Below are positions 1 through 64,000 of a stretch of DNA of 64,000 bases, one piece after another. A program made the position numbers and the translations under genes. How positions within the stretch are numbered: position 1 is the stretch's first letter; each line of letters starts with the position of its first letter. The stretch is from the NCBI GenBank assembly GCA_026392455.1, contig JAPLCB010000011.1, positions 355,664 to 419,663 of the forward strand, given 5' to 3'. The notes under the pieces are model-generated. The model ran no database searches. It was not told where the DNA came from and saw nothing but the letters and a program-made list of their open reading frames with translations. This DNA is from Propionibacteriales bacterium. Its GTDB lineage: Bacteria > Actinomycetota > Actinomycetes > Propionibacteriales > Nocardioidaceae.

Positions 1-788
1 CAGTCCTTCGCCGCGGGGACCGAGTCCTTGAGGATGGCGCCCGGGTTCTCGATCAGCATCGTGGTCTCGGGGATCACGTACTCGAAGCCTTGGCCGTTCT
101 GGGCGGCCAGGATGGCTTCGTTCTCGTAGGCCAGCAGGACGTCACCGGTGCCGCCGAGGAACGAGTTGGTGGCGTCCCGTCCGCTGTTGGCCAGCGAGAC
201 GACGTTCGCGAAGAGCTTGTTCAGGTACTGGGTCGCCTCGGCCTCGGTGCCGCCGTTCTCGGTGATGTTGCCGAAGGCGGCGAGCGCGTTCCAGCGGGCC
301 GCACCCGACGACGCCGGGTTGGCGGTGACGACGCCGACGCCGGGCTTGATCAGGTCGTCCCAGCCCTGGATGTTCTTGGGGTTGCCCGGACGGACACCCA
401 GCACGACCACGGAGGTGGACACGATGCCCTTGTTCGGACCGGCGTTCCAGGAGGGATCAACCAGACCGGCCTTGACCAGGCGGTCGACGTCGGTCGCGAC
501 CGAGAGGTGCACGTAGTCAGCCTTCAGGCCGGCCTCGACCGCGCGGCTCTGGTCGCCGGAAGCGCCGTAGGAGGTCTTGAACGAGATGCCCTTGCCGGCG
601 TCGGTCTTCTTGAACTCGGCCGCGATCGCCTTGTTGGCCGCCTCGGGAACGGCGAACCCGACGATGCTGATCGTCTTGTCGGGGTCGTCGGAGCCGCAGC
701 CCGTGATCGCCAGCGCGGTCGTCATCGCCAGGCCGACTGCGGCCACCGTGCGACGTCGCTTCGTGAAGAATCCGGGGCGGTTGCTCAT
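1..788 (-). CDS. sulfate/thiosulfate ABC transporter substrate-binding lipoprotein (SubI/CysP/Sbp family); C-terminus runs off the window
   Basis: Own minus-strand translation from ATG at 788 (AAGGAG upstream): MSNRPGFFTKRRRTVAAVGLAMTTALAITGCGSDD... with lipobox LAITGC, then FKTSYGASGDQSRAVEAGLKADYVHLS...ANPASSGAARWN, typical of sulfate-binding proteins. Absent from the ORF track because it is open at the window edge. Confidence 0.8.
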   Translation of the reverse strand, partial: MSNRPGFFTKRRRTVAAVGLAMTTALAITGCGSDDPDKTISIVGFAVPEAANKAIAAEFKKTDAGKGISFKTSYGASGDQSRAVEAGLKADYVHLSVATDVDRLVKAGLVDPSWNAGPNKGIVSTSVVVLGVRPGNPKNIQGWDDLIKPGVGVVTANPASSGAARWNALAAFGNITENGGTEAEATQYLNKLFANVVSLANSGRDATNSFLGGTGDVLLAYENEAILAAQNGQGFEYVIPETTMLIENPGAILKDSVPAAKD

Positions 789-833
789 GATGCTTACTCC
801 TTGGTCAAGAGAGATTGGCTGTTCAGTTAACCC

Positions 834-846
834 TAGTAACTTACTA
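834..846. promoter_or_regulatory. candidate operator: 6-1-6 palindrome TAGTAAcTTACTA flanked by GTTCAGT direct repeats (821-827, 849-855)
   Basis: Perfect inverted repeat in a local low-GC patch about 46 nt upstream of the sulfate-binding protein start codon. Confidence 0.35.
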
Positions 847-969
847 CAGTTCAGTAGTCCAATAGCAAATCGACGGCGAGGTGACCCGCATCACGTGGGC
901 ATTCGGGGGCTGAGATCCACGCCAATACCTCGCTCGGCGGACTATCGTGGACGCGGCATCAAGACCACC

Positions 970-983
970 TAGAACACGTTCTA
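970..983. promoter_or_regulatory. candidate operator TAGAACacGTTCTA next to a -10-like TACGAT (993-998) upstream of korA
   Basis: Perfect 6-2-6 inverted repeat in the AT-richer korA upstream region, about 105 nt before the korA GTG. Confidence 0.35.
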
Positions 984-1088
984 TTTTCGGCGTACGATGG
1001 TGGCGGAAATCGACACAGTGCCTCACCCGGTCTGTTCCAGGGCTTGCCCCCCAGATCCCGGTGGAGCGCGAGAAGAGAAGGCGTTCCT

Positions 1089-3026
<1,938 letters not shown>

Positions 3027-3030
<4 letters not shown>

Positions 3031-4121
3031 CCACCCAAGAGCTTCCCTTCCCCGGCCTGGCCGGCGTTCCGACCAACGACGAGCCGCAGAACCGCAAGGA
3101 GTACACCGCCGACCAGGAGGTCCGCTGGTGCCCCGGGTGCGGTGACTACGCGATCCTCGCCGCCGTCCAGGGCTTCCTGCCCGACCTCGGCCTGCGTCGC
3201 GAGAACATCGTGTTCGTCTCCGGCATCGGTTGCTCGAGCCGGTTCCCGTACTACCTCGACACCTACGGGATGCACTCGATCCACGGCCGTGCCCCGGCGA
3301 TCGCCACCGGCATCGCGACCGCGCGCGAGGACATCAACGTCTGGGTCGTCACCGGCGACGGCGACGCGCTCTCGATCGGTGGCAACCACCTGATCCACGC
3401 GATGCGTCGCAACGTGAACATGACGATCCTGCTGTTCAACAACCGGATCTACGGCCTCACCAAGGGTCAGTACTCGCCCACGTCGGAGCCGGGCAAGATC
3501 ACCAAGTCGACCCCGGTCGGCTCGGTGGACCACCCGTTCAACCCGGTCTCGCTGGCCCTGGGCGCCGAGGCGTCCTTCGTGGCCCGCACGATCGACTCCG
3601 ACCGCAAGCACCTGACGGCGGTCCTGTCGGCGGCGGCGGCCCACCGCGGCACCTCCCTGGTCGAGATCTACCAGAACTGCCCGATCTTCAACGACGGTGC
3701 GTTCGACGCGATCAAGGAGTCCGACACCAAGGCGGACGCGATCATCCCGCTCGAGCACGGTCAGCCGATCCACTTCGGCGCCCAGGACGAGAACGGGATC
3801 GGCTCCAAGGGGATCGCCCGCGACGAGGTCGGTGGCGGGGTCAAGGTCGTCGACGTCGTCGGTGGCGATGTCTCCGGGCTCCTGGTCCACGACGCCCACA
3901 ACCCGGACCCGACGATCGCCTTCGCGCTCTCCCGGCTCACCGACGCCGGCGTCCTGCACCAGGCACCGATCGGCATCTTCCGCTCGGTCGAGCGGTCGAC
4001 GTACGACGACGGCGCTCGCCAGCAGGTGGCCACCGCAACGGCGGGTCAGTCAACCGCCGCCGACCAGACCGCAGCCCTGGCCTCGTTGATCAACGGCAAG
4101 GACACCTGGACCGTCCTGTGA
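3027..4121 (+). CDS. korB: 2-oxoglutarate:ferredoxin oxidoreductase subunit beta (TPP-binding)
   Basis: In-frame part of ORF 2337..4121 beginning VTTQELPFPG...RWCPGCGDYAILAAV...GIGCSSRFPYY...VVTGDGDALSIGGNH. The GTG overlaps the korA stop (GTGA). The upstream 230 codons of the track ORF are an off-frame overlap of korA. Confidence 0.92.
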
Positions 4122-4130
4122 TTCGCCAAG

Positions 4131-4321
4131 CCTGAGCTCGCGAAGGCTTGGATGCGAATCAGATTGAGGGCCGAGCGCAGACCCGAACCTGAGAGGGGCT
4201 GCACTCGGTGTCTCGAAATCTGAGCCGGCCTGAGCTCGCGAAGGCGTGGATGCGAACCAGATCGAGGGCCGAGCGCAGACCCGAACCTGAGAGGGGCTGC
4301 ACTCGGTGTCTCGAGATCTGA
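4131..4321. repeat. tandem direct repeat, 2 copies, period 98 bp (copies 4131-4223 and 4229-4321, about 96% identical); each copy contains a long imperfect hairpin
   Basis: CCTGAGCTCGCGAAGGC[T/G]TGGATGCGAA[T/C]CAGAT[T/C]GAGGGCCGAGCGCAGACCCGAACCTGAGAGGGGCTGCACTCGGTGTCTCGA[A/G]ATCTGA read directly twice. The second copy contains the rarD start codon. Confidence 0.9.
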
Positions 4322-5223
4322 CCGACCAGCGGCGTGGCTTCCTCAGCGGCGTCGCGGCGTACCTGCTGTGGGGACTCTTCCCGCTGTACTGGCCGCTGCT
4401 CAAGCCATCCGGCGCCCTGGAGATCCTCAGCCACCGGGTGACCTGGTCCGTGCTGACGATGACCCTGGTGCTGCTCGCCAGCCGACGGGTGACCCAGCTC
4501 AGGGCCGTTTTCGCCGATCCCCGCAAGCGCGCTCTGCTGACGTTGGCCGCCGTCGTGATCGCGACCAACTGGGGTACCTACATCTGGGGCGTGAACCACC
4601 ACCGCGTCGTGGAGACCTCGCTCGGCTACTTCATCAACCCTCTGGTGACCGTGCTGATGGGGGTCCTGGTTCTCGGCGAGCGGTTGCGCCGGCTGCAGTG
4701 GATCGCCCTGGGCATCGCCGGGATCGCGGTCGTCGGCCTGGCGGTCGAGTACGGTCGGCCGCCCTGGGTCGCGCTGGTCCTGGCCTTCTCGTTCGGGACC
4801 TACGGTCTGGCCAAGAAGCAGGCCGGGGTCGAGGCCGTCGAGAGCCTCACCTTCGAGACGATCGTCCTGGCTCCGGTCGCGGTCGGTTACCTCGTCTGGC
4901 TGGGGGCCTCCGGAGGCGGCCACCTGGTCGGCCACGGGGCCGGCCATGCGGCACTCCTGGTCGCGACCGGAGTGGTGACGGCGGTGCCTCTGCTCTTCTT
5001 CGGAGCTGCCGCGATCCGGGTCCCGATGACCACACTGGGCCTGCTTCAGTACCTGGCGCCGGTCCTTCAGTTCCTGCTCGGCGTGACGCTCCTCGACGAG
5101 CACATGTCCGCGATGCGCTGGGCCGGGTTCGTGCTGGTCTGGACGGCTCTGCTGCTCTTCACCCTCGACTCGCTGCGCCAACGTCGCCAGGCTCCGCGGG
5201 AACCAGCCCCCGCCCCGCTGTGA
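4306..5223 (+). CDS. rarD: EamA/RarD family (DMT superfamily) transporter
   Basis: ORF 4306..5223. About 10 predicted TM helices and a GFLSGVAAYLLWGLFPLYW N-terminus typical of RarD. The GTG start lies inside repeat copy 2, so the start is somewhat uncertain. Confidence 0.8.
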   Translation: MSRDLTDQRRGFLSGVAAYLLWGLFPLYWPLLKPSGALEILSHRVTWSVLTMTLVLLASRRVTQLRAVFADPRKRALLTLAAVVIATNWGTYIWGVNHHRVVETSLGYFINPLVTVLMGVLVLGERLRRLQWIALGIAGIAVVGLAVEYGRPPWVALVLAFSFGTYGLAKKQAGVEAVESLTFETIVLAPVAVGYLVWLGASGGGHLVGHGAGHAALLVATGVVTAVPLLFFGAAAIRVPMTTLGLLQYLAPVLQFLLGVTLLDEHMSAMRWAGFVLVWTALLLFTLDSLRQRRQAPREPAPAPL

Positions 5224-5282
5224 GCCAGATCACTTCCCGAGGCGCGTGATCAAGCAGGCCGTTCCTTGTCCTTACCTCTGTC

Positions 5283-6860
5283 ATGACAGACGTAGTGAGA
5301 CCCGGTCCGACCGCAACGTCCCCCGCCGCGTTGGCGGACGCCCCCAGCGACCCCGAGCTGATCGCGAAGGTGCGCTCCGGCGACGCCGCGGCGTACGAAG
5401 AGCTCTTCCTGCGCCACCGCGAGGTGGCGATCAGGTACGCCCGCCGCATCTCCGACAGCGAACGCGCCGAAGACCTGTGCGCCGAGGCCTTCGCGAAGAT
5501 CCTGGACCTCCTCCAGCGGGGGAAGGGTCCGGACGTCGCCTTCCGCGCCTACCTCCTGACGACGGTGCGCACGTCCCACCTCAACAACCTGCGCGGCGGC
5601 GTCCGCGAGGACCTGGTGCCGGACCACGAACCGATCAGCCGGATGACCCCGGTGATCGAGGACCCGGACGCCCGCTTCGACCAGGCTGCCATCTGCCGCG
5701 CCTTCACCCACCTCCCCGAACGCTGGCAGCGGACGCTGTGGCTCACCGCGGTCGAGGGCCTGAGCCACGACGAGGTCGGTGAACATCTCGGCATCAAACC
5801 GAACGCCGTGGCATCACTGGCGTTCCGTGCCCGCGCCGGCCTCCGGCAGGCCTACCTCAACGAACACCTCCTCAACGCACGTGAACCGGACTGCCGTGCC
5901 ACCGTCGAGCAGCTGTCCAACTTCGTCCGGGGCCGGGTCGGGCCGAGGCGCTCAGCGGCGATCCAGCTGCACCTCGACGGCTGCACCAGCTGCACGAAGG
6001 CGGCCCTGGAGCTCGCTGAGGTCGACCACCGGCTCGGCGCCCTGCTCGCACCGATCGCCCTCCTCGGAGCCGGCGGCGTCGCCCTGTCGGCCCCGACCAC
6101 AGGGCTCCTGGCCCTCCTCAAGGGGGCACTCCCCTCGGTGATCGGCGCCAAGACCGCCACTGTCGCGGGAGTGGCTGCCCTGAGTCTCGCCGTCGGCGTC
6201 GAGGTCGTCCAGCAGCAGGGCCCCCCGCCCCCGAGCCAGGTACCCGGCGTCCGCGTGCGAACGTCCCCCGAGTCAGCCGCGGGCCGGTTCACTCCCCCAG
6301 CCCACCCGCGGATCAGTGCCCCCGGCGCCACGGCCACGCTCGCTCCCTCTCTGCTCCCGACCCTGCTCCCGTTCGTGGAACCGCGACACCCGAGCCCCGC
6401 CGTCTCCCCTCCCGGGAGTCCGTCGGCCACTCCGACCACGACCCCTCCTCCGGCAGCGCCGAGCGCCCCGGCCGCCCGCTCGATGGCGATCGGGAAGACC
6501 AGTACCGAGCAGTACCAGCGCGCCGGCAACCGGTGGGACCGCGCCCTGATCGAGGTGCAGGACCCTCCTGAAGGAGCTCGGCTGGTCGTGACCACCAACC
6601 GCACCTACCAGGCCGCCCGGGCCACCACCGCGGGCACCGGCTGGAGCTGTGGTGCGCCGACCATGTCCTGGTTCGACGGTGGGCCAGGAGCCAGCAGCCG
6701 GACCGTGTGCCGCTACTCCGGCGGCGGCGACGGCTCACCGCTGCGGTTCGACTACGTCGTCGCACCGGATGCGGCCCTGGCCGCGGCTGCCAGGGCCCCG
6801 GACGGCTACCTGGACGTCTCCCTGCTCGACAACACGGTCCGGTTGTCCCTGCGCACCTGA
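5283..6860 (+). CDS. ECF sigma-70 family factor fused to a ZAS-type anti-sigma domain, TM segment and Pro/Ala-rich extracytoplasmic domain
   Basis: ORF 5283..6860. Sigma region 2 (AAYEELFLRHREVAIRYARR), region 4 (LPERWQRTLWLTAVEGLSHDEVGEHLGIKPNAVASLAFRARAGLRQAY), then HLDGCTSC (HxxxCxxC), a hydrophobic stretch LGALLAPIALLGAGGVALSAP and a proline-rich tail. Confidence 0.85.
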   Translation: MTDVVRPGPTATSPAALADAPSDPELIAKVRSGDAAAYEELFLRHREVAIRYARRISDSERAEDLCAEAFAKILDLLQRGKGPDVAFRAYLLTTVRTSHLNNLRGGVREDLVPDHEPISRMTPVIEDPDARFDQAAICRAFTHLPERWQRTLWLTAVEGLSHDEVGEHLGIKPNAVASLAFRARAGLRQAYLNEHLLNAREPDCRATVEQLSNFVRGRVGPRRSAAIQLHLDGCTSCTKAALELAEVDHRLGALLAPIALLGAGGVALSAPTTGLLALLKGALPSVIGAKTATVAGVAALSLAVGVEVVQQQGPPPPSQVPGVRVRTSPESAAGRFTPPAHPRISAPGATATLAPSLLPTLLPFVEPRHPSPAVSPPGSPSATPTTTPPPAAPSAPAARSMAIGKTSTEQYQRAGNRWDRALIEVQDPPEGARLVVTTNRTYQAARATTAGTGWSCGAPTMSWFDGGPGASSRTVCRYSGGGDGSPLRFDYVVAPDAALAAAARAPDGYLDVSLLDNTVRLSLRT

Positions 6861-6874
6861 CCCCGGTACCGGGG
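6861..6874. terminator. short palindrome CCCCGGTACCGGGG between convergent genes
   Basis: Perfect 14-nt palindrome immediately after the sigma-fusion stop codon and 9 nt before the convergent stop at 6883. Weak stem, no U-tract. Confidence 0.25.
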
Positions 6875-6882
6875 TCCGCTGG

Positions 6883-7485
6883 CTAGAGACCGAGGACCGA
6901 CGGGGAGTAGCCGCAGGCCCGCTTCAGGCTTGCCGTGGCGCGCGGGAGCTCGGCCCGGATGACCTGACCCAGCTGGGCGAGCTTGACGATCATCACCTGG
7001 CTCTGCGCCTGCAGACCCGCGACCCGGAGCTGCTCCTCGGCATCCGCGGTCGCCACCGCCATCGCCCGCCAGGACCTGGCTGCGCCGACCGCGTGCGGGG
7101 TCCCGGCAGCCTGCGCCGCCAGTCGGGTGTAGGTCGCCGCAATGACCTTCAGTCGGGTGTCGAACTGCGGACCGTCGACGATCCCCTGGGAATCGTTCAG
7201 CCCGTACCCCTGGCGCGAGTAGATCGCCAGCAGCTTCACCGTCCGGCAGTACGACGCCCCGGACAGCGGATTCACCCGCTTCTCGGGGATCGCGAATCCG
7301 CCGCCCGGCCGCTCAGCCCCCGGGGCGACGTCGCCGGGGACCTCGCTGGGACCGGCGGTGCTTCCGGTGGCCGTCGACGGATCGCTGCCACCGGAGTCGT
7401 CCCCAGCGATCAGCGCCCAACCCCCGATCACCGCCGATCCGACGAGAGCGAACGCGGCAACGATCAGGGCAACCTGGTTCTTCAT
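6883..7485 (-). CDS. hypothetical N-terminally membrane-anchored protein (last gene of the HTTM operon)
   Basis: ORF 6883..7527. Start set to ATG 7485 (GAGAAGGTG RBS): MKNQVALIVAAFALVGSAVIGGWALIAG then a Gly/Ser/Pro linker and a roughly 130-aa domain with 2 Cys. I recognise no family. Confidence 0.6.
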   Translation of the reverse strand: MKNQVALIVAAFALVGSAVIGGWALIAGDDSGGSDPSTATGSTAGPSEVPGDVAPGAERPGGGFAIPEKRVNPLSGASYCRTVKLLAIYSRQGYGLNDSQGIVDGPQFDTRLKVIAATYTRLAAQAAGTPHAVGAARSWRAMAVATADAEEQLRVAGLQAQSQVMIVKLAQLGQVIRAELPRATASLKRACGYSPSVLGL

Positions 7486-7513
7486 GGTGTTCACCTTCTC
7501 GGCCGTCCCGCCG

Positions 7514-8257
7514 TCACGGCTGGACAACCTGGTCAGCGCCCGGGAGCCGGACGTGGAACGTACGAGGAGTCGCGACGAAGTCCACCGTGGTGGTCACCCG
7601 CGACCGGGTGCTGCTCATCCGCAGCAGGCGCGGACGGCGGCCCGCGGTGAGGTAGATCCGCTGGGTAGCGTCTGCCAGTCGGAACTCCAGGACCCGGCTG
7701 CCACGCAGCGCGCCTCGACGTACGGCGGCCACGGACACGGCGTCCCGCGGATCGAGTGCGAGGAGCGACCGGATCAGGGCCCCGGGGTCCATTGCGTCCA
7801 GCAGGTACCGAGCCGATTCGGCCGGAGCGACGATCCACTTCCCCCGGGCGGCAGCTGCCGAGGCGCGGGTGTAGCCCAACCGCACCCAGTACGACGCGGG
7901 CGCCCGGATCCAGGTCAGGTCGGACTGGCGGATCATCTCCAGGAACGTCCCGTGCCCCAGCCCGACCGAGGCCTCGAAGTCACCGGTGCGCAGGTTTGCG
8001 GTGCCGCGTCGCTGCCCGATCTCAGCCTGGCCGACGGTCCCGCCGCTGACCTCGACCGCACCGAGAGCTGCGACGGAGGCCTGGAGCGACTGCATCGTCC
8101 GGCCGGCCCTGGTGGAGACCGGCGGCTTCGTGGTGGCCGTCGCGCTGCTGGAAGCGGCCGCACCGGCCGGCGACTGCGGAGGATCGGAGCTGCAGCCGGT
8201 AGCGAGCGAGAGCAGCAACGTGAGCAGAAGAGCCTGGACGGCCGGCGCCAGCCTCAT
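7514..8257 (-). CDS. putative lipoprotein (possibly LppX/LprG/LolA-like)
   Basis: In-frame tail of ORF 7514..9391 from ATG 8257: MRLAPAVQALLLTLLLSLATGCSSD (lipobox LATGC). The start overlaps the stop of the upstream HTTM gene by 1 nt (TGATG). Confidence 0.7.
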   Translation of the reverse strand: MRLAPAVQALLLTLLLSLATGCSSDPPQSPAGAAASSSATATTKPPVSTRAGRTMQSLQASVAALGAVEVSGGTVGQAEIGQRRGTANLRTGDFEASVGLGHGTFLEMIRQSDLTWIRAPASYWVRLGYTRASAAAARGKWIVAPAESARYLLDAMDPGALIRSLLALDPRDAVSVAAVRRGALRGSRVLEFRLADATQRIYLTAGRRPRLLRMSSTRSRVTTTVDFVATPRTFHVRLPGADQVVQP

Positions 8258-9207
8258 CACGAGACCCTCCACGGCAGCCGCCCCAGCCATCGACCCAGCA
8301 GGCGATCCAGCAGCCGGCGAGCCGTGAGGTACGTCGAGGTACTGACGAAAATCCCGTCGAAAGCCACCATCGCCAGCGTGAACCAGGGCAGTCCCATCAG
8401 CACCGCGATACCGAGGTGGAGCCCGATGATCGCGCCGAGGGCGACCCTGCGCGTCGACCGGTTGAGCAGCAGCACCGGGAAGTAGAGCTGGAGGAAGACT
8501 GCCGCATAGGTGACCGCCCAGACCAGGACACCGGAGCTGGTCACCAGGTCGTTGAGGAACGGCCACACCTGGTACGCGTCGCTCCGCAACGGGTAGGCGA
8601 TCGCCGTCCCCTCCCGCCACCCGATGCCTGGAATCTTGAACATGGCGGCGGCGATGTAGACGGTGACCACCTGGATACCCAGGGCGATCACCGCAGCGTT
8701 GTGCATCAGGGTCCGCGCGTGCGACCGCTTCGAGGGCAGACCCCTGCGCGCGTCCAGCGACCAGACCGACCCACATTCGGTGAGCAGCAGGAACAGCACC
8801 CCGATCCGGAGGATGTTGTCCCCCTGATCGCTGACCAGCGGGTTCATCTCCAGGATCTGGATGACGCCGAACAGGAACAGCACCCCGGCGACGCGGGTGT
8901 GCCAGCCAAGGACGAACGCGATCCCCAGCGCGATCACCACCAGGTAGACCAGGGTGAAGACGGGGCCCGGGAGATGGGCGAGGATCCCCGCCCAGGGGGC
9001 GATCCTGTCGTGCTCGCGCAGCGGCCCGTTCCAGTCCGAGGCCGCTCCGAAGAGCAGCTGACGGACCGGGAAGTTCGTCAGCAGGATGCCGAGGTACGCC
9101 GCGCCAGCCAGGATCCTCGACATCGCGACGCCGTACGGCGCCAGCTGCTCGGTCAGCAGGAAGGTTTCGACGGCACGCGCCCGCGCCCGGATCTTGGTCG
9201 CGATCAT
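8257..9207 (-). CDS. HTTM domain membrane protein (vitamin K-dependent gamma-carboxylase-like; SdpB family)
   Basis: ORF 8257..9219. Polytopic membrane protein with N-terminal LAPYGVAMSRILAGAAYLGILLTNFPVRQLLFG typical of HTTM/SdpB proteins. ATG 9207 forms an ATGA overlap with the upstream gene stop; GTG 9219 is the alternative start. Confidence 0.75.
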   Translation of the reverse strand: MIATKIRARARAVETFLLTEQLAPYGVAMSRILAGAAYLGILLTNFPVRQLLFGAASDWNGPLREHDRIAPWAGILAHLPGPVFTLVYLVVIALGIAFVLGWHTRVAGVLFLFGVIQILEMNPLVSDQGDNILRIGVLFLLLTECGSVWSLDARRGLPSKRSHARTLMHNAAVIALGIQVVTVYIAAAMFKIPGIGWREGTAIAYPLRSDAYQVWPFLNDLVTSSGVLVWAVTYAAVFLQLYFPVLLLNRSTRRVALGAIIGLHLGIAVLMGLPWFTLAMVAFDGIFVSTSTYLTARRLLDRLLGRWLGRLPWRVS

Positions 9208-9971
9208 CGGATGTCCCACGTGTCGACGTACCGGCCGAACGCCGAGCGGTCAGCGTCATCGAGGTGCGCCAGCGGTCGGACGTTGCTGACGAACTGGTAG
9301 CCCGAGGTGACCTGTTCGCTCCCGTGCGAGCGCTGGTACGTCGGTACGAAGACCTCGTTCTGCCGGTACTGGACCGCCACCACCTCGGCACCCCAGACCG
9401 CGCGCGCGATGCCGGACAGGAAGCCCTCGACCGCGAGCTCGGTCCGGGTGTACGCCCGCGCGTTCTCCCGCTCTGCTCCGTTGATCGCAGCTGCGATCAG
9501 GCGTTCGCCCTGGAGGGCGGTCGTCACTCCGACGCCGGAGACGTGGACGACCTCCTTCTGCTTCTCGCTGAGGCTGGTGAAGATCCGCAGCTGGTCGCTG
9601 GCCAGCCGGTCGGTGATCAGCAGGGTCCGCGCCGGGAACGGGTGGTAACGCAGCTGCGGACCGACCTCGCGAGCCGTCACCTTGATCCAGCTGCTCTGGG
9701 TCTCGGTACCGTCAGCGCTGCGCAACGTCCCGCGGATCTCGAAGAGGTGGTAGCCGTTGTCAGCCTCGGGAGCGAAAACGCTCCAGGCCTGGTCGAACAG
9801 CGGCACCACGTAGGAGCGCAGCCGGTCGTAGCCGACACGGTCCTTGAGAAGGTTGTTCGGGCTCACCCACAGCGCAATCGCTGCGCTGTGGAACACCACC
9901 AGGGCGAGCGCGAACCAGACCGCAGCACGAGCGGCGCGGGTCGGCGGGGGCGTTAGGGGTGCGGTGCTCAT
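9204..9971 (-). CDS. DUF5819 / SdpA-like protein, single N-terminal TM
   Basis: ORF 9204..10049. Start set to ATG 9971 (GGAG RBS 7 nt upstream): MSTAPLTPPPTRAARAAVWFALALVVFHSAAIALWVSPNN...FDQAWSVFAP. It is the usual partner of actinobacterial HTTM genes. Confidence 0.7.
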   Translation of the reverse strand: MSTAPLTPPPTRAARAAVWFALALVVFHSAAIALWVSPNNLLKDRVGYDRLRSYVVPLFDQAWSVFAPEADNGYHLFEIRGTLRSADGTETQSSWIKVTAREVGPQLRYHPFPARTLLITDRLASDQLRIFTSLSEKQKEVVHVSGVGVTTALQGERLIAAAINGAERENARAYTRTELAVEGFLSGIARAVWGAEVVAVQYRQNEVFVPTYQRSHGSEQVTSGYQFVSNVRPLAHLDDADRSAFGRYVDTWDIR

Positions 9972-10130
9972 GGGATCTCCGTACTCGTCCAGAAGAGGAG
10001 GGTGGATCGGGAAGGCGGGTGCCTGAGGGACCGTTGGGGGCCCGGCCACCGGCTGCGAGCGCCGGGGGGTGCTCTCACAGCCGTCTGGACGTGGCCGGGT
10101 TGTACGGCTTGCCCTCAGGCACCCATGGCA

Positions 10131-10154
10131 GGGGCGCGCCGACTGGCGCGCCCC
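10131..10154 (-). terminator. GC hairpin GGGGCGCGCC-gact-GGCGCGCCCC directly after the LPXTG gene stop
   Basis: Perfect 10-bp stem with a 4-nt loop, 7 nt downstream of the stop at 10162-10164 on the minus strand. No U-tract. Confidence 0.55.
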
Positions 10155-10161
10155 ACCACGT

Positions 10162-12516
10162 CTAGCTGGCGCCGACCTTCTTCCAGTAGCGGCTCGCGCC
10201 GAGCAACCGGCCGCCGACCAGCAGCAGACCCATCGCGAAGCCGAGCAGCTGGACCGGGACGCCGCCGGTGTTGGGAAGACCCGAGACCGTGGTGCTCCCC
10301 GTGATGCTTCCGGTCGTGCTCGCTGCCCCGCTGACGGAGCCGGCGGTGTCGCCCGGGGGCAGGACCACCGTGGTCGAGCCGCCGTCGGTGTTCGGGGTGG
10401 TCTGACCCACGGTGTTCCCGTCAGTCTGGCCGACCGTGTTCGATCCGTCCGTTGAGCCGGTGGCGGTGCCGGTCGTGGTGCCGGTCGTGGTGCCGGTCGT
10501 GTTCCCGATCGTGTTGCCGAACGTGTTGCCGAACGTGTTGCCCGTCGTGTTGCCGACCGTCGAACCCGAGGTCGAACCCACGGTCGTGCCCGCTACGTCG
10601 CCGATCGTGGTGCCCACCGTCGTACCGGTCGTGGTGCCGCTGATGTCGCCAACGGTGTTCCCGACCGTGTTCCCGACCGTGTTACCGGTTGTGTTTCCCG
10701 TCGTCGAGCCGGTCGTCGTGCCGGTCGTCGTGCCGGTCGTCGTGCCGGTCGTCGTGCCGGTCGTCGTGCCGGTCGTCGTGCCGGTCGTCGTGCCGGTCGT
10801 CGTCCCGGTCGTCGTGCCGCTGATGTCACCGGTCGTCGTGCCGCTGATGTCACCGACCGTGTTGCCGACCGTGTTACCAACTGTGTTCCCCGACGCGTTT
10901 CCGGTTGTGTTTCCGGTTGTGTTTCCGGTCGTGGTGCCGGTGGTCGTGCCGGTCGTGGTGCCGGTGGTCGTGCCGGTGGTCGTCCCGGTCGTGGTGCCGG
11001 TGATGTCACCGGTCGTGGTGCCGCTGATGTCACCAACGGTGTTCCCGACCGTGTTCCCGGTCGTGTTGCCGGTCGTGTTGCCGGTCGTGTTGCCGGTCGT
11101 GTTGCCGGTCGTGTTGCCGGTCGTGTTGCCGGTCGTGTTGCCGGTCGTGTTGCCGGTCGTGTTGCCGGTCGTCGTGCCGGTCGTCGTGCCGGTCGTCGTG
11201 CCGGTCGTCGTGCCGGTCGTCGTGCCGGTCGTCGTGCCGGTCGTCGTCCCGGTCGTCGTGCCGGACGTCGTCCCGGTCGTGGTGCCCGAGGTGGCACAGT
11301 TCAATCCACCGGCCGGAGCAACCGCGTCGACCTCGCCGCGCATGAAGCCGAGCTCGACCGCACCCAGGCCACTGGGGGCAATGATCGGCAGCGGAAGCAA
11401 CGAGAGGTTGGCGGTCAGGCCGTTGAGCGCACCGTGGGCATGGGTACCGTCAGCGGACTGCTGAATGTCGGTGACTCCTCCGTACGAGATCTCACCGCCC
11501 ACCAGTCCGGCCAAGGTCGTACCAAGACCGCCCGCATCCCTGAGAATCTTGTCGATCTCGATCGACATCCCGGGCTGGATGCTCAGTGACAGCGGCCCGA
11601 CGTTGATGGTCATGTCACCGAGCTCCGGTGCCACCACCTTCGCGCCGGCGGGCAGACCGTTGGCGACGGCTGTCATGACAGCACTGTCGGGCACGCCGCC
11701 ACCAGCGTTGCCACCCCACGAGACATCGAGGAATCCGCCCAGCGCGTGGACGTCCGCGAAGTCCCAGGTCGCCATCGACTGCACAGCCAGACCCTGGGCG
11801 CAGGCACGGGGGTCGGACACCAGCTTGACCTCGCTGGTGTTCTGGCCGACCTGGGCCGAGGCGAGCGGGAACAGGCTGCTGAATCCAGGGATCGCAATCG
11901 GCATGTTCAGGCCGGGCAGGCCGCCGTTGAGAAGTTCGAGCTCAGCAATGCTGGAGTCCGAGTAGGCCAGGCGTCCGCCGGCCGTGAGGACCGTGTTGTT
12001 CCAGTTGGAGTCGGACTTGCCGTCCAGGATCCCGAGCTTGCCGATCGGCGAGAGATCGAGGTTCGCGACCGGGTTGGCGATGGTCTCCAACGACCCGTCG
12101 ACCACGGTCGTCGAGTACGACTCGGTGCGTACCGGCTGGACGTTCAGTCCGATGGCTCCGATGCCGAGGGCAGCCGAGCGAGCGTAGGAGCGGGCGGTCG
12201 GATCGGCGGCGAGCTGGCCGGGAACGGCGATCTCTCCGGTGCTGGTGCCGGTGTAGATCCCCTTGTTGAGACCGGTGCTGTCGGCAACGGCGACCGACTC
12301 GCCGATGTTGGCGCGTGCGTTGACACCGCCGTACAGGAGCTCGGCCCCGACGAAGACGCCGTAGTTCCTGGTCCAACCGCTGAACGACTGGTCGCCTGCG
12401 TTCGCGGCCTGGGCGCCGCCGGCCGGCAGGATGACCAGTCCGGCGGTCGACAGGGACAGTGCGGCCGCGGCCAGCAGCTTCAGCCTGGGCCTGGGCCTGA
12501 GCTCCGGTGACATCAT
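10162..12516 (-). CDS. LPXTG-anchored cell-wall surface protein with a long Thr-Thr-Gly-Thr/Asn tetrapeptide repeat stalk
   Basis: ORF 10162..12579. Start set to ATGATG at 12516 (AAGGAAAC RBS). Signal peptide ...LVILPAGGAQA/AN, a roughly 400-aa N-terminal domain, about 270 aa of TTGT/TTGN/TVGN repeats, then C-terminal LPNTGG + hydrophobic segment + RYWKK sorting signal. Confidence 0.85.
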   Translation of the reverse strand: MMSPELRPRPRLKLLAAAALSLSTAGLVILPAGGAQAANAGDQSFSGWTRNYGVFVGAELLYGGVNARANIGESVAVADSTGLNKGIYTGTSTGEIAVPGQLAADPTARSYARSAALGIGAIGLNVQPVRTESYSTTVVDGSLETIANPVANLDLSPIGKLGILDGKSDSNWNNTVLTAGGRLAYSDSSIAELELLNGGLPGLNMPIAIPGFSSLFPLASAQVGQNTSEVKLVSDPRACAQGLAVQSMATWDFADVHALGGFLDVSWGGNAGGGVPDSAVMTAVANGLPAGAKVVAPELGDMTINVGPLSLSIQPGMSIEIDKILRDAGGLGTTLAGLVGGEISYGGVTDIQQSADGTHAHGALNGLTANLSLLPLPIIAPSGLGAVELGFMRGEVDAVAPAGGLNCATSGTTTGTTSGTTTGTTTGTTTGTTTGTTTGTTTGTTTGTTTGNTTGNTTGNTTGNTTGNTTGNTTGNTTGNTTGNTTGNTVGNTVGDISGTTTGDITGTTTGTTTGTTTGTTTGTTTGTTTGNTTGNTTGNASGNTVGNTVGNTVGDISGTTTGDISGTTTGTTTGTTTGTTTGTTTGTTTGTTTGTTTGTTTGSTTGNTTGNTVGNTVGNTVGDISGTTTGTTVGTTIGDVAGTTVGSTSGSTVGNTTGNTFGNTFGNTIGNTTGTTTGTTTGTATGSTDGSNTVGQTDGNTVGQTTPNTDGGSTTVVLPPGDTAGSVSGAASTTGSITGSTTVSGLPNTGGVPVQLLGFAMGLLLVGGRLLGASRYWKKVGAS
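10465..11290. repeat. 12-nt-period coding tandem repeat region inside the LPXTG gene
   Basis: Perfect runs of (CCGGTCGTCGTG)n at about 10709-10806 and 11165-11246, and (CCGGTCGTGTTG)n at about 11057-11166. They form three higher-order blocks separated by GCTGATGTCACC (GDISG) units. Confidence 0.95.
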
Positions 12517-12783
12517 GCGTTTCCTTAGGTAGTGCGGAGTGGGCCACGCCGTTCGCGACACACACTGAGACGGCCGCAATGCTCGTTCGCCTCGTGGGCG
12601 GCGGACGATCCTGTTTGCGCAGACTGTCGTTTTCGCCGGGAATTGACGCTGTCGCGCGGGCCGTCCCGAGGGAGCCGGAAATTCTTTGCCCGATCCGCGT
12701 GATCAGCGTGGAACAAGAGGGTCTGTCCAGGTATGTCGCCCTCTGCACGGCGGCACCCGACGCGGATTCTGGGAGGAATCGTC

Positions 12784-13812
12784 ATGCCAGCAGCCGAGCA
12801 GGAGCTCACCCTGACCGAACGCCGCTCCGCGGCCCGTCTCCGAGCGGGACACGGCGGCTCCCATGCCGAGAAGGTCAGCGACCTGATCCGGGTCGCGATC
12901 GAGCCGGCCCCCTGGGCGGCTCGCAAGCACCTCGGCGACCGCCTCTTCCGCGGACGGCTCCGGCCTGGGACCGTGGTTCTGCCGGCCAGACCGGTCTCAC
13001 CACGATCGGCCGCCGTCACGATCGGTCTGGCTTCCCGACCGATCGTGCTGCGCAGCGTCGGCGTCGCCCACCCGGTCGCCGCGAACGTCCCCTGGGTGGT
13101 TCCGCCCAACGCCGACTGGCGGATCACCGTGACCGAGCCGACCGATCTGCGCCTGGTGCACAGCCGGGAGATCCGGGACGACGTGATCGCGGCAGCGGTC
13201 TCGGCCAACCGCCCGGTGCGCTTCGAAGGGCACGAGAGCAAGATCGTCCGGGCAGCCATCCGCTCGGCAACGCCGGTCTGGGTCGACCACGACAACCAGC
13301 CGGTGGCGGACCTGGCCATCACCCCGCAACCGGGTTGGTCCTTGATCGGTGGACGGGGCGCAGCGCCGCTGGACCGCGACCAGTACAACGCGTTCCTGCT
13401 GATGATGACCTGGGCCATCGAGCAGCGCGGCAACGAAGGCGATCCTCGCGTCGCCAGCGTGGCGACGTACATCCGCAGCCGGCTCGCGGACCCGACTCTC
13501 AACACCAGCACCATTGCCGACCAGCTGCGCATCTCCCGCCGGTCGCTGCAGACACTCTTCGAGAGCGAGGGTGGCGTCGCTGTCTACGTACGTCGTCTCC
13601 GGCTGGCCGCAGTGCTGCTGCTGATCACCCAGGACCCCCGCCAGATGCCCGACCTGGAGGCGATCGCCAAGGCCACCGGCCTCGGTTCCCGCCGCACCCT
13701 GGAGCGTTCGATGCAGCAGGTCTACGGCGTCACCCCCGGGCAGGCGCGCGCCCAGCTCCTGGCCGGTCACCCGTTGCGGCCGCGCCTACCCGGAACGCTC
13801 CAGGCCAGCTGA
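12784..13812 (+). CDS. AraC family transcriptional regulator
   Basis: ORF 12733..13812. C-terminal HTH_18 region (ISRRSLQTLFESEGGVAVYVRRLRLAAVLLLI...IAKATGLGSRRTLERSMQQVYGVTPGQAR). Start set to ATG 12784 (GGGAGGA RBS); ATG 12733 is possible. Divergent from the LPXTG gene. Confidence 0.8.
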   Translation: MPAAEQELTLTERRSAARLRAGHGGSHAEKVSDLIRVAIEPAPWAARKHLGDRLFRGRLRPGTVVLPARPVSPRSAAVTIGLASRPIVLRSVGVAHPVAANVPWVVPPNADWRITVTEPTDLRLVHSREIRDDVIAAAVSANRPVRFEGHESKIVRAAIRSATPVWVDHDNQPVADLAITPQPGWSLIGGRGAAPLDRDQYNAFLLMMTWAIEQRGNEGDPRVASVATYIRSRLADPTLNTSTIADQLRISRRSLQTLFESEGGVAVYVRRLRLAAVLLLITQDPRQMPDLEAIAKATGLGSRRTLERSMQQVYGVTPGQARAQLLAGHPLRPRLPGTLQAS

Positions 13813-13832
13813 GAGACCCGGTCCCCGCACGA

Positions 13833-14825
13833 TCAGCTCGAGCGGTCGGCGACCACGTCGGCGAACGCATCCAGGGCGGTCCGCACCGGGCCGTCCGGAA
13901 GGGCCCCGAGGAGCCCCTTGGCCTCGGCGGCCAGGCCTGCCACGTAGGTGCGGGCCTGGTCCATCGCCGGGTGGGCGCGCAGCAGCCCCAGGGCCTCGGC
14001 GTGCAGGTCGTCGTCGGTGATCGCAGTACTGAGCAGCTCACGAAGCCGAGCATCAGCAGGGTCCGTCGAGCCAAGAGCGATCAGGGTCGGCAACGTGGGT
14101 ACGCCCTCGCGCAGATCCGTCCCCGGGGTCTTGCCGGACTCGTCGCTGTCCGAAGCGATGTCGAGGATGTCGTCGGAGAGCTGGAAGGCGACGCCGACCT
14201 TCTCGCCGTACTCGGTCAGCGCGGTGACGATCTCCTCCGGAGCACCGCCGAACATGGCGCCGTACCGGGCCGAGGTCGCGATCAACGAACCGGTCTTGCC
14301 TCCGACGACGCGCAGGTAGTGCTCGAGCGGGTCGTCGTCGGCGCCGGGACCCAGGGTCTCCAGGATCTGACCCTCCACGAGCCGCGAGAACGTCTGCGCC
14401 TGGATCCGGACCGCATCCGGGCCGAGCTCCGCGGTGAGCTCCGAGGACTTCGCGAACAGGAAGTCGCCGGTCAGGATGGCGACGTGGTTGTCCCAGCGGG
14501 CGTTCGCGGACTCCGCACCCCGACGCAGCTCGGCCTCGTCCATCACGTCGTCGTGGTAGAGCGACGCCAGGTGGGTGAGCTCCACGACGCAGGCGGCTCT
14601 CAGCACCTGCTCGGTGGGGCCGGTACCCGCCTCGGCCGCCAGGAAGCAGAGCAGCGGCCGGAACCGCTTGCCACCGGCCTCCATCAGGTGACGGGCCGCC
14701 TTGGTGACGAACGGCGCCTCGCTCTCCACGTGGGCGAGCAAGGACCCCTCGACCTCGACCATCCGTGCACGCAGGCGGTCCTCGAGCTCAGCGTCGAGGA
14801 TCGGCAGTGCCAGCGGGGAGCTCAT
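13833..14825 (-). CDS. polyprenyl diphosphate synthase (trans-IPPS, menaquinone side chain; GrcC1/HepT-like)
   Basis: ORF 13833..14825. Both Asp-rich motifs are present (LYHDDVMDEAELRRG and FQLSDDILD). The ATG overlaps the nuoN stop (ATGA). Confidence 0.9.
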   Translation of the reverse strand: MSSPLALPILDAELEDRLRARMVEVEGSLLAHVESEAPFVTKAARHLMEAGGKRFRPLLCFLAAEAGTGPTEQVLRAACVVELTHLASLYHDDVMDEAELRRGAESANARWDNHVAILTGDFLFAKSSELTAELGPDAVRIQAQTFSRLVEGQILETLGPGADDDPLEHYLRVVGGKTGSLIATSARYGAMFGGAPEEIVTALTEYGEKVGVAFQLSDDILDIASDSDESGKTPGTDLREGVPTLPTLIALGSTDPADARLRELLSTAITDDDLHAEALGLLRAHPAMDQARTYVAGLAAEAKGLLGALPDGPVRTALDAFADVVADRSS

Positions 14826-16411
14826 CTGATGAATTGTGCAGTACGACCGATCAGGTCGAGCAACGGACCCGGCACGATGCCCAGGACCAGGGTCCCGGCC
14901 ACGCCGATCCCGATCACCGAACTGGTCAGCAAGCTGGGAACGGTGACCCGCGGACCTTCACCGATCGGATCGGTGAAGAACATCACCACGATGATCCGGA
15001 CGTAGAAGTAAGCCGCCACCGCCGACATCAGGACCGCCACGATGACGATCGGCCAGGCGCCCGCCGAGAGCGCTGCTGCGAAGACCGCCCACTTGCCGGT
15101 GAAACCACTGGTCAGCGGGATCCCGGCCATACCGAGCAGCAGGAAGGCGAAGCTCCCGGCGACCAGCGGGGACTCCTTGCCCAGCCCCGCCCAGCGGGAG
15201 ATCTGGGTCGCTTCACCGGCTCCGTCGCGGACCAGGCTGACGATGGCGAACGCGGCCATCGTGGTCAGCGCGTAGGTCGTCAGGTAGAACAGGACGGCCT
15301 GCACCGGGTCGATGTCGCCGGCCTTGATCTCAGCGAGGTCCCGCGCACCCAGGAAACCGGTCAGCAGGAAGCCGGCATGGGCGATCGAGGAGTAGGCCAG
15401 CAGTCGCTTGACGTCGGTCTGGCTCAGCGCGAGCACGGACCCGACGACCATCGTCAGGATGGCGATCGCCCAGAAGATCGGCTGCCAGTCCCAGCGGGCA
15501 CCGCCGAAGGCGACGTAGAAGAGACGCAGCAGGGCGCCGAAGGCGGCGACCTTGGTGGCCGCGGCCATGAACGCGGTCACCGGCGTCGGGGCACCTTGGT
15601 AGACGTCCGGGGTCCAGGCGTGGAAGGGGGCCGCGCCGACCTTGAAGAGCAGACCGACAGCGAGCATCCCCATCCCGGCCAGGAGCAGGCCGTCGGACTT
15701 CGAGCCGCTGGCGATCGCGAACGCGATCTTGTCGTAGGACATCGACCCGGCGTACCCGTAGACCAGCGCGATGCCGTAGACGAAGAAGCCCGAGCTGAAG
15801 GCACCCAGCATGAAGTACTTCAGTGCGGCCTCCTGGCTCAGCAGCCGGCGGCGTCGCGCCAGACCGCAGAGCAGGTACAGCGGTAGCGAGAGCACCTCGA
15901 GCGCGACGAACAGCGTGAGGAGATCCGTCGCGGCCGGGAACATCAGCATCCCGGAGACCGCGAACATCAGCAGCGGGAAGACCTCGGTGTGCTCGAGTCC
16001 CTTCGCCGAGGCCTGGCGCTCGGCCTCGGTGCCCGGCAGGGCCGAGGCCTGACCGGCGAACGCGGTGACCCCTCCGTCGAGCTGGCGCTCGGCGAAGAGC
16101 AGCACCCCGAGCAGGGCCAGCACCAGGATGACGATCCAGGAGTACAGGGTCGGGCCGTCCAGCGCCAGCGCCCCTTCAGCGACGATCCGCCCCAGCTTCG
16201 GGTTGTCGGAGGTGGGGTTGATGGTGCCGAACACCCGGATCGCGGCGATCAGGGCGGCAACGACGCCGCCGGCCGCCAGGACCACCTGGACCAGGTACCG
16301 CTGCGCGCGCGGGACCGCGGCCTCGACCATGACGCCGAGGACAGCGACCGCGAGGATGATCAGGATCGGCAGGAGCAGGTCGTACTCGATGTGCGGAGCT
16401 TCGAATTTCAC
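14822..16411 (-). CDS. nuoN: NADH-quinone oxidoreductase subunit N
   Basis: ORF 14822..16411. Polytopic antiporter-like subunit, last in the nuo order. GTGA overlap with nuoM. Confidence 0.95.
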   Translation of the reverse strand: MKFEAPHIEYDLLLPILIILAVAVLGVMVEAAVPRAQRYLVQVVLAAGGVVAALIAAIRVFGTINPTSDNPKLGRIVAEGALALDGPTLYSWIVILVLALLGVLLFAERQLDGGVTAFAGQASALPGTEAERQASAKGLEHTEVFPLLMFAVSGMLMFPAATDLLTLFVALEVLSLPLYLLCGLARRRRLLSQEAALKYFMLGAFSSGFFVYGIALVYGYAGSMSYDKIAFAIASGSKSDGLLLAGMGMLAVGLLFKVGAAPFHAWTPDVYQGAPTPVTAFMAAATKVAAFGALLRLFYVAFGGARWDWQPIFWAIAILTMVVGSVLALSQTDVKRLLAYSSIAHAGFLLTGFLGARDLAEIKAGDIDPVQAVLFYLTTYALTTMAAFAIVSLVRDGAGEATQISRWAGLGKESPLVAGSFAFLLLGMAGIPLTSGFTGKWAVFAAALSAGAWPIVIVAVLMSAVAAYFYVRIIVVMFFTDPIGEGPRVTVPSLLTSSVIGIGVAGTLVLGIVPGPLLDLIGRTAQFIR

Positions 16412-17976
16412 TCGTGGCTCCCTTCAGCGGAGTGGCCGGAGGTCCCCGGCGCGAGCGGGTCCACGCTCGGGGGCGGATCGGTCTTGTCGACCTGCTGCAA
16501 GGTGTGGTCGACGGCCGGGTTGATCACCGACAACAGCGGCTTCGGGAAGAAGCCGAGCACCACGATCAGGAGCAGCACCGGCGCCAGCGAGGCGACCTCA
16601 CGGACGTTGAGGTCGCTGAAGCCGGAGACCTCCTCGCGGGTCGGACCGGTCATCGTGCGCTGGTACATGAACAGGATGTAGATAGCGGCGAGCACGATCC
16701 CGGTGACCGCGAACGCAGCGGCGACCTCGCTGTAGGAGAACGCGCCGACGATCACCAGGAACTCCGAGACGAACGGCGAGAGGCCCGGCAGCGAGAGCGA
16801 CGACAGGCCCGCGACCAGGAAGAAGCCGGCCAGGACCGGGGCTACCTTCTCGACTCCGCCGAAGTCGCTGATCAGCGCCGAACCCCGGCGCGAGATCAGG
16901 AACCCGGTGACCAGGAACAGCGCCGCCGTGGAGAGCCCGTGGTTGAACATGTAGAGGTTCGCGCCGTTCAGGCCCTGGCTGTTCATCACGAAGATGCCCA
17001 GCACGATGAAGCCGAAGTGCGAGATCGAGGTGTAGGCGATCAGGCGCGGGATGTTGTCCGAACCGATCGCCATCAGGGCGCCGTAGATGATGCTGATGAC
17101 GGCGAAGACGACCACCGCGGGCGTGGCCCACCGTGACGCCTCCGGGAACAGCTCCAGGCAGAACCGGATCATCCCGAAGGTGCCGATCTTGTCCAGCACG
17201 CTGACCAGCAGCACCGAGGTGCCGGGGGTCGCAGCCGCCGTGGTGTCGGGCAACCACGTGTGCACCGGGAACATCGGCGCCTTGATCGCGAAGGCGATGA
17301 AGAACCCGAGGAACAGCCAGCGTCCGGTCGCGGTCCCGAAGTCCAGCTGGGCGAGCTCACCGACCAGGTAGGTCGCGCCTGCGTCGGTCTTCGCCGACTC
17401 GACGTAGAGACCGATGACCGAGGCCAGCATGACCAGGCCGCCGAGCAGCGAGTAGAGCAGGAACTTGACCGCGGCCCGGGCCCGGTTGGCGCCACCGTAC
17501 CCACCGATCAGGAAGTAGATCGGGATCAGCGTGGCCTCGAAGAAGACGTAGAACAGGAAGACGTCGGTCGCGGCGAAGACGCCGACCGCGAGGCCCTGCA
17601 GGGCCAGCATCCAGGCGAAGAACGCCTTGGACGACCAGCGCCCCTGGTCACCGTCGTTCCAGGACGCGAGCATCACCACCGGCGCCAGGATCACGGTGAG
17701 CATCACCAGGGTCAGGCCGACCCCGTCGACCCCGAGCGCGTAGTGCGCCCCGAACGACTTGATCCACTCGTGCTGCTCGGCGAACTGGTACACCTTCGAG
17801 GAGTCGGTGTCGTAGTTGGCCGCCATCGCGATCCCGACGGCAAGCGTCGCGACCGAGGTGCCGAGGGCGAGCTGCTTGGGCAGCAAGGTGCCCAGCGAGG
17901 CCGGCAGCAGCACCAGGACGATGGCGCCGACGATCGGCAGGAACAGCAGCAGGGAGAGCCACGGGAAGTCGTTCAT
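16408..17976 (-). CDS. nuoM: NADH-quinone oxidoreductase subunit M
   Basis: ORF 16408..17976. MNDFPWLSLLLFLPIVGA N-terminus, antiporter-like subunit, positioned between nuoL and nuoN. Confidence 0.95.
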   Translation of the reverse strand: MNDFPWLSLLLFLPIVGAIVLVLLPASLGTLLPKQLALGTSVATLAVGIAMAANYDTDSSKVYQFAEQHEWIKSFGAHYALGVDGVGLTLVMLTVILAPVVMLASWNDGDQGRWSSKAFFAWMLALQGLAVGVFAATDVFLFYVFFEATLIPIYFLIGGYGGANRARAAVKFLLYSLLGGLVMLASVIGLYVESAKTDAGATYLVGELAQLDFGTATGRWLFLGFFIAFAIKAPMFPVHTWLPDTTAAATPGTSVLLVSVLDKIGTFGMIRFCLELFPEASRWATPAVVVFAVISIIYGALMAIGSDNIPRLIAYTSISHFGFIVLGIFVMNSQGLNGANLYMFNHGLSTAALFLVTGFLISRRGSALISDFGGVEKVAPVLAGFFLVAGLSSLSLPGLSPFVSEFLVIVGAFSYSEVAAAFAVTGIVLAAIYILFMYQRTMTGPTREEVSGFSDLNVREVASLAPVLLLIVVLGFFPKPLLSVINPAVDHTLQQVDKTDPPPSVDPLAPGTSGHSAEGSHE

Positions 17977-18067
17977 CGGGGTCCACCCTTCAGGCGACCG
18001 AGCGAGAGCCGCTGCTCGTATCCAGTCGAGATCACCGCGCGCGTAGCGCTTGCCATCAGTACTCGTC

Positions 18068-20002
18068 TCATCCGAAGTTCACCGCCAGCAGGGCCAGGAC
18101 GACGACGGTCGCACCGGCGAGCAGTGCGAGCGCGTAGGAGCGTACGAAACCGTTCTGCAGGAGTCGGAACTGGGCCGACATCGCCGCGAACACCGTCGCA
18201 GTCCCCTCGGCAGCACCGTCGACGACGGTCGTGTCGAACGTCGTGAGGGCGCCGATCCCGGCGACGCCGGGCTTGATGACCACGGCGTCGTTGAACGCGT
18301 CGCCGTACAGGTCGGCGCGTGCGGCCTTGGTGAACACCGAGACTTCGGTCGGTGCCACCTTCGGGATCGGCTTCTTGCCCACCAGGAACCACGCGACCGC
18401 CACACCGGCAGCCACGACGACCAGGATGATCAGGCTCATCACGATCGCCGGGATCGCGAGGTGGTGCTCCTCGTGCTCGCCGACCACCGGGTTCAGCCAG
18501 TCCGAGATCCACCCGTTGAGGGTGAGGAGGCCACCCAGGGCCGAGAGCACGGCGAGGGCGATCAGGGGGACCGTCATCACCTTCGGCGACTCGTGCGGGT
18601 GCACCCCCTTCTCCCACCGCTTGGTGCCGGCGTACGTCATCAGCATCAGTCGGGTCATGTAGAAGGCGGTCACACCGGCGCCGACCAGGGCGCACAGGCC
18701 GACCAGGACGTTGTCGGCGAAGGCGGTCTCGATGATCTTGTCCTTCGACCAGAACCCTGCGAACGGCGGCACCCCGAGGATCGCGAGGTAGCCGATCCCG
18801 AACGTCGCGAAGGTGACCGGCATCGCCTTCTGCAGGGCGCCGTAGTGCCGCATGTTCACGTCGTCGTTCATGCCGTGCATCACCGAACCGGCGCCGAGGA
18901 ACATGTTGGCCTTGAAGAAGCCGTGGGTCAGCAGGTGGAAGATCGCGAACGCGTACCCGGCAGGGCCGAGACCGGCAGCGAGGACCATGTAGCCGATCTG
19001 GCTCATCGTCGAACCGGCCAGTGCCTTCTTGATGTCGTCCTTGGCACAACCGATCACGGCACCCATCAGCAGCGTGATGCAGCCGATGATGATGACCGCC
19101 GTGCGGGCGTCCTCGGTGAGGCTGAAGATGAAGTTCGAGCGGACGATCAGGTAGACGCCAGCGGTGACCATGGTGGCGGCGTGGATCAGGGCCGAGACCG
19201 GGGTCGGGCCCTCCATCGCGTCCAGCAACCAGGTCTGCAGCGGGAACTGGGCCGACTTGCCGCAGGCCGCGAGCAGGAGCAGCAGGCCGATACCGGTCAG
19301 CGCGCCGTCACTGGCCTGCGAGGACGCCGCCGAGACCACCGCGAACGAGGTGGAGCCGAACGTCACGAAGATCAGCGCGGTCCCCAGGGAGAGGCCGATG
19401 TCGCCGACCCGGTTGACCACGAACGCCTTCTTGGCCGCAGCTGCGGCGGTCGGCTTGTGCTGCCAGAAGCCGATCAGCAGGTACGACGCCAGACCGACGC
19501 CCTCCCAGCCGAGGAAGACCCCGACGTAGTCGGCGGCCAGGACCAGCACCAGCATCGACGCGACGAAGAGGTTCAGGTACCCGAAGAACCTGCGACGCCG
19601 CTCGTCGTGCTCCATGTAACCGATCGAGTAGACGTGGATCAGCGATCCGACGCCGGTGATCAGCAGCAGGAACAGCGCCGAGAGCTGGTCGTAGAGGAGG
19701 TCGAACTTCACCTGGTACGAGCCGGCGGTGAACCAGTCCCACAGGTGCTGGGTGACCTGGCGCTCCTCTCCGTCGCGGCCGAGCAGTCCGAAGAACAGCA
19801 CCAGGCTGAGCACGAACGACGCCGACACGGCAGCCGTCGCGAGGTAGTGGCCCCACTTGTCGGTGCGCTTTCCACCGATCAGCAGGATCGCGGCGCCGAG
19901 CGCAGGAAGAGCGATCACCAACCAGAGCAGCGAGAAGACGCCGTCGGTCGGGACGCTTCCCACCACCGGGGGCAGGTGCGGCAGGGATTCGAGGGTCACC
20001 AT
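18068..20002 (-). CDS. nuoL: NADH-quinone oxidoreductase subunit L
   Basis: ORF 18068..20002. 644-aa antiporter-like subunit with a C-terminal lateral-helix extension, positioned after nuoK. Confidence 0.95.
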   Translation of the reverse strand: MVTLESLPHLPPVVGSVPTDGVFSLLWLVIALPALGAAILLIGGKRTDKWGHYLATAAVSASFVLSLVLFFGLLGRDGEERQVTQHLWDWFTAGSYQVKFDLLYDQLSALFLLLITGVGSLIHVYSIGYMEHDERRRRFFGYLNLFVASMLVLVLAADYVGVFLGWEGVGLASYLLIGFWQHKPTAAAAAKKAFVVNRVGDIGLSLGTALIFVTFGSTSFAVVSAASSQASDGALTGIGLLLLLAACGKSAQFPLQTWLLDAMEGPTPVSALIHAATMVTAGVYLIVRSNFIFSLTEDARTAVIIIGCITLLMGAVIGCAKDDIKKALAGSTMSQIGYMVLAAGLGPAGYAFAIFHLLTHGFFKANMFLGAGSVMHGMNDDVNMRHYGALQKAMPVTFATFGIGYLAILGVPPFAGFWSKDKIIETAFADNVLVGLCALVGAGVTAFYMTRLMLMTYAGTKRWEKGVHPHESPKVMTVPLIALAVLSALGGLLTLNGWISDWLNPVVGEHEEHHLAIPAIVMSLIILVVVAAGVAVAWFLVGKKPIPKVAPTEVSVFTKAARADLYGDAFNDAVVIKPGVAGIGALTTFDTTVVDGAAEGTATVFAAMSAQFRLLQNGFVRSYALALLAGATVVVLALLAVNFG

Positions 20003-20018
20003 GGCGGTCTAACTCTCC

Positions 20019-20318
20019 TCAGTACTTCAGCAGGCTCGCGTCGTCGACCGAGGCCGAGCGACGAGTGCGGAAGATGGTCATGATGATCGCAAGTCCGACG
20101 ACCACCTCGGCAGCGGCGACGACCATCACGAAGAACGCGGCGATCTGGCCCTCGAGGTTGCCGTTGGCGCGGGAGAAGGTGATCAGGAGCAGGTTGCTCG
20201 CGTTCAGCATCAGTTCGACGCACATGAACACCACCAGCGCGTTGCGCCGGGTCAGCACCCCGATGCAGCCGATCGTGAACAGGATCGCGGACAGGATCAC
20301 GAAGGGTTCGGTGCTCAC
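20019..20318 (-). CDS. nuoK: NADH-quinone oxidoreductase subunit K
   Basis: In-frame tail of ORF 20019..21140 from GTG 20318: [44 protein letters not shown], 99 aa, 3 TM. GTGA overlap with nuoJ. Confidence 0.93.
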
Positions 20319-21067
20319 GACTCCTCCCCTCCTTCGTTCAGCTCGTGGATCTCCTCGGAGATCTCCGGGACCGACTTGACCGTGCCGCGGGCGGCGAGCA
20401 CCCGGGAGATCGAGGCCTCGGCGGCGGTGCCGTCCGGGAGCAGGGCCGGGGTGTCGACCGAGTTGTGCCGCGCGAAGACGCCCGGTGGGGGCAGCGGACC
20501 GAGGTGGGTGCCCTTCTCGGCGTAGTCGCGCATCCGCTGCGCGGCGAGGTCGGCCTGGGTCGGCTTCGGCGTCAGCCGCTCGCGGTGAGCGAGCACCATG
20601 GCTCCGAGCGCTGCGGTGATCAGCAGGGCCGAGGTCACCTCGAACGCGAAGACGTAGCGGGTGAAGAGGATCTTCGCGATCGCCGGGATGTTGCCCTCGC
20701 CGTTCGCCTCGTCCAGGCCGATGGCGGTGCCGAAGGAGACCTGCCCGATGCCCAGCACCAGGGTGATCCCGAAGGCCAGACCGACGACGATCGTGAAGAA
20801 CCGGTGACCCCGGATCGTCTCCACGACGGAGTCCGACGCGTCGACGCCGACCAGCATCACGACGAACAGGAAGAGCATCAGGATGGCGCCGGTGTAGACG
20901 ATGATCTGGACGGCGAACAGGAAGGGCGCGTCCAGTGCCAGGTAGAGCACGGCGAGCGACATCATCACGACCGCGAGCAGCAGGGCCGCGTGCACGGCCT
21001 TGCGGACGACGAGCATGCCGAGCGCCGCCGCGACCATGATCGGCGCGAGGATCCAGAAGGCAACCAT
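20315..21067 (-). CDS. nuoJ: NADH-quinone oxidoreductase subunit J
   Basis: ORF 20315..21067. Membrane subunit with a long hydrophilic C-terminal tail, positioned between nuoI and nuoK. Confidence 0.93.
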
Positions 21068-21615
21068 CAGTGCTCCTCGGCGCTCTCGTCGGCCTGGCTC
21101 GGACGGAAGTTCCCCCGGAAGTAGTCACCCTCGTCCGCACCGAGCAGCATCGGGTGCGGGGGGAGCTCCATGCCCGGCAGCAACGGCGCCAGCAGGTCGG
21201 ACTTCTCGTAGATCAGGCTCTCGCGGGTGGTGTCCGCGAGCTCGTACTCGTTGGTCATCGTCAGGGCGCGCGTCGGGCAGGCCTCGATGCACAGGCCGCA
21301 GAGGATGCAGCGCAAATAGTTGATCTGGTAGACCCGGCCGTACCGCTCGCCGGGGCTGAAGCGCTCGTCCTCGGTGTTGGTGTCACCCTCGACGTAGATC
21401 GCGTCCGCCGGGCAGGCCCAGGCGCAGAGCTCGCAGCCCACGCACTTCTCCAGGCCGTCGGGCCACCGGTTCAGCTGGTGCCGACCGTGGAACCGCGGAG
21501 CGGTCGGCAGCTTCTCGAAGGGGTACTGCTCGGTGACGACCTTGCGGAACATCGTCCGGAAGGTGACCCCGAAACCCGCTACCGGGTCCCAGAACTGTTC
21601 TTTGAGCGTACCCAT
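21067..21615 (-). CDS. nuoI: NADH-quinone oxidoreductase subunit I (2x[4Fe-4S])
   Basis: ORF 21067..21615. Two ferredoxin motifs, [12 protein letters not shown] and [12 protein letters not shown]. Confidence 0.96.
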
Positions 21616-22886
21616 CAGGCGTCCCCTCCGGTCGCGTTGCGAATCGTGGCAGCTGCTGCCTGGTCAGGCATCGGCGGAACCGGGTAGCCGCCGGCGAAGG
21701 CGTCGAACGGTTCTGCCTTCTCCGGGGCCGCCTCGTCGTTGTTCTTCTCCTCGACGAAGAAGAGCACGATCATCAGCGCCGCGAGGACGCCGATCGCCCC
21801 GAACAGGTAGGTGCGGTCGAAACCGCCGTTGAGGTTGATCGTCCGGATCGCCGCGACCGCGATGATCCAGAGCAGCGAGATCGGGATCAGCCGCTTCCAG
21901 CCGAAGTGCATGAACTGGTCGTAGCGCAGCCGCGGCAGCGAGCCGCGCAGCCAGATGAAGATGAAGATGAAGAACAGCACCTTGCCCATGAACCAGAGGA
22001 ACGGCCAGTAGTTCTCGTTCGCGCCGGCCCAGAACTCGTCGATCCAGAACGGGGCACGCCAGCCACCGAGGAAGAGGGTGGTCGCGAGCGCCGAGACGGT
22101 CGCCATGTTGATGTACTCGGCCAGGAAGAACAGCGCGAACTTCAGCGACGAGTACTCGGTGTGGAAACCACCGACCAGCTCGCCCTCGGCCTCGGGGAGG
22201 TCGAAGGGGGCCCGGTTGGTTTCACCGATCATCGAGATCACGTAGATCACGAACGACGGCGCCAGGATCAGCCCGAACCAGAGCTTGTCCTGCGCGGCCA
22301 CGATCTCGGAGGTCGACATCGAGCCGGCGTACAGGAAGACCGCGACCAGCGCGAGGCCCATCGAGACCTCGTAGGAGATCATCTGCGCGCTCGAGCGCAG
22401 ACCACCGAGCAGCGAGTACGTCGACCCCGACGACCAACCGCCGAGCACGATGCCGTAGATGCCGATCGAGGCGATCGCCATCACGAAGAGCACGGCGACG
22501 GGCATGTCGGTCAGCTGCAGCGGGGTGCGCTCGCCGAAGAAGTTCACCTCGGGACCGAACGGGATCACCGAGAACGTCAGGAAGGCCGGGATGACCGCGA
22601 TCACCGGAGCGATGAAGTAGACGGCCTTGTCGGCAGCCTTCGGGAGGATGTCCTCCTTCAGCGCCAGCTTCACCCCGTCGGCCAACGACTGCAGCAACCC
22701 GAACGGGCCGTGCACGTTGGGGCCGATCCGGTGCTGCATCCGGGCGACGACCCGACGCTCCCACCAGATGTTGAACAGCGTGAGCAGAACCAGGATGACG
22801 AAGATCATCAACGCCTTGATGATGATGATCCATACCGGGTCCTGGCCAAAAGCGCTCAGGCCCTTGGCGGTGTCCAGCGGGTTCAC
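21615..22886 (-). CDS. nuoH: NADH-quinone oxidoreductase subunit H
   Basis: ORF 21615..22886. ND1 family ([31 protein letters not shown]). Confidence 0.96.
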
Positions 22887-25321
22887 TTGGTACCTCCCAC
22901 GAGGGTGACTGCCGAGCCGGCCGGTCCGACCTGATGCCGGACCGAGGCTCCGGGCGCGCTGGCCGGAGCCCAGACGACGCCCTCGGCGACCTCACCGACG
23001 GCGACCGGAAGGCGGAGACGACCCAGCGGTCCGGCCAGCTCTACCTCGTCACCTGCGGTCAGGCCCAGGGACGTCAAGGTGCCGGCGCTGACCAACGCGA
23101 CCGGGGGGCGGACCGAGGCACGCAGGTGCTCGTCGCCGTCCTGGCCACGGCCGTCGTCGAGCAGCTGCTTCCAGGAGGCCAGGACCAGCTGTCCGGCTGC
23201 TGGTTGCGGGGCGGCCGCGCTGGCGGGCGCCTCGAAACCGGCCCGCTCGCCCGACCAGGGCCCGACCTTCACGATCTCGGCCCAGGCCTGCTCCGGCGTA
23301 CGGACACCGATGCTGCGGCCGCGCTCCTCGGCGATCCCGGCCAGGACCCGGACGTCGGGCAAGGAGCTGGGGTGGTCGAGCACCTTGGGGAACGAGCGGA
23401 CCCGTCCCTCCCAGTTGATGAACGTCCCTGCCTTGTCACTGGCCGGAGCGACCGGGAAGACCACGTCGGCGAGCTCGGTGAACTCCGACGAGCGGACCTC
23501 CAGCGAGATCACGAACGCCTTCTTCAGGGCCTTGCGGAGCTTCTTGTCCACGCCACCGGACGGCAGCACGTCGGCCGGGTCGACCCCACCGACGACCAGG
23601 GCGTTCAGGTCACCGTCTCGCAGGGCGTCCAGGATCTGCGAGCCGGACAGACCGTCCTTGCCGGTGACCGCGTCGACGCCCCAGGCTTCGGCCAGGTCGA
23701 CCCGAGCCATCGCGTCGGCGACCGGACGGCCTCCGGGCAGCAGGGTGGGCAGGCAGCCGGTCTCGACGGCGCCGCGGTCACCCGCGCGACGCGGGACCCA
23801 GGCGAGCCGGGCCCCGGTGGACCGGGCCAGCTCGACGGCGGCGGCGAGCGCCCCCGGGACGACGGCGAGCCGCTCGCCGACCAGGATCACGCTGTGGGAG
23901 TCGAGCGCAACGTCGCTGTTCGACGCGACGGCTGCCAGAGCAGCCGCTTCGGCACCGGGGACGGTGGGGAGCAGGGTCCCGTCGACCTTCGCCAGCCCGC
24001 GGGTCCCGACGGCGGAGATCGCGAAGACGCGAGCACCGGTCGCCCGGTTGGCCTTGCGTAGCCGCAGGAAGATCGTGCCGGCCTCGTCCTCGGGCTCGAG
24101 CCCAGCGAGCAGGACGGCGGATGCAGTCTCCAGGTCGGCGTACGTCACGGCGCCGGCGCCGGGCGCTCCCAGCACCACCGTCGAGGCCAGGAACGCCGCC
24201 TCTTCAGCTCCGTGGTCGGCACCGAGGGGACGGGCCCGGAAGTCGATGTTGTTGGTCCGGACCGTCACCCGGGCGAACTTGCTCCAGGCATAGGCGTCCT
24301 CGGCGGTCAGGCGACCGCCGGGCAGCAGACCGACCTTCTTCTTCGCCGCGGCCAGTCCCCGGGCCGCGACCGCGAAGGCCTCCGGCCAGGACGCTGCCCG
24401 CAGCTCACCGGTCTCGGTGTCACGGACCTGGGGGTGCGTCAGCCGGTCGTCCAGCCGCGTCGAGACGAACGCGAACCGGTCCTTGTCGGTGATCCATTCC
24501 TCGTTGACGTCTCTGTCGTCGCCGGCCATCCGCCGCATCACCTTGCCGCGGCGGTGGTCGACCCGGATCGCCGAGCCGCAGGCATCGTGGTCGGCGATCG
24601 ACGCGCTGGAGACGAGGTCGAACGGCCGCGAGCGGAACCGGTACGCCGCCGATGTGAGCGCGCCCACCGGGCAGATCTGGATGGTGTTGCCGGAGAAGTA
24701 GGAGAGGAACTCGACGCCCTCGGCGATGCCGATCTGCTGCTGCGCACCACGCTCGACCAGCGCGATGAAGGGGTCGCCGGCGATCTCGTCGGCGAACCGG
24801 GTGCACCGCTGGCAGACGATGCAGCGCTCGCGGTCCAGCAGGACCTGCGGAGCCAGGTTGATCGGCTTGGGGAAGACCCGCTTGACCCCGCCGCTCTCCG
24901 CGAACCGGGACTCACCCTGGCCGTTGCTCATCGCCTGGTTCTGCAGGGGGCACTCGCCGCCCTTGTCGCAGACGGGGCAGTCCAGCGGGTGGTTGATCAG
25001 CAGGAATTCCATGACGCCCTGCTGCGCCTTGTCCGCCACCGGGCTGGTGGCCTGGGTGTTCACGACCATGCCTTCGGCGACCGGCAGCGTGCAGGAGGCC
25101 TGCGGCTTGGGGAAACCGCGACCGTTGCCGGCGTCCGGGATGTCGACCAGGCACTGCCGGCAGGCACCGGCCGGCGCGAGCAGCGGGTGGTCGCAGAACC
25201 GGGGGATCTGGACACCGATCTCCTCGGCGGCCCGGATCACCAGGGTGTCCGCCGGCACGCTGACCTGGATGCCGTCGATGGTGACGGTGACCTGGTTCGT
25301 CTTGACGAGCTCGGCGGTCAT
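22883..25321 (-). CDS. nuoG: NADH-quinone oxidoreductase subunit G
   Basis: In-frame part of ORF 22883..25492 from ATG 25321: [23 protein letters not shown]...[19 protein letters not shown]...[17 protein letters not shown] overlap with nuoF. Confidence 0.95.
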
Positions 25322-26628
25322 GCGTTCGCTCCTTCGATCGCGAAGGCGGTGCTGGCCAGCGGGTCGAACGGGCACCCGCCGTGCTCGAGGTGGGCGAGGT
25401 ACTCCTCGCGGAAGTACTGGATCGACGAGCTGATCGGGCTGGTCGCACCGTCCCCGAGGGCGCAGAACGAACGGCCCAGGATGTTCTCGCACTGGTCGAG
25501 CAGCAGGTCCAGGTCACCGGGAGTGCCCTGCCCCTTCTCGAGGCGGGTCAGGGTCTGCGTCAGCCACCAGGTGCCTTCGCGGCACGGGGTGCACTTGCCG
25601 CAGGACTCGTGCTTGTAGAACTCGGTCCAGCGCAGCACGGCCCGGACCACGCAGGTGGTCTCGTCGAAGATCTGCAGCGCCCGGGTTCCGAGCATCGAAC
25701 CGGCTCCGCTGACGCCCTCGAAGTCCAGGGGGATGTCGAGGTGGTCGGCCGTCAGCAGCGGGGTGCTGGAGCCACCCGGCGTCCAGAACTTGAGCTCGTG
25801 ACCGGCACGGATGCCACCGGCGAGCTCGATCAGCTTGCGCAGGGTGATGCCGAGCGGCGCCTCGTACTGGCAGGGGTTCGCGACGTGACCGGACAGCGAG
25901 AAGATGCCGTAGCCCTTGGACTTCTCGGTGCCCATCGAGGCGAACCACTCGGCCCCGTGGGCGATGATGCTCGGCACCGACGCAATGGACTCGACGTTGT
26001 TGATGACCGTCGGGCTGGCGTAGAGACCGGCCACGGCCGGGAACGGCGGCCGCAGCCGCGGTTGCCCGCGGCGACCCTCGAGACCCTCGAGGAGCGCAGT
26101 CTCCTCACCGCAGATGTACGCACCGGCCCCGGCGTGCACGACGATGTCGAGGTCGTAGCCGGACCCGTGGATGTTCTTGCCGAGGTGACCGGCCTCGTAG
26201 GCCTCCGCGACGGCGGCCTGGACCCGGCGGATCACGTGCAGGACCTCACCACGGATGTAGATGAACGCCTTGTTGGCGCGGATCGCGTACGAGCTGATCG
26301 CGACGCCCTCGACCAGCGTGTGCGGCGTCGCCATCATCAGCGGGATGTCCTTGCAGGTTCCCGGCTCGGACTCGTCGGCGTTGACCACCAGGTACTTCGG
26401 CTTGGGGTTGTCCTGGGGAATGAACGACCACTTCATCCCGGTCGGGAAGCCCGCTCCACCACGACCGCGCAGACCGGAGTCCTTGACGGCGGTGATGATG
26501 TCGTCCTGGTTCATGCCCAGGGCCTTCTTGAGCGCGCCGTAGCCGCCGCGCGACTCGTAGGTGGCCAGCTTCCAGCTCTGCGCCGCATCCCAGTCGTCGG
26601 TGAGGACGGGGGTAAGAACGTCGGTCAT
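25318..26628 (-). CDS. nuoF: NADH-quinone oxidoreductase subunit F (NADH/FMN-binding)
   Basis: ORF 25318..26628. GLRGRGGAGFPTG, GAGAYICGEETALLEGLEG and ESCGKCTPCREG motifs. Confidence 0.97.
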   Translation of the reverse strand: MTDVLTPVLTDDWDAAQSWKLATYESRGGYGALKKALGMNQDDIITAVKDSGLRGRGGAGFPTGMKWSFIPQDNPKPKYLVVNADESEPGTCKDIPLMMATPHTLVEGVAISSYAIRANKAFIYIRGEVLHVIRRVQAAVAEAYEAGHLGKNIHGSGYDLDIVVHAGAGAYICGEETALLEGLEGRRGQPRLRPPFPAVAGLYASPTVINNVESIASVPSIIAHGAEWFASMGTEKSKGYGIFSLSGHVANPCQYEAPLGITLRKLIELAGGIRAGHELKFWTPGGSSTPLLTADHLDIPLDFEGVSGAGSMLGTRALQIFDETTCVVRAVLRWTEFYKHESCGKCTPCREGTWWLTQTLTRLEKGQGTPGDLDLLLDQCENILGRSFCALGDGATSPISSSIQYFREEYLAHLEHGGCPFDPLASTAFAIEGANA

Positions 26629-27386
26629 CAGGACTCCTCCGCCAGGGTCTCGGACTCGGCCCGCGAGGTGTCAGCCTGCTCGACCGCTGCCTGCTTGGTG
26701 TCGGCCACTGCCGTCGCGGTCCCCGCGGCGTTGCTCGCGGGCGCGGTCCAGCTGTTCTCACGGGCGATCTTCAGACCGACCAGCGACGCCGGGCCCGCGG
26801 ACGGACCCTCGTCGGCGAGGCCGTCGTTGAAGCCGGCCAGCACCCGCTCGGCCTCCTTCCAGGTGACCAGCTTCGGGCCGCGGGTGGAGTGCACCGGCTT
26901 GCCCGCCCGCAGGTCGTCGACCACGCTGACGGCGGACTCGGGGGTCTGGTTGTCCAGGAACTCCCAGTTGACCATCATCACCGGCGCGTAGTCGCAGGCC
27001 GCGTTGCACTCGATGTGCTCGAGCGAGATGGTGGCGCTGTCGCCGGGCCGTCCGTCAGCCGTCTCGTCGTTGCCCACGTCCAGGTGGTCCTTGAGCCGCT
27101 CGAAGATTAGGTCGCCACCCATCACCGCACAGAGCGTGTTGGTGCAGACCCCCACGTGGTAGTCGCCGACGGGGCGGCGCTTGTACATCGTGTAGAAGGT
27201 CGCGACCCCGCTGACCTCGGCCTCGGAGATCTCCAGGATCTCGGCGCAGGCCTTGATGCCCTCAGCGGTGACTTGGCCGGACGCGCTCTGCACCAGGTGC
27301 AGCATCGGCAGCAGGCCGGACCGCTTCTCCGGGTACCGCTGCGAGATCTCGACGAGCTCGTCGTAGGTCTGGGACTCAATACTCAA
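26628..27386 (-). CDS. nuoE: NADH-quinone oxidoreductase subunit E ([2Fe-2S])
   Basis: ORF 26628..27386. [18 protein letters not shown] ... [13 protein letters not shown] start overlaps the nuoD stop. Carries an extended Ala/Thr-rich C-terminal tail. Confidence 0.95.
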
Positions 27387-28720
27387 CGGTCAACACCACC
27401 CATGACGGGGTCGATGGACGCGATCGCGACGATGACGTCGGCGACCTGGCCGCCCTCACTCATCACCGAGGTCGCCTGGAGGTTGGTGAACGACGGGTCC
27501 CGGAAGTGCACCCGGAACGGCCGCGTCCCGCCGTCGGAGACGACGTGGGCGCCGAGCTCGCCACGCGGCGACTCGATCGGGACGTAGGCCTGGCCGGCCG
27601 GGACCCGGAAGCCCTCGGTGACCAGCTTGAAGTGGTGGATCAGGCCCTCCATGGACTCGCCCATGATGTGCTTGATGTGGTCCAGGCTGTTGCCCATGCC
27701 GTCGCTGCCGATCGCGAGCTGGCTGGGCCAGGCGATCTTCTTGTCGGCGACCATGACCGGGGCGCCTTCGAGGCCGGCCAGGCGCTCAACGGCCTGCTCG
27801 ACGATCTTGAGCGACTCCCACATCTCGGCCAGACGGATCCGGAAACGGCCGTAGGCGTCCGCGGTGTCCCAGGTCTGGACCTCGAAGTCGTAGTCCTCGT
27901 AGCCGCTGTAGGGCTGCGACTTGCGCAGGTCCCAGGGGTAGCCGGTGGCTCGCAGCGGCGGACCGGAGAGGCCGAGCGCCAGGCAGCCGGCCAGGTCGAG
28001 GTGCCCGACGTCGACCAGGCGCGCCTTGAAGATCGGGTTGGCGTTGCAGAGGTCGGCGTACTCGGGGAGGCGCTTCTTCATCAGCTTGATGAAGTCACGG
28101 ATCTCGTCGAGCGCTCCGGCCGGCATGTCCTGGGCGACACCGCCGGGCCGGATGAACGCGTGGTTCATCCGCAGCCCGGTGATCAGCTCGAACAGGTCGA
28201 GGACCAGCTCACGCTCGCGGAACCCGATCGTCATCACGGTCAGGGCGCCGATCTCCATGCCGCCGGTGGCGATGCAGACCAGGTGGCTGGAGATGCGGTT
28301 GAGCTCCATCAGGAGGACCCGCATGACCTGGGCCTTCTCCGGGATGTCGTCGGTGATGTCGAGCAGCTTCTCGACGCCCAGCACGTAGGTGGCTTCGTTG
28401 TAGAACGGGGACAGGTAGTCCATCCGGGTGCAGAACGTGACGCCCTGGACCCAGGTCCGGTACTCCATGTTCTTCTCGATGCCGGTGTGCAGGTAGCCGA
28501 TGCCGCAACGGGCCTCGGTCACGGTCTCACCCTCGAGCTCGAGGATCAGCCGGAGAACGCCGTGGGTCGAGGGGTGCTGCGGGCCCATGTTCACGACGAC
28601 CTTGTCGTCCTGGTCTTCGGCGATACCGGTGACGATGGAGTCCCAGTCCTGACCGGTGACGGTGAAGACACGGCCCTGGGTGGTCTCGGACTCGGTCGCT
28701 GCGTAAGGATCTGCGGTCAT
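27383..28720 (-). CDS. nuoD: NADH-quinone oxidoreductase subunit D
   Basis: ORF 27383..28720. [21 protein letters not shown] and a C-terminal DPVMGGVDR. Confidence 0.97.
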
Positions 28721-29436
28721 CAGTTGTAGCTCCTTCGCTGGTCCGGCGGCGGGATGGTGGCGCCCTTGTACTCGACCGGGATGCCGCCGAGGGGGTAGTC
28801 CTTGCGCTGCGGGTGACCGGGCCAGTCGTCGGGCATCTGGATCCGGGTCAGCGCGGGGTGGCCGTCGAAGATCAGGCCGAAGAAGTCGAACGCCTCGCGC
28901 TCGTGCCAGTCCGCCGTCGGGTAGGTCGCACAGACGCTCGGGATGTGCGGGTCGGCATCCGGCGCGGTGACCTCGAGCCGGATCCGGCGGTTGTGGGTCA
29001 TCGAGAGCAGGTGGTAGACCGCGTGCAGCTCGCGCCCGGCGTCGTCGGGGTAGTGCACGCCGTTGACGCCGGCGCAGAACTCGAAGCGCAGCTTCTCGTC
29101 GTCGCGCAGCAGCTTCACGACCGGCAGCAGGTCTTCTCGGCGGATGAAGAAGGTGATCTCGTCGCGGTGCACGACGACCTTCTCCACCGCGTTCTCGACC
29201 CCGGCGGCCGCCGCGGCGGTGGCGAGGTCGCTCGCGACGTCGTCCATCCAGCCGCCGTACGGCGGGGTGCTGGCTCCCGGGAGCTCGACGGTGCGGACCA
29301 GGCCACCGAACCCGGAGGTGTCACCCGTCCCGGAGACACCGAACATGCCTTCGTGCCGGGAGATGACCTCACCGGCAGCCACCGGAGCGGCGTCAGCCGC
29401 GACGACGTCCGTGCTGGGGTCCTGACCGTCGGTCAT
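28720..29436 (-). CDS. nuoC: NADH-quinone oxidoreductase subunit C
   Basis: In-frame part of ORF 28720..29703 from ATG 29436 (ATGA overlap with the nuoB stop): ...[40 protein letters not shown]. Confidence 0.94.
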
Positions 29437-29987
29437 CGCAGCAGCCCCTTCATCTGGCTGGTCGGGAGCGCCTTCAGCGCGGACGCCTCGTTGGCCTCGA
29501 TCTCGGCCAGCCGGTTCACCCCGAGCTTGGTGTTCTGGACCTGGTCGTGGAGCTTGAGGATCGCGTCGATGAGCATCTCCGGCCGCGGCGGGCAGCCGGG
29601 GAGGTAGATGTCGACCGGGACGATGTGGTCGACGCCCTGGACGATCGCGTAGTTGTTGAACATGCCGCCGGAGCTGGCGCAGACGCCCATCGCCAGGACC
29701 CACTTGGGCTCGGGCATCTGGTCGTAGATCTGGCGCAGGACCGGGGCCATCTTCTGGCTGACCCGGCCGGCCACGATCATCAGGTCGGCCTGACGGGGAC
29801 TGGCCCGGAAGACCTCCATGCCGAACCGGGCGAGGTCGTACTTCGGCCCGCCGGTGGTCATCATCTCGATGGCGCAGCAGGCCAGGCCGAACGTGGCCGG
29901 CCAGAACGACGCCTTGCGCATGTAGCCCGCCACGCCCTCGACGGTGGTCAGCAGGACGCCGGACGGAAGCTTTTCTTCAAGACCCAT
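29433..29987 (-). CDS. nuoB: NADH-quinone oxidoreductase subunit B ([4Fe-4S] N2)
   Basis: ORF 29433..29987. [21 protein letters not shown] and [10 protein letters not shown] motifs. Confidence 0.97.
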
Positions 29988-29991
29988 GTGA

Positions 29992-30351
29992 TTAGTCCCA
30001 GTCCAGGCCGCCGCGTCGCCACACGTACGTGTAGGCGACGAAGACGGGAACGATGAAGAGGATCATCTCGATCAGGGCGAAGGTGCCCATCGAGTCGAAC
30101 GCGACGGCGATCGGGTAGAGGAAGACGATCTCGATGTCGAAGACGATGAAGAGCATCGCGGTGATGTAGTAGCGGACCGGGAACCGCCCACCGCCGACGG
30201 GCTGCGGGGTCGGTTCGATCCCGCACTCGTAGGAATCCAGCTTGGCCCGGTTGTTGCGCTTCGGGCCGGTGAACATGCTCAGGATCACCGAGACGACGGC
30301 AAAGCCGCTGGCCAGCACGAGGAGCGCCAGAACGGGGGTGTAGAGCTCCAT
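29992..30351 (-). CDS. nuoA: NADH-quinone oxidoreductase subunit A
   Basis: ORF 29992..30351. 119 aa, 3 TM, YECGIEP motif, first gene of the operon. Confidence 0.95.
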
Positions 30352-30395
30352 TCCTCACCTTCCTGCAGGGCCTCGGGAGGCCTCAGATTGTGCGC

Positions 30396-30413
30396 TTGTG
30401 AACAACTTCACGA
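30396..30413. promoter_or_regulatory. candidate Rex operator (ROP) TTGTGAAcaacTTCACGA upstream of nuoA
   Basis: Matches the actinobacterial Rex consensus TTGTGAA-N4-TTCACAA at 13 of 14 half-site positions, 45 nt upstream of the nuoA ATG. rex is encoded in the same window. Confidence 0.7.
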
Positions 30414-30524
30414 AGTCGCGACCCGAGCAGCATAGAGGCGAACGTCACATCGTGCGAACCCCCCTCCCCGTTCAGGGTTTTCGCAGGTCAGAGGCAGATT
30501 TAGGCAACGTTGGCGTGCCTTAAA

Positions 30525-31217
30525 TCAGGCGCGGGTCCCGTGGTGCAGCGCGACGATCCCGCCGGAGAGGTTGCGCCACTTGACCTGGTCCCAGCCCGCC
30601 TGCTGGAGCCGACCTGCCAGGCCTGCCTGGTCGGGCCAGGCCCGGATCGACTCGGCGAGGTAGACGTACGCGTCCGGCGACGAGGACACCGCCCGCGCCA
30701 CGGCCGGGAGCGCCTTCATCAGGTACTCGATGTAGACCGTGCGGAACGGCGACCACGTCGGCGAGGAGAACTCGCACACCACGATCCGACCGCCCGGCTT
30801 GGTGACCCGCAGCAGCTCGCGCAGGCCCGCGTCGGGGTCGACGATGTTGCGCAGCCCGAAGGAGATCGTGACGGCGTCGAAGGTGGCGTCGGCGAACGGG
30901 AGCTTGGTGCCGTCCCCGGCGACGAACGGCAGGTGCGGCTTGGCCTTCTTGCCGACCTGGAGCATCCCGACCGAGAAGTCGCACGGGACGACCGTCGCGC
31001 CGCGGTCGCGGAACGGCTGGCTCGACGTACCGGTGCCGGCGGCGAGGTCCAGGACGACGTCGCCCGGAGCCGGGTCGACCGCGTCCAGGACGATCTTGCG
31101 CCAGCGGCGGTCCTGGCCCAGCGACAGCACGTCGTTGGTGATGTCGTAGCGCTCGGCGACGTCGTCGAACATCGCCTGTACTTCAGCGGGCTTCTTGTCC
31201 AGATCAGCGCGGGTCAC
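30525..31217 (-). CDS. menG: demethylmenaquinone methyltransferase
   Basis: In-frame part of ORF 30525..31325 from GTG 31217: [41 protein letters not shown]...[12 protein letters not shown] (UbiE/MenG family). Confidence 0.9.
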
Positions 31218-31325
31218 GGGCACAGGGTATGCGTTGGGCCGAAGTGGTTGCGCTCGGACGACAACCTTCGGGGCCGCCGGTGCGTCTATCCCGGTGAGGG
31301 GCACGACAACCAGGAGGATGGGCAC

Positions 31326-32216
31326 GTGAAGACTGAAGTGAAGCGTGGGGCTGGAGTGACGATGTTCGTCGTCCTGCTCGCGGCCGTCGGAGCACTCGGG
31401 TACGGCGTCGCCGAGGCGACCTCCCAGATCGGCGGGACCGCCGGGGCCGGCGCGCCCGTGACGACCGCACCCACCCCGGCAGCACGACCCAGCTCCCAGT
31501 CAGCCCCGCAGCCCGCCCCCGAGCAGGTCCGCCCGGACCCGGTGGTGCCCGCCCCGGTCGCTGCCGACCCGGCGCCGGCACTCCTGGAGCCCGGCGACAC
31601 CGGGCCCCAGGTCCGCGAGCTGCAGGCCCGGCTGCGACAGATCGCCTGGTTCGAGGGCAAGGTCACCGACAGCTACGGCCCGACCACCACCGCTGCGGTG
31701 AAGGGCTTCCAGACCAAGCGGGGTCTCCCCGCACTCGGGTACGTCGACCGCGCCACCCGCACGCGCCTGCTCGACATGACCCGGCGCCCGACGAAGGCCG
31801 AGCTGGCCAACAAGGTCAGCGACGGGACCTGGACCGACGCACCGCTGGACCCGCGTTGCCGCACCGGCCGGGTGATGTGCGTCGACAAGTCCAGCCGCAC
31901 CATCCGCTGGGTCGTCGACGGCGAGGTGCTGGACACGATGGCGGTCCGCTTCGGGTCGTCGTACACGCCCACCCGCGAGGGCCTGTTCCACGTCGAGTCG
32001 AAGTCCCCCGACCACGTGTCCAGCCTCTACGGCACCTCGATGCCGTTCGCGATGTTCTTCAGCCGCGGCCAGGCTGTGCACTACTCCCCCGACTTCGCGG
32101 CCCGTGGGTACGCCGGCGCCAGTCACGGCTGCGTCAACGTCCGCGACTACGACGGCATCAAGGCGCTCTTCGACCTGGTCCGGGTCGGCGATGCGGTAGT
32201 CGTGTACTGGTCGTAA
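31326..32216 (+). CDS. L,D-transpeptidase (YkuD) with PG_binding_1 domain, membrane-anchored
   Basis: In-frame part of ORF 30510..32216 from GTG 31326 (GGAGG RBS): TM segment, [19 protein letters not shown]...[10 protein letters not shown], and the catalytic SHGCVNV motif. Confidence 0.85.
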
Positions 32217-32225
32217 CCTGGGGGG

Positions 32226-33503
32226 GTGACTTCCACGCGCACCCGTGGTCCGGTCGGACCGACCTCTGCTCCGAGGCTGGTCGCACGCACCGTGGAGATC
32301 GACGACCCGGGCGCCCTCATCGATCTGCTGCCGGACACCGGGGCGATGACCTGGCTGCGGCGCGGCGAGGGCCTGGTCGCCTGGGGTGTCGCCGCGTCGT
32401 ACCGCAGCCACGGCGAGGGCCGGTTCGCGGACGCCGCCACCTGGTGGCGGGACGTGGCCCGGCTGGCCGCCGTCGCGGACGAGGTCGAGGTCCCCGGGAC
32501 GGGCCTGATCTCGTTGGGGAGCTTCGCCTTCGCCGACACCCCGGGGGATTCCGTCCTGGTCGTCCCGCAGGTGGTCGTCGGCCGGCGGGGGGACGTCTGC
32601 TGGGTGACCACCATCGGCACCACACCCCTGGAGATCCCCACCCTCGAAGCACAACCGGCCCCGGCCGCGCCGGTCAACCTCACCTTCGCCAGTGGCGCGC
32701 TGACCGGCGCCGAGTGGGAGTCCGTGGTCTGGGAGGCCGTCTTCCACCTCAACGCCGGCGAGCTCGACAAGGTCGTCCTGGCCCGCGACCTGATCGCGAC
32801 CGCCGACGAGCCGATCGACGTGCGCTGGCCGCTGCGCCGCCTCGGTGCCGACTACGAGATGTGCTGGACCTTCCACGTCGACGGCATGTTCGGCGCGACC
32901 CCCGAGCTGCTGGTCCGCCGCGAGAAGGGCCTGGTCACCTCCCGGGTGCTGGCCGGCACCATCCGCCGTACCGGCGACGACGAGCACGACCTGACCCTGG
33001 CCGCCACCCTGGCGAGGTCGTCGAAGGACCTGGAGGAGCACGAGTACGCCGTTCGCTCGGTGGCGGACGCGCTGGCGCCGTACTGCTCGTCGATGAACGT
33101 TCCTGAGGCCCCGTTCGTGCTGCACCTGCCGAACGTGATGCACCTGGCGACCGACGTGGCCGGGGTGGCCGGCGCCGGTGGTGCGACCGTGCTCGAGCTC
33201 GCCGCTGCCCTGCACCCGTCGGCTGCCGTCGGAGGGACGCCGACCAAGCTGGCCGTCGAGATGATCGCGGAGATCGAGGGGATGGACCGCAGCCGGTACG
33301 CCGGTCCGGTCGGCTGGATGAACGCGCACGGCGACGGCGAGTTCGGGATCGCCCTGCGATCGGCCGAGGTGGACCCCGACGACGGGCGCACCGTCCGGTT
33401 GTTCGCCGGCTGCGGGATCGTGGCGGGGTCCGACCCCGAGTCCGAGCTGGCCGAGGCGCAGGCCAAGTTCATCCCGGTCCGCGGTGCGCTCTCGGCGGAC
33501 TGA
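32226..33503 (+). CDS. menF: isochorismate synthase
   Basis: ORF 32226..33503. Chorismate-binding family C-terminal region (LHPSAAVGGTP...RSRYAGPVGW...GIALRSA...FAGCGIVAGSDPESE). Confidence 0.9.
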   Translation: MTSTRTRGPVGPTSAPRLVARTVEIDDPGALIDLLPDTGAMTWLRRGEGLVAWGVAASYRSHGEGRFADAATWWRDVARLAAVADEVEVPGTGLISLGSFAFADTPGDSVLVVPQVVVGRRGDVCWVTTIGTTPLEIPTLEAQPAPAAPVNLTFASGALTGAEWESVVWEAVFHLNAGELDKVVLARDLIATADEPIDVRWPLRRLGADYEMCWTFHVDGMFGATPELLVRREKGLVTSRVLAGTIRRTGDDEHDLTLAATLARSSKDLEEHEYAVRSVADALAPYCSSMNVPEAPFVLHLPNVMHLATDVAGVAGAGGATVLELAAALHPSAAVGGTPTKLAVEMIAEIEGMDRSRYAGPVGWMNAHGDGEFGIALRSAEVDPDDGRTVRLFAGCGIVAGSDPESELAEAQAKFIPVRGALSAD

Positions 33504-33546
33504 TCGACCCTGGCCTTCGGCCCTGCTTGACCACTACCGTGACCAG

Positions 33547-34377
33547 GTGGCCGATCACGGCGAGAACCGCAACGACTCCCGGTTCGTCGGGGCGATCCCG
33601 GAGGTCTACGAACGGCTGATGGTCCCGATGATCTTCGAGGCGCCGGCCGTGCGCCTCGCGGACATCCTCGCGGCCCTCCGCCCGGCCGACGTGCTGGAGA
33701 CGGCCGCGGGCACCGGCGCGCTGACCCGCGAGCTCGTCCGCGCCTGCCCCGGTGCGCAGGTGACGGCCACGGACCTGAACCCGCCGATGCTGGAGGCCGC
33801 GGCGGCACGTCTTCCGGCCGGCGCACGGGTGGTCTGGCGCGACGCCGATGCCACCGCCCTCCCGTTCGGGGACGCCGACTTCGACGCGGTGGTCTGCCAG
33901 TTCGGGGCGATGTTCTTCCCGGACCGGGTCCAGGGCTACCGCGAGGCACTGCGGGTCCTGCGGCCGGGCGGGGCGTTCGTGTTCAACACCTGGGACCGGA
34001 TCGAGAACAACGAGGTCACCTTCGTGATCGAGACCGCTCTGGTCGCGGCGGCACCCCAGGCACCGATCCGCTTCATGAGCCGGACCCCGCACGGCTACCA
34101 CTCCCCCGACCAGATCCGGACCGACCTGCAGGCGGCAGGCCTGGGCGAGGTGAGGGTCGAGCCCGTCGACGGCATCGGCCGGACCACGGCCGCGGAGGGA
34201 GCGGTCGCGTTCTGCCAGGGCACGCCGCTGCGGGTCGCGATCGAGAACCACCCGACCCTGACGGTCGATTCGGCGACGGCGATCGCCGAGAGCGCCCTGC
34301 TCCAGCACTTCGGCCCGGGTCCGATCGACGGGTCGATCCGCTGGTTCGAGGTCGTCGCGACCGCACCGTCGCACTGA
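33547..34377 (+). CDS. class I SAM-dependent methyltransferase
   Basis: ORF 33484..34377. VLETAAGTGALT motif I and LRPGGAFVFNTWD. Start uncertain: GTG 33547 is preferred, while the track start 33484 would overlap menF. Confidence 0.75.
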   Translation: MADHGENRNDSRFVGAIPEVYERLMVPMIFEAPAVRLADILAALRPADVLETAAGTGALTRELVRACPGAQVTATDLNPPMLEAAAARLPAGARVVWRDADATALPFGDADFDAVVCQFGAMFFPDRVQGYREALRVLRPGGAFVFNTWDRIENNEVTFVIETALVAAAPQAPIRFMSRTPHGYHSPDQIRTDLQAAGLGEVRVEPVDGIGRTTAAEGAVAFCQGTPLRVAIENHPTLTVDSATAIAESALLQHFGPGPIDGSIRWFEVVATAPSH

Positions 34378-34414
34378 CCGGGAACAACAGCTCGGACCCG
34401 ACGGTTCGGCCACC

Positions 34415-35245
34415 ATGAGCTCTCTTGCGATCACCGGTTCCACCGGCCAGCTCGGCGGCCTGGTCGCCACAGCCCTCGCCGACCTGACGCCCCGGCTGGT
34501 GGTGCGCGATCCGGCGCGCGCACCGGACATCGACGGAACCTCCGTGACCCAGGCCTCGTACGGCGATCTCGGCTCCGGCATCGCGGCACTCGTCGACGTG
34601 GAGGTGCTCTTCATGGTCTCGGCCGCGGAGAGCCCGAACCGTCGCGAGGAGCACCGCACGTTCATCGAGGCCGCCGCCCGGGCCGGGGTGCGCCACCTCG
34701 TCTACACCTCGTTCTCCGGAGCCGCGCCGGACGCGAGGTTCACCCTCGGCCGCGACCACTTCGACGCCGAGCAGGCGATCGCGGAGTCCGGCCTGGCCTT
34801 CACGATCCTGCGGGACAACTTCTACCTCGACGTGCTGCCGCTGTTCGCCGGCGAGGACGGCGTGATCCGCGGCCCCGCCGGTGACGGGCGGGTCGCGGCG
34901 GTAGCGCGCGCGGACGTCGCAGCCGTCGCCGCCGAGGTGCTGCGCTCGCCGGACGAGCACGCCGGTGCGACGTACGAGCTCACCGGTCCGGAGGCACTGA
35001 CGCTCTCCGAGGTCGCCACCCGGGCCGGGGCGGTGCTGGGCAGGACGCTGACGTTCGCCGACGAGACCGAGGAGCAGGCCTACGCGTCTCGCCGCGCGGC
35101 GTACGACGCCGAGCAGTGGCAGCTGGACGCCTGGGTGAGCACGTACACGGCGATCCGCGACGGCGAGGTGGCGCACCTCTCCGACGACGTCCGCGCGGTC
35201 ACCGGGCGGCGGCCGCGGTCGTTGGAGCGGGCACTGCTGCCCTAA
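34415..35245 (+). CDS. NmrA-like / NAD(P)H-binding SDR family protein
   Basis: ORF 34415..35245. N-terminal ITGSTGQLGG Rossmann motif, about 276 aa. Confidence 0.8.
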   Translation: MSSLAITGSTGQLGGLVATALADLTPRLVVRDPARAPDIDGTSVTQASYGDLGSGIAALVDVEVLFMVSAAESPNRREEHRTFIEAAARAGVRHLVYTSFSGAAPDARFTLGRDHFDAEQAIAESGLAFTILRDNFYLDVLPLFAGEDGVIRGPAGDGRVAAVARADVAAVAAEVLRSPDEHAGATYELTGPEALTLSEVATRAGAVLGRTLTFADETEEQAYASRRAAYDAEQWQLDAWVSTYTAIRDGEVAHLSDDVRAVTGRRPRSLERALLP

Positions 35246-35877
35246 AGCTCTGCGCCGACCTGGAGCCGCACGTACTCCTGCTGCCGGGGCTCCAGGAAGC
35301 GGCCGAGGTGCCCGGCGACCAGGCCGAGCCCGGCCTCGCTGTAGATCGCGTCGTGGATCCCGACCGAGCGCGGCGCCCCGATCTCGCGGGCGTAGTCGAT
35401 GCACTCGGAGATCTTGAGCCAGGGCGCGCTGACCGGGAGCAGCAGCAGGTCCGGCGCGGCCGGCAGCGTGGTCAGCGCGTCACCCGGGTGGAACACCGTG
35501 GCGCCCTCGATCTCGAGCAGGTAGCCGGAGTTGTCGAAGTGCGGCAGCTCGGGGTGGATGATCGCGTGCTTCTCGCCGACGGCGGTGACCGGCACCCCGA
35601 CGTCCCACCGGTCCCCCGGCGCGACGACGGTGACCCGCTCGGCCACGGCGGGGGCCTGGGCGCGGATCTGCTCGGCGACGGCCGCGATCGTCCAGATCGG
35701 GGCCTCGGTCGCGGCGAGCAGGTCGGGGGTCCAGTGATCCGGGTGCTCGTGGGTGATCAGGACGGCGGTGGCTGCGTCGAGAGCCTCGGGAGCCGTGAAC
35801 ATCCCGGGGTCGATCACCACGGCGTGGCGGTCCGTCTCGAGTCTCACGCAGGCGTGCCCGTGCTTGATGATTCGCAT
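35242..35877 (-). CDS. MBL-fold metallo-hydrolase
   Basis: ORF 35242..35877. ITHEHPDHW metal-binding motif, about 211 aa. Confidence 0.8.
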   Translation of the reverse strand: MRIIKHGHACVRLETDRHAVVIDPGMFTAPEALDAATAVLITHEHPDHWTPDLLAATEAPIWTIAAVAEQIRAQAPAVAERVTVVAPGDRWDVGVPVTAVGEKHAIIHPELPHFDNSGYLLEIEGATVFHPGDALTTLPAAPDLLLLPVSAPWLKISECIDYAREIGAPRSVGIHDAIYSEAGLGLVAGHLGRFLEPRQQEYVRLQVGAEL

Positions 35878-35904
35878 GGTCCCAGACTAGGGTCGAGCCC
35901 ACTA

Positions 35905-35919
35905 TTGAACTGAGTTCAA
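35905..35919. promoter_or_regulatory. candidate operator TTGAACtgaGTTCAA in the 57-nt divergent MBL/monooxygenase intergenic region
   Basis: Perfect 6-3-6 inverted repeat, 16 nt upstream of the monooxygenase ATG. Confidence 0.4.
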
Positions 35920-35934
35920 GAAGAGGTGGGGTTC

Positions 35935-37437
35935 ATGACCGACCACGACGTGATCATCGTCGGCGCAGGCTTCGGCGGCATGGGAGCAGCGATCACGCTC
36001 AAGAAGCAGGGGTTCGAGGACCTGCTGATCATCGAGCGCGAGGACGACCTGGGCGGCACCTGGCACGTCAACCACTACCCCGGTCTCGCGGTCGACATCG
36101 CCAGCGTCACCTACTCGTACTCCTTCGAGCCCAATCCGTACTGGAAGAACTGGTTCGCCCGCGGCCCCGAGCTCAAGGCCTACGCCGAGCACGTCGCCGA
36201 CAAGTACGACCTGCGCCGGCACATGGAGTTCGGGATCAGCGCCGAGGGCGCGCGCTGGGACGAGGAGGCCCAGCACTGGGTCGTGACGAGCTCTCCGGTC
36301 GCTGGCCCCGGCCAGGGCCAGCCGACGATCCGTACGGCGAAGCACCTGATGACTGCCACCGGCTTCCTCTCCCAGCCGAGGCTGCCCGACATCGACGGCG
36401 TCGACACCTTCGCCGGCACGGTCATCCACACCGCCCAGTGGGACGACTCGGTCGCGCTCGAGGGCAAGCGGATCGCGGTGATCGGCACCGGCGCGACCGC
36501 GGTCCAGCTGATCCCGCAGATCGCCCAGCTGGCCTCGGCGCTGACCGTCTACCAGCGCACCCCCATCTGGGTCACCCCGAAGAACGACTTCAAGATCCCC
36601 GGTCCGGTGCAGACCCTGTTCGCCACCCAACCCTGGACCCAGCGGGTCGCCCGCGCCGCCAACAGCGCCTGGCTCGAGGGGATGATGGTCACGGCGGTCC
36701 TGCACTACAAGCAGGCCAAGTTCCTCAACGCCGGCGCCGCCGCTCTCGCGAAGGCGCACCTGCGCCGCCAGGTGCACGACCCCGAGACCCGGCGCAAGCT
36801 CACCCCGGACTACAGCTTCGGCTGCAAGCGCCCGACGTTCTCCAACGACTACTACCCGACCTTCAACGCCGACCACGTCACCCTGGAGACCACCCCGATC
36901 GCACGGATCACGCCGTCCGGCATCGTCACCTCCGACGGCCAGGAGACACCGGTCGACGTGCTGGTGCTCGCCACCGGCTTCAACCTCTGGGACACCAACT
37001 TCCCGGCGTTCGAGATCATCGGCCGCGAGGGCCGCGACCTCGGCAAGTCGTGGCGCCAGCACGGCTACCACGCCTTCGAGGGCGTCACCGTGCCCGGCTT
37101 CCCGAACTTCATCAGCCTGAACTCGCCGTACTCGTACTCGGGCCTGAGCTACTTCATGACCATCGAGGTCCAGATGCGCCACATCGAGCGTCTCTTCTCC
37201 GAGCTGAACAAGCGCGACGCCGAGACCTTCGAGGTCAGCGAGACCGCCGACCGGGCGTTCCTCGACCAGATGCTCGAGCGGATGGACGACACCGTCTTCC
37301 TGCAGGGATCGTGCTCGACCGCGCGCAGCTACTACTACACGAACGAGGGCGACGCGGTCCTGCTGCGGCCGACCTCGTCGGGGAGCGCCCGCAAGGCGGT
37401 CGAGGAGTTCGACATCGACGAGTACGCGTTCGGCTGA
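35935..37437 (+). CDS. flavin-containing / Baeyer-Villiger-type monooxygenase
   Basis: ORF 35926..37437. VIIVGAGFGG FAD motif, FAGTVIHTAQW fingerprint and IAVIGTGATAVQ NADP motif. ATG 35935 preferred (GAGGTGG RBS). Confidence 0.85.
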   Translation: MTDHDVIIVGAGFGGMGAAITLKKQGFEDLLIIEREDDLGGTWHVNHYPGLAVDIASVTYSYSFEPNPYWKNWFARGPELKAYAEHVADKYDLRRHMEFGISAEGARWDEEAQHWVVTSSPVAGPGQGQPTIRTAKHLMTATGFLSQPRLPDIDGVDTFAGTVIHTAQWDDSVALEGKRIAVIGTGATAVQLIPQIAQLASALTVYQRTPIWVTPKNDFKIPGPVQTLFATQPWTQRVARAANSAWLEGMMVTAVLHYKQAKFLNAGAAALAKAHLRRQVHDPETRRKLTPDYSFGCKRPTFSNDYYPTFNADHVTLETTPIARITPSGIVTSDGQETPVDVLVLATGFNLWDTNFPAFEIIGREGRDLGKSWRQHGYHAFEGVTVPGFPNFISLNSPYSYSGLSYFMTIEVQMRHIERLFSELNKRDAETFEVSETADRAFLDQMLERMDDTVFLQGSCSTARSYYYTNEGDAVLLRPTSSGSARKAVEEFDIDEYAFG

Positions 37438-37439
37438 GC

Positions 37440-37464
37440 GAAACCCCGTTGCGCAAGGGCTTTC
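37440..37464 (+). terminator. hairpin GAAACCCC-gttgcgcaa-GGGCTTTC after the monooxygenase gene
   Basis: 8-bp stem with one mismatch, 3 nt after the stop codon. Weak. Confidence 0.25.
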
Positions 37465-37485
37465 CGGGCCGACAGGATCCGGCTC

Positions 37486-38097
37486 GTGCTTGACGCCCTC
37501 CTCTCCGGCCTGGTGACCGGCTACGCCATCGCCGTGCCGGTGGGCGCCGTCGCGGCCCTGATCATCGCGCTGAGCGCCCGTACGTCGTGGACCGTCGGCG
37601 CCGCCGCAGGTCTCGCAGTGGCCACCGTGGACGGCGCCTACGCCGCCGTCGCGGTCGTGGCCGGCAGCGCGGTGGCAGCGACCCTCGAGCCGATCGCCGA
37701 CGTCCTCCAGGCCGTGTCGGTCGCGGCCCTGCTCGCCATCGCGGCCCTCACTCTCCACAGCGCGCTGCGGCCAGCCGCTGCCGACCAGGACGCGGCCGCG
37801 CGGAGGTGGACCCCGCTGCGGGCCTGGCTGACCTTCGCCGGCATCACCGCCGTGAACCCGGCCACCGTCGTCTACTTCGCGGCGGTCGTGATCGGTGGCT
37901 CGGTCGACCTCGACGGTGCGACCGAAGGCACCGTCTTCGTGGTCGCGGCCTTCCTGGCGAGCGCGAGCTGGCAGCTCTTCGTGGTCAGCCTGGGAACCGG
38001 CCTGCGCCGGACGGTCTCCGGCCCCCGCGGTCGTCGTACGACGGGGATCGTGGCGGCGGTCGTGATCGCGGCCCTGGCGCTGAAGCCGCTGTTCTGA
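37486..38097 (+). CDS. LysE family amino-acid exporter
   Basis: ORF 37486..38097. About 200 aa, 6 TM. The N-terminal LLSGLVTGYAIAVPVGAV is LysE/RhtB-like. Confidence 0.75.
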   Translation: MLDALLSGLVTGYAIAVPVGAVAALIIALSARTSWTVGAAAGLAVATVDGAYAAVAVVAGSAVAATLEPIADVLQAVSVAALLAIAALTLHSALRPAAADQDAAARRWTPLRAWLTFAGITAVNPATVVYFAAVVIGGSVDLDGATEGTVFVVAAFLASASWQLFVVSLGTGLRRTVSGPRGRRTTGIVAAVVIAALALKPLF

Positions 38098-38113
38098 CCC
38101 GTCGAGTCCGGGG

Positions 38114-39988
38114 CTAGCCGGTGAGCTCGTGGGTGAAGCACCAGCGCCAGGTCTCGCCCGGTTCGGCGGACCTCATCACCGGGTGGCCACTGGCGTGGAA
38201 GTGCGCGGTGGCGTGCATCTTCGGGGACGAGTCGCAGCAGGCGACGTGGCCGCAGTCCAGGCACATCCGCAGGTGCACCCAGGCAGAACCCTCCCGGATG
38301 CAGTCGCTGCACTCGGCGACCGCGTCCGGTTGCACCGGCGGCCGCGGCTGCTGAAGGTCCTCGCACCCGCCCTCGAACACGGTCGGCGCCTGACCGGCCC
38401 GCACCCGCTCGGTCTCGTGGTCGCTGTACTCGAGCATCGACTCCTCCACGTCCAGCATGGCCAGAACCTCCTCCACGATCTCGTGCGCGACCCGTCCGGT
38501 GGACCTGATCTCCAGGACCCGGGTCCGCTCGGCCTCGATCATCTTGCGTCGCTTCTTCGAGTACAGCTCGCTCGGCGTCATCTGCTCGGTCGTGGCACCG
38601 ACCCGTTCCCACGCGGCGAAGTCACGGCGACGGACCCGGTCACGCAGCGTGCCGGAGATGTCGTGCGGGTCCTCGACGTGGTCCTCGAGCAGGGCGTCGA
38701 GCTTGGCGATGCCGGCCTGGGAGGCCTGGTGCAGCAGGTTGGCGCGGGCCAGCGCATCAGCGGTCGGGTCGGGCGAGGGCACCCGCAGCTTCCGTGCGAA
38801 CCAGGGCAGGGACATGCCCTGAATGAAGAGCGTGCCGGCGGTGACGGTGAACGCGATCAGCAGCAGCACCTCGCGGTGCTCCACGCCCTGCGGGATCACG
38901 AAGGCCGCCGCCAGGGTGACCACACCGCGCATGCCGGCCCAGCCGAGCAGGAACGTGTACGTCCAGGGCGGCTTCTGCCCGGTCTCCCCGTCCGGACCGG
39001 GCCGGACGATCAGGTAGCGGGCCGCGAAGACCCAGACGAGCCGCAGCACGATCACCGCGACCAGGGTCGATCCGCAGATCAGCGCGATCCGGCCGCCTCC
39101 GAGATCGTCCTGCTCGGCGTCGGCGATGATCGAGCGCGCCTGGAGCCCGATCAGCAGGAAGACCGAGCTCTCCAGCAGGAACGCGATGCTGCGCCAGTTC
39201 ATCCGTTCGGCGATCCGCGCCTGGGCGGTCTGGATGATCGGCGCCTTGTGGCCGAGCAGGAGGCCGCAGACGACCACGCTGATCACGCCGGACGCGTGGA
39301 TCTCCTCGGCGGCGACGTACGCCGCGAACGGCGTCATGAACGAGAGCCCGGAGTCGAAGACGGGGTCGACCACGTGCTTGCGGATGAAGGCGATCACCAC
39401 GAAGAAGACCAGCCCGACCAGCAATCCGCCGCCGGCGGCGAGGCCGAAGTCACCGGCGACCTCCTGCCAGGTGACCACGCCCACCGACGCCGCCAGCGCG
39501 GTACGCAGCGCGACCAGCGCGGTGGCGTCGTTGAGCAGCGACTCCCCCTCCAGGATCGTGACGATCCGCCGCGGCAGTCCGATCCGGCGGCCGATCGCGG
39601 TGGCTGCGATCGCGTCCGGCGGGGCCACCACGGCTCCGATCGCGAACGCCCCGGCCCAGCCGACCTCGGGCAGCAGCGCGTGCACCAGGACCGCGACGCC
39701 CGCGGTGGTGAAGGCGACCAGCCCGACCGAGAGCAGCAGGATCGAACGCCGGTTGGCGTTGAAGTCGACCAGCGACGTCTGCAGCGAGGCGGCGTAGAGC
39801 AGCGGTGGGAGCAACCCGAGCAGGACCACCTCGGGGTGCAGCTCCACGTCCGGGATGAAGGGGATGTACGACCCGACGACACCGACCACGATCAGGCCCA
39901 GCGGCGAGGACAGGTCCAGTCGCGCGCAGACCGCGGTCGTGGCCAGCACGGTGGCGACCAGGGCAACGAGCGTCAGAACGAGATCCAC
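38114..39988 (-). CDS. Na+/H+ antiporter (CPA1/NhaP type) with a C-terminal UBP-type zinc-finger domain
   Basis: ORF 38114..39988. N-terminal 12-TM exchanger (ILEGESLLNDATALV, GMRGVVTLAAA), a cytoplasmic regulatory region, then CSDCIREGSAWVHLRMCLDCGHVACCDSSPKMHATAHFHASGHP. Confidence 0.88.
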   Translation of the reverse strand: MDLVLTLVALVATVLATTAVCARLDLSSPLGLIVVGVVGSYIPFIPDVELHPEVVLLGLLPPLLYAASLQTSLVDFNANRRSILLLSVGLVAFTTAGVAVLVHALLPEVGWAGAFAIGAVVAPPDAIAATAIGRRIGLPRRIVTILEGESLLNDATALVALRTALAASVGVVTWQEVAGDFGLAAGGGLLVGLVFFVVIAFIRKHVVDPVFDSGLSFMTPFAAYVAAEEIHASGVISVVVCGLLLGHKAPIIQTAQARIAERMNWRSIAFLLESSVFLLIGLQARSIIADAEQDDLGGGRIALICGSTLVAVIVLRLVWVFAARYLIVRPGPDGETGQKPPWTYTFLLGWAGMRGVVTLAAAFVIPQGVEHREVLLLIAFTVTAGTLFIQGMSLPWFARKLRVPSPDPTADALARANLLHQASQAGIAKLDALLEDHVEDPHDISGTLRDRVRRRDFAAWERVGATTEQMTPSELYSKKRRKMIEAERTRVLEIRSTGRVAHEIVEEVLAMLDVEESMLEYSDHETERVRAGQAPTVFEGGCEDLQQPRPPVQPDAVAECSDCIREGSAWVHLRMCLDCGHVACCDSSPKMHATAHFHASGHPVMRSAEPGETWRWCFTHELTG

Positions 39989-40002
39989 AGGGCGAGGCTA
40001 TC

Positions 40003-40122
40003 CGCCGAGAGGGCGCAGATGTCCCGCCCGATCACGCCGAGAGGGCGCAGATGTCCCATCCCAGTGGGACATCTGCGCCCGGTCGACGTCGCACAGCGGG
40101 ACATCTGCGCCCGGTCGACGTC
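40003..40122. repeat. inverted array of four 23-25-bp repeats, 32-bp period (F1 40003-40025, F2 40035-40057, R1 40066-40090, R2 40098-40122)
   Basis: Core GGGCGCAGATGTCCC twice, then its reverse complement GGGACATCTGCGCCC(GGTCGACGTC) twice. F2/R1 form a perfect 16-bp stem around a 6-nt loop. The same family recurs at 61845-61995. Confidence 0.95.
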
Positions 40123-40867
40123 AGTCGGCCGTCGCGATCGGCGGCGGTGCGTCGAAGTCGAAGGCCCGGAACAGCACCGCGTGCTCGACCCCGGTCGCGC
40201 GACCGCCCTGGGCCGCGATCATCGGGATCATGAAGGCGGGCGGCGGATGACCCTCGATGGCGCCGAGGTACTCGCCGTGCGCCTCCAGGGATGCCACCCC
40301 CTGGGCGAGCGCCTCCCCGGTGACGTCCACCCCGTGCGTCGGCTGGGTGTGCCCGCCGACCAGGAACCAGCGGACCTTGTGCGGCAGCAGACCCTCCTCG
40401 ACGAGCTCGGGGAAGACCCACGGGTTGTCGGCGTCACGGATCGCGTCCAGGGTGGCGATCCCGGCCACCCGGTGGTCGGCCTGGTTCAGGCCGGCGACGA
40501 ACTCGACCTCCCAGGACCCGGTGAGCACCACGTCCGGCCGGTGGGTCCGGATCGCCCGGGCGATGTCGCGGCGCAGCTCAAGGCTCTCCTGGAGCGTCCC
40601 GTCCGGATGGTCGAGCATCTCCAGACTGGTGACCCCGACGGCAGCACAGGCGGCCTCCTGCTCGCCGCGGCGGATCCGCGCGGTCTCCTCGGGCGGCAGC
40701 GGCATCCCGGCCTCGCCGCGGGTCAGCAGCAGGTAGGCGACCTCCACGCCCTGCGCGACCCACTTGGCGACCGCGGCCGAGGTGCCGTACTCGACGTCGT
40801 CGGGGTGCGCCACGACGCACAGAACCTTGCGGAAGCCCTGGTCGGGCAGCAACGGAAGGATGTCCAT
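40121..40867 (-). CDS. PIG-L (LmbE-like) family deacetylase
   Basis: ORF 40121..40867. VLCVVAHPDDVEYG zinc-site motif and HPDG / HRV motifs. Confidence 0.85.
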   Translation of the reverse strand: MDILPLLPDQGFRKVLCVVAHPDDVEYGTSAAVAKWVAQGVEVAYLLLTRGEAGMPLPPEETARIRRGEQEAACAAVGVTSLEMLDHPDGTLQESLELRRDIARAIRTHRPDVVLTGSWEVEFVAGLNQADHRVAGIATLDAIRDADNPWVFPELVEEGLLPHKVRWFLVGGHTQPTHGVDVTGEALAQGVASLEAHGEYLGAIEGHPPPAFMIPMIAAQGGRATGVEHAVLFRAFDFDAPPPIATAD

Positions 40868-40889
40868 CTGCCGAGCCTAGGGCCCGATC

Positions 40890-42476
40890 TCAGGCGAAGG
40901 AACGGATCTGCTCGTCGAGCTCGCGGCGGTTGTCGCGGCGCAGCGGTACCTCGATGACGTCGATGCCACCGTTCGGGTTCGCCAGCGCGTGCGCCAGCTC
41001 GGCGGAGTCGGAGACCTTCCAGTGCGGGATCCGCAGTCCGCTGCACAGTGCTGCGAGGTCGACGCCGTGCGGGGTCCCGAAGAGCTTCTCGAAACCGTCC
41101 GCGTACGCCGGAGCACCCTGCTCCAGGGTCGCGAAGATCGAGCCACCGTTGTCGTTGGCCACCACGATCGTCAGGTCCGGACGCTCCTCGGCAGGCCCGA
41201 TCACCAGGGCGGTGAGGTCGTGCAGGAACGTCACGTCGCCGACGTACAGGATCGCGCGGGTCGTGTGCGGCCGTCCGATCGCGGCACCGATCGCGGTGGA
41301 CAGGGTGCCGTCGATCCCGGCCAGGCCGCGGTTCGCGATGACCAGCCGCCTGCCGCCGACCGGGTAGGCCCCGGCCACCAGGTCCAGGTCCCGGATCGGG
41401 TTGCTCGCCCCGACCAGCAGCAGGCCCTCGTCCGGGACGGCCGCGTGCACCGCGGCGGCCACGTCGTACGGCGTGAGCCCCGGCTGCGCGGCCAGCAGGT
41501 CGGCGATCTTCGCCGACAGCGCCCGGTCGGCCGTCTGCCACGACTCCAGCCAAGCCGGGTCAGCAGCGGGACTCGAGGGGTCGACCTCGAACGGCCCGTC
41601 GTACTCGAAGGAGACCGGGTGCGGGCGGTCGGCCCAGACGCCGCGGGCCCGTCGGGAGACGACCTCGATGCCGGTCCGCGCCAGCAGTCGCTGGACCGGG
41701 CGCGACAGCGTGGGAGCACCGGCCACCACGACCCGCTCGACCTGCTGGCCGAGCTCGGTGTCCAGGAGCAGCCGGTACCCGCGGATCACGTTCGGACCGT
41801 TGCGCGCACCGCTGGTCGGTTCGGCGAGCAGCGGCCACCCGGCAGCCTGGGCGAGCACCCGCGGACCGGGACCGGAGTCGTCGCCGGCGACGACGACGGT
41901 CGCCGGGCCCTGCGCCAGCAGGTGCGGGACACCCCGCTCCCACGGTCCCCGGTCGGGCTGGCGCGTCACCGGGACGAAGGCGTCGGTGGGCAGCAGCGGG
42001 TCGTCGAACTGGACGTTCAGGTGGACCGGCCCGTCCGCGATCCCCGCGAGGGCGGCCGCCAGCTGACCGGGGTCGTCGATGTCGGCGGACGGGATGAAGC
42101 CGTAGATGCCGACCTGGTCGGTGGTCTGGTTGGCCAGGGTCCCGCGCAGGCGCGCCGGCCGGTCCGCGGTGACCGCGACCAGCGGGACTCCTGCATGGGC
42201 GGCCTCCATCAACGCCGGGTGCAGGTTGGCGGTGGCGGTGCCGGAGGTGGTCACCACCGCGACCGGGACCCGGGACGTCTTGGCGATGCCGAGCGCGAGG
42301 AACGCCCCGGTGCGTTCGTCGATCCGGCTGTGCAGGGTGATCACCCCGGCTGCCTGGGCACCGGCCAGGGCGAGGGAGAGGCCGGCGTTCCGCGAGCCCG
42401 GGGACAGCACGACGTGCCGGACCCCGACGCCCAGCAGGGCCTCGACGCAGGCCCGGGCCAGCTCGGTGGTGTTCAC
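40890..42476 (-). CDS. menD: 2-succinyl-5-enolpyruvyl-6-hydroxy-3-cyclohexene-1-carboxylate (SEPHCHC) synthase
   Basis: ORF 40890..42476. TPP enzyme (VLSPGSRNAGLSLAL, TSGTATANLHPA, GDVTFLHD, NDNGGSIF). GTGA overlap with menC. Confidence 0.93.
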   Translation of the reverse strand: MNTTELARACVEALLGVGVRHVVLSPGSRNAGLSLALAGAQAAGVITLHSRIDERTGAFLALGIAKTSRVPVAVVTTSGTATANLHPALMEAAHAGVPLVAVTADRPARLRGTLANQTTDQVGIYGFIPSADIDDPGQLAAALAGIADGPVHLNVQFDDPLLPTDAFVPVTRQPDRGPWERGVPHLLAQGPATVVVAGDDSGPGPRVLAQAAGWPLLAEPTSGARNGPNVIRGYRLLLDTELGQQVERVVVAGAPTLSRPVQRLLARTGIEVVSRRARGVWADRPHPVSFEYDGPFEVDPSSPAADPAWLESWQTADRALSAKIADLLAAQPGLTPYDVAAAVHAAVPDEGLLLVGASNPIRDLDLVAGAYPVGGRRLVIANRGLAGIDGTLSTAIGAAIGRPHTTRAILYVGDVTFLHDLTALVIGPAEERPDLTIVVANDNGGSIFATLEQGAPAYADGFEKLFGTPHGVDLAALCSGLRIPHWKVSDSAELAHALANPNGGIDVIEVPLRRDNRRELDEQIRSFA

Positions 42477-43459
42477 GAGGAGTGATCCTGCCGCACGGCC
42501 CGGACCAGCCCCGGGTCGAGGGCACTGACGGCCGACCAGCGGGACCGCCAGTAGGACGCGCGGTCGGCCGACGCGACCTGGGTCCGCAGGGCCGCGACGT
42601 TGACCTCGACGCCTGCTACCGGCAGCGACCCGGCTACCGGGAGCAGCGGCGTCACCGCGACGTCACCGGCGAGCAGCTGCACCGTGGCCAGGCCGCAGGC
42701 ATGGGTCAGCTCGGGCAGCGCCCCGGCCAGCGCGAGCCCGGCAGCGATCCCGACGCTGGTCTCCAGAGCGCTGCTGACCACGACGGGCAGGCCGATGTCC
42801 TCGGCGATCCGCAGGCAGGCCCGGACCCCGCCGAGCGGTTGGACCTTCAGCACGGCGATGTCCGCGGCGTCCAGGTCCCGGACCCGGTAAGGGTCCTCGG
42901 CGCGGCGGATCGACTCGTCGGCGGCGATCGGCACCGTCACCTTGCGGCGTACGGCGGCCAGGTCCTCGACGGCCGGCGAGGGCTGCTCGACGTACTCCAG
43001 GCCTCCGGCGGCGCGGTCCAGCACCGGGATCCGGGCGATGGCTTCCTCGACGCTCCAGCCACCGTTGGCATCGATCCGGAGCAGGCCGTCGGGCCCCAGG
43101 GCGTCGCGGACCGCCTCGAGCCGAGCCTCGTCCTCGGCGAGCAGCTGTCCGCGCTCGGCCACCTTGACCTTCGCCGTGCGGCAGCCGTTCGAGGCGAGCA
43201 CGATCTCGTGGGCCCGCTCCGGCGAGCACGCCGGGACGGTCACGTTGACCGGGATGCTGGTGCGCCGCGGCTCTGGCCAGCCCAGGTACGCCGCCTCGTA
43301 CGCCGCCCGCAACCAGGGCAGCGCGGTGGCGTCGTCGTACTCCAGGAAGGGGCTGAACTCGCCCCAACCGGCGTCGCCGCGCAGCAGCATCCCCTCACGG
43401 ACGTCGATCCCCCGGAACCGGGTGCGCAGCCCGATCGCGTAGACGAACGGCTCACCCAT
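42473..43459 (-). CDS. menC: o-succinylbenzoate synthase
   Basis: In-frame part of ORF 42473..43702 from ATG 43459: MGEPFVYAIGLRTRFRGIDVREG...LRIDANGGWSVEEA...ADESIR...VLKVQPLGG (enolase superfamily). Confidence 0.9.
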   Translation of the reverse strand: MGEPFVYAIGLRTRFRGIDVREGMLLRGDAGWGEFSPFLEYDDATALPWLRAAYEAAYLGWPEPRRTSIPVNVTVPACSPERAHEIVLASNGCRTAKVKVAERGQLLAEDEARLEAVRDALGPDGLLRIDANGGWSVEEAIARIPVLDRAAGGLEYVEQPSPAVEDLAAVRRKVTVPIAADESIRRAEDPYRVRDLDAADIAVLKVQPLGGVRACLRIAEDIGLPVVVSSALETSVGIAAGLALAGALPELTHACGLATVQLLAGDVAVTPLLPVAGSLPVAGVEVNVAALRTQVASADRASYWRSRWSAVSALDPGLVRAVRQDHSS

Positions 43460-44525
43460 CGCGGGCCAGCTCCAGGATCGCCATCCGGTCGGACTTGCCG
43501 TTCGCCAGCTCCGGGAGCTCGTCGACGACCACCACCTGCCGGGGCGCCCAGGACCGCGGCTCGACCGCGGCCCGGACCTCGGCCAGTGTCGGCGGATGGT
43601 TGGTGGCCAGAACGGCGACCACCCGCTCCCCCCACTCGGGGTCGGGGACGCCGACCACCTCGACAGCGCGGACCGCCAGGGCCCCGGTGAGCTGGGCGGC
43701 AACGGCCCGGGCCGGGATCTTCACCCCGCCGCTGATGATCATGTCGTCGGCGCGACCGTCGATCTGGAGCCGACCGTCGGGCGTCCAGTGCCCCAGGTCG
43801 TTGGTGATCAGCCAGCCGTCGCGGAACGCAGCAGCGGTACGGTCGGGGTCGCCGGCGTACCCGTCGAAGAGCACCGGTCCGCGCAGCAGGACCTCCCCGG
43901 CCCCGGCGTCCTCGACCCGGACCTCGACCCCGGCCAGCGGGACGCCGTCGTACACGCAGCCGCCGCAGGTCTCCGACATCCCGTAGGTCTGCACGACCGT
44001 GACGCCGTGCGCCTCGGCCTCGGCCCGCACGTCGGGACCGAGCGGGCCACCGCCGACCAGGACCGCGGCGAACCGCGCCAGGGCCGAGACCGAGCCGTCC
44101 TCGAGCGCGCGGTAGAGCTGGGTCGGCACCACGGAGACGTAGCGGCGGTCCGACGTCATCTGCTGCCAGGCAGCCGCCAGGTCGCCGTCCTCGAGCACCA
44201 CCGGCACGGTCCCCGCGACCACGGAGCGGTAGAGCACCTGGACCCCGGCCACGTACGACGGCGGCAGGTTCAGCACCCACTGACCCGGGCCGCCGAGCCG
44301 GTCGGAGGTAGCCAGCGCCGAGGCTCGCAGGGCGTCGCGTGACAGCAGCACCCGCTTCGGCTCGCCGGTGGACCCGGACGTCTCGATCACCAACGGCTCG
44401 GGATCCGCAGCGGCGTCCCAGTCGCGGAGCAGCGCAAGGATCTCCTCGGCACCACCGGACACCGGCCACAGGCTGCTCACACCGCTGAATCTAGCCCCGA
44501 ACCGTCCTGACAGAATCTCCGCCAT
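43452..44525 (-). CDS. menE: o-succinylbenzoate-CoA ligase
   Basis: ORF 43452..44567. Short AMP-binding enzyme (ETSGSTGEPKRVLLS, QTYGMSET, GDLG...DGRLQIDGRADDMIISGG) next to menC. Start ATG 44525 or GTG 44480. Confidence 0.85.
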   Translation of the reverse strand: MAEILSGRFGARFSGVSSLWPVSGGAEEILALLRDWDAAADPEPLVIETSGSTGEPKRVLLSRDALRASALATSDRLGGPGQWVLNLPPSYVAGVQVLYRSVVAGTVPVVLEDGDLAAAWQQMTSDRRYVSVVPTQLYRALEDGSVSALARFAAVLVGGGPLGPDVRAEAEAHGVTVVQTYGMSETCGGCVYDGVPLAGVEVRVEDAGAGEVLLRGPVLFDGYAGDPDRTAAAFRDGWLITNDLGHWTPDGRLQIDGRADDMIISGGVKIPARAVAAQLTGALAVRAVEVVGVPDPEWGERVVAVLATNHPPTLAEVRAAVEPRSWAPRQVVVVDELPELANGKSDRMAILELARDG

Positions 44526-45402
44526 GGCTACAGCAGCGCAGTGGATCGAAGGCGCCCGCCCCCGCACCCTCCCGGCGGCCGTGGCCCCGGTGCTCGCCGG
44601 GACCGGGATCGCCGCGTTCAGCCACCAGGAGATCTGGTGGAAGGCGGCCCTCGCCCTGGCCGTGTCCCTGCTGCTGCAGGTCGGGGTGAACTACGCGAAC
44701 GACTACTCCGACGGGATCCGCGGCACCGATGACGACCGGGTCGGGCCGCTCCGCCTGGTCGGGTCCGGGCTGGCGACCCCCGACGCGGTCAAGGCTGCGG
44801 CCTTCACCGCCTTCGGCGCGGCCGGTGCCTTCGGGCTCGCCCTGGCGATCAGCACCTCGTGGTGGCTGGTGGCGGTCGGAGCCGTCAGCATCCTGGCGGC
44901 CTGGTACTACACCGGCGGCAAGAACCCGTACGGCTACCTCGGACTCGGCGAGGTGATGGTCTTCGTCTTCTTCGGCCTGGTCGCGGTGCTGGGCACCGTC
45001 TACGTCCAGGTCGAGGACCTCCCGGGGACCGGTTGGCTGCCGGCCGTCGGGGTCGGCGCCCTGGCCTGCGCGATCCTGGTCGCGAACAACCTGCGCGACA
45101 TCCCGACCGACACGGTGGCCGGCAAGCGCACCCTGGCGGTCAAGCTGGGCGACTCCCGGACCCGGCTCTTCTACGTGCTGCTGACCTCGACGGCGTTCGG
45201 GGTGCTGGTCGCGCTCGGGGCGCAGACGACCTGGTGGGTCGCCCTCGGCCTGGTCGGGTTCGTCCCGTTGGTCAAGGCCGAGCTGGTGGTGCTGAAGGAC
45301 CGGGCGGTCGGACCCGCGCTGATCCCGGTGCTGCAGCTCACCGGGGTGGGCGAGCTGCTCTACGCCGCAGGGATCTTCGCGGGCCTGCTGATCGGCCGCT
45401 AG
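44524..45402 (+). CDS. menA: 1,4-dihydroxy-2-naphthoate polyprenyltransferase
   Basis: In-frame part of ORF 44368..45402 from ATG 44524: MATAAQWIEGARPRTLPAAVAPVLAGTG...NYANDYSDGIRGTD (UbiA family). Confidence 0.9.
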   Translation: MATAAQWIEGARPRTLPAAVAPVLAGTGIAAFSHQEIWWKAALALAVSLLLQVGVNYANDYSDGIRGTDDDRVGPLRLVGSGLATPDAVKAAAFTAFGAAGAFGLALAISTSWWLVAVGAVSILAAWYYTGGKNPYGYLGLGEVMVFVFFGLVAVLGTVYVQVEDLPGTGWLPAVGVGALACAILVANNLRDIPTDTVAGKRTLAVKLGDSRTRLFYVLLTSTAFGVLVALGAQTTWWVALGLVGFVPLVKAELVVLKDRAVGPALIPVLQLTGVGELLYAAGIFAGLLIGR

Positions 45403-45426
45403 CCCGTCGTCGAAGGTCGCGACGAC

Positions 45427-45693
45427 CTAGTCGACGTCCTCTGCGGTCTTCATCTCCTCGAACTTGGCCTTCGCCCGGGCGGCTCGTTCCTCGACGCTCT
45501 GGGCGAACCGTTCGCGCGGACCGTTCAGCACCTTCAGCGAGAGCAGCGACGACACCACCGCAGCCCCGACCAGGGACCAGACCATGATGGTGCCGTTGTC
45601 GTCGGAGACCAGCGCGCCGATGCCGATGAGGACCGACCAGCAGGCCAGGAAGAGGGCGAACCGGGCAGCCGTGTAGATCAGGAAGTACTTCAC
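45427..45693 (-). CDS. DUF4229-like small membrane protein
   Basis: In-frame tail of ORF 45427..46002 from GTG 45693: VKYFLIYTAARFALFLACWSVLIGIGALV...VWSLVGAAVVSSLLSLKVLNGPRERF, with 2 TM and a charged tail. Confidence 0.65.
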   Translation of the reverse strand: MKYFLIYTAARFALFLACWSVLIGIGALVSDDNGTIMVWSLVGAAVVSSLLSLKVLNGPRERFAQSVEERAARAKAKFEEMKTAEDVD

Positions 45694-45732
45694 GCCCCTA
45701 GGGTATTCCCGTCGAGGAACTAGGCTGACAGG

Positions 45733-45981
45733 GTGATCCGCTTGGTAGTGCTTCTCCTGGGTATGGCAGTAGTGCTGTACGCCATCTTCTGGGCGATCGA
45801 CCGGCGCAACTCCGGCGGGTCCTCCGGGCCTGCGCGGCAGAAGCCCCGGGGTCCGATCGGCCCGGACGACGACGACGCGTTCCTGCGCAACCTCGACTGG
45901 GAAAATCTGAAGCGCGAGCGGCTCCGTAGTACAGAGGAACCACCCCCTACTTCGCAGGAGAACAATGACCTCCCTGAGTGA
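45733..45981 (+). CDS. hypothetical small membrane protein
   Basis: ORF 45733..45981. One N-terminal TM (LVVLLLGMAVVLYAIFWAI) plus a charged tail. It overlaps the start of the peroxidase gene by 17 nt. No family recognised. Confidence 0.4.
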   Translation: MIRLVVLLLGMAVVLYAIFWAIDRRNSGGSSGPARQKPRGPIGPDDDDAFLRNLDWENLKRERLRSTEEPPPTSQENNDLPE

Positions 45982-46450
45982 CTTCTCGGCACGCACCCTC
46001 ACCGGTCAGGAGCAGGACCTGGCGGCGTACGCCGGCAAGGTCGTCCTGGTGGTCAACACCGCGTCGGCCTGCGGGTTCACGCCCCAGTTCGAAGGACTGG
46101 AGTCGATCTACGGCAAGTACTCCGACCAGGGACTGGTCGTCCTGGGGTTCCCGTGCAACCAGTTCGGCGGCCAGGACCCCGGCAGCTCGGAGGAGATCGG
46201 CGCGTTCTGCCAGAAGAACTACGGCGTCAGCTTTCCGATGTTCGAGAAGATCGAGGTCAACGGCGACGGCGCGCACCCGCTGTACCAGTGGCTGAAGTCC
46301 GAGAAGGGCGGCGTCCTGGGCAGCAAGGTGAAGTGGAACTTCACCAAGTTCCTGATCGGCCGCGACGGCCGGGTCCTCAAGCGCTACGGCTCGACCACCA
46401 AGCCCGAGAAGATCGCCGGTGACATCGAGAAAGAGCTCGCCAAGGGCTGA
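45965..46450 (+). CDS. glutathione peroxidase family (Cys-type, BtuE-like)
   Basis: ORF 45965..46450. VVNTASACGFTPQ, LGFPCNQFGGQDPG and WNFTKFLI motifs. AGGAGA RBS. Confidence 0.92.
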   Translation: MTSLSDFSARTLTGQEQDLAAYAGKVVLVVNTASACGFTPQFEGLESIYGKYSDQGLVVLGFPCNQFGGQDPGSSEEIGAFCQKNYGVSFPMFEKIEVNGDGAHPLYQWLKSEKGGVLGSKVKWNFTKFLIGRDGRVLKRYGSTTKPEKIAGDIEKELAKG

Positions 46451-46471
46451 CCAACGCTCTTCCCGCACACG

Positions 46472-46509
46472 CGACGACGGGCCCGACCGCACGGTCGGGC
46501 CCGTCGTCG
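46472..46509. terminator. bidirectional hairpin terminator between convergent peroxidase and ccsB genes
   Basis: CGACGACGGGCCCGACC-gcac-GGTCGGGCCCGTCGTCG: perfect 17-bp stem with a 4-nt loop. Confidence 0.7.
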
Positions 46510-46519
46510 TCTGCAGGTG

Positions 46520-47515
46520 CTACTTCGAGTACGAGTGCTGCGAGCCCGACCCGAAGAAGAAGTTGATCCCGACGAAGTTGAACCACAGGGTCGCCAGCCC
46601 GATGATCGCCACGACCGCCGCCGCACGGCCCTTCCAGCCAGCGGTGGCCCGGGCGTGCAGGTACGCCGCGTAGACGACCCAGGTGATGAACGCCCAGACC
46701 TCCTTGGGGTCCCAGCCCCAGTACCGTCCCCAGGCCTGACGGGCCCAGATCGGCCCGGCGATCAGGGCGGCGAAGGTCCAGATCGGGAACGCGAACGCGT
46801 GCACCTGGTAAGAGAACCGGTCGAGCTGGGCCAGGGCCGGGACCCGGGAGAGGTAGCCACCGGGAGCCGCGGCGGCAGTGCTGCTGGACTGCTTCTCCAG
46901 CCAACGCTCCTTGACCAGGTACAGCACCGACGTCATCCCGCCCAGGGTGAACGCCCCGGTGGCGATGATCGCGGCGATCACGTGGATCACCAGCCAGGGC
47001 GACTCGAGCGCGTCGGTGAGGGTGCCCACCCGCTGGTGCAGCAGCAGCGCGTCCGCCATCAGGACGACCAGCGCGAACCCGGTGACCACCGGGGACAGCC
47101 AGCCGAGCTGGTACTTCTTGAAGAGCACCAGGTACCCGACCACGACCACCAGGGTCCCGGTCAGGGTGAACTCGTACATGTTGCTCCACGGCACCCGGAT
47201 CGGGTCGGCCGCGAGTCCGCGGCACACCACCGAGACGAGGTGGAAGACGACCGCGACCCTGGTCGCGCCCAGGCCGACCCGGGCGAACGAGTCCATCCGC
47301 TCCGAGCGCTCCGGGGCAGCCGGAGGCCGGGCGCCGGTGATGGTGTCAGTGCCGCCGGCGGCGGACCGGGCCCCGGCAGCGGGCACCGCTGCGGACACCG
47401 GGACCGAGCGACCGGCGGCCCACTCCGCGAGGTGCGCGAGCAGGGCGATGAAGTAGAACACCCCGCAAATCCAGAGCACCTGGTCGCTGAGGGTGCCGAA
47501 CTCGTCGTGACTCAT
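46520..47515 (-). CDS. ccsB: cytochrome c biogenesis protein CcsB/ResC (haem-handling, System II)
   Basis: ORF 46520..47515. WGRYWGWDPKEVWAF Trp-rich (WWD) motif. ATGA overlap with resB. Confidence 0.93.
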   Translation of the reverse strand: MSHDEFGTLSDQVLWICGVFYFIALLAHLAEWAAGRSVPVSAAVPAAGARSAAGGTDTITGARPPAAPERSERMDSFARVGLGATRVAVVFHLVSVVCRGLAADPIRVPWSNMYEFTLTGTLVVVVGYLVLFKKYQLGWLSPVVTGFALVVLMADALLLHQRVGTLTDALESPWLVIHVIAAIIATGAFTLGGMTSVLYLVKERWLEKQSSSTAAAAPGGYLSRVPALAQLDRFSYQVHAFAFPIWTFAALIAGPIWARQAWGRYWGWDPKEVWAFITWVVYAAYLHARATAGWKGRAAAVVAIIGLATLWFNFVGINFFFGSGSQHSYSK

Positions 47516-49116
47516 GTGGTCCTGTCCTCCAGATGTGCGGCGAGATCGTCGATCTCGCCGGAGAGGTCGCCCCCGGAGCTGCGGTGCAGTCCGGCGACCT
47601 CTACGAGCGTACGTCCGTCCTGGCGACGGACCCGAACCCAGACCCGACGGGGCCGGATGAACAGCGATCCGAGGAGCCCGGTCAGCGCCAGGATCATGCC
47701 GGCCAGGGCGACCTTCTCTCCCGGGTTGCTGCTGACCTGAAGCTTCACGAACCGGGAGACCCCGTCGAAGGTGATCGTGCCGAGTCCGTCGGGCAGGGTC
47801 GCGGTCGCACCCTTGGCCAGGTCGAGCCGCAGGTTCTTGGTACCGCCCTTGCCGTCGGCCTTCTTGACCTGCTCCAGCTTGGACATGTCCAGGGAGTAGA
47901 CCGACTGCGGGATGCCGCTGTCGAGGCCGAGGTCGCCCCGGTAGACGAAGAGCGACAGCAGCGAGTCGGCGCCGGGATCACCGGGCACAGCGTCGATGCC
48001 GGGGTAGATCGTCGACGGCTGGCCGCCGATGAGCCCGTACGTCGGGAAGAACAGGCCGCCGAAACCGAGCTGGCTGGGCGAGGCCTCGGGGACCTTGATG
48101 ACGCCCTCGGACAGGAACGAGGTGTCCTGGGGCAGGAAGATCACCGGGCCCGAGTACGCGATCTCGCCCTTGCCGTCGCGGACGGTGACGACCGGCGCGT
48201 AGCCGTGCCCGATCAGGTACACCTGGGCGCCGTCGACGTCGACCGGGTGGTTGACCGAGATCCGTGCCGTTCTGGTCGGGGCGTCGAACGCCGTCTGGTA
48301 CTCGAGGTCGGCGTAGAAGTCCGAGGCCATCCCGAACTCGTCGGCATCGGTACTGAAGTCGACGTGGAAGTCCTTGACGGTCAGGGCGAACGGGGCCAGG
48401 TCGGCCGGGTCGAAGAGCTTGCCCGGGACGAACTCGTCGTACTGGTTGGCGACGTTGGCGAACTGCCCGCCGGTGACCACGACCACGCCGCCCTTGTAGC
48501 CGAAGAGCGACCCGGTGGCGAAGCCGACCAGCACGATCAGGACCGAGAGGTGGAAGACCAGGTTGCCGGCTTCACGCAGGTAGCCGCGCTCCGCCGAGAC
48601 GGAGTCCTCGTACCCGTCGGTGCGGTAGCTGCTGAGCCGCTCACGGGCCCGGGCCAGCACGTCGGCGGGCTCCTGGTCGACGGTGAACGAGCGGTACTCG
48701 GGCAACCGGGCCAGGTTCGCCGGCGTCCGTGGAGGGCGGGCCCGCATCGCCCGGAAGTAGACCCGGGTCCGGGGCAGGATGCACCCGACCAGCGAGATCA
48801 TCAGCAGGATGTAGATCGCCGAGAACCAGGCCGATCCGTAGACGTTGAAGAGGCCGAGCTTCTCGTAGACCGGGGCCAGGGTCGAGTGGGCCTCGCGCCA
48901 CCGGCCGGCGGCCACCGAGTCCACGTTGTCCTGGGGGACCACGGACCCGGGGACCGCACCGAGGGCGAGCAGGAAGAGCAGGATCAGCGCGGTCTTCATC
49001 GACGTGAGCTGGCGCCACGTCCAGCGCAGGAACGCCACGGGAGCCAGTGGTGCCACCTCGGGCGCCCGGTCGCGGTCGTTGCCGAACTCCGGGGCGCCGG
49101 GCCGCTGCTCGGCCAT
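47512..49116 (-). CDS. resB: cytochrome c biogenesis protein ResB/Ccs1
   Basis: In-frame part of ORF 47512..49425 from ATG 49116: MAEQRPGAPEF...FLRWTWRQLTSMKTALILLFLLALGAVPGS. Confidence 0.9.
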   Translation of the reverse strand: MAEQRPGAPEFGNDRDRAPEVAPLAPVAFLRWTWRQLTSMKTALILLFLLALGAVPGSVVPQDNVDSVAAGRWREAHSTLAPVYEKLGLFNVYGSAWFSAIYILLMISLVGCILPRTRVYFRAMRARPPRTPANLARLPEYRSFTVDQEPADVLARARERLSSYRTDGYEDSVSAERGYLREAGNLVFHLSVLIVLVGFATGSLFGYKGGVVVVTGGQFANVANQYDEFVPGKLFDPADLAPFALTVKDFHVDFSTDADEFGMASDFYADLEYQTAFDAPTRTARISVNHPVDVDGAQVYLIGHGYAPVVTVRDGKGEIAYSGPVIFLPQDTSFLSEGVIKVPEASPSQLGFGGLFFPTYGLIGGQPSTIYPGIDAVPGDPGADSLLSLFVYRGDLGLDSGIPQSVYSLDMSKLEQVKKADGKGGTKNLRLDLAKGATATLPDGLGTITFDGVSRFVKLQVSSNPGEKVALAGMILALTGLLGSLFIRPRRVWVRVRRQDGRTLVEVAGLHRSSGGDLSGEIDDLAAHLEDRTT

Positions 49117-49877
49117 CAGAGGTCCGCCGTGAAGCCGGGCGCGAGATTGCGCAAGTCCTCGACGAGGTAGTCCCACCAACCGGTGATCAGCAGCACCCCG
49201 ACCGCGATCAGCATCAGGCCACCGGCCCGGGTGACCCACGTCTGGTGACGCCGGATCCAGCCGATGGCGCCCAGGGTGCGCCGGTAGGCCAGGGCCGCCA
49301 CGACGAACGGGAGCCCGAGCCCGAGGCAGAAGAACGCACTGAGCAGAGCCCCCCGCTCCGCGCTGGCCTCGTTGATCGCGAGGCCCTGGATCACGGTCAG
49401 CGTCGGCCCCATGCAGGGGGTCCAACCGAGACCGAAGAGCAGCCCGATCAGCGGCGCCGCCGCGAGGCCGACATCAGGGATGCCGTGGATGCGCCAGTCC
49501 CGCTGCAACCACGGGATCGCTCCGAGGAAGGCCATCCCGAGCAAGATCGTGACGCCCCCCAGGGCGATGCTGATCTGGTCCTGGTACTCGAACAGCCAGC
49601 GTCCGACGCTGCCGAAGAGGGTCCCGTAGGTGACGTAGACGAACGAGAATCCGGCCACGAAGAGCAGCGACCCGGCCAGCATCCGGCCGCGGCGCCCCGA
49701 CTCCAGGTCGGCTCCCGACAAGCCGGTGGTGTACGACAGGTACCCCGGCAGCAGCGGCACCACGCACGGACTGAAGAACGAGACCAGGCCGGCCGCCAGG
49801 GCCACCGGGATCGCCAGCACCAACGAGCCGCTGAAGGCGACGTCCTGGAACCAGCTCGCGAGGCTCAGCGGGGTCAC
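49116..49877 (-). CDS. ccdA: cytochrome c biogenesis protein CcdA (DsbD-like TM reductant transfer)
   Basis: In-frame part of ORF 49116..50384 from GTG 49877: ...LVSFFSPCVVPLLPGYLSY...GWTPCMGPTL. Both conserved Cys motifs are present. Confidence 0.9.
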   Translation of the reverse strand: MTPLSLASWFQDVAFSGSLVLAIPVALAAGLVSFFSPCVVPLLPGYLSYTTGLSGADLESGRRGRMLAGSLLFVAGFSFVYVTYGTLFGSVGRWLFEYQDQISIALGGVTILLGMAFLGAIPWLQRDWRIHGIPDVGLAAAPLIGLLFGLGWTPCMGPTLTVIQGLAINEASAERGALLSAFFCLGLGLPFVVAALAYRRTLGAIGWIRRHQTWVTRAGGLMLIAVGVLLITGWWDYLVEDLRNLAPGFTADL

Positions 49878-50449
49878 CGGCGCACGTCCTCGACCACGTC
49901 GATCAACGTCGTCGCGCTGGTCACCTCGCCGAGGATGCTGGCCGCCACCCGGCCCTGGGCGTCGATGATCACCGTGCTCGGGATCGAGGCCGGGGTCAGG
50001 GTGCCGCGGAAGGCGAGCAGGTTCTTGCCACCCGGATCGAAGATCGAGGCGTACGGGACCGCACGCTGACGCTGGAACGCGAGCGCGTTGTCGATGCTGA
50101 CGTCGCGGGTGTTGATCCCGAGGAAGACCACGCCCTGGGGCTGGAGCTCGTTGGCAGCCTCCGCCAGGTCGTCGGCCTCGGACCGGCACGGCGGGCACCA
50201 CGAACCCCAGACGTTGATCACCACGACCTTGCCGAGGTACTGCGACAACGCGACCTCGGCGCCGTCCAGGGTCACTCCGGCGACGTTCCCGGGCTTGCTG
50301 CGCTCGGAGGGGTCGAGCTGGGTGATCACACCGCTGCCGTCGACGTACCCCTTGTCCCCGGTGCCGCCCACGCCCGCGCCGCACCCTGCCGTGACCACGA
50401 GGACCAGCAGGGCGCAGGCAACCCGGACCGGGCGCGGGACACGCGTCAT
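49874..50449 (-). CDS. TlpA/ResA-like thiol:disulfide oxidoreductase lipoprotein
   Basis: In-frame part of ORF 49874..50536 from ATG 50449: MTRVPRPVRVACALLVLVVTAGCGAG (lipobox) and the VWGSWCPPCRSE thioredoxin motif. Confidence 0.9.
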   Translation of the reverse strand: MTRVPRPVRVACALLVLVVTAGCGAGVGGTGDKGYVDGSGVITQLDPSERSKPGNVAGVTLDGAEVALSQYLGKVVVINVWGSWCPPCRSEADDLAEAANELQPQGVVFLGINTRDVSIDNALAFQRQRAVPYASIFDPGGKNLLAFRGTLTPASIPSTVIIDAQGRVAASILGEVTSATTLIDVVEDVRR

Positions 50450-50453
50450 CGGC

Positions 50454-51197
50454 TCAGCGGTCCGGGGTCTGGTCGTCGGGAAGGTCCGGGTTCGAGCCGG
50501 GCTGGGCAGCCAGGTCGTTGGGCTCGGTGACCGCACCGGTGAGGAAGCCGGTCCCGGACGAGAAGACGGCCCGTCGTTCGGCCTCGGGGATCATGTCGCC
50601 AGCCGGCTCCGAGTAACCGACGGAGACCAGCCGGTCGCCCTCGAACTCGAACGAGGTGAGGCTGCACAAGGTGCACTGGCGCTTGCGCGGGTCGTGCATG
50701 TAGCGACGCTTCTCGGCGTGCAGCCGACAGATCCAGATCGGGAGCTGGTGGGAGACGATCAGGGCCTCGTGGCCCTCGGCGGCTGCGCGGGCGTCCTCCA
50801 CGGCCGCCCACATCCGGGTGGCGACCTCCAGGTACGGCTCGCCCCAGGACGGCTTGAACGGGTTCCACAGGTGCCGCCACGCCGACGGTCGGCGCAGCAC
50901 GCCGTCGCCGACCGAGAACGGTCGGCCCTCGAAGATGTTCGCCGACTCGATCACCCGGTCGTCGGTGGTGATCGCGACCCCGCGACGGACGGCCAGCGGC
51001 CCGGCGGTCTGCTGGGCCCGTTCCAGCGGCGAGGCGACGACGTGGGTGATGTCCCGGTCGCCGATCCGCTCGGCGATCCGCTCGGCCATCGCGACCCCGC
51101 GGTCGGAGAGCACGAAGCCCGGAGCCCGCCCGTAGAGGATGCCCTCGGGGTTGAAGACCTCGCCGTGACGCAGCAGGTGGACGGTCGTCGTGCTCAT
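50454..51197 (-). CDS. histidine phosphatase (phosphoglycerate mutase-like) family protein
   Basis: In-frame tail of ORF 50454..52712 from ATG 51197: [19 protein letters not shown] (RHG motif). ATGA overlap with hemL. Same position as in the mycobacterial hemL-ccs cluster. Confidence 0.88.
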
Positions 51198-52513
51198 CGG
51201 GTGTCCTTTCGGGACGGAGCGGCAGCGGCAGCGGCAGCAGCAGCAGGCAGGGCGTCGAGCACGTGCTGAACGGCGCGGTCGTCGTGCGCCGAGGAGACGA
51301 ACCACGACTCGTACGCGCTGGGCGGCAGGTAGACCCCGGCGTCGAGCATGGCGTGGAAGAACGCCGTGAAGACGTCGGTGTCCTGGGTCTGCGCCGTCGC
51401 GTAGTCGACGACCGGAGCGACCTCGCCGAAGAAGATCGAGAACATGTTGCCGTTGCTCTGCAGCCGGTGCGGCACCCCGGCGGCCGACAGCGCCTCGGAC
51501 GCCGCCTGCGAGATCGTGGCCGCCACGTGGTCGACCCGGGCGTAGACGTCCTCGGTGGCCAGACGCAGGGTGGCAAGGCCGGCAGCGGTGGCGACCGGGT
51601 TCCCCGACAGCGTCCCGGCCTGGTAGACCGGCCCCTGGGGCGACAGCATCGCCATCACGTCGGCCCGACCGCCGAACGCGGCAGCGGGGAAGCCGCCGCC
51701 CATCACCTTGCCGAAGGTGCTGAGGTCGGGGACCCAGCCCTCGACGGCGCCGTCGGTCCCCCACTGGCCGCTGCGCGACACCCGGAAGCCGGTCATCACC
51801 TCGTCGGAGACGAAGAGGGCGCCGTACCGGGAGCAGATCTCGGCCAGGAAGGCGTTGAAGCCGGGCAGCGGCGGTACGACACCCATGTTGCCCGGCGAGG
51901 CCTCGGTGATCAGGCAGGCGATGCTCGCACCGTGCTCGGCGAACGCGGCCTCGACGGCGGCACGGTCGTTGAACGGCAGCACGATGGTCTGCGCCGCGGA
52001 CGAGGCCGGCACCCCGGGGGTCGCGCTGACGCCCAGCGTGGCCAGACCGGAGCCGGCGCTGGCCAGCAGCGAGTCGACGTGGCCGTGGTAGCAGCCGGAG
52101 AACTTGACGACCACGTCGCGGCCGGTGAAACCGCGGGCCAACCGGATCGCGGACATGGTGGCCTCGGTCCCCGAGCTGACCAGCCGGACCTGCTCGACCG
52201 GGGTGCGCGCGACGATCTCCTCGGCGAGCTCCACCTCGGTCGTGGTCGGCGTCCCGTACGAGGTGCCGCGAGCGATCGCGGCGCCCACCGAGGCGAGCAC
52301 CTCGGGGTGGGCGTGGCCCAGCAGCATCGGACCCCAGGAGCAGACCAGGTCCACGTACGAGTTCCCGTCGACATCGGTCAACCAGGCTCCCTGACCCGAC
52401 GCCATGAAGCGCGGGGTCCCGCCGACGGCTGCGAACGCCCGGACCGGGGAGTTGACGCCCCCCGGGGTCACCGCACGGGCACGCTCGAACCACTGCTCGG
52501 ACTCTGGATGCAC
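51194..52513 (-). CDS. hemL: glutamate-1-semialdehyde 2,1-aminomutase
   Basis: ORF 51194..52513. [22 protein letters not shown] and FDEVMTGFR-like ([12 protein letters not shown]) motifs. Confidence 0.96.
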
Positions 52514-52539
52514 CTGCGCATTGTCGCTGACTCCAGCAC

Positions 52540-52692
52540 GCCGCTGCGAATCGCGTCCGGATCAGCGCAGCGCGAGGCCCTGAATTTCGGCTAAGGAATT
52601 CTTTTTTCCCGAGTTTCACGACACGATCGGGACCTTGGTCCGTCTCACCTGTGCTGCTCGACCGCACCCGGGCAGACCTCGTAAAAAAGACA
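52540..52692 (+). ncRNA. candidate structured 5' leader; partial resemblance to the ydaO-yuaA (c-di-AMP) riboswitch
   Basis: A 273-nt low-GC gap lies before the lytic transglycosylase gene. Blocks GCGAAUC, GAGGCCC, CUGAAUUUC, CGGGACC and CCGCACCCGGGCAGACCUCGUAA occur in the same order as conserved ydaO blocks. I could not identify a P1 helix. Confidence 0.3.
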
Positions 52693-52786
52693 TTTGTTCC
52701 ACCGTGACTCACAACGGGGCATAATCGTTGAACGGGGCAACGTCCGATTTATCCAGATCGGACAGAAATACAGGGAGACTCACCAC

Positions 52787-54031
52787 ATGTTCGCTTTCCC
52801 GAAGGGACGCACGAGCAAGGCAGTCACGCTCGTTCCGTTGGCGCTGATCTCGGCTGCCTGGACCGCCAGCCTCGCCGGCGTCGAGCCGGCCGCCGCTGAT
52901 CGCGACCAGGCAACGGCCCTCCCCGGGGGTGCAGCCGTGCCCAGCGAGGCCATCAAGGCTCCCGCCAGCGTGCCGATCCCCGGCGCGATCGCGCCGAGCG
53001 TCCCGGACGGCACCGCCGACTCGGTCGTCGCCGGTGCCTCCACCAGCGGCATCCCCTCAGCGGCGCTCTCCGCCTACCAGCGCGGATCGCAGATCATCAA
53101 CGCCGCCGACCCGACCTGCAACATCCCGTGGGAGCTCCTCGCCGCGATCGGGCGGGTCGAGTCCAACCACGGCCAGTACGACGGCAACATCCTGGGCAGC
53201 GACGGCGTCAGCTCGCCGGGCATCTTCGGTCCCCAGCTCAACGGCAAGGGCGGCACCCAGGCGATCACCGACACCGACGGCGGCCAGCTGGACCAGGACT
53301 CGGTCTACGACCGGGCCGTCGGTCCGATGCAGTTCATCCCGGCGACCTGGTCGTCGGTCAAGGTCGACGCCGACGGCGACGGCCAGCGGAACCCCCAAGA
53401 CATCGACGACGCCGCGCTGGCGTCGGGCGTGTACCTCTGCTCGGGCAGCGACGACATGTCCTCGCGCACCGGCCAGGAAGCGTCGGTCTTCCGGTACAAC
53501 CACAGCCGCGAGTACGTCGACCTGGTCCTGCGGATCATGGAGGCCTACAGCCAGGGCGACTACACCTCGGTCCCCTCGGGCACCTACGGCGGTTCGGTCT
53601 TCACCCCGAGCTACACCTCGGCGATCCAGAAGCACCGCAACCAGGGCAACAGCACGCCGACCAAGCCGGGGACCAGCAACCCGGGGACCAGCAACCCGGG
53701 CACCGACCCGGGCACCGACGAGCCCAGCAGCGGCGGCGGTACGCCGAGCAAGCCGTCCCTGCCCAAGAACCCGCTCTCGCCGGTTCTCGAGCCGGTCACC
53801 GGGGCGATCAGCGGCGTCACCCAGCCGGTGGCCGACACCCTGGGCACGCTGGCGGCAGCACTGGGCTTCTGCAACACCCAGTTCGCCAGCATCCCCGACC
53901 CGCTCGGCCTTCTGATCCCGGCCAAGAACGCCTGCGCAGCGAAGGTCCAGGGCATGGCCAAGGACGACGCGGCAGCCCTGATCCCGAACACGCTGACCGG
54001 CATCCTGAAGTGGCTCGGCCTGGTCAAGTGA
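52787..54031 (+). CDS. secreted lytic murein transglycosylase (SLT_2/MltB-like) with Pro/Gly-rich C-terminal region
   Basis: In-frame part of ORF 52694..54031 from ATG 52787 (GGGAGA RBS). Signal peptide, then IPWELLAAIGRVESNHG ... GPMQFIPATW ... DGDGQRNPQDIDDAALASGVYLC. Confidence 0.88.
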   Translation: MFAFPKGRTSKAVTLVPLALISAAWTASLAGVEPAAADRDQATALPGGAAVPSEAIKAPASVPIPGAIAPSVPDGTADSVVAGASTSGIPSAALSAYQRGSQIINAADPTCNIPWELLAAIGRVESNHGQYDGNILGSDGVSSPGIFGPQLNGKGGTQAITDTDGGQLDQDSVYDRAVGPMQFIPATWSSVKVDADGDGQRNPQDIDDAALASGVYLCSGSDDMSSRTGQEASVFRYNHSREYVDLVLRIMEAYSQGDYTSVPSGTYGGSVFTPSYTSAIQKHRNQGNSTPTKPGTSNPGTSNPGTDPGTDEPSSGGGTPSKPSLPKNPLSPVLEPVTGAISGVTQPVADTLGTLAAALGFCNTQFASIPDPLGLLIPAKNACAAKVQGMAKDDAAALIPNTLTGILKWLGLVK

Positions 54032-54043
54032 CCTGAGCTCGGT

Positions 54044-54101
54044 CTGCCGGTTTCACACCAGGTGGCGTGAAACCGGCAGATCAGCACGTTGCAACGTGCT
54101 G
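54044..54101. terminator. two adjacent hairpins between convergent transglycosylase and hemB genes
   Basis: CTGCCGGTTTCAC-n10-GTGAAACCGGCAG (54044-54079, 13-bp stem) followed by the 20-nt perfect palindrome CAGCACGTTGCAACGTGCTG (54082-54101). Confidence 0.65.
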
Positions 54102-54121
54102 GCCGGTCAGGAACGACGGCC

Positions 54122-55099
54122 TCAGGCGCGCAGGAGACCTGCCGCCTCGAGGGCCCAGTAGGTCAGGATGATGTCGGCCCCGGCACGGTGGATCGACGTC
54201 AGCGACTCCAGGATCGCCGCCTCGCGGTCGATCCAGCCCTGGGCGGCAGCGGCCTCGACCATCGAGTACTCGCCGGAGACGTTGTACGCGGCCACCGGAA
54301 CGTCCACGGCAGCCTTCACCGCCGCCAGCACGTCGAGGTAGCCCAGGGCAGGCTTGACCAGCACGATGTCGGCGCCCTCGGCGACGTCCAGCCTGGCCTC
54401 GCGGACCCCTTCGAGGCGGTTGGCGGGGTCCTGCTGGTAGGTACGCCGGTCACCCTGCAGGGAGGAGTCGACGGCCTCGCGGAACGGGCCGTAGAACGCC
54501 GAGGCGTACTTGGCGGAGTAGGCCAGGATCCCGACGCCGGTGTGCTCGCCGGTGTCCAGGGCCTCGCGAACCATCCGGACCTGGCCGTCCATCATCCCGC
54601 TCGGTGCGACCAGGTCAACCCCGGCCGCCGCCTGGGCGAGCGCCATCGTGGCGTAGATGTCGAGGGTGCGGTCGTTGTCGACGTTGCCGTCGCCGTCCAG
54701 GACCCCGCAGTGGCCGTGGTCGGGGAACTCGTCCAGGCACAGGTCCGCCCTCACGCAGAGCTCGTCACCGACATCGGCCACGACGTCGTTGATCGCCAGG
54801 TTGAGGATGCCGTGCGGGTCGATGGCTCCCGACCCGGTCGCGTCCTTGGTCTCGGGGATGCCGAAGAGCATCACCCCGCCCAGACCCGCTGCCACCGCCT
54901 CGTTCGCCACCTTCTTCAAGGTGTCCCGGGTGTGCTGGACGACCCCGGGCATCGACGCGATCGGAGTCACCTCGGTCGCGCCCTCACGGACGAACAGCGG
55001 CAGCACCAGCTGCCGGGGAGCCACCCCCGACTCCGCCACGAGCCGGCGCAGGGCCGGCGTACGACGCAGTCGGCGGGGGCGGATGTCCGGGTAGGTCAT
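54122..55099 (-). CDS. hemB: porphobilinogen synthase (delta-aminolevulinate dehydratase)
   Basis: ORF 54122..55120. [27 protein letters not shown] and MMDGQV motifs. Start ATG 55099 preferred; GTG 55120 and ATG 55108 are alternatives. Confidence 0.95.
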
Positions 55100-55179
55100 G
55101 CTCACCATCCTGTCACTCACCAGGTTTCGAGGCAGGCCCTAGCGGGCTTGCACCTCAACCAGCAGGGATCTGATTCGAG

Positions 55180-56877
55180 CTACTTCGAGCTGGCCCGACG
55201 TCGCCCGGCCGGACGGCGCTCCGACGGCTTCGTGACCGGCTGACCGGCCTCCAGGAGCGATGCCCGACGCGCCGCACCGAAGTCGGCGAGTGCCTCGGCC
55301 AGCTCCTCCACCGACGGATTCGGGGCCATCACGTCGACCCGGAGACCGTGCTCCTCGGCGGTCTTCGCGGTGGCCGGTCCGATCACGGCGATGATCGTCG
55401 ACGCGTGCGGCTTGCCGGCGATGCCGACCAGGTTGCGCACCGTGGACGACGACGTGAACACGACCGCGTCGAACCTGCCCGACTTGATCGCCTCGCGCGT
55501 CGGCGCCGGCGGCGGGGCCGCCCGGACGGTCCGGTACGCCGTGACGTCGTCGACCTCCCAGCCCAGGTCGACCAGACCGGCGACCAGGTTCTCGGTGGCG
55601 ATGTCGGCACGCGGCAGGAAGACCCGGTTGATCGGGTCGAGGAGCTCGTCGAACGGCGGCCAGTCCTCGAGCAGGCCGCGGGCGGACTGCTCACCGGACG
55701 GGACCAGGTCGGCGCGCAGGCCCCAGTCGGCCAGGGACGCGGCGGTCTTCTCCCCGACCGCCGCGATCTTCAGACCCGAGAACGCACGGGCGTCCAGGCC
55801 GTACTCCTCGAACTTCTCGCGGACCGCACGGACCGCGTTGACCGAGGTGAACGCGATCCACTCGTACCGGCCCTCGACCAGACCGCGCACGGCCTTGTCC
55901 ATCTGCTGCGGGTTCCGCGGCGGTTCGACCGAGATCGTCGGGACCTCTTCAGGCTCCGACCCGAAGCTGCGCAGCCGCATCGACAGCGACGCCGCCTGCT
56001 CCTTGGTGCGGGGCACCAGGACGCGCCAGCCGAAGAGCGGCTTGTTCTCGTACCAGGACAGCTGGTCGCGCAGGTCGACCACGGCACCGATGACGGTGAC
56101 GGCAGGCGCCTCCATCCGGGCCGCCCGGACGTCCGCCGCGACGTTCGCCAGGGTCGAGACCAGGGTCCGCTGGGTGGTGACGGTGCCGGTGCGGGTCATC
56201 GAGACCGGCGTCTCCGCCGCTCGACCGGCCGCGATCAGCTCGCGAGCGATCTCACCGATGCTGCCGACCGCGGACAGCAGCACCAGGGTCGGCCGGCTCA
56301 CGTACTGCGACCAGTCGATGGTCGCGCCGCTGCACGACAGGATGGTCACCTCGCGGTGGTTCTTGGTGGTCAGCGGGATGCCGGCGTACGCCGGGACGGC
56401 GTTGACCGAGGAGACCCCGGGGACGACCTCGAAACCGATCTCCGCCTTCGCGCAGGCCTGCGCCTCCTCGGGCCCGGAGGCGTAGAGGAACGGGTCGCCG
56501 GCCATCAGCCGGACCACGCGCTTGCCGGTCTTGGCCTGCTTGATCACGACCTTGGCGCGCGAGGCGTGGGTCAGCGGCTGGCCGTCCTCACCGAACCCGC
56601 CGTCGACGAACACCGGGCCGCTGAGGACCGGGCCGATCACCGGGGCCGCTGCCGGAGCGTCCTCGTCGGTCTCGTCCTCGGCGTCCGTCGGCTCGATCAG
56701 GCCGAGCAGTCCGCGCACGAGCGTCTCGTGCTCGGGGAGCTCGGTGATCACGATCTCGGCGTCCTTCAGCAGCTCGACCGCGCGGACGGTCAGCAGGTCG
56801 GGGTCGCCGGGTCCGGCGCCCACGAAGGACACCCACCGGGTCTGGCGGGCGGTCGTGCTGGATGCAGTGTTGGTCAC
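55180..56877 (-). CDS. hemD: bifunctional uroporphyrinogen-III C-methyltransferase / uroporphyrinogen-III synthase
   Basis: ORF 55180..56961. N-terminal SUMT domain (VSFVGAGPGDPDLLTVRA), C-terminal HemD domain. GTG 56877 (AAGAAGG RBS) gives 565 aa, the same architecture as the mycobacterial CysG/HemD fusion. Confidence 0.9.
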   Translation of the reverse strand: MTNTASSTTARQTRWVSFVGAGPGDPDLLTVRAVELLKDAEIVITELPEHETLVRGLLGLIEPTDAEDETDEDAPAAAPVIGPVLSGPVFVDGGFGEDGQPLTHASRAKVVIKQAKTGKRVVRLMAGDPFLYASGPEEAQACAKAEIGFEVVPGVSSVNAVPAYAGIPLTTKNHREVTILSCSGATIDWSQYVSRPTLVLLSAVGSIGEIARELIAAGRAAETPVSMTRTGTVTTQRTLVSTLANVAADVRAARMEAPAVTVIGAVVDLRDQLSWYENKPLFGWRVLVPRTKEQAASLSMRLRSFGSEPEEVPTISVEPPRNPQQMDKAVRGLVEGRYEWIAFTSVNAVRAVREKFEEYGLDARAFSGLKIAAVGEKTAASLADWGLRADLVPSGEQSARGLLEDWPPFDELLDPINRVFLPRADIATENLVAGLVDLGWEVDDVTAYRTVRAAPPPAPTREAIKSGRFDAVVFTSSSTVRNLVGIAGKPHASTIIAVIGPATAKTAEEHGLRVDVMAPNPSVEELAEALADFGAARRASLLEAGQPVTKPSERRPAGRRRASSK

Positions 56878-56890
56878 AGTTGCCTTCTTG

Positions 56891-57874
56891 CTACTTGCCG
56901 CTTGCGTGATGGGTGTCGGAACCGAGAGGGAAATGCTGGTGTTCGGGTACGGGTGGATCAAGGAGGTCGTGCGCGCCCTCGGCGATCATCTCGGCCGCGA
57001 GCTTGCGCCCGAGGCCGACCGGGTCGTCGTACGGACCGGAAGCCGAGAGGCGGACCGAGAGCGCGCCGTCCAGCGAGCTGGCGACCGCCCTGATCCAGAG
57101 CTCGTCACCGTCCTCGCCCTCGACGACCTCGGCCAGAGCACCGACCGGGGCGGAGCAGCCGGCCTCGAGCTCGGCGAGCACCATCCGCTCGCAGGTGACG
57201 GCCGCCCGGGTCCGCGGGTCGTCCAGGGCACCGACGAGCAGGGCGACCAGCTCGACGTCGGCGGAACGGCACTCGATCGCCAGCGCCCCCTGGCCGGGAG
57301 CCGGCAGCACCTGGATCGGGTCGAGCACCTCGGTGATCTCGGCCAGCCGGCCCAACCGGGCGAGCCCGGCCCGGGCCAGGACGACCGCGTCCAGGTCACC
57401 GGAGACGACGTGAGCGATCCGGGTGTCGACGTTGCCGCGGGTACCGACCAGCTCGATCCCGAGACCGAGCGCCTCGATCTGGGCGACCCGCCGTGGGGAC
57501 CCCGTGCCGACCCTGCTGCCCGGCGGAAGCTCGCCCAGGGTCAGACCGTCGCGGGCGACGATGGCGTCCCGGGGGTCCTCGCGGACCGGTACGGCGGCCA
57601 GGGCGATGCCGTCGGCCGGAGCGGTCGGGAGGTCCTTCAGCGAGTGCACCGCGACGTCGACCTCCCCGGCGAGGAGCGCGTCGCGCAGGGCGCTCACGAA
57701 CACCCCGGTGCCGCCCATGGTGGCCAGCGGGGCGCGGTTGACGTCGCCTTCGGTGGAGACGGTGACCAGGGTGGTCTCGCGGCCGGTGCGGGCGGTGATC
57801 GCGTCCGCCACCAGACCGGACTGGGTACGGGCCAGCGTGGAGGCCCGGGTCCCGATGCGCAGCACGGTCGTCAT
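56891..57874 (-). CDS. hemC: hydroxymethylbilane synthase (porphobilinogen deaminase)
   Basis: In-frame part of ORF 56891..59014 from ATG 57874: [18 protein letters not shown]...AVHSLKDLP...GTGSPRR...RGNVDTR...[15 protein letters not shown] overlap with hemA. Confidence 0.95.
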
Positions 57875-59160
57875 ACCCCCTCCACCCGGGTCACGGCGTC
57901 GACGGCCTCGGGGTCCAGGGCGAAGAGCTCGGCCAGCGCGGCGGCGTAGGAGACCGCACCGGTCTCGTTCGCCAGCTCCTTGACCCGGACGGTCGGCTGG
58001 TGGAGCAGCTTGTCGGCGACCCGGCGAACAGCGAGCTCGATCTCGGCGCGGGACGCGTCGTCGAGGTTCGGGAGCCGACCCGCGAGGCGCTGGAGCTCGG
58101 TCTCGACGACCCCGGTCGCCATCGTGCGCAGGGCGACGACGGTCGGCGTCACCGCTGCAGCGTGCCGGGCTGCCAGGAAGGCCTGCAGCTCCTGGCCGAC
58201 GATCCGGCGTACCTCGGCGACCTCGAGACGTTCCCCGGAGTTCTCCAGGTCGGTCGCGAGACTGGCCAGGTCGATGAGGTGCACGCCGGGCTCCTCGCCC
58301 ACCGCAGGATCGACGTCCCGGGGCAGCGCCAGGTCGATGATCGCCACCGGACCCTGGTCGGACCGGGCGGCCCGGAAGCGCTCGACGTCGAGCTGGACGC
58401 CGACCGAGTCGGTGCAGGTGATCACGATGTCGGCCTCGGCGACCTCGGCCGGGACGTCGGCGAGACCGACCGCGCGGCCGCCGTACTGGTCGGCCAGGCG
58501 CTGGGCACGGACCGAGGTCCGGTTGGCCACCACGATCGAGGATGCGGTGCCGCGGGAGAGGGTCGCCGTGGCCAGGCCGGCCATCGCACCGGCACCGACG
58601 ACGACGGCCTTGAGGTCCTGGGTGCGGCCCAGGTGCGCCGTCGCGCGGTCCAGGGCGGCGGTCACCAGGGAGGCACCGGCCCGGTCGATGTCGGTCTCCG
58701 CGTGCGACCGCTTCCCGACACGCAGTGCCTGCTGGAAGAGCGAGTTCAGGGCCGGGCCGACGGTGCCGGACTCCTGGCCGAGTCGCAACGCCTCGCGGGC
58801 CTGCCCGAGGATCTGGCTCTCGCCGACGACCATCGAGTCGAGGCCCGACGCCACGTGGAACAAGTGCGAGACGGCACCGTCGTCGTAGTGCACGTAGAGG
58901 TGGGGGACGTACTCCTCGGGAAGGCCACCGGCGCTCTCGAGCATCAGCCGGGAGATCGCCTCGACGCTGCCGTGGAACCGGTCGACCTCGGCGTACACCT
59001 CGATCCGGTTGCACGTCGAGAGCACGGTGGCCTCGGCCACGTGCTCGTTGTCGGCGACGTCGCGGATGAGCTTGGCCGTGCCCTCGGAGTCCCGGGCGAC
59101 CTTCTCCAGGATCGAGACCGGCGCGGAGTTGTGGGAGACCCCGACCACCAGGACGCTCAT
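57871..59160 (-). CDS. hemA: glutamyl-tRNA reductase
   Basis: ORF 57871..59160. [25 protein letters not shown] and GAGAMAGLA motifs. Confidence 0.96.
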
Positions 59161-59179
59161 GAGCGGACTCGCTTGTCGC

Positions 59180-59842
59180 TCATGCGACCACCTCGGCGTC
59201 CCCGGGACGAGCAGCAGACTTGCGCTGCTCGTGGTAGGCCAGGATCTGCAGCTCGCTGGAGAGGTCGACCATCCGGACGTCGACGCCTTCGGGGACCGAG
59301 AGGACCGCTGGGGCGAAGTTCAGGATGCTGCGGATCCCTGCCGAGACCATCTGGTCGGCGACCGACTGGGCCGAGGCCGCGGGCGTCGCGATCACACCGA
59401 TGGCGACGCCGTGTTCGCGGACGATCGCGTTCAGCTCGCCGAAGCTGCGGATCTTCATCCCGGCGACCAGGTCGCCGTGCCGACGGTTGTCGGCGTCCAG
59501 CAGGGCCACCGTCCGGAAACCCCGCGACGAGAAGCCGGAGTAGTTGGCGAGCGCGTGGCCCAGGTTGCCGATCCCGACGATCACGACGGGCCAGTCCTGG
59601 GTCAGGCCGATCTCGCGGGAGATCTGGTAGCGCAGGTACTCCACGTCGTACCCGACGCCGCGGGTGCCGTAGGAGCCGAGGTGGGAGAGATCCTTGCGGA
59701 GCTTGGCGCTGTTCACCCCGGCCGCCGTCGCCAGCTCCTCCGAGGAACAGGTCGCGATGTCGGCGTCGAGCAGCGAATTGAGTGCCCGCAGGTACACCGG
59801 CAGGCGCGCCACGGTCGCCTCAGGGATACGTGTAGGGCTCAC
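59180..59842 (-). CDS. rex: redox-sensing transcriptional repressor Rex
   Basis: ORF 59180..59848. IPEATVARLPVYLRAL, SSEELA..AGVNSAKLRKDLSHLGSYGTRGVGY and the VVIVGIGNLGHALA Rossmann motif. GTG 59842 preferred (GGAGAG 6 nt upstream). Confidence 0.93.
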   Translation of the reverse strand: MSPTRIPEATVARLPVYLRALNSLLDADIATCSSEELATAAGVNSAKLRKDLSHLGSYGTRGVGYDVEYLRYQISREIGLTQDWPVVIVGIGNLGHALANYSGFSSRGFRTVALLDADNRRHGDLVAGMKIRSFGELNAIVREHGVAIGVIATPAASAQSVADQMVSAGIRSILNFAPAVLSVPEGVDVRMVDLSSELQILAYHEQRKSAARPGDAEVVA

Positions 59843-59907
59843 GGTCAACTCTCCAGCAACGCACTCCGGGCTCGGTAAGGGAGCCTGACTTCAGAGCGGT
59901 TAGCCCA

Positions 59908-59939
59908 TTCACAATAAGAGTTTGTGAACGTGGGAACAA
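59908..59939. promoter_or_regulatory. cluster of Rex-type half-sites upstream of rex (TTCACAA 59908-14, TTGTGAA 59922-28, GGAACAA 59933-39)
   Basis: TTGTGAAcgtgGGAACAA resembles TTGTGAA-N4-TTCACAA (first half perfect, second half 4/7). An additional everted TTCACAA-N7-TTGTGAA is present. Low-GC patch 66-97 nt upstream of the rex start. Confidence 0.5.
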
Positions 59940-59994
59940 ACTGAAGAGGCCCCGGGCTAGCACAGATGAGACTTTCACCACCTGCCGGGGGGCC

Positions 59995-60237
59995 TCAACG
60001 GGTCAGGGCGGAGCGCAACCGGGCCTCGTCGACCCGCCAGAAATCGTGCTGCGCACCGTCGACGAAGGTCACCGGGATCTGCTCGCCGTACGCCTTCAGG
60101 AGCGCCGGGTCGCTGCTGATGTCGACCTCGTCGTACGCGGTGCCGACCTCGGCGCAGACCCGCTGGACCACCGCACGGGCGTCGTCGCAGAGGTGGCAGC
60201 CCGGTTTGCTGTAGAGCCGAACCCGGGCCGCGGTCAC
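59995..60237 (-). CDS. glutaredoxin-like protein (DUF836 type)
   Basis: In-frame tail of ORF 59995..60633 from GTG 60237: VTAARVRLYSKPGCHLCDDA (CxxC). GTGA overlap with the upstream ligase gene. Confidence 0.85.
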   Translation of the reverse strand: MTAARVRLYSKPGCHLCDDARAVVQRVCAEVGTAYDEVDISSDPALLKAYGEQIPVTFVDGAQHDFWRVDEARLRSALTR

Positions 60238-61811
60238 TCGAGCAGCCCCAGGGCCCGCCGGCGCTCGGTGGCCCGGAGCCGACCCTTCTGGACCTTGCCG
60301 GTGCCGGTGTACGGCAGCGCCGGGACGACGTGGATCACCGTGGGCCGCTTGAAGCCGGCCAACCGGGTCTCGCAGTGCGCCCGGACCTGGGCGACCAGCT
60401 CGTCCTCCTCGATCTCCTGGGCGGGCTTGACGTACGCGACCACGACCTCGCCGGTCATCGGGTCGTCGGCGCCGATCACGGCTACCTCGGCGACCGCGGC
60501 GAGCTCGGCGATGACGTCCTCGACCTCGCTGGGGTAGACGTTGAACCCCGAGACGATCACCAGCTCCTTGAGGCGGTCCACCAGGAAGAGGTCGCCGGCC
60601 TCGGTCAGGTAGCCGACGTCGCCGGTCGGCCACCAGCCCTCGGGATCCGGCCCGTCCGCACCGTCGGGCCAGTAGCCGGAGAAGAGGTTCTCACCCTTGA
60701 TCCAGATCTCGCCGCTGTCGCCGTCCTCGGGGGCAGCGCCGCGTTCGTCGACGAGGCGGACCTGGATCCCGGGCAGCGGCGCCCCGACCGAGCGCGGGTC
60801 GGTGCTCGCGCTGCACTGGGTCGACGTCACGACCGGAGCCGCTTCGGTGAGCCCGTACCCCTGGTGGATCCGCAGACCGGTACGAGCGGTGAAGGCCTCG
60901 GTCAGCTCGGGCGCCAACGGCGCCGAGCCGGACAGGATCGTCCGGACCGGTCCGAGCCGCTCCTCGAGACCGGGCACCTGCATCCAGTAGGCAAAGACCG
61001 GCGGCGCCACCGGCAGCACCGAGATCGCCTCGTCCTCGATGATGTCGAGCGAGCCCTCCGGGTCGAAGCCGTCGACCAGCACCATCCGGGCGTGCTGCCG
61101 CAGTACCTGGCCGAGCACGGCGTTCAGACCGTAGACGTGGAAGAGCGGCAGAACCCCGAGCACGACGTCGCGACCGTTGATCATCGGCGGGACCACCTCG
61201 GCGGCCTGGGCGATGTTCGCGGCGAGGGCACGGTGGCTCAGCATCGCGGCGCGCGGCCTGCCCGACGTGCCGCTGGTGTAGAGCAGGACCGCGAGCGACT
61301 CCGGGTCGGTGGTGCCCGGCACCGGCGCACCGGTCTCCATCACCAGGTGGTCCCAGGACCGTTCGCCGGGTTCCAGGGTGGTCGCGATCGTGACCAGACG
61401 GGGCTTGGGCGTCGAGGTCTCGGCAGCGGCGAGCGCCTCGCCGACCCCGGCCACGGCACTGCGCACGGTACCGATGGTGGTGCTGTCGGCGATCACCATC
61501 CGGGCCCCGGAATCGACCAGCATCCGGACGACCTCGCCGGTGGCGCTGCGCGGGTTGATCGGCACCGCCACCATCCGCGCCCGCAGCACGCCGAGGTAGG
61601 TGGCCACGAACTCGATCCTGTTGGTCGTCGCGATCATGACGCGGTAGCCGGCGACCATGCCGGCCACGGACAGGCCGTGGGCCACCCGGTCCGCGAGATC
61701 GTCCAGCCCTGCCCAGGTAACGGTCCGGCCCGTTGCTGCCTCGGAAAGCGCGATCTTCGTCGGCTCAGCGCGAGTGGCGGCGGACAGGAGATCGGCGACG
61801 ATGGTCTCCAT
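60234..61811 (-). CDS. AMP-dependent acyl-CoA synthetase (long-chain fatty-acid-CoA ligase-like)
   Basis: In-frame part of ORF 60234..63401 from ATG 61811: METIVADLL...LLYTSGTSGRPRAAMLSH...GYGLTEA...TGDVGY...VDRLKELVIVSGFNVYP...GKVQKG. Confidence 0.9.
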   Translation of the reverse strand: METIVADLLSAATRAEPTKIALSEAATGRTVTWAGLDDLADRVAHGLSVAGMVAGYRVMIATTNRIEFVATYLGVLRARMVAVPINPRSATGEVVRMLVDSGARMVIADSTTIGTVRSAVAGVGEALAAAETSTPKPRLVTIATTLEPGERSWDHLVMETGAPVPGTTDPESLAVLLYTSGTSGRPRAAMLSHRALAANIAQAAEVVPPMINGRDVVLGVLPLFHVYGLNAVLGQVLRQHARMVLVDGFDPEGSLDIIEDEAISVLPVAPPVFAYWMQVPGLEERLGPVRTILSGSAPLAPELTEAFTARTGLRIHQGYGLTEAAPVVTSTQCSASTDPRSVGAPLPGIQVRLVDERGAAPEDGDSGEIWIKGENLFSGYWPDGADGPDPEGWWPTGDVGYLTEAGDLFLVDRLKELVIVSGFNVYPSEVEDVIAELAAVAEVAVIGADDPMTGEVVVAYVKPAQEIEEDELVAQVRAHCETRLAGFKRPTVIHVVPALPYTGTGKVQKGRLRATERRRALGLLE

Positions 61812-61844
61812 CCGGGGAGTCTGACATAAGTGCGCCGCTGCGTG

Positions 61845-61995
61845 CGTCGAGCGGGCGCAGATGTCTCGCACGAGCGCGCCGAGCGGGCGCAGATGTCCCA
61901 GCGCCCTGGGACATCTGCGCCCGGTCGACGTTCGGACGCGGGACATCTGCGCCCGGTCGACGTTCTGGAGCGGGACAGCCGCGCCCGGTCGACGA
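61845..61995. repeat. second copy of the 32-bp-period inverted repeat array (F1 61845-61867, F2 61877-61899, R1 61908-61932, R2 61940-61964, degenerate R3 61972-61995)
   Basis: Same GGGCGCAGATGTC[T/C]C core and its complement GGGACATCTGCGCCCGGTCGACGTT as at 40003-40122. Lies in the divergent region between the acyl-CoA ligase and HAD genes. Confidence 0.95.
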
Positions 61996-62012
61996 GCGCC
62001 TAGGCTGAGGGG

Positions 62013-62891
62013 GTGGCAGCCAAACGTGCGACCCCCGTGAACCTCAAGCGGCGCTCCCGCCTGGCCGGTGAGGCCGCCGCCGCCATCGCCGAGGTCGAGA
62101 ACAGCCTGTCGGTGGACCCCGACGAGACCGGCGCGGCCTTCTTCGACGTCGACAACACCGTGATGCAGGGCGCCTCCATCTTCCACCTCGCCAAGGGGCT
62201 GCACCGGCGCAAGTTCTTCACCACCCGCGACATCGCCGGGGCCGCCTGGAAGCAGGCCTACTTCCGGATCGTCGGTGTCGAGGATCCCGAGCACGTGGCC
62301 GAGGCGCGATCCGCGGCGCTGGCGTTCATCGCTGGGCACACCACGACCGAGCTCGAGCAGCTCGGCGAGGAGATCTTCGACGAGGCGATGGCGCACCGGA
62401 TCTGGCCGGGGACCCGGGCGCTCGCCCAGCTGCACCTGGACCAGGGGCAACGGGTCTGGCTGGTCACTGCTGCCCCGATCGAGATCGCCAGCATCATCGC
62501 CCGGCGCCTCGGGCTCACCGGCGCGATGGGCACCGTGGCCGAGCACATCAACGGTGTCTACACCGGCCGGCTGGTCGGCGAGATGCTGCACGGTCCCGCC
62601 AAGGGCGAGGCGATCCTGGCCCTGGCCGCACGCGAGGGCCTGGACCTGTCCCAGTGCTCGGCCTACTCGGACTCGTACAACGACGTGACCATGCTGTCGC
62701 TGGTCGGCGACCCGTGTGCGATCAACCCGGACGCCAAGCTGCGCGCGCACGCCCGCGCCCAGGGCTGGAGGATCCGCGACTACCGGACCGGGCGCAAGGC
62801 GGCCCGCCTGGGCGTGTTCACGGCTGCGGTGGCCGGTGCCGCGGTCGGCAGCGTCGCAGCCGGTACGGCGATCCGTCGCCGGCTGACCTGA
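62013..62891 (+). CDS. HAD-IB family hydrolase (SerB-like phosphatase)
   Basis: ORF 62013..62891. FFDVDNTV motif I, VTAAP motif II, AYSDSYNDVTML motif IV, and a C-terminal hydrophobic tail. Confidence 0.85.
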   Translation: MAAKRATPVNLKRRSRLAGEAAAAIAEVENSLSVDPDETGAAFFDVDNTVMQGASIFHLAKGLHRRKFFTTRDIAGAAWKQAYFRIVGVEDPEHVAEARSAALAFIAGHTTTELEQLGEEIFDEAMAHRIWPGTRALAQLHLDQGQRVWLVTAAPIEIASIIARRLGLTGAMGTVAEHINGVYTGRLVGEMLHGPAKGEAILALAAREGLDLSQCSAYSDSYNDVTMLSLVGDPCAINPDAKLRAHARAQGWRIRDYRTGRKAARLGVFTAAVAGAAVGSVAAGTAIRRRLT

Positions 62892-63060
62892 CCCGGCAGC
62901 ACCGAGTCCGATCTGAGCGATTCCTCCGGAATTCAGGAACTGGTCTGGACAGTAGTGGTCGGGATAGGGCGAATTGTCGAAGTTCGTTCCCAAAGAACCG
63001 GCACCGCCCCTATCCTGAGCAGGTGAACCTGGCGGGGGGCCGGGGAGGGAGAATTTGTTC

Positions 63061-63903
63061 ATGGGCGTGAGCCGGGAGTCTGCGCGCGGTCTTGCTGCGC
63101 TGCGACGCGCCGTGACCGAGATGGCGACGACGCCGTCGCTGCTCAGCGCCGGTGCGCCCTCGTTCTCCTGGATGTACGACGACCGGATCCTGATGGCCAG
63201 CCCGATGGCCGCCGTCGGCGCCCGCCGTCGACACGGCGCCGGTAGCGGCAGCCACGGCAACCTGACGCCCGTACCCGCACCCGACGGGTCTGCGCCCGCT
63301 CCGGACCACGGTGACGGCGAGCTCGCCACGTCGTCGGCCGAGGACGAGGCCGTCGGTACTCGGCTGATCGCCCTGGTGGAGCTGGCCCGCAACGGCGACA
63401 AAGAGGCTTTCGGACAGCTCTACGACCACTACCAGCCCTCGGTCTACCGCTTCCTCTACTACCGCGTCGGGTCGATGACCCTGGCCGAGGACCTGACCGC
63501 GGAGACGTTCTTCCGCGCGCTGCGGAGCATGCACTCGTTCCGGTGGCAGGGCAAGGATTTCGGTGCCTGGTTGATGACCATCGCGCGCAACCTGACCGCC
63601 GACCACTTCAAGGCCGGTCGGACCAGGCTCGAGCAGACCACCGAGGACATGCAGACCTTGGACTCGACGTCGGAGTCCCCGGAGGTCGAGGTCCTCTCCT
63701 CACTGACCAACGAAGCCCTGCTGCGGGCCCTGGGCGAGCTGCCCAGCGAGCAGCGCGAGTGCCTGATCATGCGCTTCCTGCAGGGCCTCTCGATCGCGGA
63801 GACCGCCGAGATCCTGGGACGCTCCAGCGGCGCGGTGAAGCAGCTCCAGCTCCGGGGAGTCCGAAACCTGTCGAAACTGATCCCGGCGGGAGAGCGCGAA
63901 TGA
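63061..63903 (+). CDS. ECF sigma-70 family factor with a roughly 95-aa N-terminal extension (BldN-like position)
   Basis: ORF 63055..63903. ATG 63061 has a GGAGGGAG RBS 9 nt upstream. Region 2 is FGQLYDHYQPSVYRFLYYRVGS...AEDLTAETF; region 4 is LPSEQRECLIMRFLQGLSIAETAEILGRSSGAVKQLQLRG. Confidence 0.85.
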   Translation: MGVSRESARGLAALRRAVTEMATTPSLLSAGAPSFSWMYDDRILMASPMAAVGARRRHGAGSGSHGNLTPVPAPDGSAPAPDHGDGELATSSAEDEAVGTRLIALVELARNGDKEAFGQLYDHYQPSVYRFLYYRVGSMTLAEDLTAETFFRALRSMHSFRWQGKDFGAWLMTIARNLTADHFKAGRTRLEQTTEDMQTLDSTSESPEVEVLSSLTNEALLRALGELPSEQRECLIMRFLQGLSIAETAEILGRSSGAVKQLQLRGVRNLSKLIPAGERE

Positions 63904-64000
63904 ACCGTCTCCCGAAGTCGTCGATGCGTTCTGCGTCACGCATAACCACTTGCGCCGTCTCCTCGTTGAACAGCGAGAACGAGCAATCGGTTTATCCCGC
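63900..64000 (+). CDS. 5' end of a downstream ORF coupled to the sigma gene (possible anti-sigma factor), truncated by the window end
   Basis: ATG 63900 overlaps the sigma stop codon (ATGA). The frame MNRLPKSSMRSASRITTCAVSSLNSENEQSVYP stays open to the window end. Too short for any family call. Confidence 0.35.
   Translation, partial: MNRLPKSSMRSASRITTCAVSSLNSENEQSVYP

Follow-up and report, generated by a model that had tools for sequence, protein, structure and literature searches.

SdpAB-type pairs are encoded together with a Sec-secreted client that bears a C-terminal hydrophobic segment, and the pair is needed for maturation of this client (PMC6818787). In Bacillus subtilis, SdpA/SdpB with SdpC and YitP/YitO with YitM are arrangements of this kind, each comprising a small protein with a single membrane pass, a polytopic protein of HTTM type and, next to them, a Sec-exported client. 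In the human vitamin K-dependent carboxylase GGCX, K218 is the base that deprotonates vitamin K hydroquinone, and F299 and S300 belong to the naphthoquinone and CO2 pocket (bioRxiv 10.1101/2025.02.09.637231; PMC12647623). MloH of malonomycin biosynthesis is described as a bacterial vitamin K-dependent carboxylase in fused form (Law et al. 2018, as cited in bioRxiv 10.64898/2026.08.19.745780 and PMC12647623). According to these descriptions, this actinobacterial HTTM enzyme has been shown to perform carboxylase chemistry, is encoded in a secondary-metabolite cluster and uses a PKS-NRPS intermediate as substrate. Members of the bacterial HTTM family can therefore be catalytically active. For a DUF5819/HTTM-DCC pair from Melghirimyces thermohalophilus, AF3 predicts a complex resembling whole GGCX with a menaquinol pocket (bioRxiv 10.64898/2026.08.19.745780); this preprint puts forward no client protein and makes no reference to sortase substrates. 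In the searchable literature no demonstrated function is reported for any DUF5819/HTTM pair, as the earlier note on this DNA had already stated for actinobacterial pairs.

Four coupled genes and their protein families

The window (the whole analysed stretch of 64,000 nt from a Propionibacteriales bacterium) contains four minus-strand genes, g1 to g4, at positions 9971–6883. Gene g1 (9204..9971) starts with ATG at 9971–9969, preceded by GGAG at 9980–9977, and ends with TGA at 9206–9204; GTG at 10049 is a second start candidate. Gene g2 (8257..9207) starts with ATG at 9207–9205, forming an ATGA overlap with g1 at 9207–9204 (the other candidate being GTG at 9219), and ends with TGA at 8259–8257. 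The A at 8257 is common to g2 and g3 (7514..8257) in a TGATG overlap, and g3 extends from ATG at 8257–8255 to TGA at 7516–7514. A gap of 28 nt (7513–7486), which includes GAAGGTGA, separates g3 from g4 (6883..7485; ATG at 7485–7483, TAG at 6885–6883). This arrangement of four genes, two overlaps and a 28-nt gap is the one described in the earlier note. Third-position GC of the four ORFs is 0.85–0.91, high as in real genes, while the surrounding DNA has 69% GC; g1 to g4 are confirmed as real genes.

The HMM check upheld the proposed families of the first two products, both of which score above the Pfam cut-offs: g1 is a DUF5819 protein (PF19136, 77 bits versus a cut-off of 27.1) and g2 an HTTM polytopic membrane protein (PF05090, 55.2 bits versus 27.7). 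Further support for the g1 assignment comes from the motif F-x-Q-x-W-x-x-F-A-P, which is conserved in its family, and from the adjacency to the HTTM gene. An N-terminal TM helix followed by an extracytoplasmic domain is predicted for g1. The additional label "SdpA/SdpB-like" turned out to be weak. The SdpB model TIGR04033 matches g2 partially (E 5e-19) with 68.9 bits, far below the cut-off of 178.4, and g1 had no match in NCBIfam, including the SdpA-type models, even at E ≤ 10.

A profile of 30 g2 homologues matched human GGCX chains with an E-value of 2.2e-7, pointing to a homologous membrane core. Within these 30 homologues K191, W197, H264 and F276 are invariant, and position 277 (T277 in the window) is always Ser or Thr. 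The alignment places these residues at K218, W223, H287, F299 and S300 of human GGCX. The Glu-pocket residues N158-N159-H160 of the carboxylase are replaced by an invariant D-Q-G-D-N in the g2 family, in a segment whose alignment is of low confidence, and animal-type Glu gamma-carboxylation is thus not implied. By homology, the active side would face away from the cytoplasm and the substrate would be an exported protein, as for GGCX. Unlike GGCX, the putative window enzyme consists of two separate polypeptides, the first gene encoding the non-membrane domain; menaquinol would serve as cofactor, and the window contains no propeptide or Gla-domain-like substrate. We propose that g1 corresponds to the luminal "clamp" portion of the vitamin K-dependent carboxylase and, judging from its conserved residues, that g2 is the catalytic subunit with the menaquinol-binding and oxygenating core. 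The pair from M. thermohalophilus consists of the same two Pfam families in the same adjacency, with an extra DCC1-like domain in its HTTM protein that g2 lacks. In contrast to the single fused protein MloH, the window pair is not accompanied by PKS, NRPS or RiPP genes at its locus; the associated gene encodes a surface protein.

The upstream surface protein and gene order in related loci

This gene (10162..12516, minus strand) encodes a very acidic, LPNTG-anchored sortase substrate of 805 aa, our candidate for the client of the pair. It probably starts at ATG 12516, although the mechanical ORF starts at TTG 12579. A signal peptide is followed by an all-beta N-terminal domain, a Thr/Gly/Asn stalk, LPNTG, a hydrophobic segment and a basic tail. 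The N-terminal domain comprises about 370 aa and is conserved among homologues, including two invariant Cys. The stalk, (T-T-G-T/N) in repeated form, is encoded by about 69 copies of a 12-bp tandem repeat (10456..11286, minus strand; Tandem Repeats Finder and translation). No domain was found in Pfam or NCBIfam, and it is not a choice-of-anchor G protein. The earlier note had found no SdpC-like peptide gene, and indeed the NCBIfam SdpC models match neither the surface protein nor g3 or g4.

Two nt past the stop codon of the surface gene lies a GC hairpin (10124..10160, minus strand) with the core GGGGCGCGCC-AGTC-GGCGCGCCCC and no U tract. A 204-nt segment across the intergenic spacer folds with z = −6.1. 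In related loci, 73% of 81 sortase-signal ORFs have a similar hairpin behind them; most of these ORFs are the surface gene upstream of the pair. A simple terminator scan did not flag the hairpin at 10124..10160 because it lacks a T run. It is probably a leaky terminator or an mRNA-stabilising structure between the structural gene and the putative enzyme genes. Together with the 190-nt gap, it could indicate that the surface gene is a transcription unit of its own.

We compared gene order in 83 loci that represent more than 15 genera or families, gathered by HTTM similarity within Actinomycetes and in many cases phylogenetically related. DUF5819 was encoded directly upstream (within 400 bp) of 100 of the 103 HTTM copies. 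Where at least 1 kb of upstream sequence was available, a surface protein with a sortase signal (LPxTG/LAxTG) preceded the pair in 62 of 66 loci, or in 64 if two choice-of-anchor-G proteins without LPxTG are included; in the other two (L029 and L038) no anchored protein was found in adequate upstream sequence. All other flanking genes vary by lineage (MFS transporter, acyl-CoA oxidase, RecQ, GH3, histidine phosphatase and others). The surface protein, which the earlier note had listed as a mere neighbour, is thus the sole partner conserved throughout the family, and the conserved unit consists of a gene for a wall-anchored surface protein and, after it, a bacterial relative of the vitamin K-dependent carboxylase in two parts.

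Among the upstream proteins, at least three types of N-terminal domain can be told apart that show no detectable mutual similarity. These are choice-of-anchor G (NF033766, E 1e-55 to 1e-79), the window type and an Aeromicrobium type; some upstream proteins are of an SD-repeat type. The adjacency is therefore not explained by shared descent of one gene pair. No recognition motif or domain common to the upstream proteins was detectable. In the reverse direction, wherever the DNA downstream of a homologue of the window-type surface domain was readable (8 genome/JGI loci and 4 further metagenome contigs), DUF5819-HTTM came next without exception. To a large extent, HTTM clades follow the type of protein encoded upstream. 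In Jiangella and related genera, two choice-of-anchor-G genes occur alongside two DUF5819-HTTM pairs, and these pairs fall into two old paralogue clades.

As the earlier note had described, a sigma/anti-sigma fusion also adjoins the genes. This ECF sigma/zf-HC2 anti-sigma protein of 525 aa (5283..6860, plus strand; Pfam Sigma70_r2, Sigma70_r4_2 and zf-HC2) is encoded convergently, an arrangement that recurs at this position in L001, L002 and Aeromicrobium marinum (L082). It is a possible regulator and a conserved neighbour in the closest relatives. The palindrome GACCCCGGTACCGGGGTC (6859..6876), read from the sequence between the convergent ends of g4 and the fusion gene, may be a bidirectional terminator. 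Upstream of the surface gene, a divergent gene for an AraC-type regulator (12733..13812, plus strand; Pfam HTH_18/HTH_AraC) has homologues in the same position in L001–L003 (cluster c30), and L081 has an HTH_18 gene upstream. The menaquinone genes pointed out earlier are present elsewhere in the window (polyprenyl synthase, MenF-, MenC-, MenE- and MenA-like). Only the two Marmoricola relatives also have menaquinone genes nearby, which appears to be local synteny and not a functional connection.

The putative accessory genes g3 and g4

The product of g3 carries a lipobox with G21-C22 invariant in the 8 homologues found. Its AF2 model (mean pLDDT 81.5, above 90 across residues 50–247) has a half-barrel with helices, and the top Foldseek matches were LolA, LprF, LprG and LppX with E-values of about 1e-6; RseB was also among the matches. 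Target TM-scores were 0.42–0.63, best for LprG/LprF (0.56–0.63), and sequence identity to these proteins is about 10%. According to this model, g3 is a lipoprotein of the LolA/LprG/LppX-type fold. The LolA/LppX likeness suggested earlier thus stands as a resemblance of fold only, since the Pfam LppX_LprAFG HMM gave no match to g3, nor did any other HMM. As suggested, g4 encodes a small anchored two-Cys protein, predicted to be extracytoplasmic. The homologue alignment shows an N-terminal membrane anchor, replaced by a lipobox in some relatives, and invariant C80, C191, W139 and R111.

Conservation of the four genes as a unit was confined to one small clade. In all 7 genome loci (of 83) of the HTTM clade to which the window belongs, and on 4 metagenome contigs, g3 and g4 follow directly 3′ of HTTM, and g4 co-occurs with the window-type surface protein. 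In all other lineages, about 75 loci, DUF5819-HTTM is accompanied by neither g3 nor g4, and the next gene is often on the opposite strand. Therefore g3 and g4 cannot be the general substrate, and are best read as accessories peculiar to the clade that uses the window-type surface protein.

A putative split enzyme for surface-protein maturation and its alternatives

Our main reading, to which we give a probability of roughly 0.5, is that the pair makes up a split, menaquinol-dependent enzyme of the carboxylase-like type for the maturation of the acidic surface protein encoded with it, and that the five genes form one functional unit: the gene for the Sec-exported, sortase-anchored protein, the strong hairpin and the four translationally coupled genes. 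We infer that g1 and g2 form a complex, with the single-pass DUF5819 subunit contributing the extracytoplasmic domain that serves as substrate clamp in the fused animal enzyme. The HTTM subunit would be the membrane core that binds menaquinol, its active-site lysine starting menaquinol oxygenation. The pair would work at the outer face of the membrane as long as the C-terminal sorting signal retains the surface protein there, ahead of its attachment to the wall by sortase, and would either modify this protein or be otherwise needed for its maturation. The hairpin would allow expression of the structural gene in excess over the enzyme genes. As accessory factors, g3 and g4 would serve the clade with the window-type surface protein, and g3 may handle a lipid ligand, for example a quinone. 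The relationship of the pair to the surface protein is formally like that of SdpA/SdpB to SdpC or YitP/YitO to YitM. Differences are the order (client first, then pair) and the client itself, a wall-anchored acidic protein of 800 aa versus a toxin precursor of 200 aa. Moreover, no SdpI/SdpR-type immunity genes were seen at the window locus and no toxin is implied.

The surface protein could instead be a mere neighbour of a functional unit g1–g4, with g3 or g4 as substrate or obligatory partner. The TGATG overlap, the RBS of g4's own, the co-conservation of g3 and g4 at the 7 genome loci and 4 contigs, and the prediction that all four products are membrane-bound or extracytoplasmic would fit. 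We nevertheless consider this unlikely, given the roughly 75 loci with the pair only and the rarity of both families (besides the few g3 homologues, 14 full-length g4 relatives among 1.84 billion cluster representatives). In addition, Nesterenkonia L042 combines the window-type surface protein and the pair without g3 and g4, and L081 has the same combination with just a weak g4-like gene. A similarly low probability applies to a non-enzymatic role in export, processing or quality control of proteins with hydrophobic C-termini, in which the pair would help to release or process the membrane-retained C-terminus independently of quinone chemistry (compare the label "export_SdpB"). The Bacillus clients SdpC and YitM are secreted, have C-terminal hydrophobic domains and are proteolytically matured, a hydrophobic sorting signal forms the C-terminus of nearly all actinobacterial clients, and the Glu pocket of the carboxylase is not conserved. 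However, the invariance of the equivalents of the catalytic Lys and quinone-pocket Phe, together with a pocket Ser that is always Ser/Thr, argues that quinol chemistry is retained. Leucobacter L047 and L058 also keep the pair with a choice-of-anchor-G protein that has no hydrophobic C-terminus.

Shared regulation as the basis of the adjacency, or an effect on the envelope in place of the protein, in which the pair would modify a lipid or wall component (e.g., a polyprenol-linked intermediate) needed where such surface proteins are displayed, appears rather improbable. This reading would accommodate the mutually unrelated N-terminal domains of the clients, the lipid-carrier fold of g3 and the described action of MloH, the only bacterial HTTM enzyme of known function, on a small molecule instead of a protein. 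A specific protein partner fits better with the one-to-one duplication of client and pair in Jiangella and with HTTM clades that follow client type, and the flanks of related loci contain no co-conserved wall or lipid biosynthesis gene. A relationship of HTTM to the DoxX and MauE families and the HTTM-DCC fusions would suit a quinone-linked thiol oxidase introducing disulfide bonds into co-encoded exported proteins, as would the exactly two invariant Cys in both the window-type surface domain and g4, the two Cys of Aeromicrobium-type upstream proteins and the thiol-disulfide oxidoreductase-like DCC domain fused in the M. thermohalophilus pair. More than half of the choice-of-anchor-G clients listed are Cys-free in the mature protein, and we regard such an activity as very unlikely.

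We therefore favour the split carboxylase-like enzyme with the surface protein as its client. The pairing of the two across many actinobacterial genera suggests a so far undescribed, menaquinone-dependent step in the maturation of surface proteins.

Gene structure and family membership of g1 to g4

The four genes g1 to g4 lie consecutively on the minus strand, as an earlier note on this DNA had them. Read off the minus-strand sequence, g1 extends from an ATG at 9971 to a stop at 9204, g2 from 9207 to 8257, g3 from 8257 to 7514 and g4 from 7485 to 6883, each with an ATG start. The junctions were also as described: g1 and g2 overlap by ATGA (9207-9204), g2 and g3 share an A at 8257 within TGATG, and the spacer between g3 and g4 comprises 28 nt and contains GAAGGTGA. 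The third-position GC content of the four genes is 0.85-0.91, which matches the expectation for real genes in DNA of 69% GC.

Pfam searches assigned g2 to the HTTM family (PF05090; 55.2 bits, cut-off 27.7), with positions 49-256 of the 259 profile positions covered, and g1 to DUF5819 (PF19136; 77 bits, cut-off 27.1), in agreement with the families proposed earlier. The proposed likeness to SdpB and SdpA of Bacillus did not extend to subfamily membership. The score of g2 for export_SdpB (NCBIfam TIGR04033) was 68.9 bits, below the curated cut-off of 178.4, and neither g1 nor three homologues from other loci matched any NCBIfam family at E<=10. A precursor of the SdpC toxin type had been noted as missing, and indeed neither the surface protein encoded upstream of g1 nor g3 or g4 matched an SdpC family of NCBIfam. 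Unlike in the SdpAB-SdpC system, the client position is held here by a secreted protein of another type, and the resemblance to SdpAB/SdpC and YitPO/YitM (PMC6818787) is one of functional analogy. The nearest relatives of g2 were found in Marmoricola, Nocardioides and Aeromicrobium, which places the window within the Nocardioidaceae. ORFs of 500-630 aa in which DUF5819 and HTTM appeared to be fused were discarded as artefacts, produced by over-extension of ORFs in high-GC DNA.

The DUF5819-HTTM pair and the surface protein upstream

A scan seeded with the g2 alignment, with one genome per species, gave 80 loci. They derive from Nocardioidaceae, Jiangella and relatives, Georgenia, Actinotalea and Pseudactinotalea, and further from Nesterenkonia, Leucobacter, Microbacterium and Gulosibacter; several MAG lineages were also represented. 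Together with the window and two contigs reached by protein look-up this makes a set of 83 loci, chosen by g2 similarity within Actinomycetes and in many cases related by descent. In this set a DUF5819 gene lies no more than 400 bp upstream of 100 of the 103 HTTM copies, and DUF5819-HTTM is therefore a fixed unit.

In 66 loci the sequence reaches 1 kb or further upstream of the first DUF5819 gene, and in 62 of these an ORF with a sortase sorting signal ends just upstream. The signal is LPxTG in most loci and LAxTG in Microbacteriaceae and Nesterenkonia. In two Leucobacter loci (L047 and L058) the upstream protein is homologous and has a different C-terminus; only in L029 and L038 was no upstream anchored protein found. 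The Leucobacter ORFs (L047, 2955-6890; L058, 2925-6890) are of the choice-of-anchor-G type, have no LPxTG signal and end in a Cys-containing C-terminus (...QRYCIPKDVYGVF...NNRPSC), and the pair still follows. All remaining neighbours tested were unrelated housekeeping genes that varied by lineage, and a sortase gene was not found among the conserved neighbour clusters tested with Pfam. Our search of the accessible literature found no paper describing an association of DUF5819-HTTM with sortase substrates.

The N-terminal domains of the upstream proteins belong to at least three families without detectable mutual similarity. Choice-of-anchor G (NCBIfam NF033766) was found upstream in about 35 loci with E values of 1e-55 to 1e-79, Aeromicrobium loci have another N-terminal type, some loci encode an SD-repeat protein, and the window has a small family of its own. 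The mature proteins are strikingly acidic (D+E 6-28%) and nearly devoid of Lys (0-3%) and Arg (0-3%). We also considered a shared recognition motif at the mature N-terminus and rejected it: strings resembling GD[EQ]S occur, but are not conserved within the window-type family. In the HTTM tree, the type of the upstream protein was generally matched by the clade of the HTTM protein. In Jiangella, Haloactinopolyspora and Phytoactinopolyspora two choice-of-anchor-G genes are followed by two DUF5819-HTTM pairs (loci L036, L037, L039, L045, L046, L056, L057, L059 and L080), and the two pairs fall into separate, old paralogue clades. In Aeromicrobium and MAGs (L032, L029, L005 and L014), two or three pairs belonging to different HTTM clades stand in an array, interspersed with surface-protein genes of differing kinds.

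In the window, the gene upstream of g1 (12516-10162, minus strand) encodes an 805-aa protein with the features of a sortase substrate, namely a signal peptide (N-terminus RPRPRLKLLAAAALSLSTAGLVILPAGGAQA) and a C-terminus (...GLPNTGGVPVQLLGFAMGLLLVGGRLLGASRYWKKVGAS) with LPNTG, hydrophobic segment and basic tail. Between the two lie a conserved N-terminal domain (about 370 aa) and a Thr/Gly/Asn stalk, which is encoded by a tandem repeat at 10456-11286 with a 12-bp unit (GCCGGTCGTGGT on the plus strand) in about 69 copies. Such arrays readily collapse in assembly and vary in length. The stalk repeats of the relatives differ widely (ATDTS, TDPTA, GTDNS, DA, EDGN). PDB sequence searches with the N-terminal domain gave no match. 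Its AF2 model had low confidence (pLDDT 61) and was too poor for fold comparison, and the Foldseek matches to porins (TM-score 0.1-0.17) were dismissed as meaningless.

Single-linkage clustering had first joined the window protein to choice-of-anchor G. NF033766 gave no match to it even at E<=10, an HMM built from 33 choice-of-anchor-G neighbours, with close relatives of the window protein left out, gave no significant match, and hhalign returned a probability of 10%. The leave-out HMM and hhalign thus trace the link to the repeats and to the inclusion of close relatives, and by these sequence comparisons the window surface protein is a separate small family.

The association was also examined from the side of the surface protein. 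The window-type domain is rare, with five homologues in a large protein collection, and wherever the context was readable, DUF5819-HTTM came next (L001-L003, L043, L042 from Nesterenkonia, L082 from Aeromicrobium marinum, and L081, a JGI contig). Scanning metagenome contigs separately, with the surface domain as seed, yielded eight loci, three of which run into the end of the contig. In all five with downstream sequence the pair is next; one of these is again L081, and the four new contigs all carry both g3 and g4. On the metagenome contig L090 (3002-4878, 7896-9137), a pair precedes a window-type surface gene by about 3 kb, and the contig ends just past the surface-domain match.

g3, g4 and the surroundings of the operon

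The four genes had been described as one unit. Its conservation is limited to a small part of the set: HMMs for g3 and g4 matched only 7 of the 83 loci (the window, L001 and L002 from Marmoricola, L003, L034, L043 and L082), and L081 gave a weak g4-like match. In the HTTM tree the seven loci make up a single clade; outside it, the genes downstream of the pair vary and are often on the opposite strand. Both genes track the window-type surface protein and not the DUF5819-HTTM pair in general, and we read them as clade-specific helpers. A. marinum (L082) repeats the whole layout of the window, with surface protein, DUF5819, HTTM, homologues of g3 and g4 (the latter of 175 aa), and a convergent sigma/anti-sigma gene, a region called there as two overlapping genes.

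Only 8 homologues of g3 were found in 5.8 billion clusters. The earlier suggestion of an LppX/LprAFG-like lipoprotein held for the fold and the lipobox (invariant G21-C22), but not for the family, as no Pfam family matched at E<=0.1. AF2 gave a confident model of g3 with a LolA-like half-barrel (mean pLDDT 81.5; residues 50-247 above 90). Top PDB matches were LolA, LprF, LprG and LppX (E about 1e-6, target TM-score up to 0.63), with RseB lower, and almost all of the forty matches at E<=1e-3 were to one of these five proteins. For g4 we found 14 full-length relatives among 1.84 billion cluster representatives, no Pfam family and, in a PDB sequence search, no match. Its N-terminus carries an anchor, which takes the form of a lipobox in some homologues; the C-terminal domain is mostly conserved and has two invariant Cys.

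Downstream of the window surface gene lies a GC hairpin without U tract (10160-10124, minus strand), and a 204-nt segment spanning the spacer to g1 folds with z = -6.1. Long perfect GC hairpins without U tract were present within a few tens of nt of the stop in 73% of 81 sortase-signal ORFs, the majority being surface genes that precede the pair. Stems after anchored-protein genes, in the window and in L001-L080, are typically 12-22 bp long, with a median z-score of -4.5. These hairpins may act as leaky terminators or as stabilisers of 3' ends. The order surface gene, hairpin, enzyme genes would be expected if the structural gene were expressed in excess, with read-through to the downstream genes. 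A scan for consensus promoters and terminators gave nothing useful in the GC-rich operon region. At the other end of the operon g4 and the sigma/anti-sigma gene converge, with a perfect palindrome, GACCCCGGTACCGGGGTC (6859-6876), between their stops. The palindrome overlaps the stop codon of the sigma/anti-sigma gene and may be a bidirectional terminator. The sigma/anti-sigma gene itself (5283-6860, plus strand) is a single ORF of 525 aa in which an ECF sigma factor (regions 2 and 4) is joined to a zf-HC2 anti-sigma domain, with a TM segment and an extracytoplasmic, Pro-rich C-terminal part of about 250 aa. Towards the Marmoricola loci L001 and L002, identity is 70% over the N-terminal part.

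The density of menaquinone genes in the window had been put forward as context for the operon. Pfam confirmed the genes: polyprenyl synthase (13833-14825), MenF-like (32226-33503), MenC-like (42473-43459), MenE-like (43452-44567) and MenA/UbiA (44524-45402), besides a CcsA-like gene (46520-47515) and an L,D-transpeptidase with PG-binding domain (30510-32216). Since synteny with the operon was seen only in the two Marmoricola relatives, we give these genes no weight beyond the fact that the organisms make menaquinone. The remaining window (13833-30351, 32226-47515) is respiratory housekeeping; ORF translations suggest a nuo operon at 14822-30351 and, further along, heme genes. Within 22883-25492 and 40019-42485 some long ORFs (e.g., 22883-25492) have Arg/Pro-rich N-termini, and their starts are probably over-extended. 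The 498-aa ORF at 40989-42485 gave no Pfam match.

Relation to the vitamin K-dependent carboxylase and possible function

A profile of g2 homologues (n = 30) matched PDB chains of human GGCX, the vitamin K-dependent (VKD) gamma-glutamyl carboxylase, with E 2.2e-7. The residue pairings given here agree between single-sequence and profile alignments. K191, W197, H264 and F276 of g2 are invariant in the 30 homologues and align with K218, W223, H287 and F299 of GGCX, and T277, which is Ser or Thr in all 30, aligns with S300. In cryo-EM structures of GGCX, K218 acts as the base in the deprotonation of vitamin K hydroquinone, F299/S300 line the pocket for naphthoquinone and CO2, and N158, N159 and H160 hold the substrate glutamate (bioRxiv 10.1101/2025.02.09.637231; PMC12647623). 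The homologous membrane core, the catalytic Lys and the naphthoquinone/CO2 pocket residues (F299, S300, W223) all have counterparts in g2. The glutamate pocket does not: g2 has an invariant D127-Q128-G129-D130-N131 in place of N158-N159-H160, with Gly at the position of His160, in a segment aligned with low confidence. Since the Lys/Phe/Ser-type residues are kept and the glutamate-pocket segment is changed, the quinol-activating part of g2 looks conserved and the substrate pocket appears to differ from that of GGCX.

The fused luminal propeptide-binding domain of GGCX is also lacking, as g2 (316 aa) stops after the HTTM domain; the extracytoplasmic domain is here a separate protein, g1, whereas in GGCX it is fused to the membrane core. 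A homologous DUF5819/HTTM pair was predicted to form a complex resembling whole GGCX, in which DUF5819 takes the place of the luminal clamp and a menaquinol pocket is present; the fused bacterial carboxylase MloH was noted as a relative, and no client protein was named (bioRxiv 10.64898/2026.08.19.745780). On the basis of this AF3 model, g1 is proposed as the counterpart of the GGCX clamp domain. The resemblance to GGCX is an analogy of structure and, in part, of catalysis; the data do not support orthology as far as Glu gamma-carboxylation is meant.

The functional unit most likely consists of the surface protein, hairpin, DUF5819, HTTM, g3 and g4. The DUF5819-HTTM complex would work outside the membrane on the surface protein, and would do so before sortase transfers its client to the wall. 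We considered disulfide formation as the general role of the pair, but this is unlikely because many clients are free of Cys. As a tentative reading, to which we give roughly one chance in four, the DUF5819-HTTM pairs would be the long-sought protein-modifying relatives of the VKD carboxylase in bacteria. At the membrane's outer face they would employ menaquinol and oxygen, and the co-encoded, extremely acidic, wall-anchored surface proteins would be carboxylated, or otherwise modified via the strong base arising from quinol oxygenation.

Bacterial homologues of VKD carboxylase have been known for about twenty years, and to our knowledge none has been assigned a protein substrate. The loci described here supply a genetically linked class of candidate substrates: sortase-anchored, Lys-poor, acidic surface proteins, which include the uncharacterised choice-of-anchor G family and occur in the culturable genera Aeromicrobium, Microbacterium, Leucobacter, Jiangella, Nesterenkonia and Georgenia. 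MloH, which acts on a small molecule, is the only bacterial member that we found with a known reaction (bioRxiv 10.64898/2026.08.19.745780; PMC12647623). The loci also place DUF5819 and choice-of-anchor G, both families of unknown function, in a functional context. If carboxylase-like modification by the pairs is true, Actinomycetes would have a family of menaquinone-dependent modified adhesins or metal-binding wall proteins, and the layout of substrate gene, hairpin and enzyme genes would parallel that of peptide-modification operons. Confirmation of the chemistry would add a new kind of extracytoplasmic protein modification to those of Gram-positive bacteria.

Follow-up and report, generated by a model that had tools for sequence, protein, structure and literature searches.

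The 64,000-nt stretch of DNA analysed in this study (hereafter the window) carries, between two divergently transcribed genes, a compact array of short repeats in opposite orientations, and the question raised by this locus is whether the array belongs to the two promoters, acts at the RNA level, or is an inserted repeat element that has been tolerated. The window derives from a Propionibacteriales metagenome-assembled genome (MAG) and represents core chromosome of 66-74% GC with nuo, menaquinone (men), ccs/ResB and hem genes. On one side of the array lies an AMP-binding acyl-CoA ligase gene on the minus strand (60234-61811, ATG at 61811), and on the other a HAD-IB hydrolase gene on the plus strand (62013-62891, GTG at 62013). 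Pfam supported both genes, and the 201-nt gap between the two start codons agreed with the first-pass annotation of this DNA. The HAD protein was 100% identical to MCX6398266.1 of a Propionibacteriales MAG, and its best relatives were found in Nocardioides marmoriginsengisoli and several Marmoricola genomes. Among the approximately 35 window ORFs scanned, no transposase, integrase or other mobile-element gene was detected, nor any RAYT-like gene or other mobilising function. Elsewhere in the window, a 12-nt tandem repeat, GCCGGTCGTGGT, occurred in about 69 copies at 10456-11286, within a high-GC3 ORF (10406-11464, plus strand) whose translation is low in complexity, (PVVV)n-like and without a counterpart in Pfam; in addition, a 98-nt direct duplication (95% identical) at 4130-4321 was located upstream of and overlapping the start of an EamA-family transporter ORF, with no Rfam or tRNA match.

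The array occupies 61845-61994, a 150-base block in which a 23-nt unit occurs five times, twice in forward and three times in reverse orientation, with a start-to-start distance of exactly 32 nt in each arm; the counts, the degenerate third reverse unit and the exact phase were all as first annotated. Over 20 units the consensus was GGGACATCTGCGCCCGCTCGGCG, with 15 invariant positions, and the unit profile in the 32-nt phase was GGGACATCTGNGCCCKSTCGRCG. On the plus strand, the forward copies at 61845 and 61877 read CG[T/C]CGAGCGGGCGCAGATGTC[T/C]C. Specifically, the outer left arm is formed by F1 (61845-61867, minus strand; plus-strand letters CGTCGAGCGGGCGCAGATGTCTC, one core mismatch) and the inner left arm by F2 (61877-61899, minus strand; CGCCGAGCGGGCGCAGATGTCCC), followed by a central loop of 8 nt (61900-61907; AGCGCCCT), the loop length also found in the other two small arrays. 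On the right, all on the plus strand, R1 (61908-61930) and R2 (61940-61962) share the sequence GGGACATCTGCGCCCGGTCGACG, and the degenerate R3 (61972-61994; GGGACAGCCGCGCCCGGTCGACG) has two core mismatches and lacks a left-arm partner. The outer-arm sequences had been partly misassigned in the first-pass annotation: the forward outer arms of this array are CGTCGAGCG and CGCCGAGCG, and the variant CGCCGAGAG belongs to the first copy in the window, at 40003-40057.

The array was confirmed to be real rather than a product of chance. Allowing up to three mismatches, the 15-mer core matched 14 times in the window, compared with 6.6 +/- 2.3 times in shuffled sequences, and none of 100 shuffles reached 14; all eight exact copies of the core fell inside the two arrays of the window. 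As RNA, 61845-61994 folded into one interrupted compound hairpin of -132 kcal/mol, compared with -85 +/- 4 kcal/mol after shuffling (z -11.4), and the DNA fold reached -79 kcal/mol (z -10.0). The 23-nt unit alone has an internal stem limited to GGG/CCC, and pairing takes place only between F and R units. The arms of the arrays measure 57-60 nt and are 80-82% complementary, in arrays of 86-340 nt overall; outer-arm pairing in the window arrays is poor, at 5 of 8 positions, and spacers on opposite arms are complementary at just 3 of 9 positions. There was no credible ORF inside the arrays. Searches of the whole window against Rfam (gathering threshold) and for tRNA genes were negative, and promoter and terminator consensus scans returned no sites, a U-tract being absent. 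An nhmmer profile search covering the window together with about 210 kb from relatives detected no solo or degenerate units outside arrays.

A sister array of two forward and two reverse units lies at 40003-40120 (F at 40003-40025 and 40035-40057, loop at 40058-40065, R at 40066-40088 and 40098-40120), and its hairpin was comparably pronounced, with a z score of -10.7. It is bounded by the PIG-L stop codon (40121-40123) and by a TAGCCT hexamer (39995-40000, minus strand) located 6 nt before the GTG (39988) of a Na+/H+ exchanger gene. The three orthologous gaps available for comparison measured 30, 39 and 64 nt, compared with 132 nt in the window; none contained a unit, and all three retained the hexamer as TAGGAT or TATCAT. 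The matching gap in Marmoricola sp. OAE513 (L136 10739-10802) contained CGTCGAGC..GCCGAGA.CGTCCC, which may be a decayed unit remnant or a chance similarity.

In total, four arrays were recognised in three genomes, within stretches of 64, 8 and 21 kb, respectively, and the period was exactly 32 nt, about three helical turns, in all of them. In a Marmoricola MAG (L019), one forward and two reverse units take up the 90 nt that separate an acyl-CoA dehydrogenase gene from a convergent acetyl-CoA hydrolase/transferase gene. The largest array, 340 nt with approximately five forward and five reverse units in the 32-nt phase, was found in the isolate Marmoricola sp. OAE513 (L136 3016-3358, JBEPOC010000001.1), where it takes up the whole interval between the stop codons of ccsA and a glutathione peroxidase gene; its unit variant was GGGCTCAGATGTCCC, and the locus recurred in an independent sequencing run (L137). 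At the matching site of the window, between convergent glutathione peroxidase and ccsA genes, there was only a hairpin (46472-46507) with a perfect 16-bp stem, GACGACGGGCCCGACC-gcac-GGTCGGGCCCGTCGTC. The contexts of the four arrays were convergent, convergent, tandem and divergent, with no common function among neighbouring genes, and in three of the four a stop codon directly adjoins the last R unit, the terminal CG running directly into TCA (window 40121, L019 3432 and L136 3359).

Searches beyond these genomes added no further arrays of this kind. About 165 kb from other relatives contained no units. When a genome collection was scanned with the bare 15-mer core, at least 116 loci were obtained, mostly chance single matches, and L019 was the only true array among the matches listed. 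A strict hairpin-centre pattern had no match in metagenomes; a loose 11-mer inverted-repeat pattern had 13, all of them unrelated simple hairpins from organisms of 47-75% GC. Viral contigs, PLSDB plasmids and phage genomes gave no match to the array, and the literature searched described no such repeat family for Actinobacteria or Nocardioides. Judged from these searches, the family appears to be new and has so far been seen only in a few Nocardioidaceae genomes (Marmoricola/Nocardioides-like). Separately, an Actinomycetota MAG (L085 3582-3896, CAVXXI010000003.1) showed two adjacent tandem arrays upstream of radA-disA, the former with three 22-25-nt repeats, CCTCGAGTGGGCGCA[T/G]ATGTC, whose core is common with the 23-nt unit, and the latter with five or six 22-nt repeats, TCTGGCCTCTCGACCGGAACTT. 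These may represent a distantly related repeat family; their interpretation as plasmid iterons was rejected, given their location upstream of chromosomal radA-disA.

The pattern of variation differed sharply along the repeat. Among the units of the window and L019, identity was 97% in the core, 81% in the 8-nt tail and about 30%, the chance level, in the spacers, which were nevertheless always 9 nt long. Units were about 85-100% alike overall, with 91-92% within a genome compared with 84.5% between the window and OAE513. In OAE513, neighbouring spacers were near-identical (GCCCAGGAY) or alternated with a 64-nt period, direct evidence that the array grew via local tandem duplication in steps of 32 and 64 nt. 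Taken together, these comparisons point to a repeat family in concerted evolution or under sequence-specific constraint, and do not fit drifting junk. Selection on the core, as previously proposed, was thus borne out as a pattern of conservation; it does not serve as proof of an operator, since concerted evolution, or a mobilising protein that recognises the repeat, would account for it equally well.

Evidence on the origin of the array at 61845-61994 came from comparison of orthologous intergenic regions, which had been put forward as a way to recognise an insertion. We compared the ligase/HAD region in seven related genomes or metagenome contigs whose HAD genes had 82-88% nucleotide identity to that of the window, and none of these seven regions in related species contained the array. 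The ligase/HAD gap measured 60 nt in L118, 74 nt in L119, 195 nt of unrelated sequence in L120, 454 nt including an extra ORF in L121, about 75-100 nt in L139/L140 and 116 nt in L141, and in L117 it held two extra genes; not a single unit was present in any of them. In the last case (Nocardioides marmoriginsengisoli, L117 5764-9991), the gap has gained genes for a 1031-aa Big_3_5 protein and a TetR regulator, which makes this intergenic region an insertion hotspot in the clade. Considering the sister locus as well, the array was missing from the orthologous sites of 10 relatives, all of which are other species, with 82-88% nucleotide identity in the flanking genes and with intergenic DNA that cannot be aligned with the window; no exact empty site or target-site duplication emerged from these comparisons. 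From these comparisons, the array is apparently a lineage-specific insertion and not a conserved part of the promoters, even though its absence in other species would also fit repeated loss, a less parsimonious course.

The sequences immediately outside the array suggested how the flanking genes could continue to be expressed. A -10-like hexamer, CAGACT (61818-61823, minus strand), is located 6 nt upstream of the ligase ATG, and another, TAGGCT (62001-62006, plus strand), 6 nt upstream of the HAD GTG. Ligase orthologues carried nAnACT at the equivalent place, 6-7 nt before the ATG, and HAD orthologues carried TAGGCT, TAGGGT, TACTGT or TAGGAT 6-7 nt before the start. In the relatives, the two -10-like elements are about 35-50 nt apart, compared with 177 nt in the window, where the array lies between them, and at all three promoter-proximal array ends the hexamers were conserved and outside the arrays. 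Actinobacteria have many leaderless genes, and their -35 boxes show little conservation. Since six bases between hexamer and start codon leave no room for a Shine-Dalgarno sequence, the hexamers were read as the -10 elements of leaderless genes, which suggests that the Na+/H+ exchanger, acyl-CoA ligase and HAD hydrolase genes may be leaderless across the clade. The array would accordingly have displaced only upstream/-35 DNA, because the hexamers are outside it, and left the core elements untouched. The proposal that any promoter for either gene must overlap the array therefore needs to be divided: it fails for the -10-like hexamers and holds for the -35/upstream regions of both promoters, which the array occupies and has replaced. 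Promoter occlusion is weakened for the same reason, the conserved hexamers being outside the array.

We consider that the array is probably an insertion of an interspersed foldback repeat family, REP/BIME-, REPIN- or MITE-like, which is tolerated at this site. Of the three roles originally suggested, operator, promoter occlusion and tolerated MITE, the results favour the last one, given the absence of units from all seven ligase/HAD and all three sister orthologous sites and the occurrence of arrays at unrelated loci elsewhere. The building block of the family is a unit of 23-26 nt plus 6-9 variable bases, giving the 32-nt period; a run of direct units leads into a run of inverted ones, so that the whole array is a foldback element able to form one long interrupted hairpin or cruciform. 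Arrays would reach new intergenic sites through transposition or recombination, and could then expand or contract locally in steps of 32 or 64 nt by slipped-strand or unequal recombination. The copy at 61845-61994 would have landed between two back-to-back leaderless promoters, and it is probably tolerated because the -10 elements, likely the sole strongly required promoter elements in this high-GC host, are intact on both sides; since the array would not be transcribed as part of either flanking gene, it would terminate neither. Any effects on expression might be a by-product, through new upstream/-35 DNA, promoters 140 nt further apart, and possible cruciform extrusion in what would be a negatively supercoiled zone between divergent promoters. 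The anatomy, the lack of units at orthologous sites, the spread over several loci and genomes, the contrast between units and spacers and the tandem duplication in OAE513 were observed directly, and from them we infer mobility of the arrays, leaderless promoters and tolerance.

The strict 32-nt phase and the fixed-length, near-random spacers would fit phased protein binding as well as they fit a selfish repeat. It is tentatively possible that the 26-nt unit is recognised by a protein of its own, for instance a transposase/recombinase, whether domesticated or still active, or a nucleoid-associated factor, which would bind cooperatively to three-turn-phased, opposed blocks; the family would then be an actinobacterial counterpart of the REP-RAYT system with a new foldback architecture, its units being added one at a time at a measured 32 nt and its arrays serving as insulators at gene boundaries and divergent promoters. 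Similar properties could be taken to indicate an operator or iteron, in which the units would be phased predicted binding sites and the array a selected module co-regulating or insulating the ligase and HAD promoters: conservation of the 23-26-nt unit contrasts with spacers near random in sequence and fixed in length, a period of about three turns places the sites on one helix face, and at both promoters the -35/upstream zone is taken up by the array. However, we regard such a module as quite improbable, because the conserved position in related genomes that an operator or iteron should have was not observed at any orthologous promoter region examined, other arrays are between convergent genes or past stop codons where there is no operator target, the flanking genes have no functional theme, and the unit is not a dyad and varies from one to five copies per arm. 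It has also been considered that each unit might be an outward promoter of the ECF-sigma type (GGGAC-N16-CGTY), multiplying the promoters of both genes. The reverse units do face HAD and the forward units the ligase, and an ECF sigma factor gene is found just downstream of HAD. ECF -35 boxes carry an AAC signature. The unit does not have this signature, most units in the other three arrays point into gene 3' ends, and conserved -10-like elements are already present outside the array; this very unlikely proposal was rejected.

A role at the RNA level has more to recommend it at other copies than at this one. In such a role, the arrays would be hairpin terminators, 3'-end stabilisers or insulators, and the present copy would block read-in or antisense transcription between the divergent genes. 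In favour of it are the high stability of the hairpins, the stop codon that adjoins the last unit in three of four arrays, the two gaps between convergent genes that arrays fill, and the ordinary terminator-like hairpin of 16 bp that the window carries where OAE513 has its array; for copies at gene ends, a terminator or insulator role is plausible. No gene end, however, adjoins 61845-61994. As the initial reading of the locus had rightly recognised, the array cannot be a simple terminator here, both flanking genes being transcribed away from it, and the hallmark of an intrinsic terminator, a GC-rich hairpin with a U-tract downstream of a gene, was not seen at this position; the consensus scan likewise gave no terminator, even if actinobacterial terminators lacking a U-tract are possible at other copies. 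Furthermore, a simple hairpin would do for such a function, leaving unexplained why there are multiple phased units and why the unit sequence, and not the pairing, is conserved, and the outer arms of the window arrays pair at only 5 of 8 positions. On this evidence an RNA-level role as the selected function of the family, with the present copy acting as a block between the two genes, is unlikely. The source being a MAG, chance similarity or an assembly artefact was considered too, and was judged hardly credible against eight exact 15-mers in fixed phase at two loci and an equivalent architecture in an independent MAG, a cultured isolate genome and the independent run L137.

The arrays are tractable material for studying the spread of such repeats and the possible measuring of their spacing by a protein, given their strictly phased foldback structure, a similarity of units across species close to that of coding DNA, and their presence in the cultured isolate OAE513. 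To our knowledge, work on REP/REPIN/BIME-type repeats and the transposases that go with them has centred almost exclusively on Proteobacteria, and few equivalents have been described in high-GC Actinobacteria. For annotation, the lesson is that the array should not be taken as the operator of the ligase and HAD genes; in addition, the locus suggests that an insertion of 150 nt of hairpin-forming DNA can be tolerated between the -10 elements of back-to-back leaderless promoters.

Among known systems, CRISPR was rejected: CRISPR arrays consist of direct repeats of 23-47 nt with spacers of 21-72 nt, whereas the spacers here are 9 nt and the units lie in inverted blocks. Plasmid iterons and the ends of Mu and Tn7, with their several phased sites for transposase, contain direct repeats of about 20-26 nt in helical phase, in oppositely oriented blocks. 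The present arrays resemble them in having phased units of this size in opposed blocks, but are chromosomal and dispersed, with no rep or transposase gene nearby and nothing between the ends. MITEs, including Correia/NEMIS and minisatellite-containing MITEs, are closer in several respects, for the arrays are small (86-340 nt) and non-coding, have terminal inverted repeats, and occupy intergenic positions by promoters and gene ends; unlike MITEs, they are nearly all terminal repeat with essentially no internal sequence, and neither a target-site duplication nor a parent IS was identified. In eukaryotes, foldback (FB) transposons have inverted arms made of tandem sub-repeats in variable number, and some consist of arms only. 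Inverted arms of tandem sub-repeats with variable count are likewise the architecture of our arrays, an analogy in architecture only, given the different domain of life and size scale.

Each REP unit is an imperfect palindrome of 20-40 nt that forms a stem-loop, and CGTC families have an 8-9-bp stem (Di Nocera et al., 2013, PMC3733652); Actinobacteria are unmentioned in that survey of GTAG- and CGTC-tagged REPs (PMC3733652). Our arrays share with REP and BIME elements the short, GC-rich, intergenic and clustered units, inverted partners that form one large stem-loop, a frequent position just past coding regions and between convergent genes, and a cluster size that varies by tandem reiteration. 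In contrast, REPs are self-palindromic and the 23-nt unit is not self-complementary, and BIME units alternate in orientation while all four arrays here run from forward units to reverse units with a strict 32-nt period. The outer ends of the units are CGTC in F1 and in five R units of the window and CGCC in the remainder, and lie in a paired arm, compared with the unpaired GTAG/CGTC tag of REPs. Membership in the CGTC-REPs was rejected because the unit is not self-palindromic, and the arrays, which do not have the structure that defines a REP, are not members of a known family. REPINs are REP doublets that form hairpins and are mobilised by RAYT transposases; we know of no RAYT for these hosts. 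The minimal module of our arrays, a forward unit, an 8-nt loop and a reverse unit totalling 54 nt, is likewise a hairpin-forming inverted doublet, and the units are, as in REPINs, more alike within than between genomes, with the difference that the arrays here are built of multiple nested doublets in a fixed phase.
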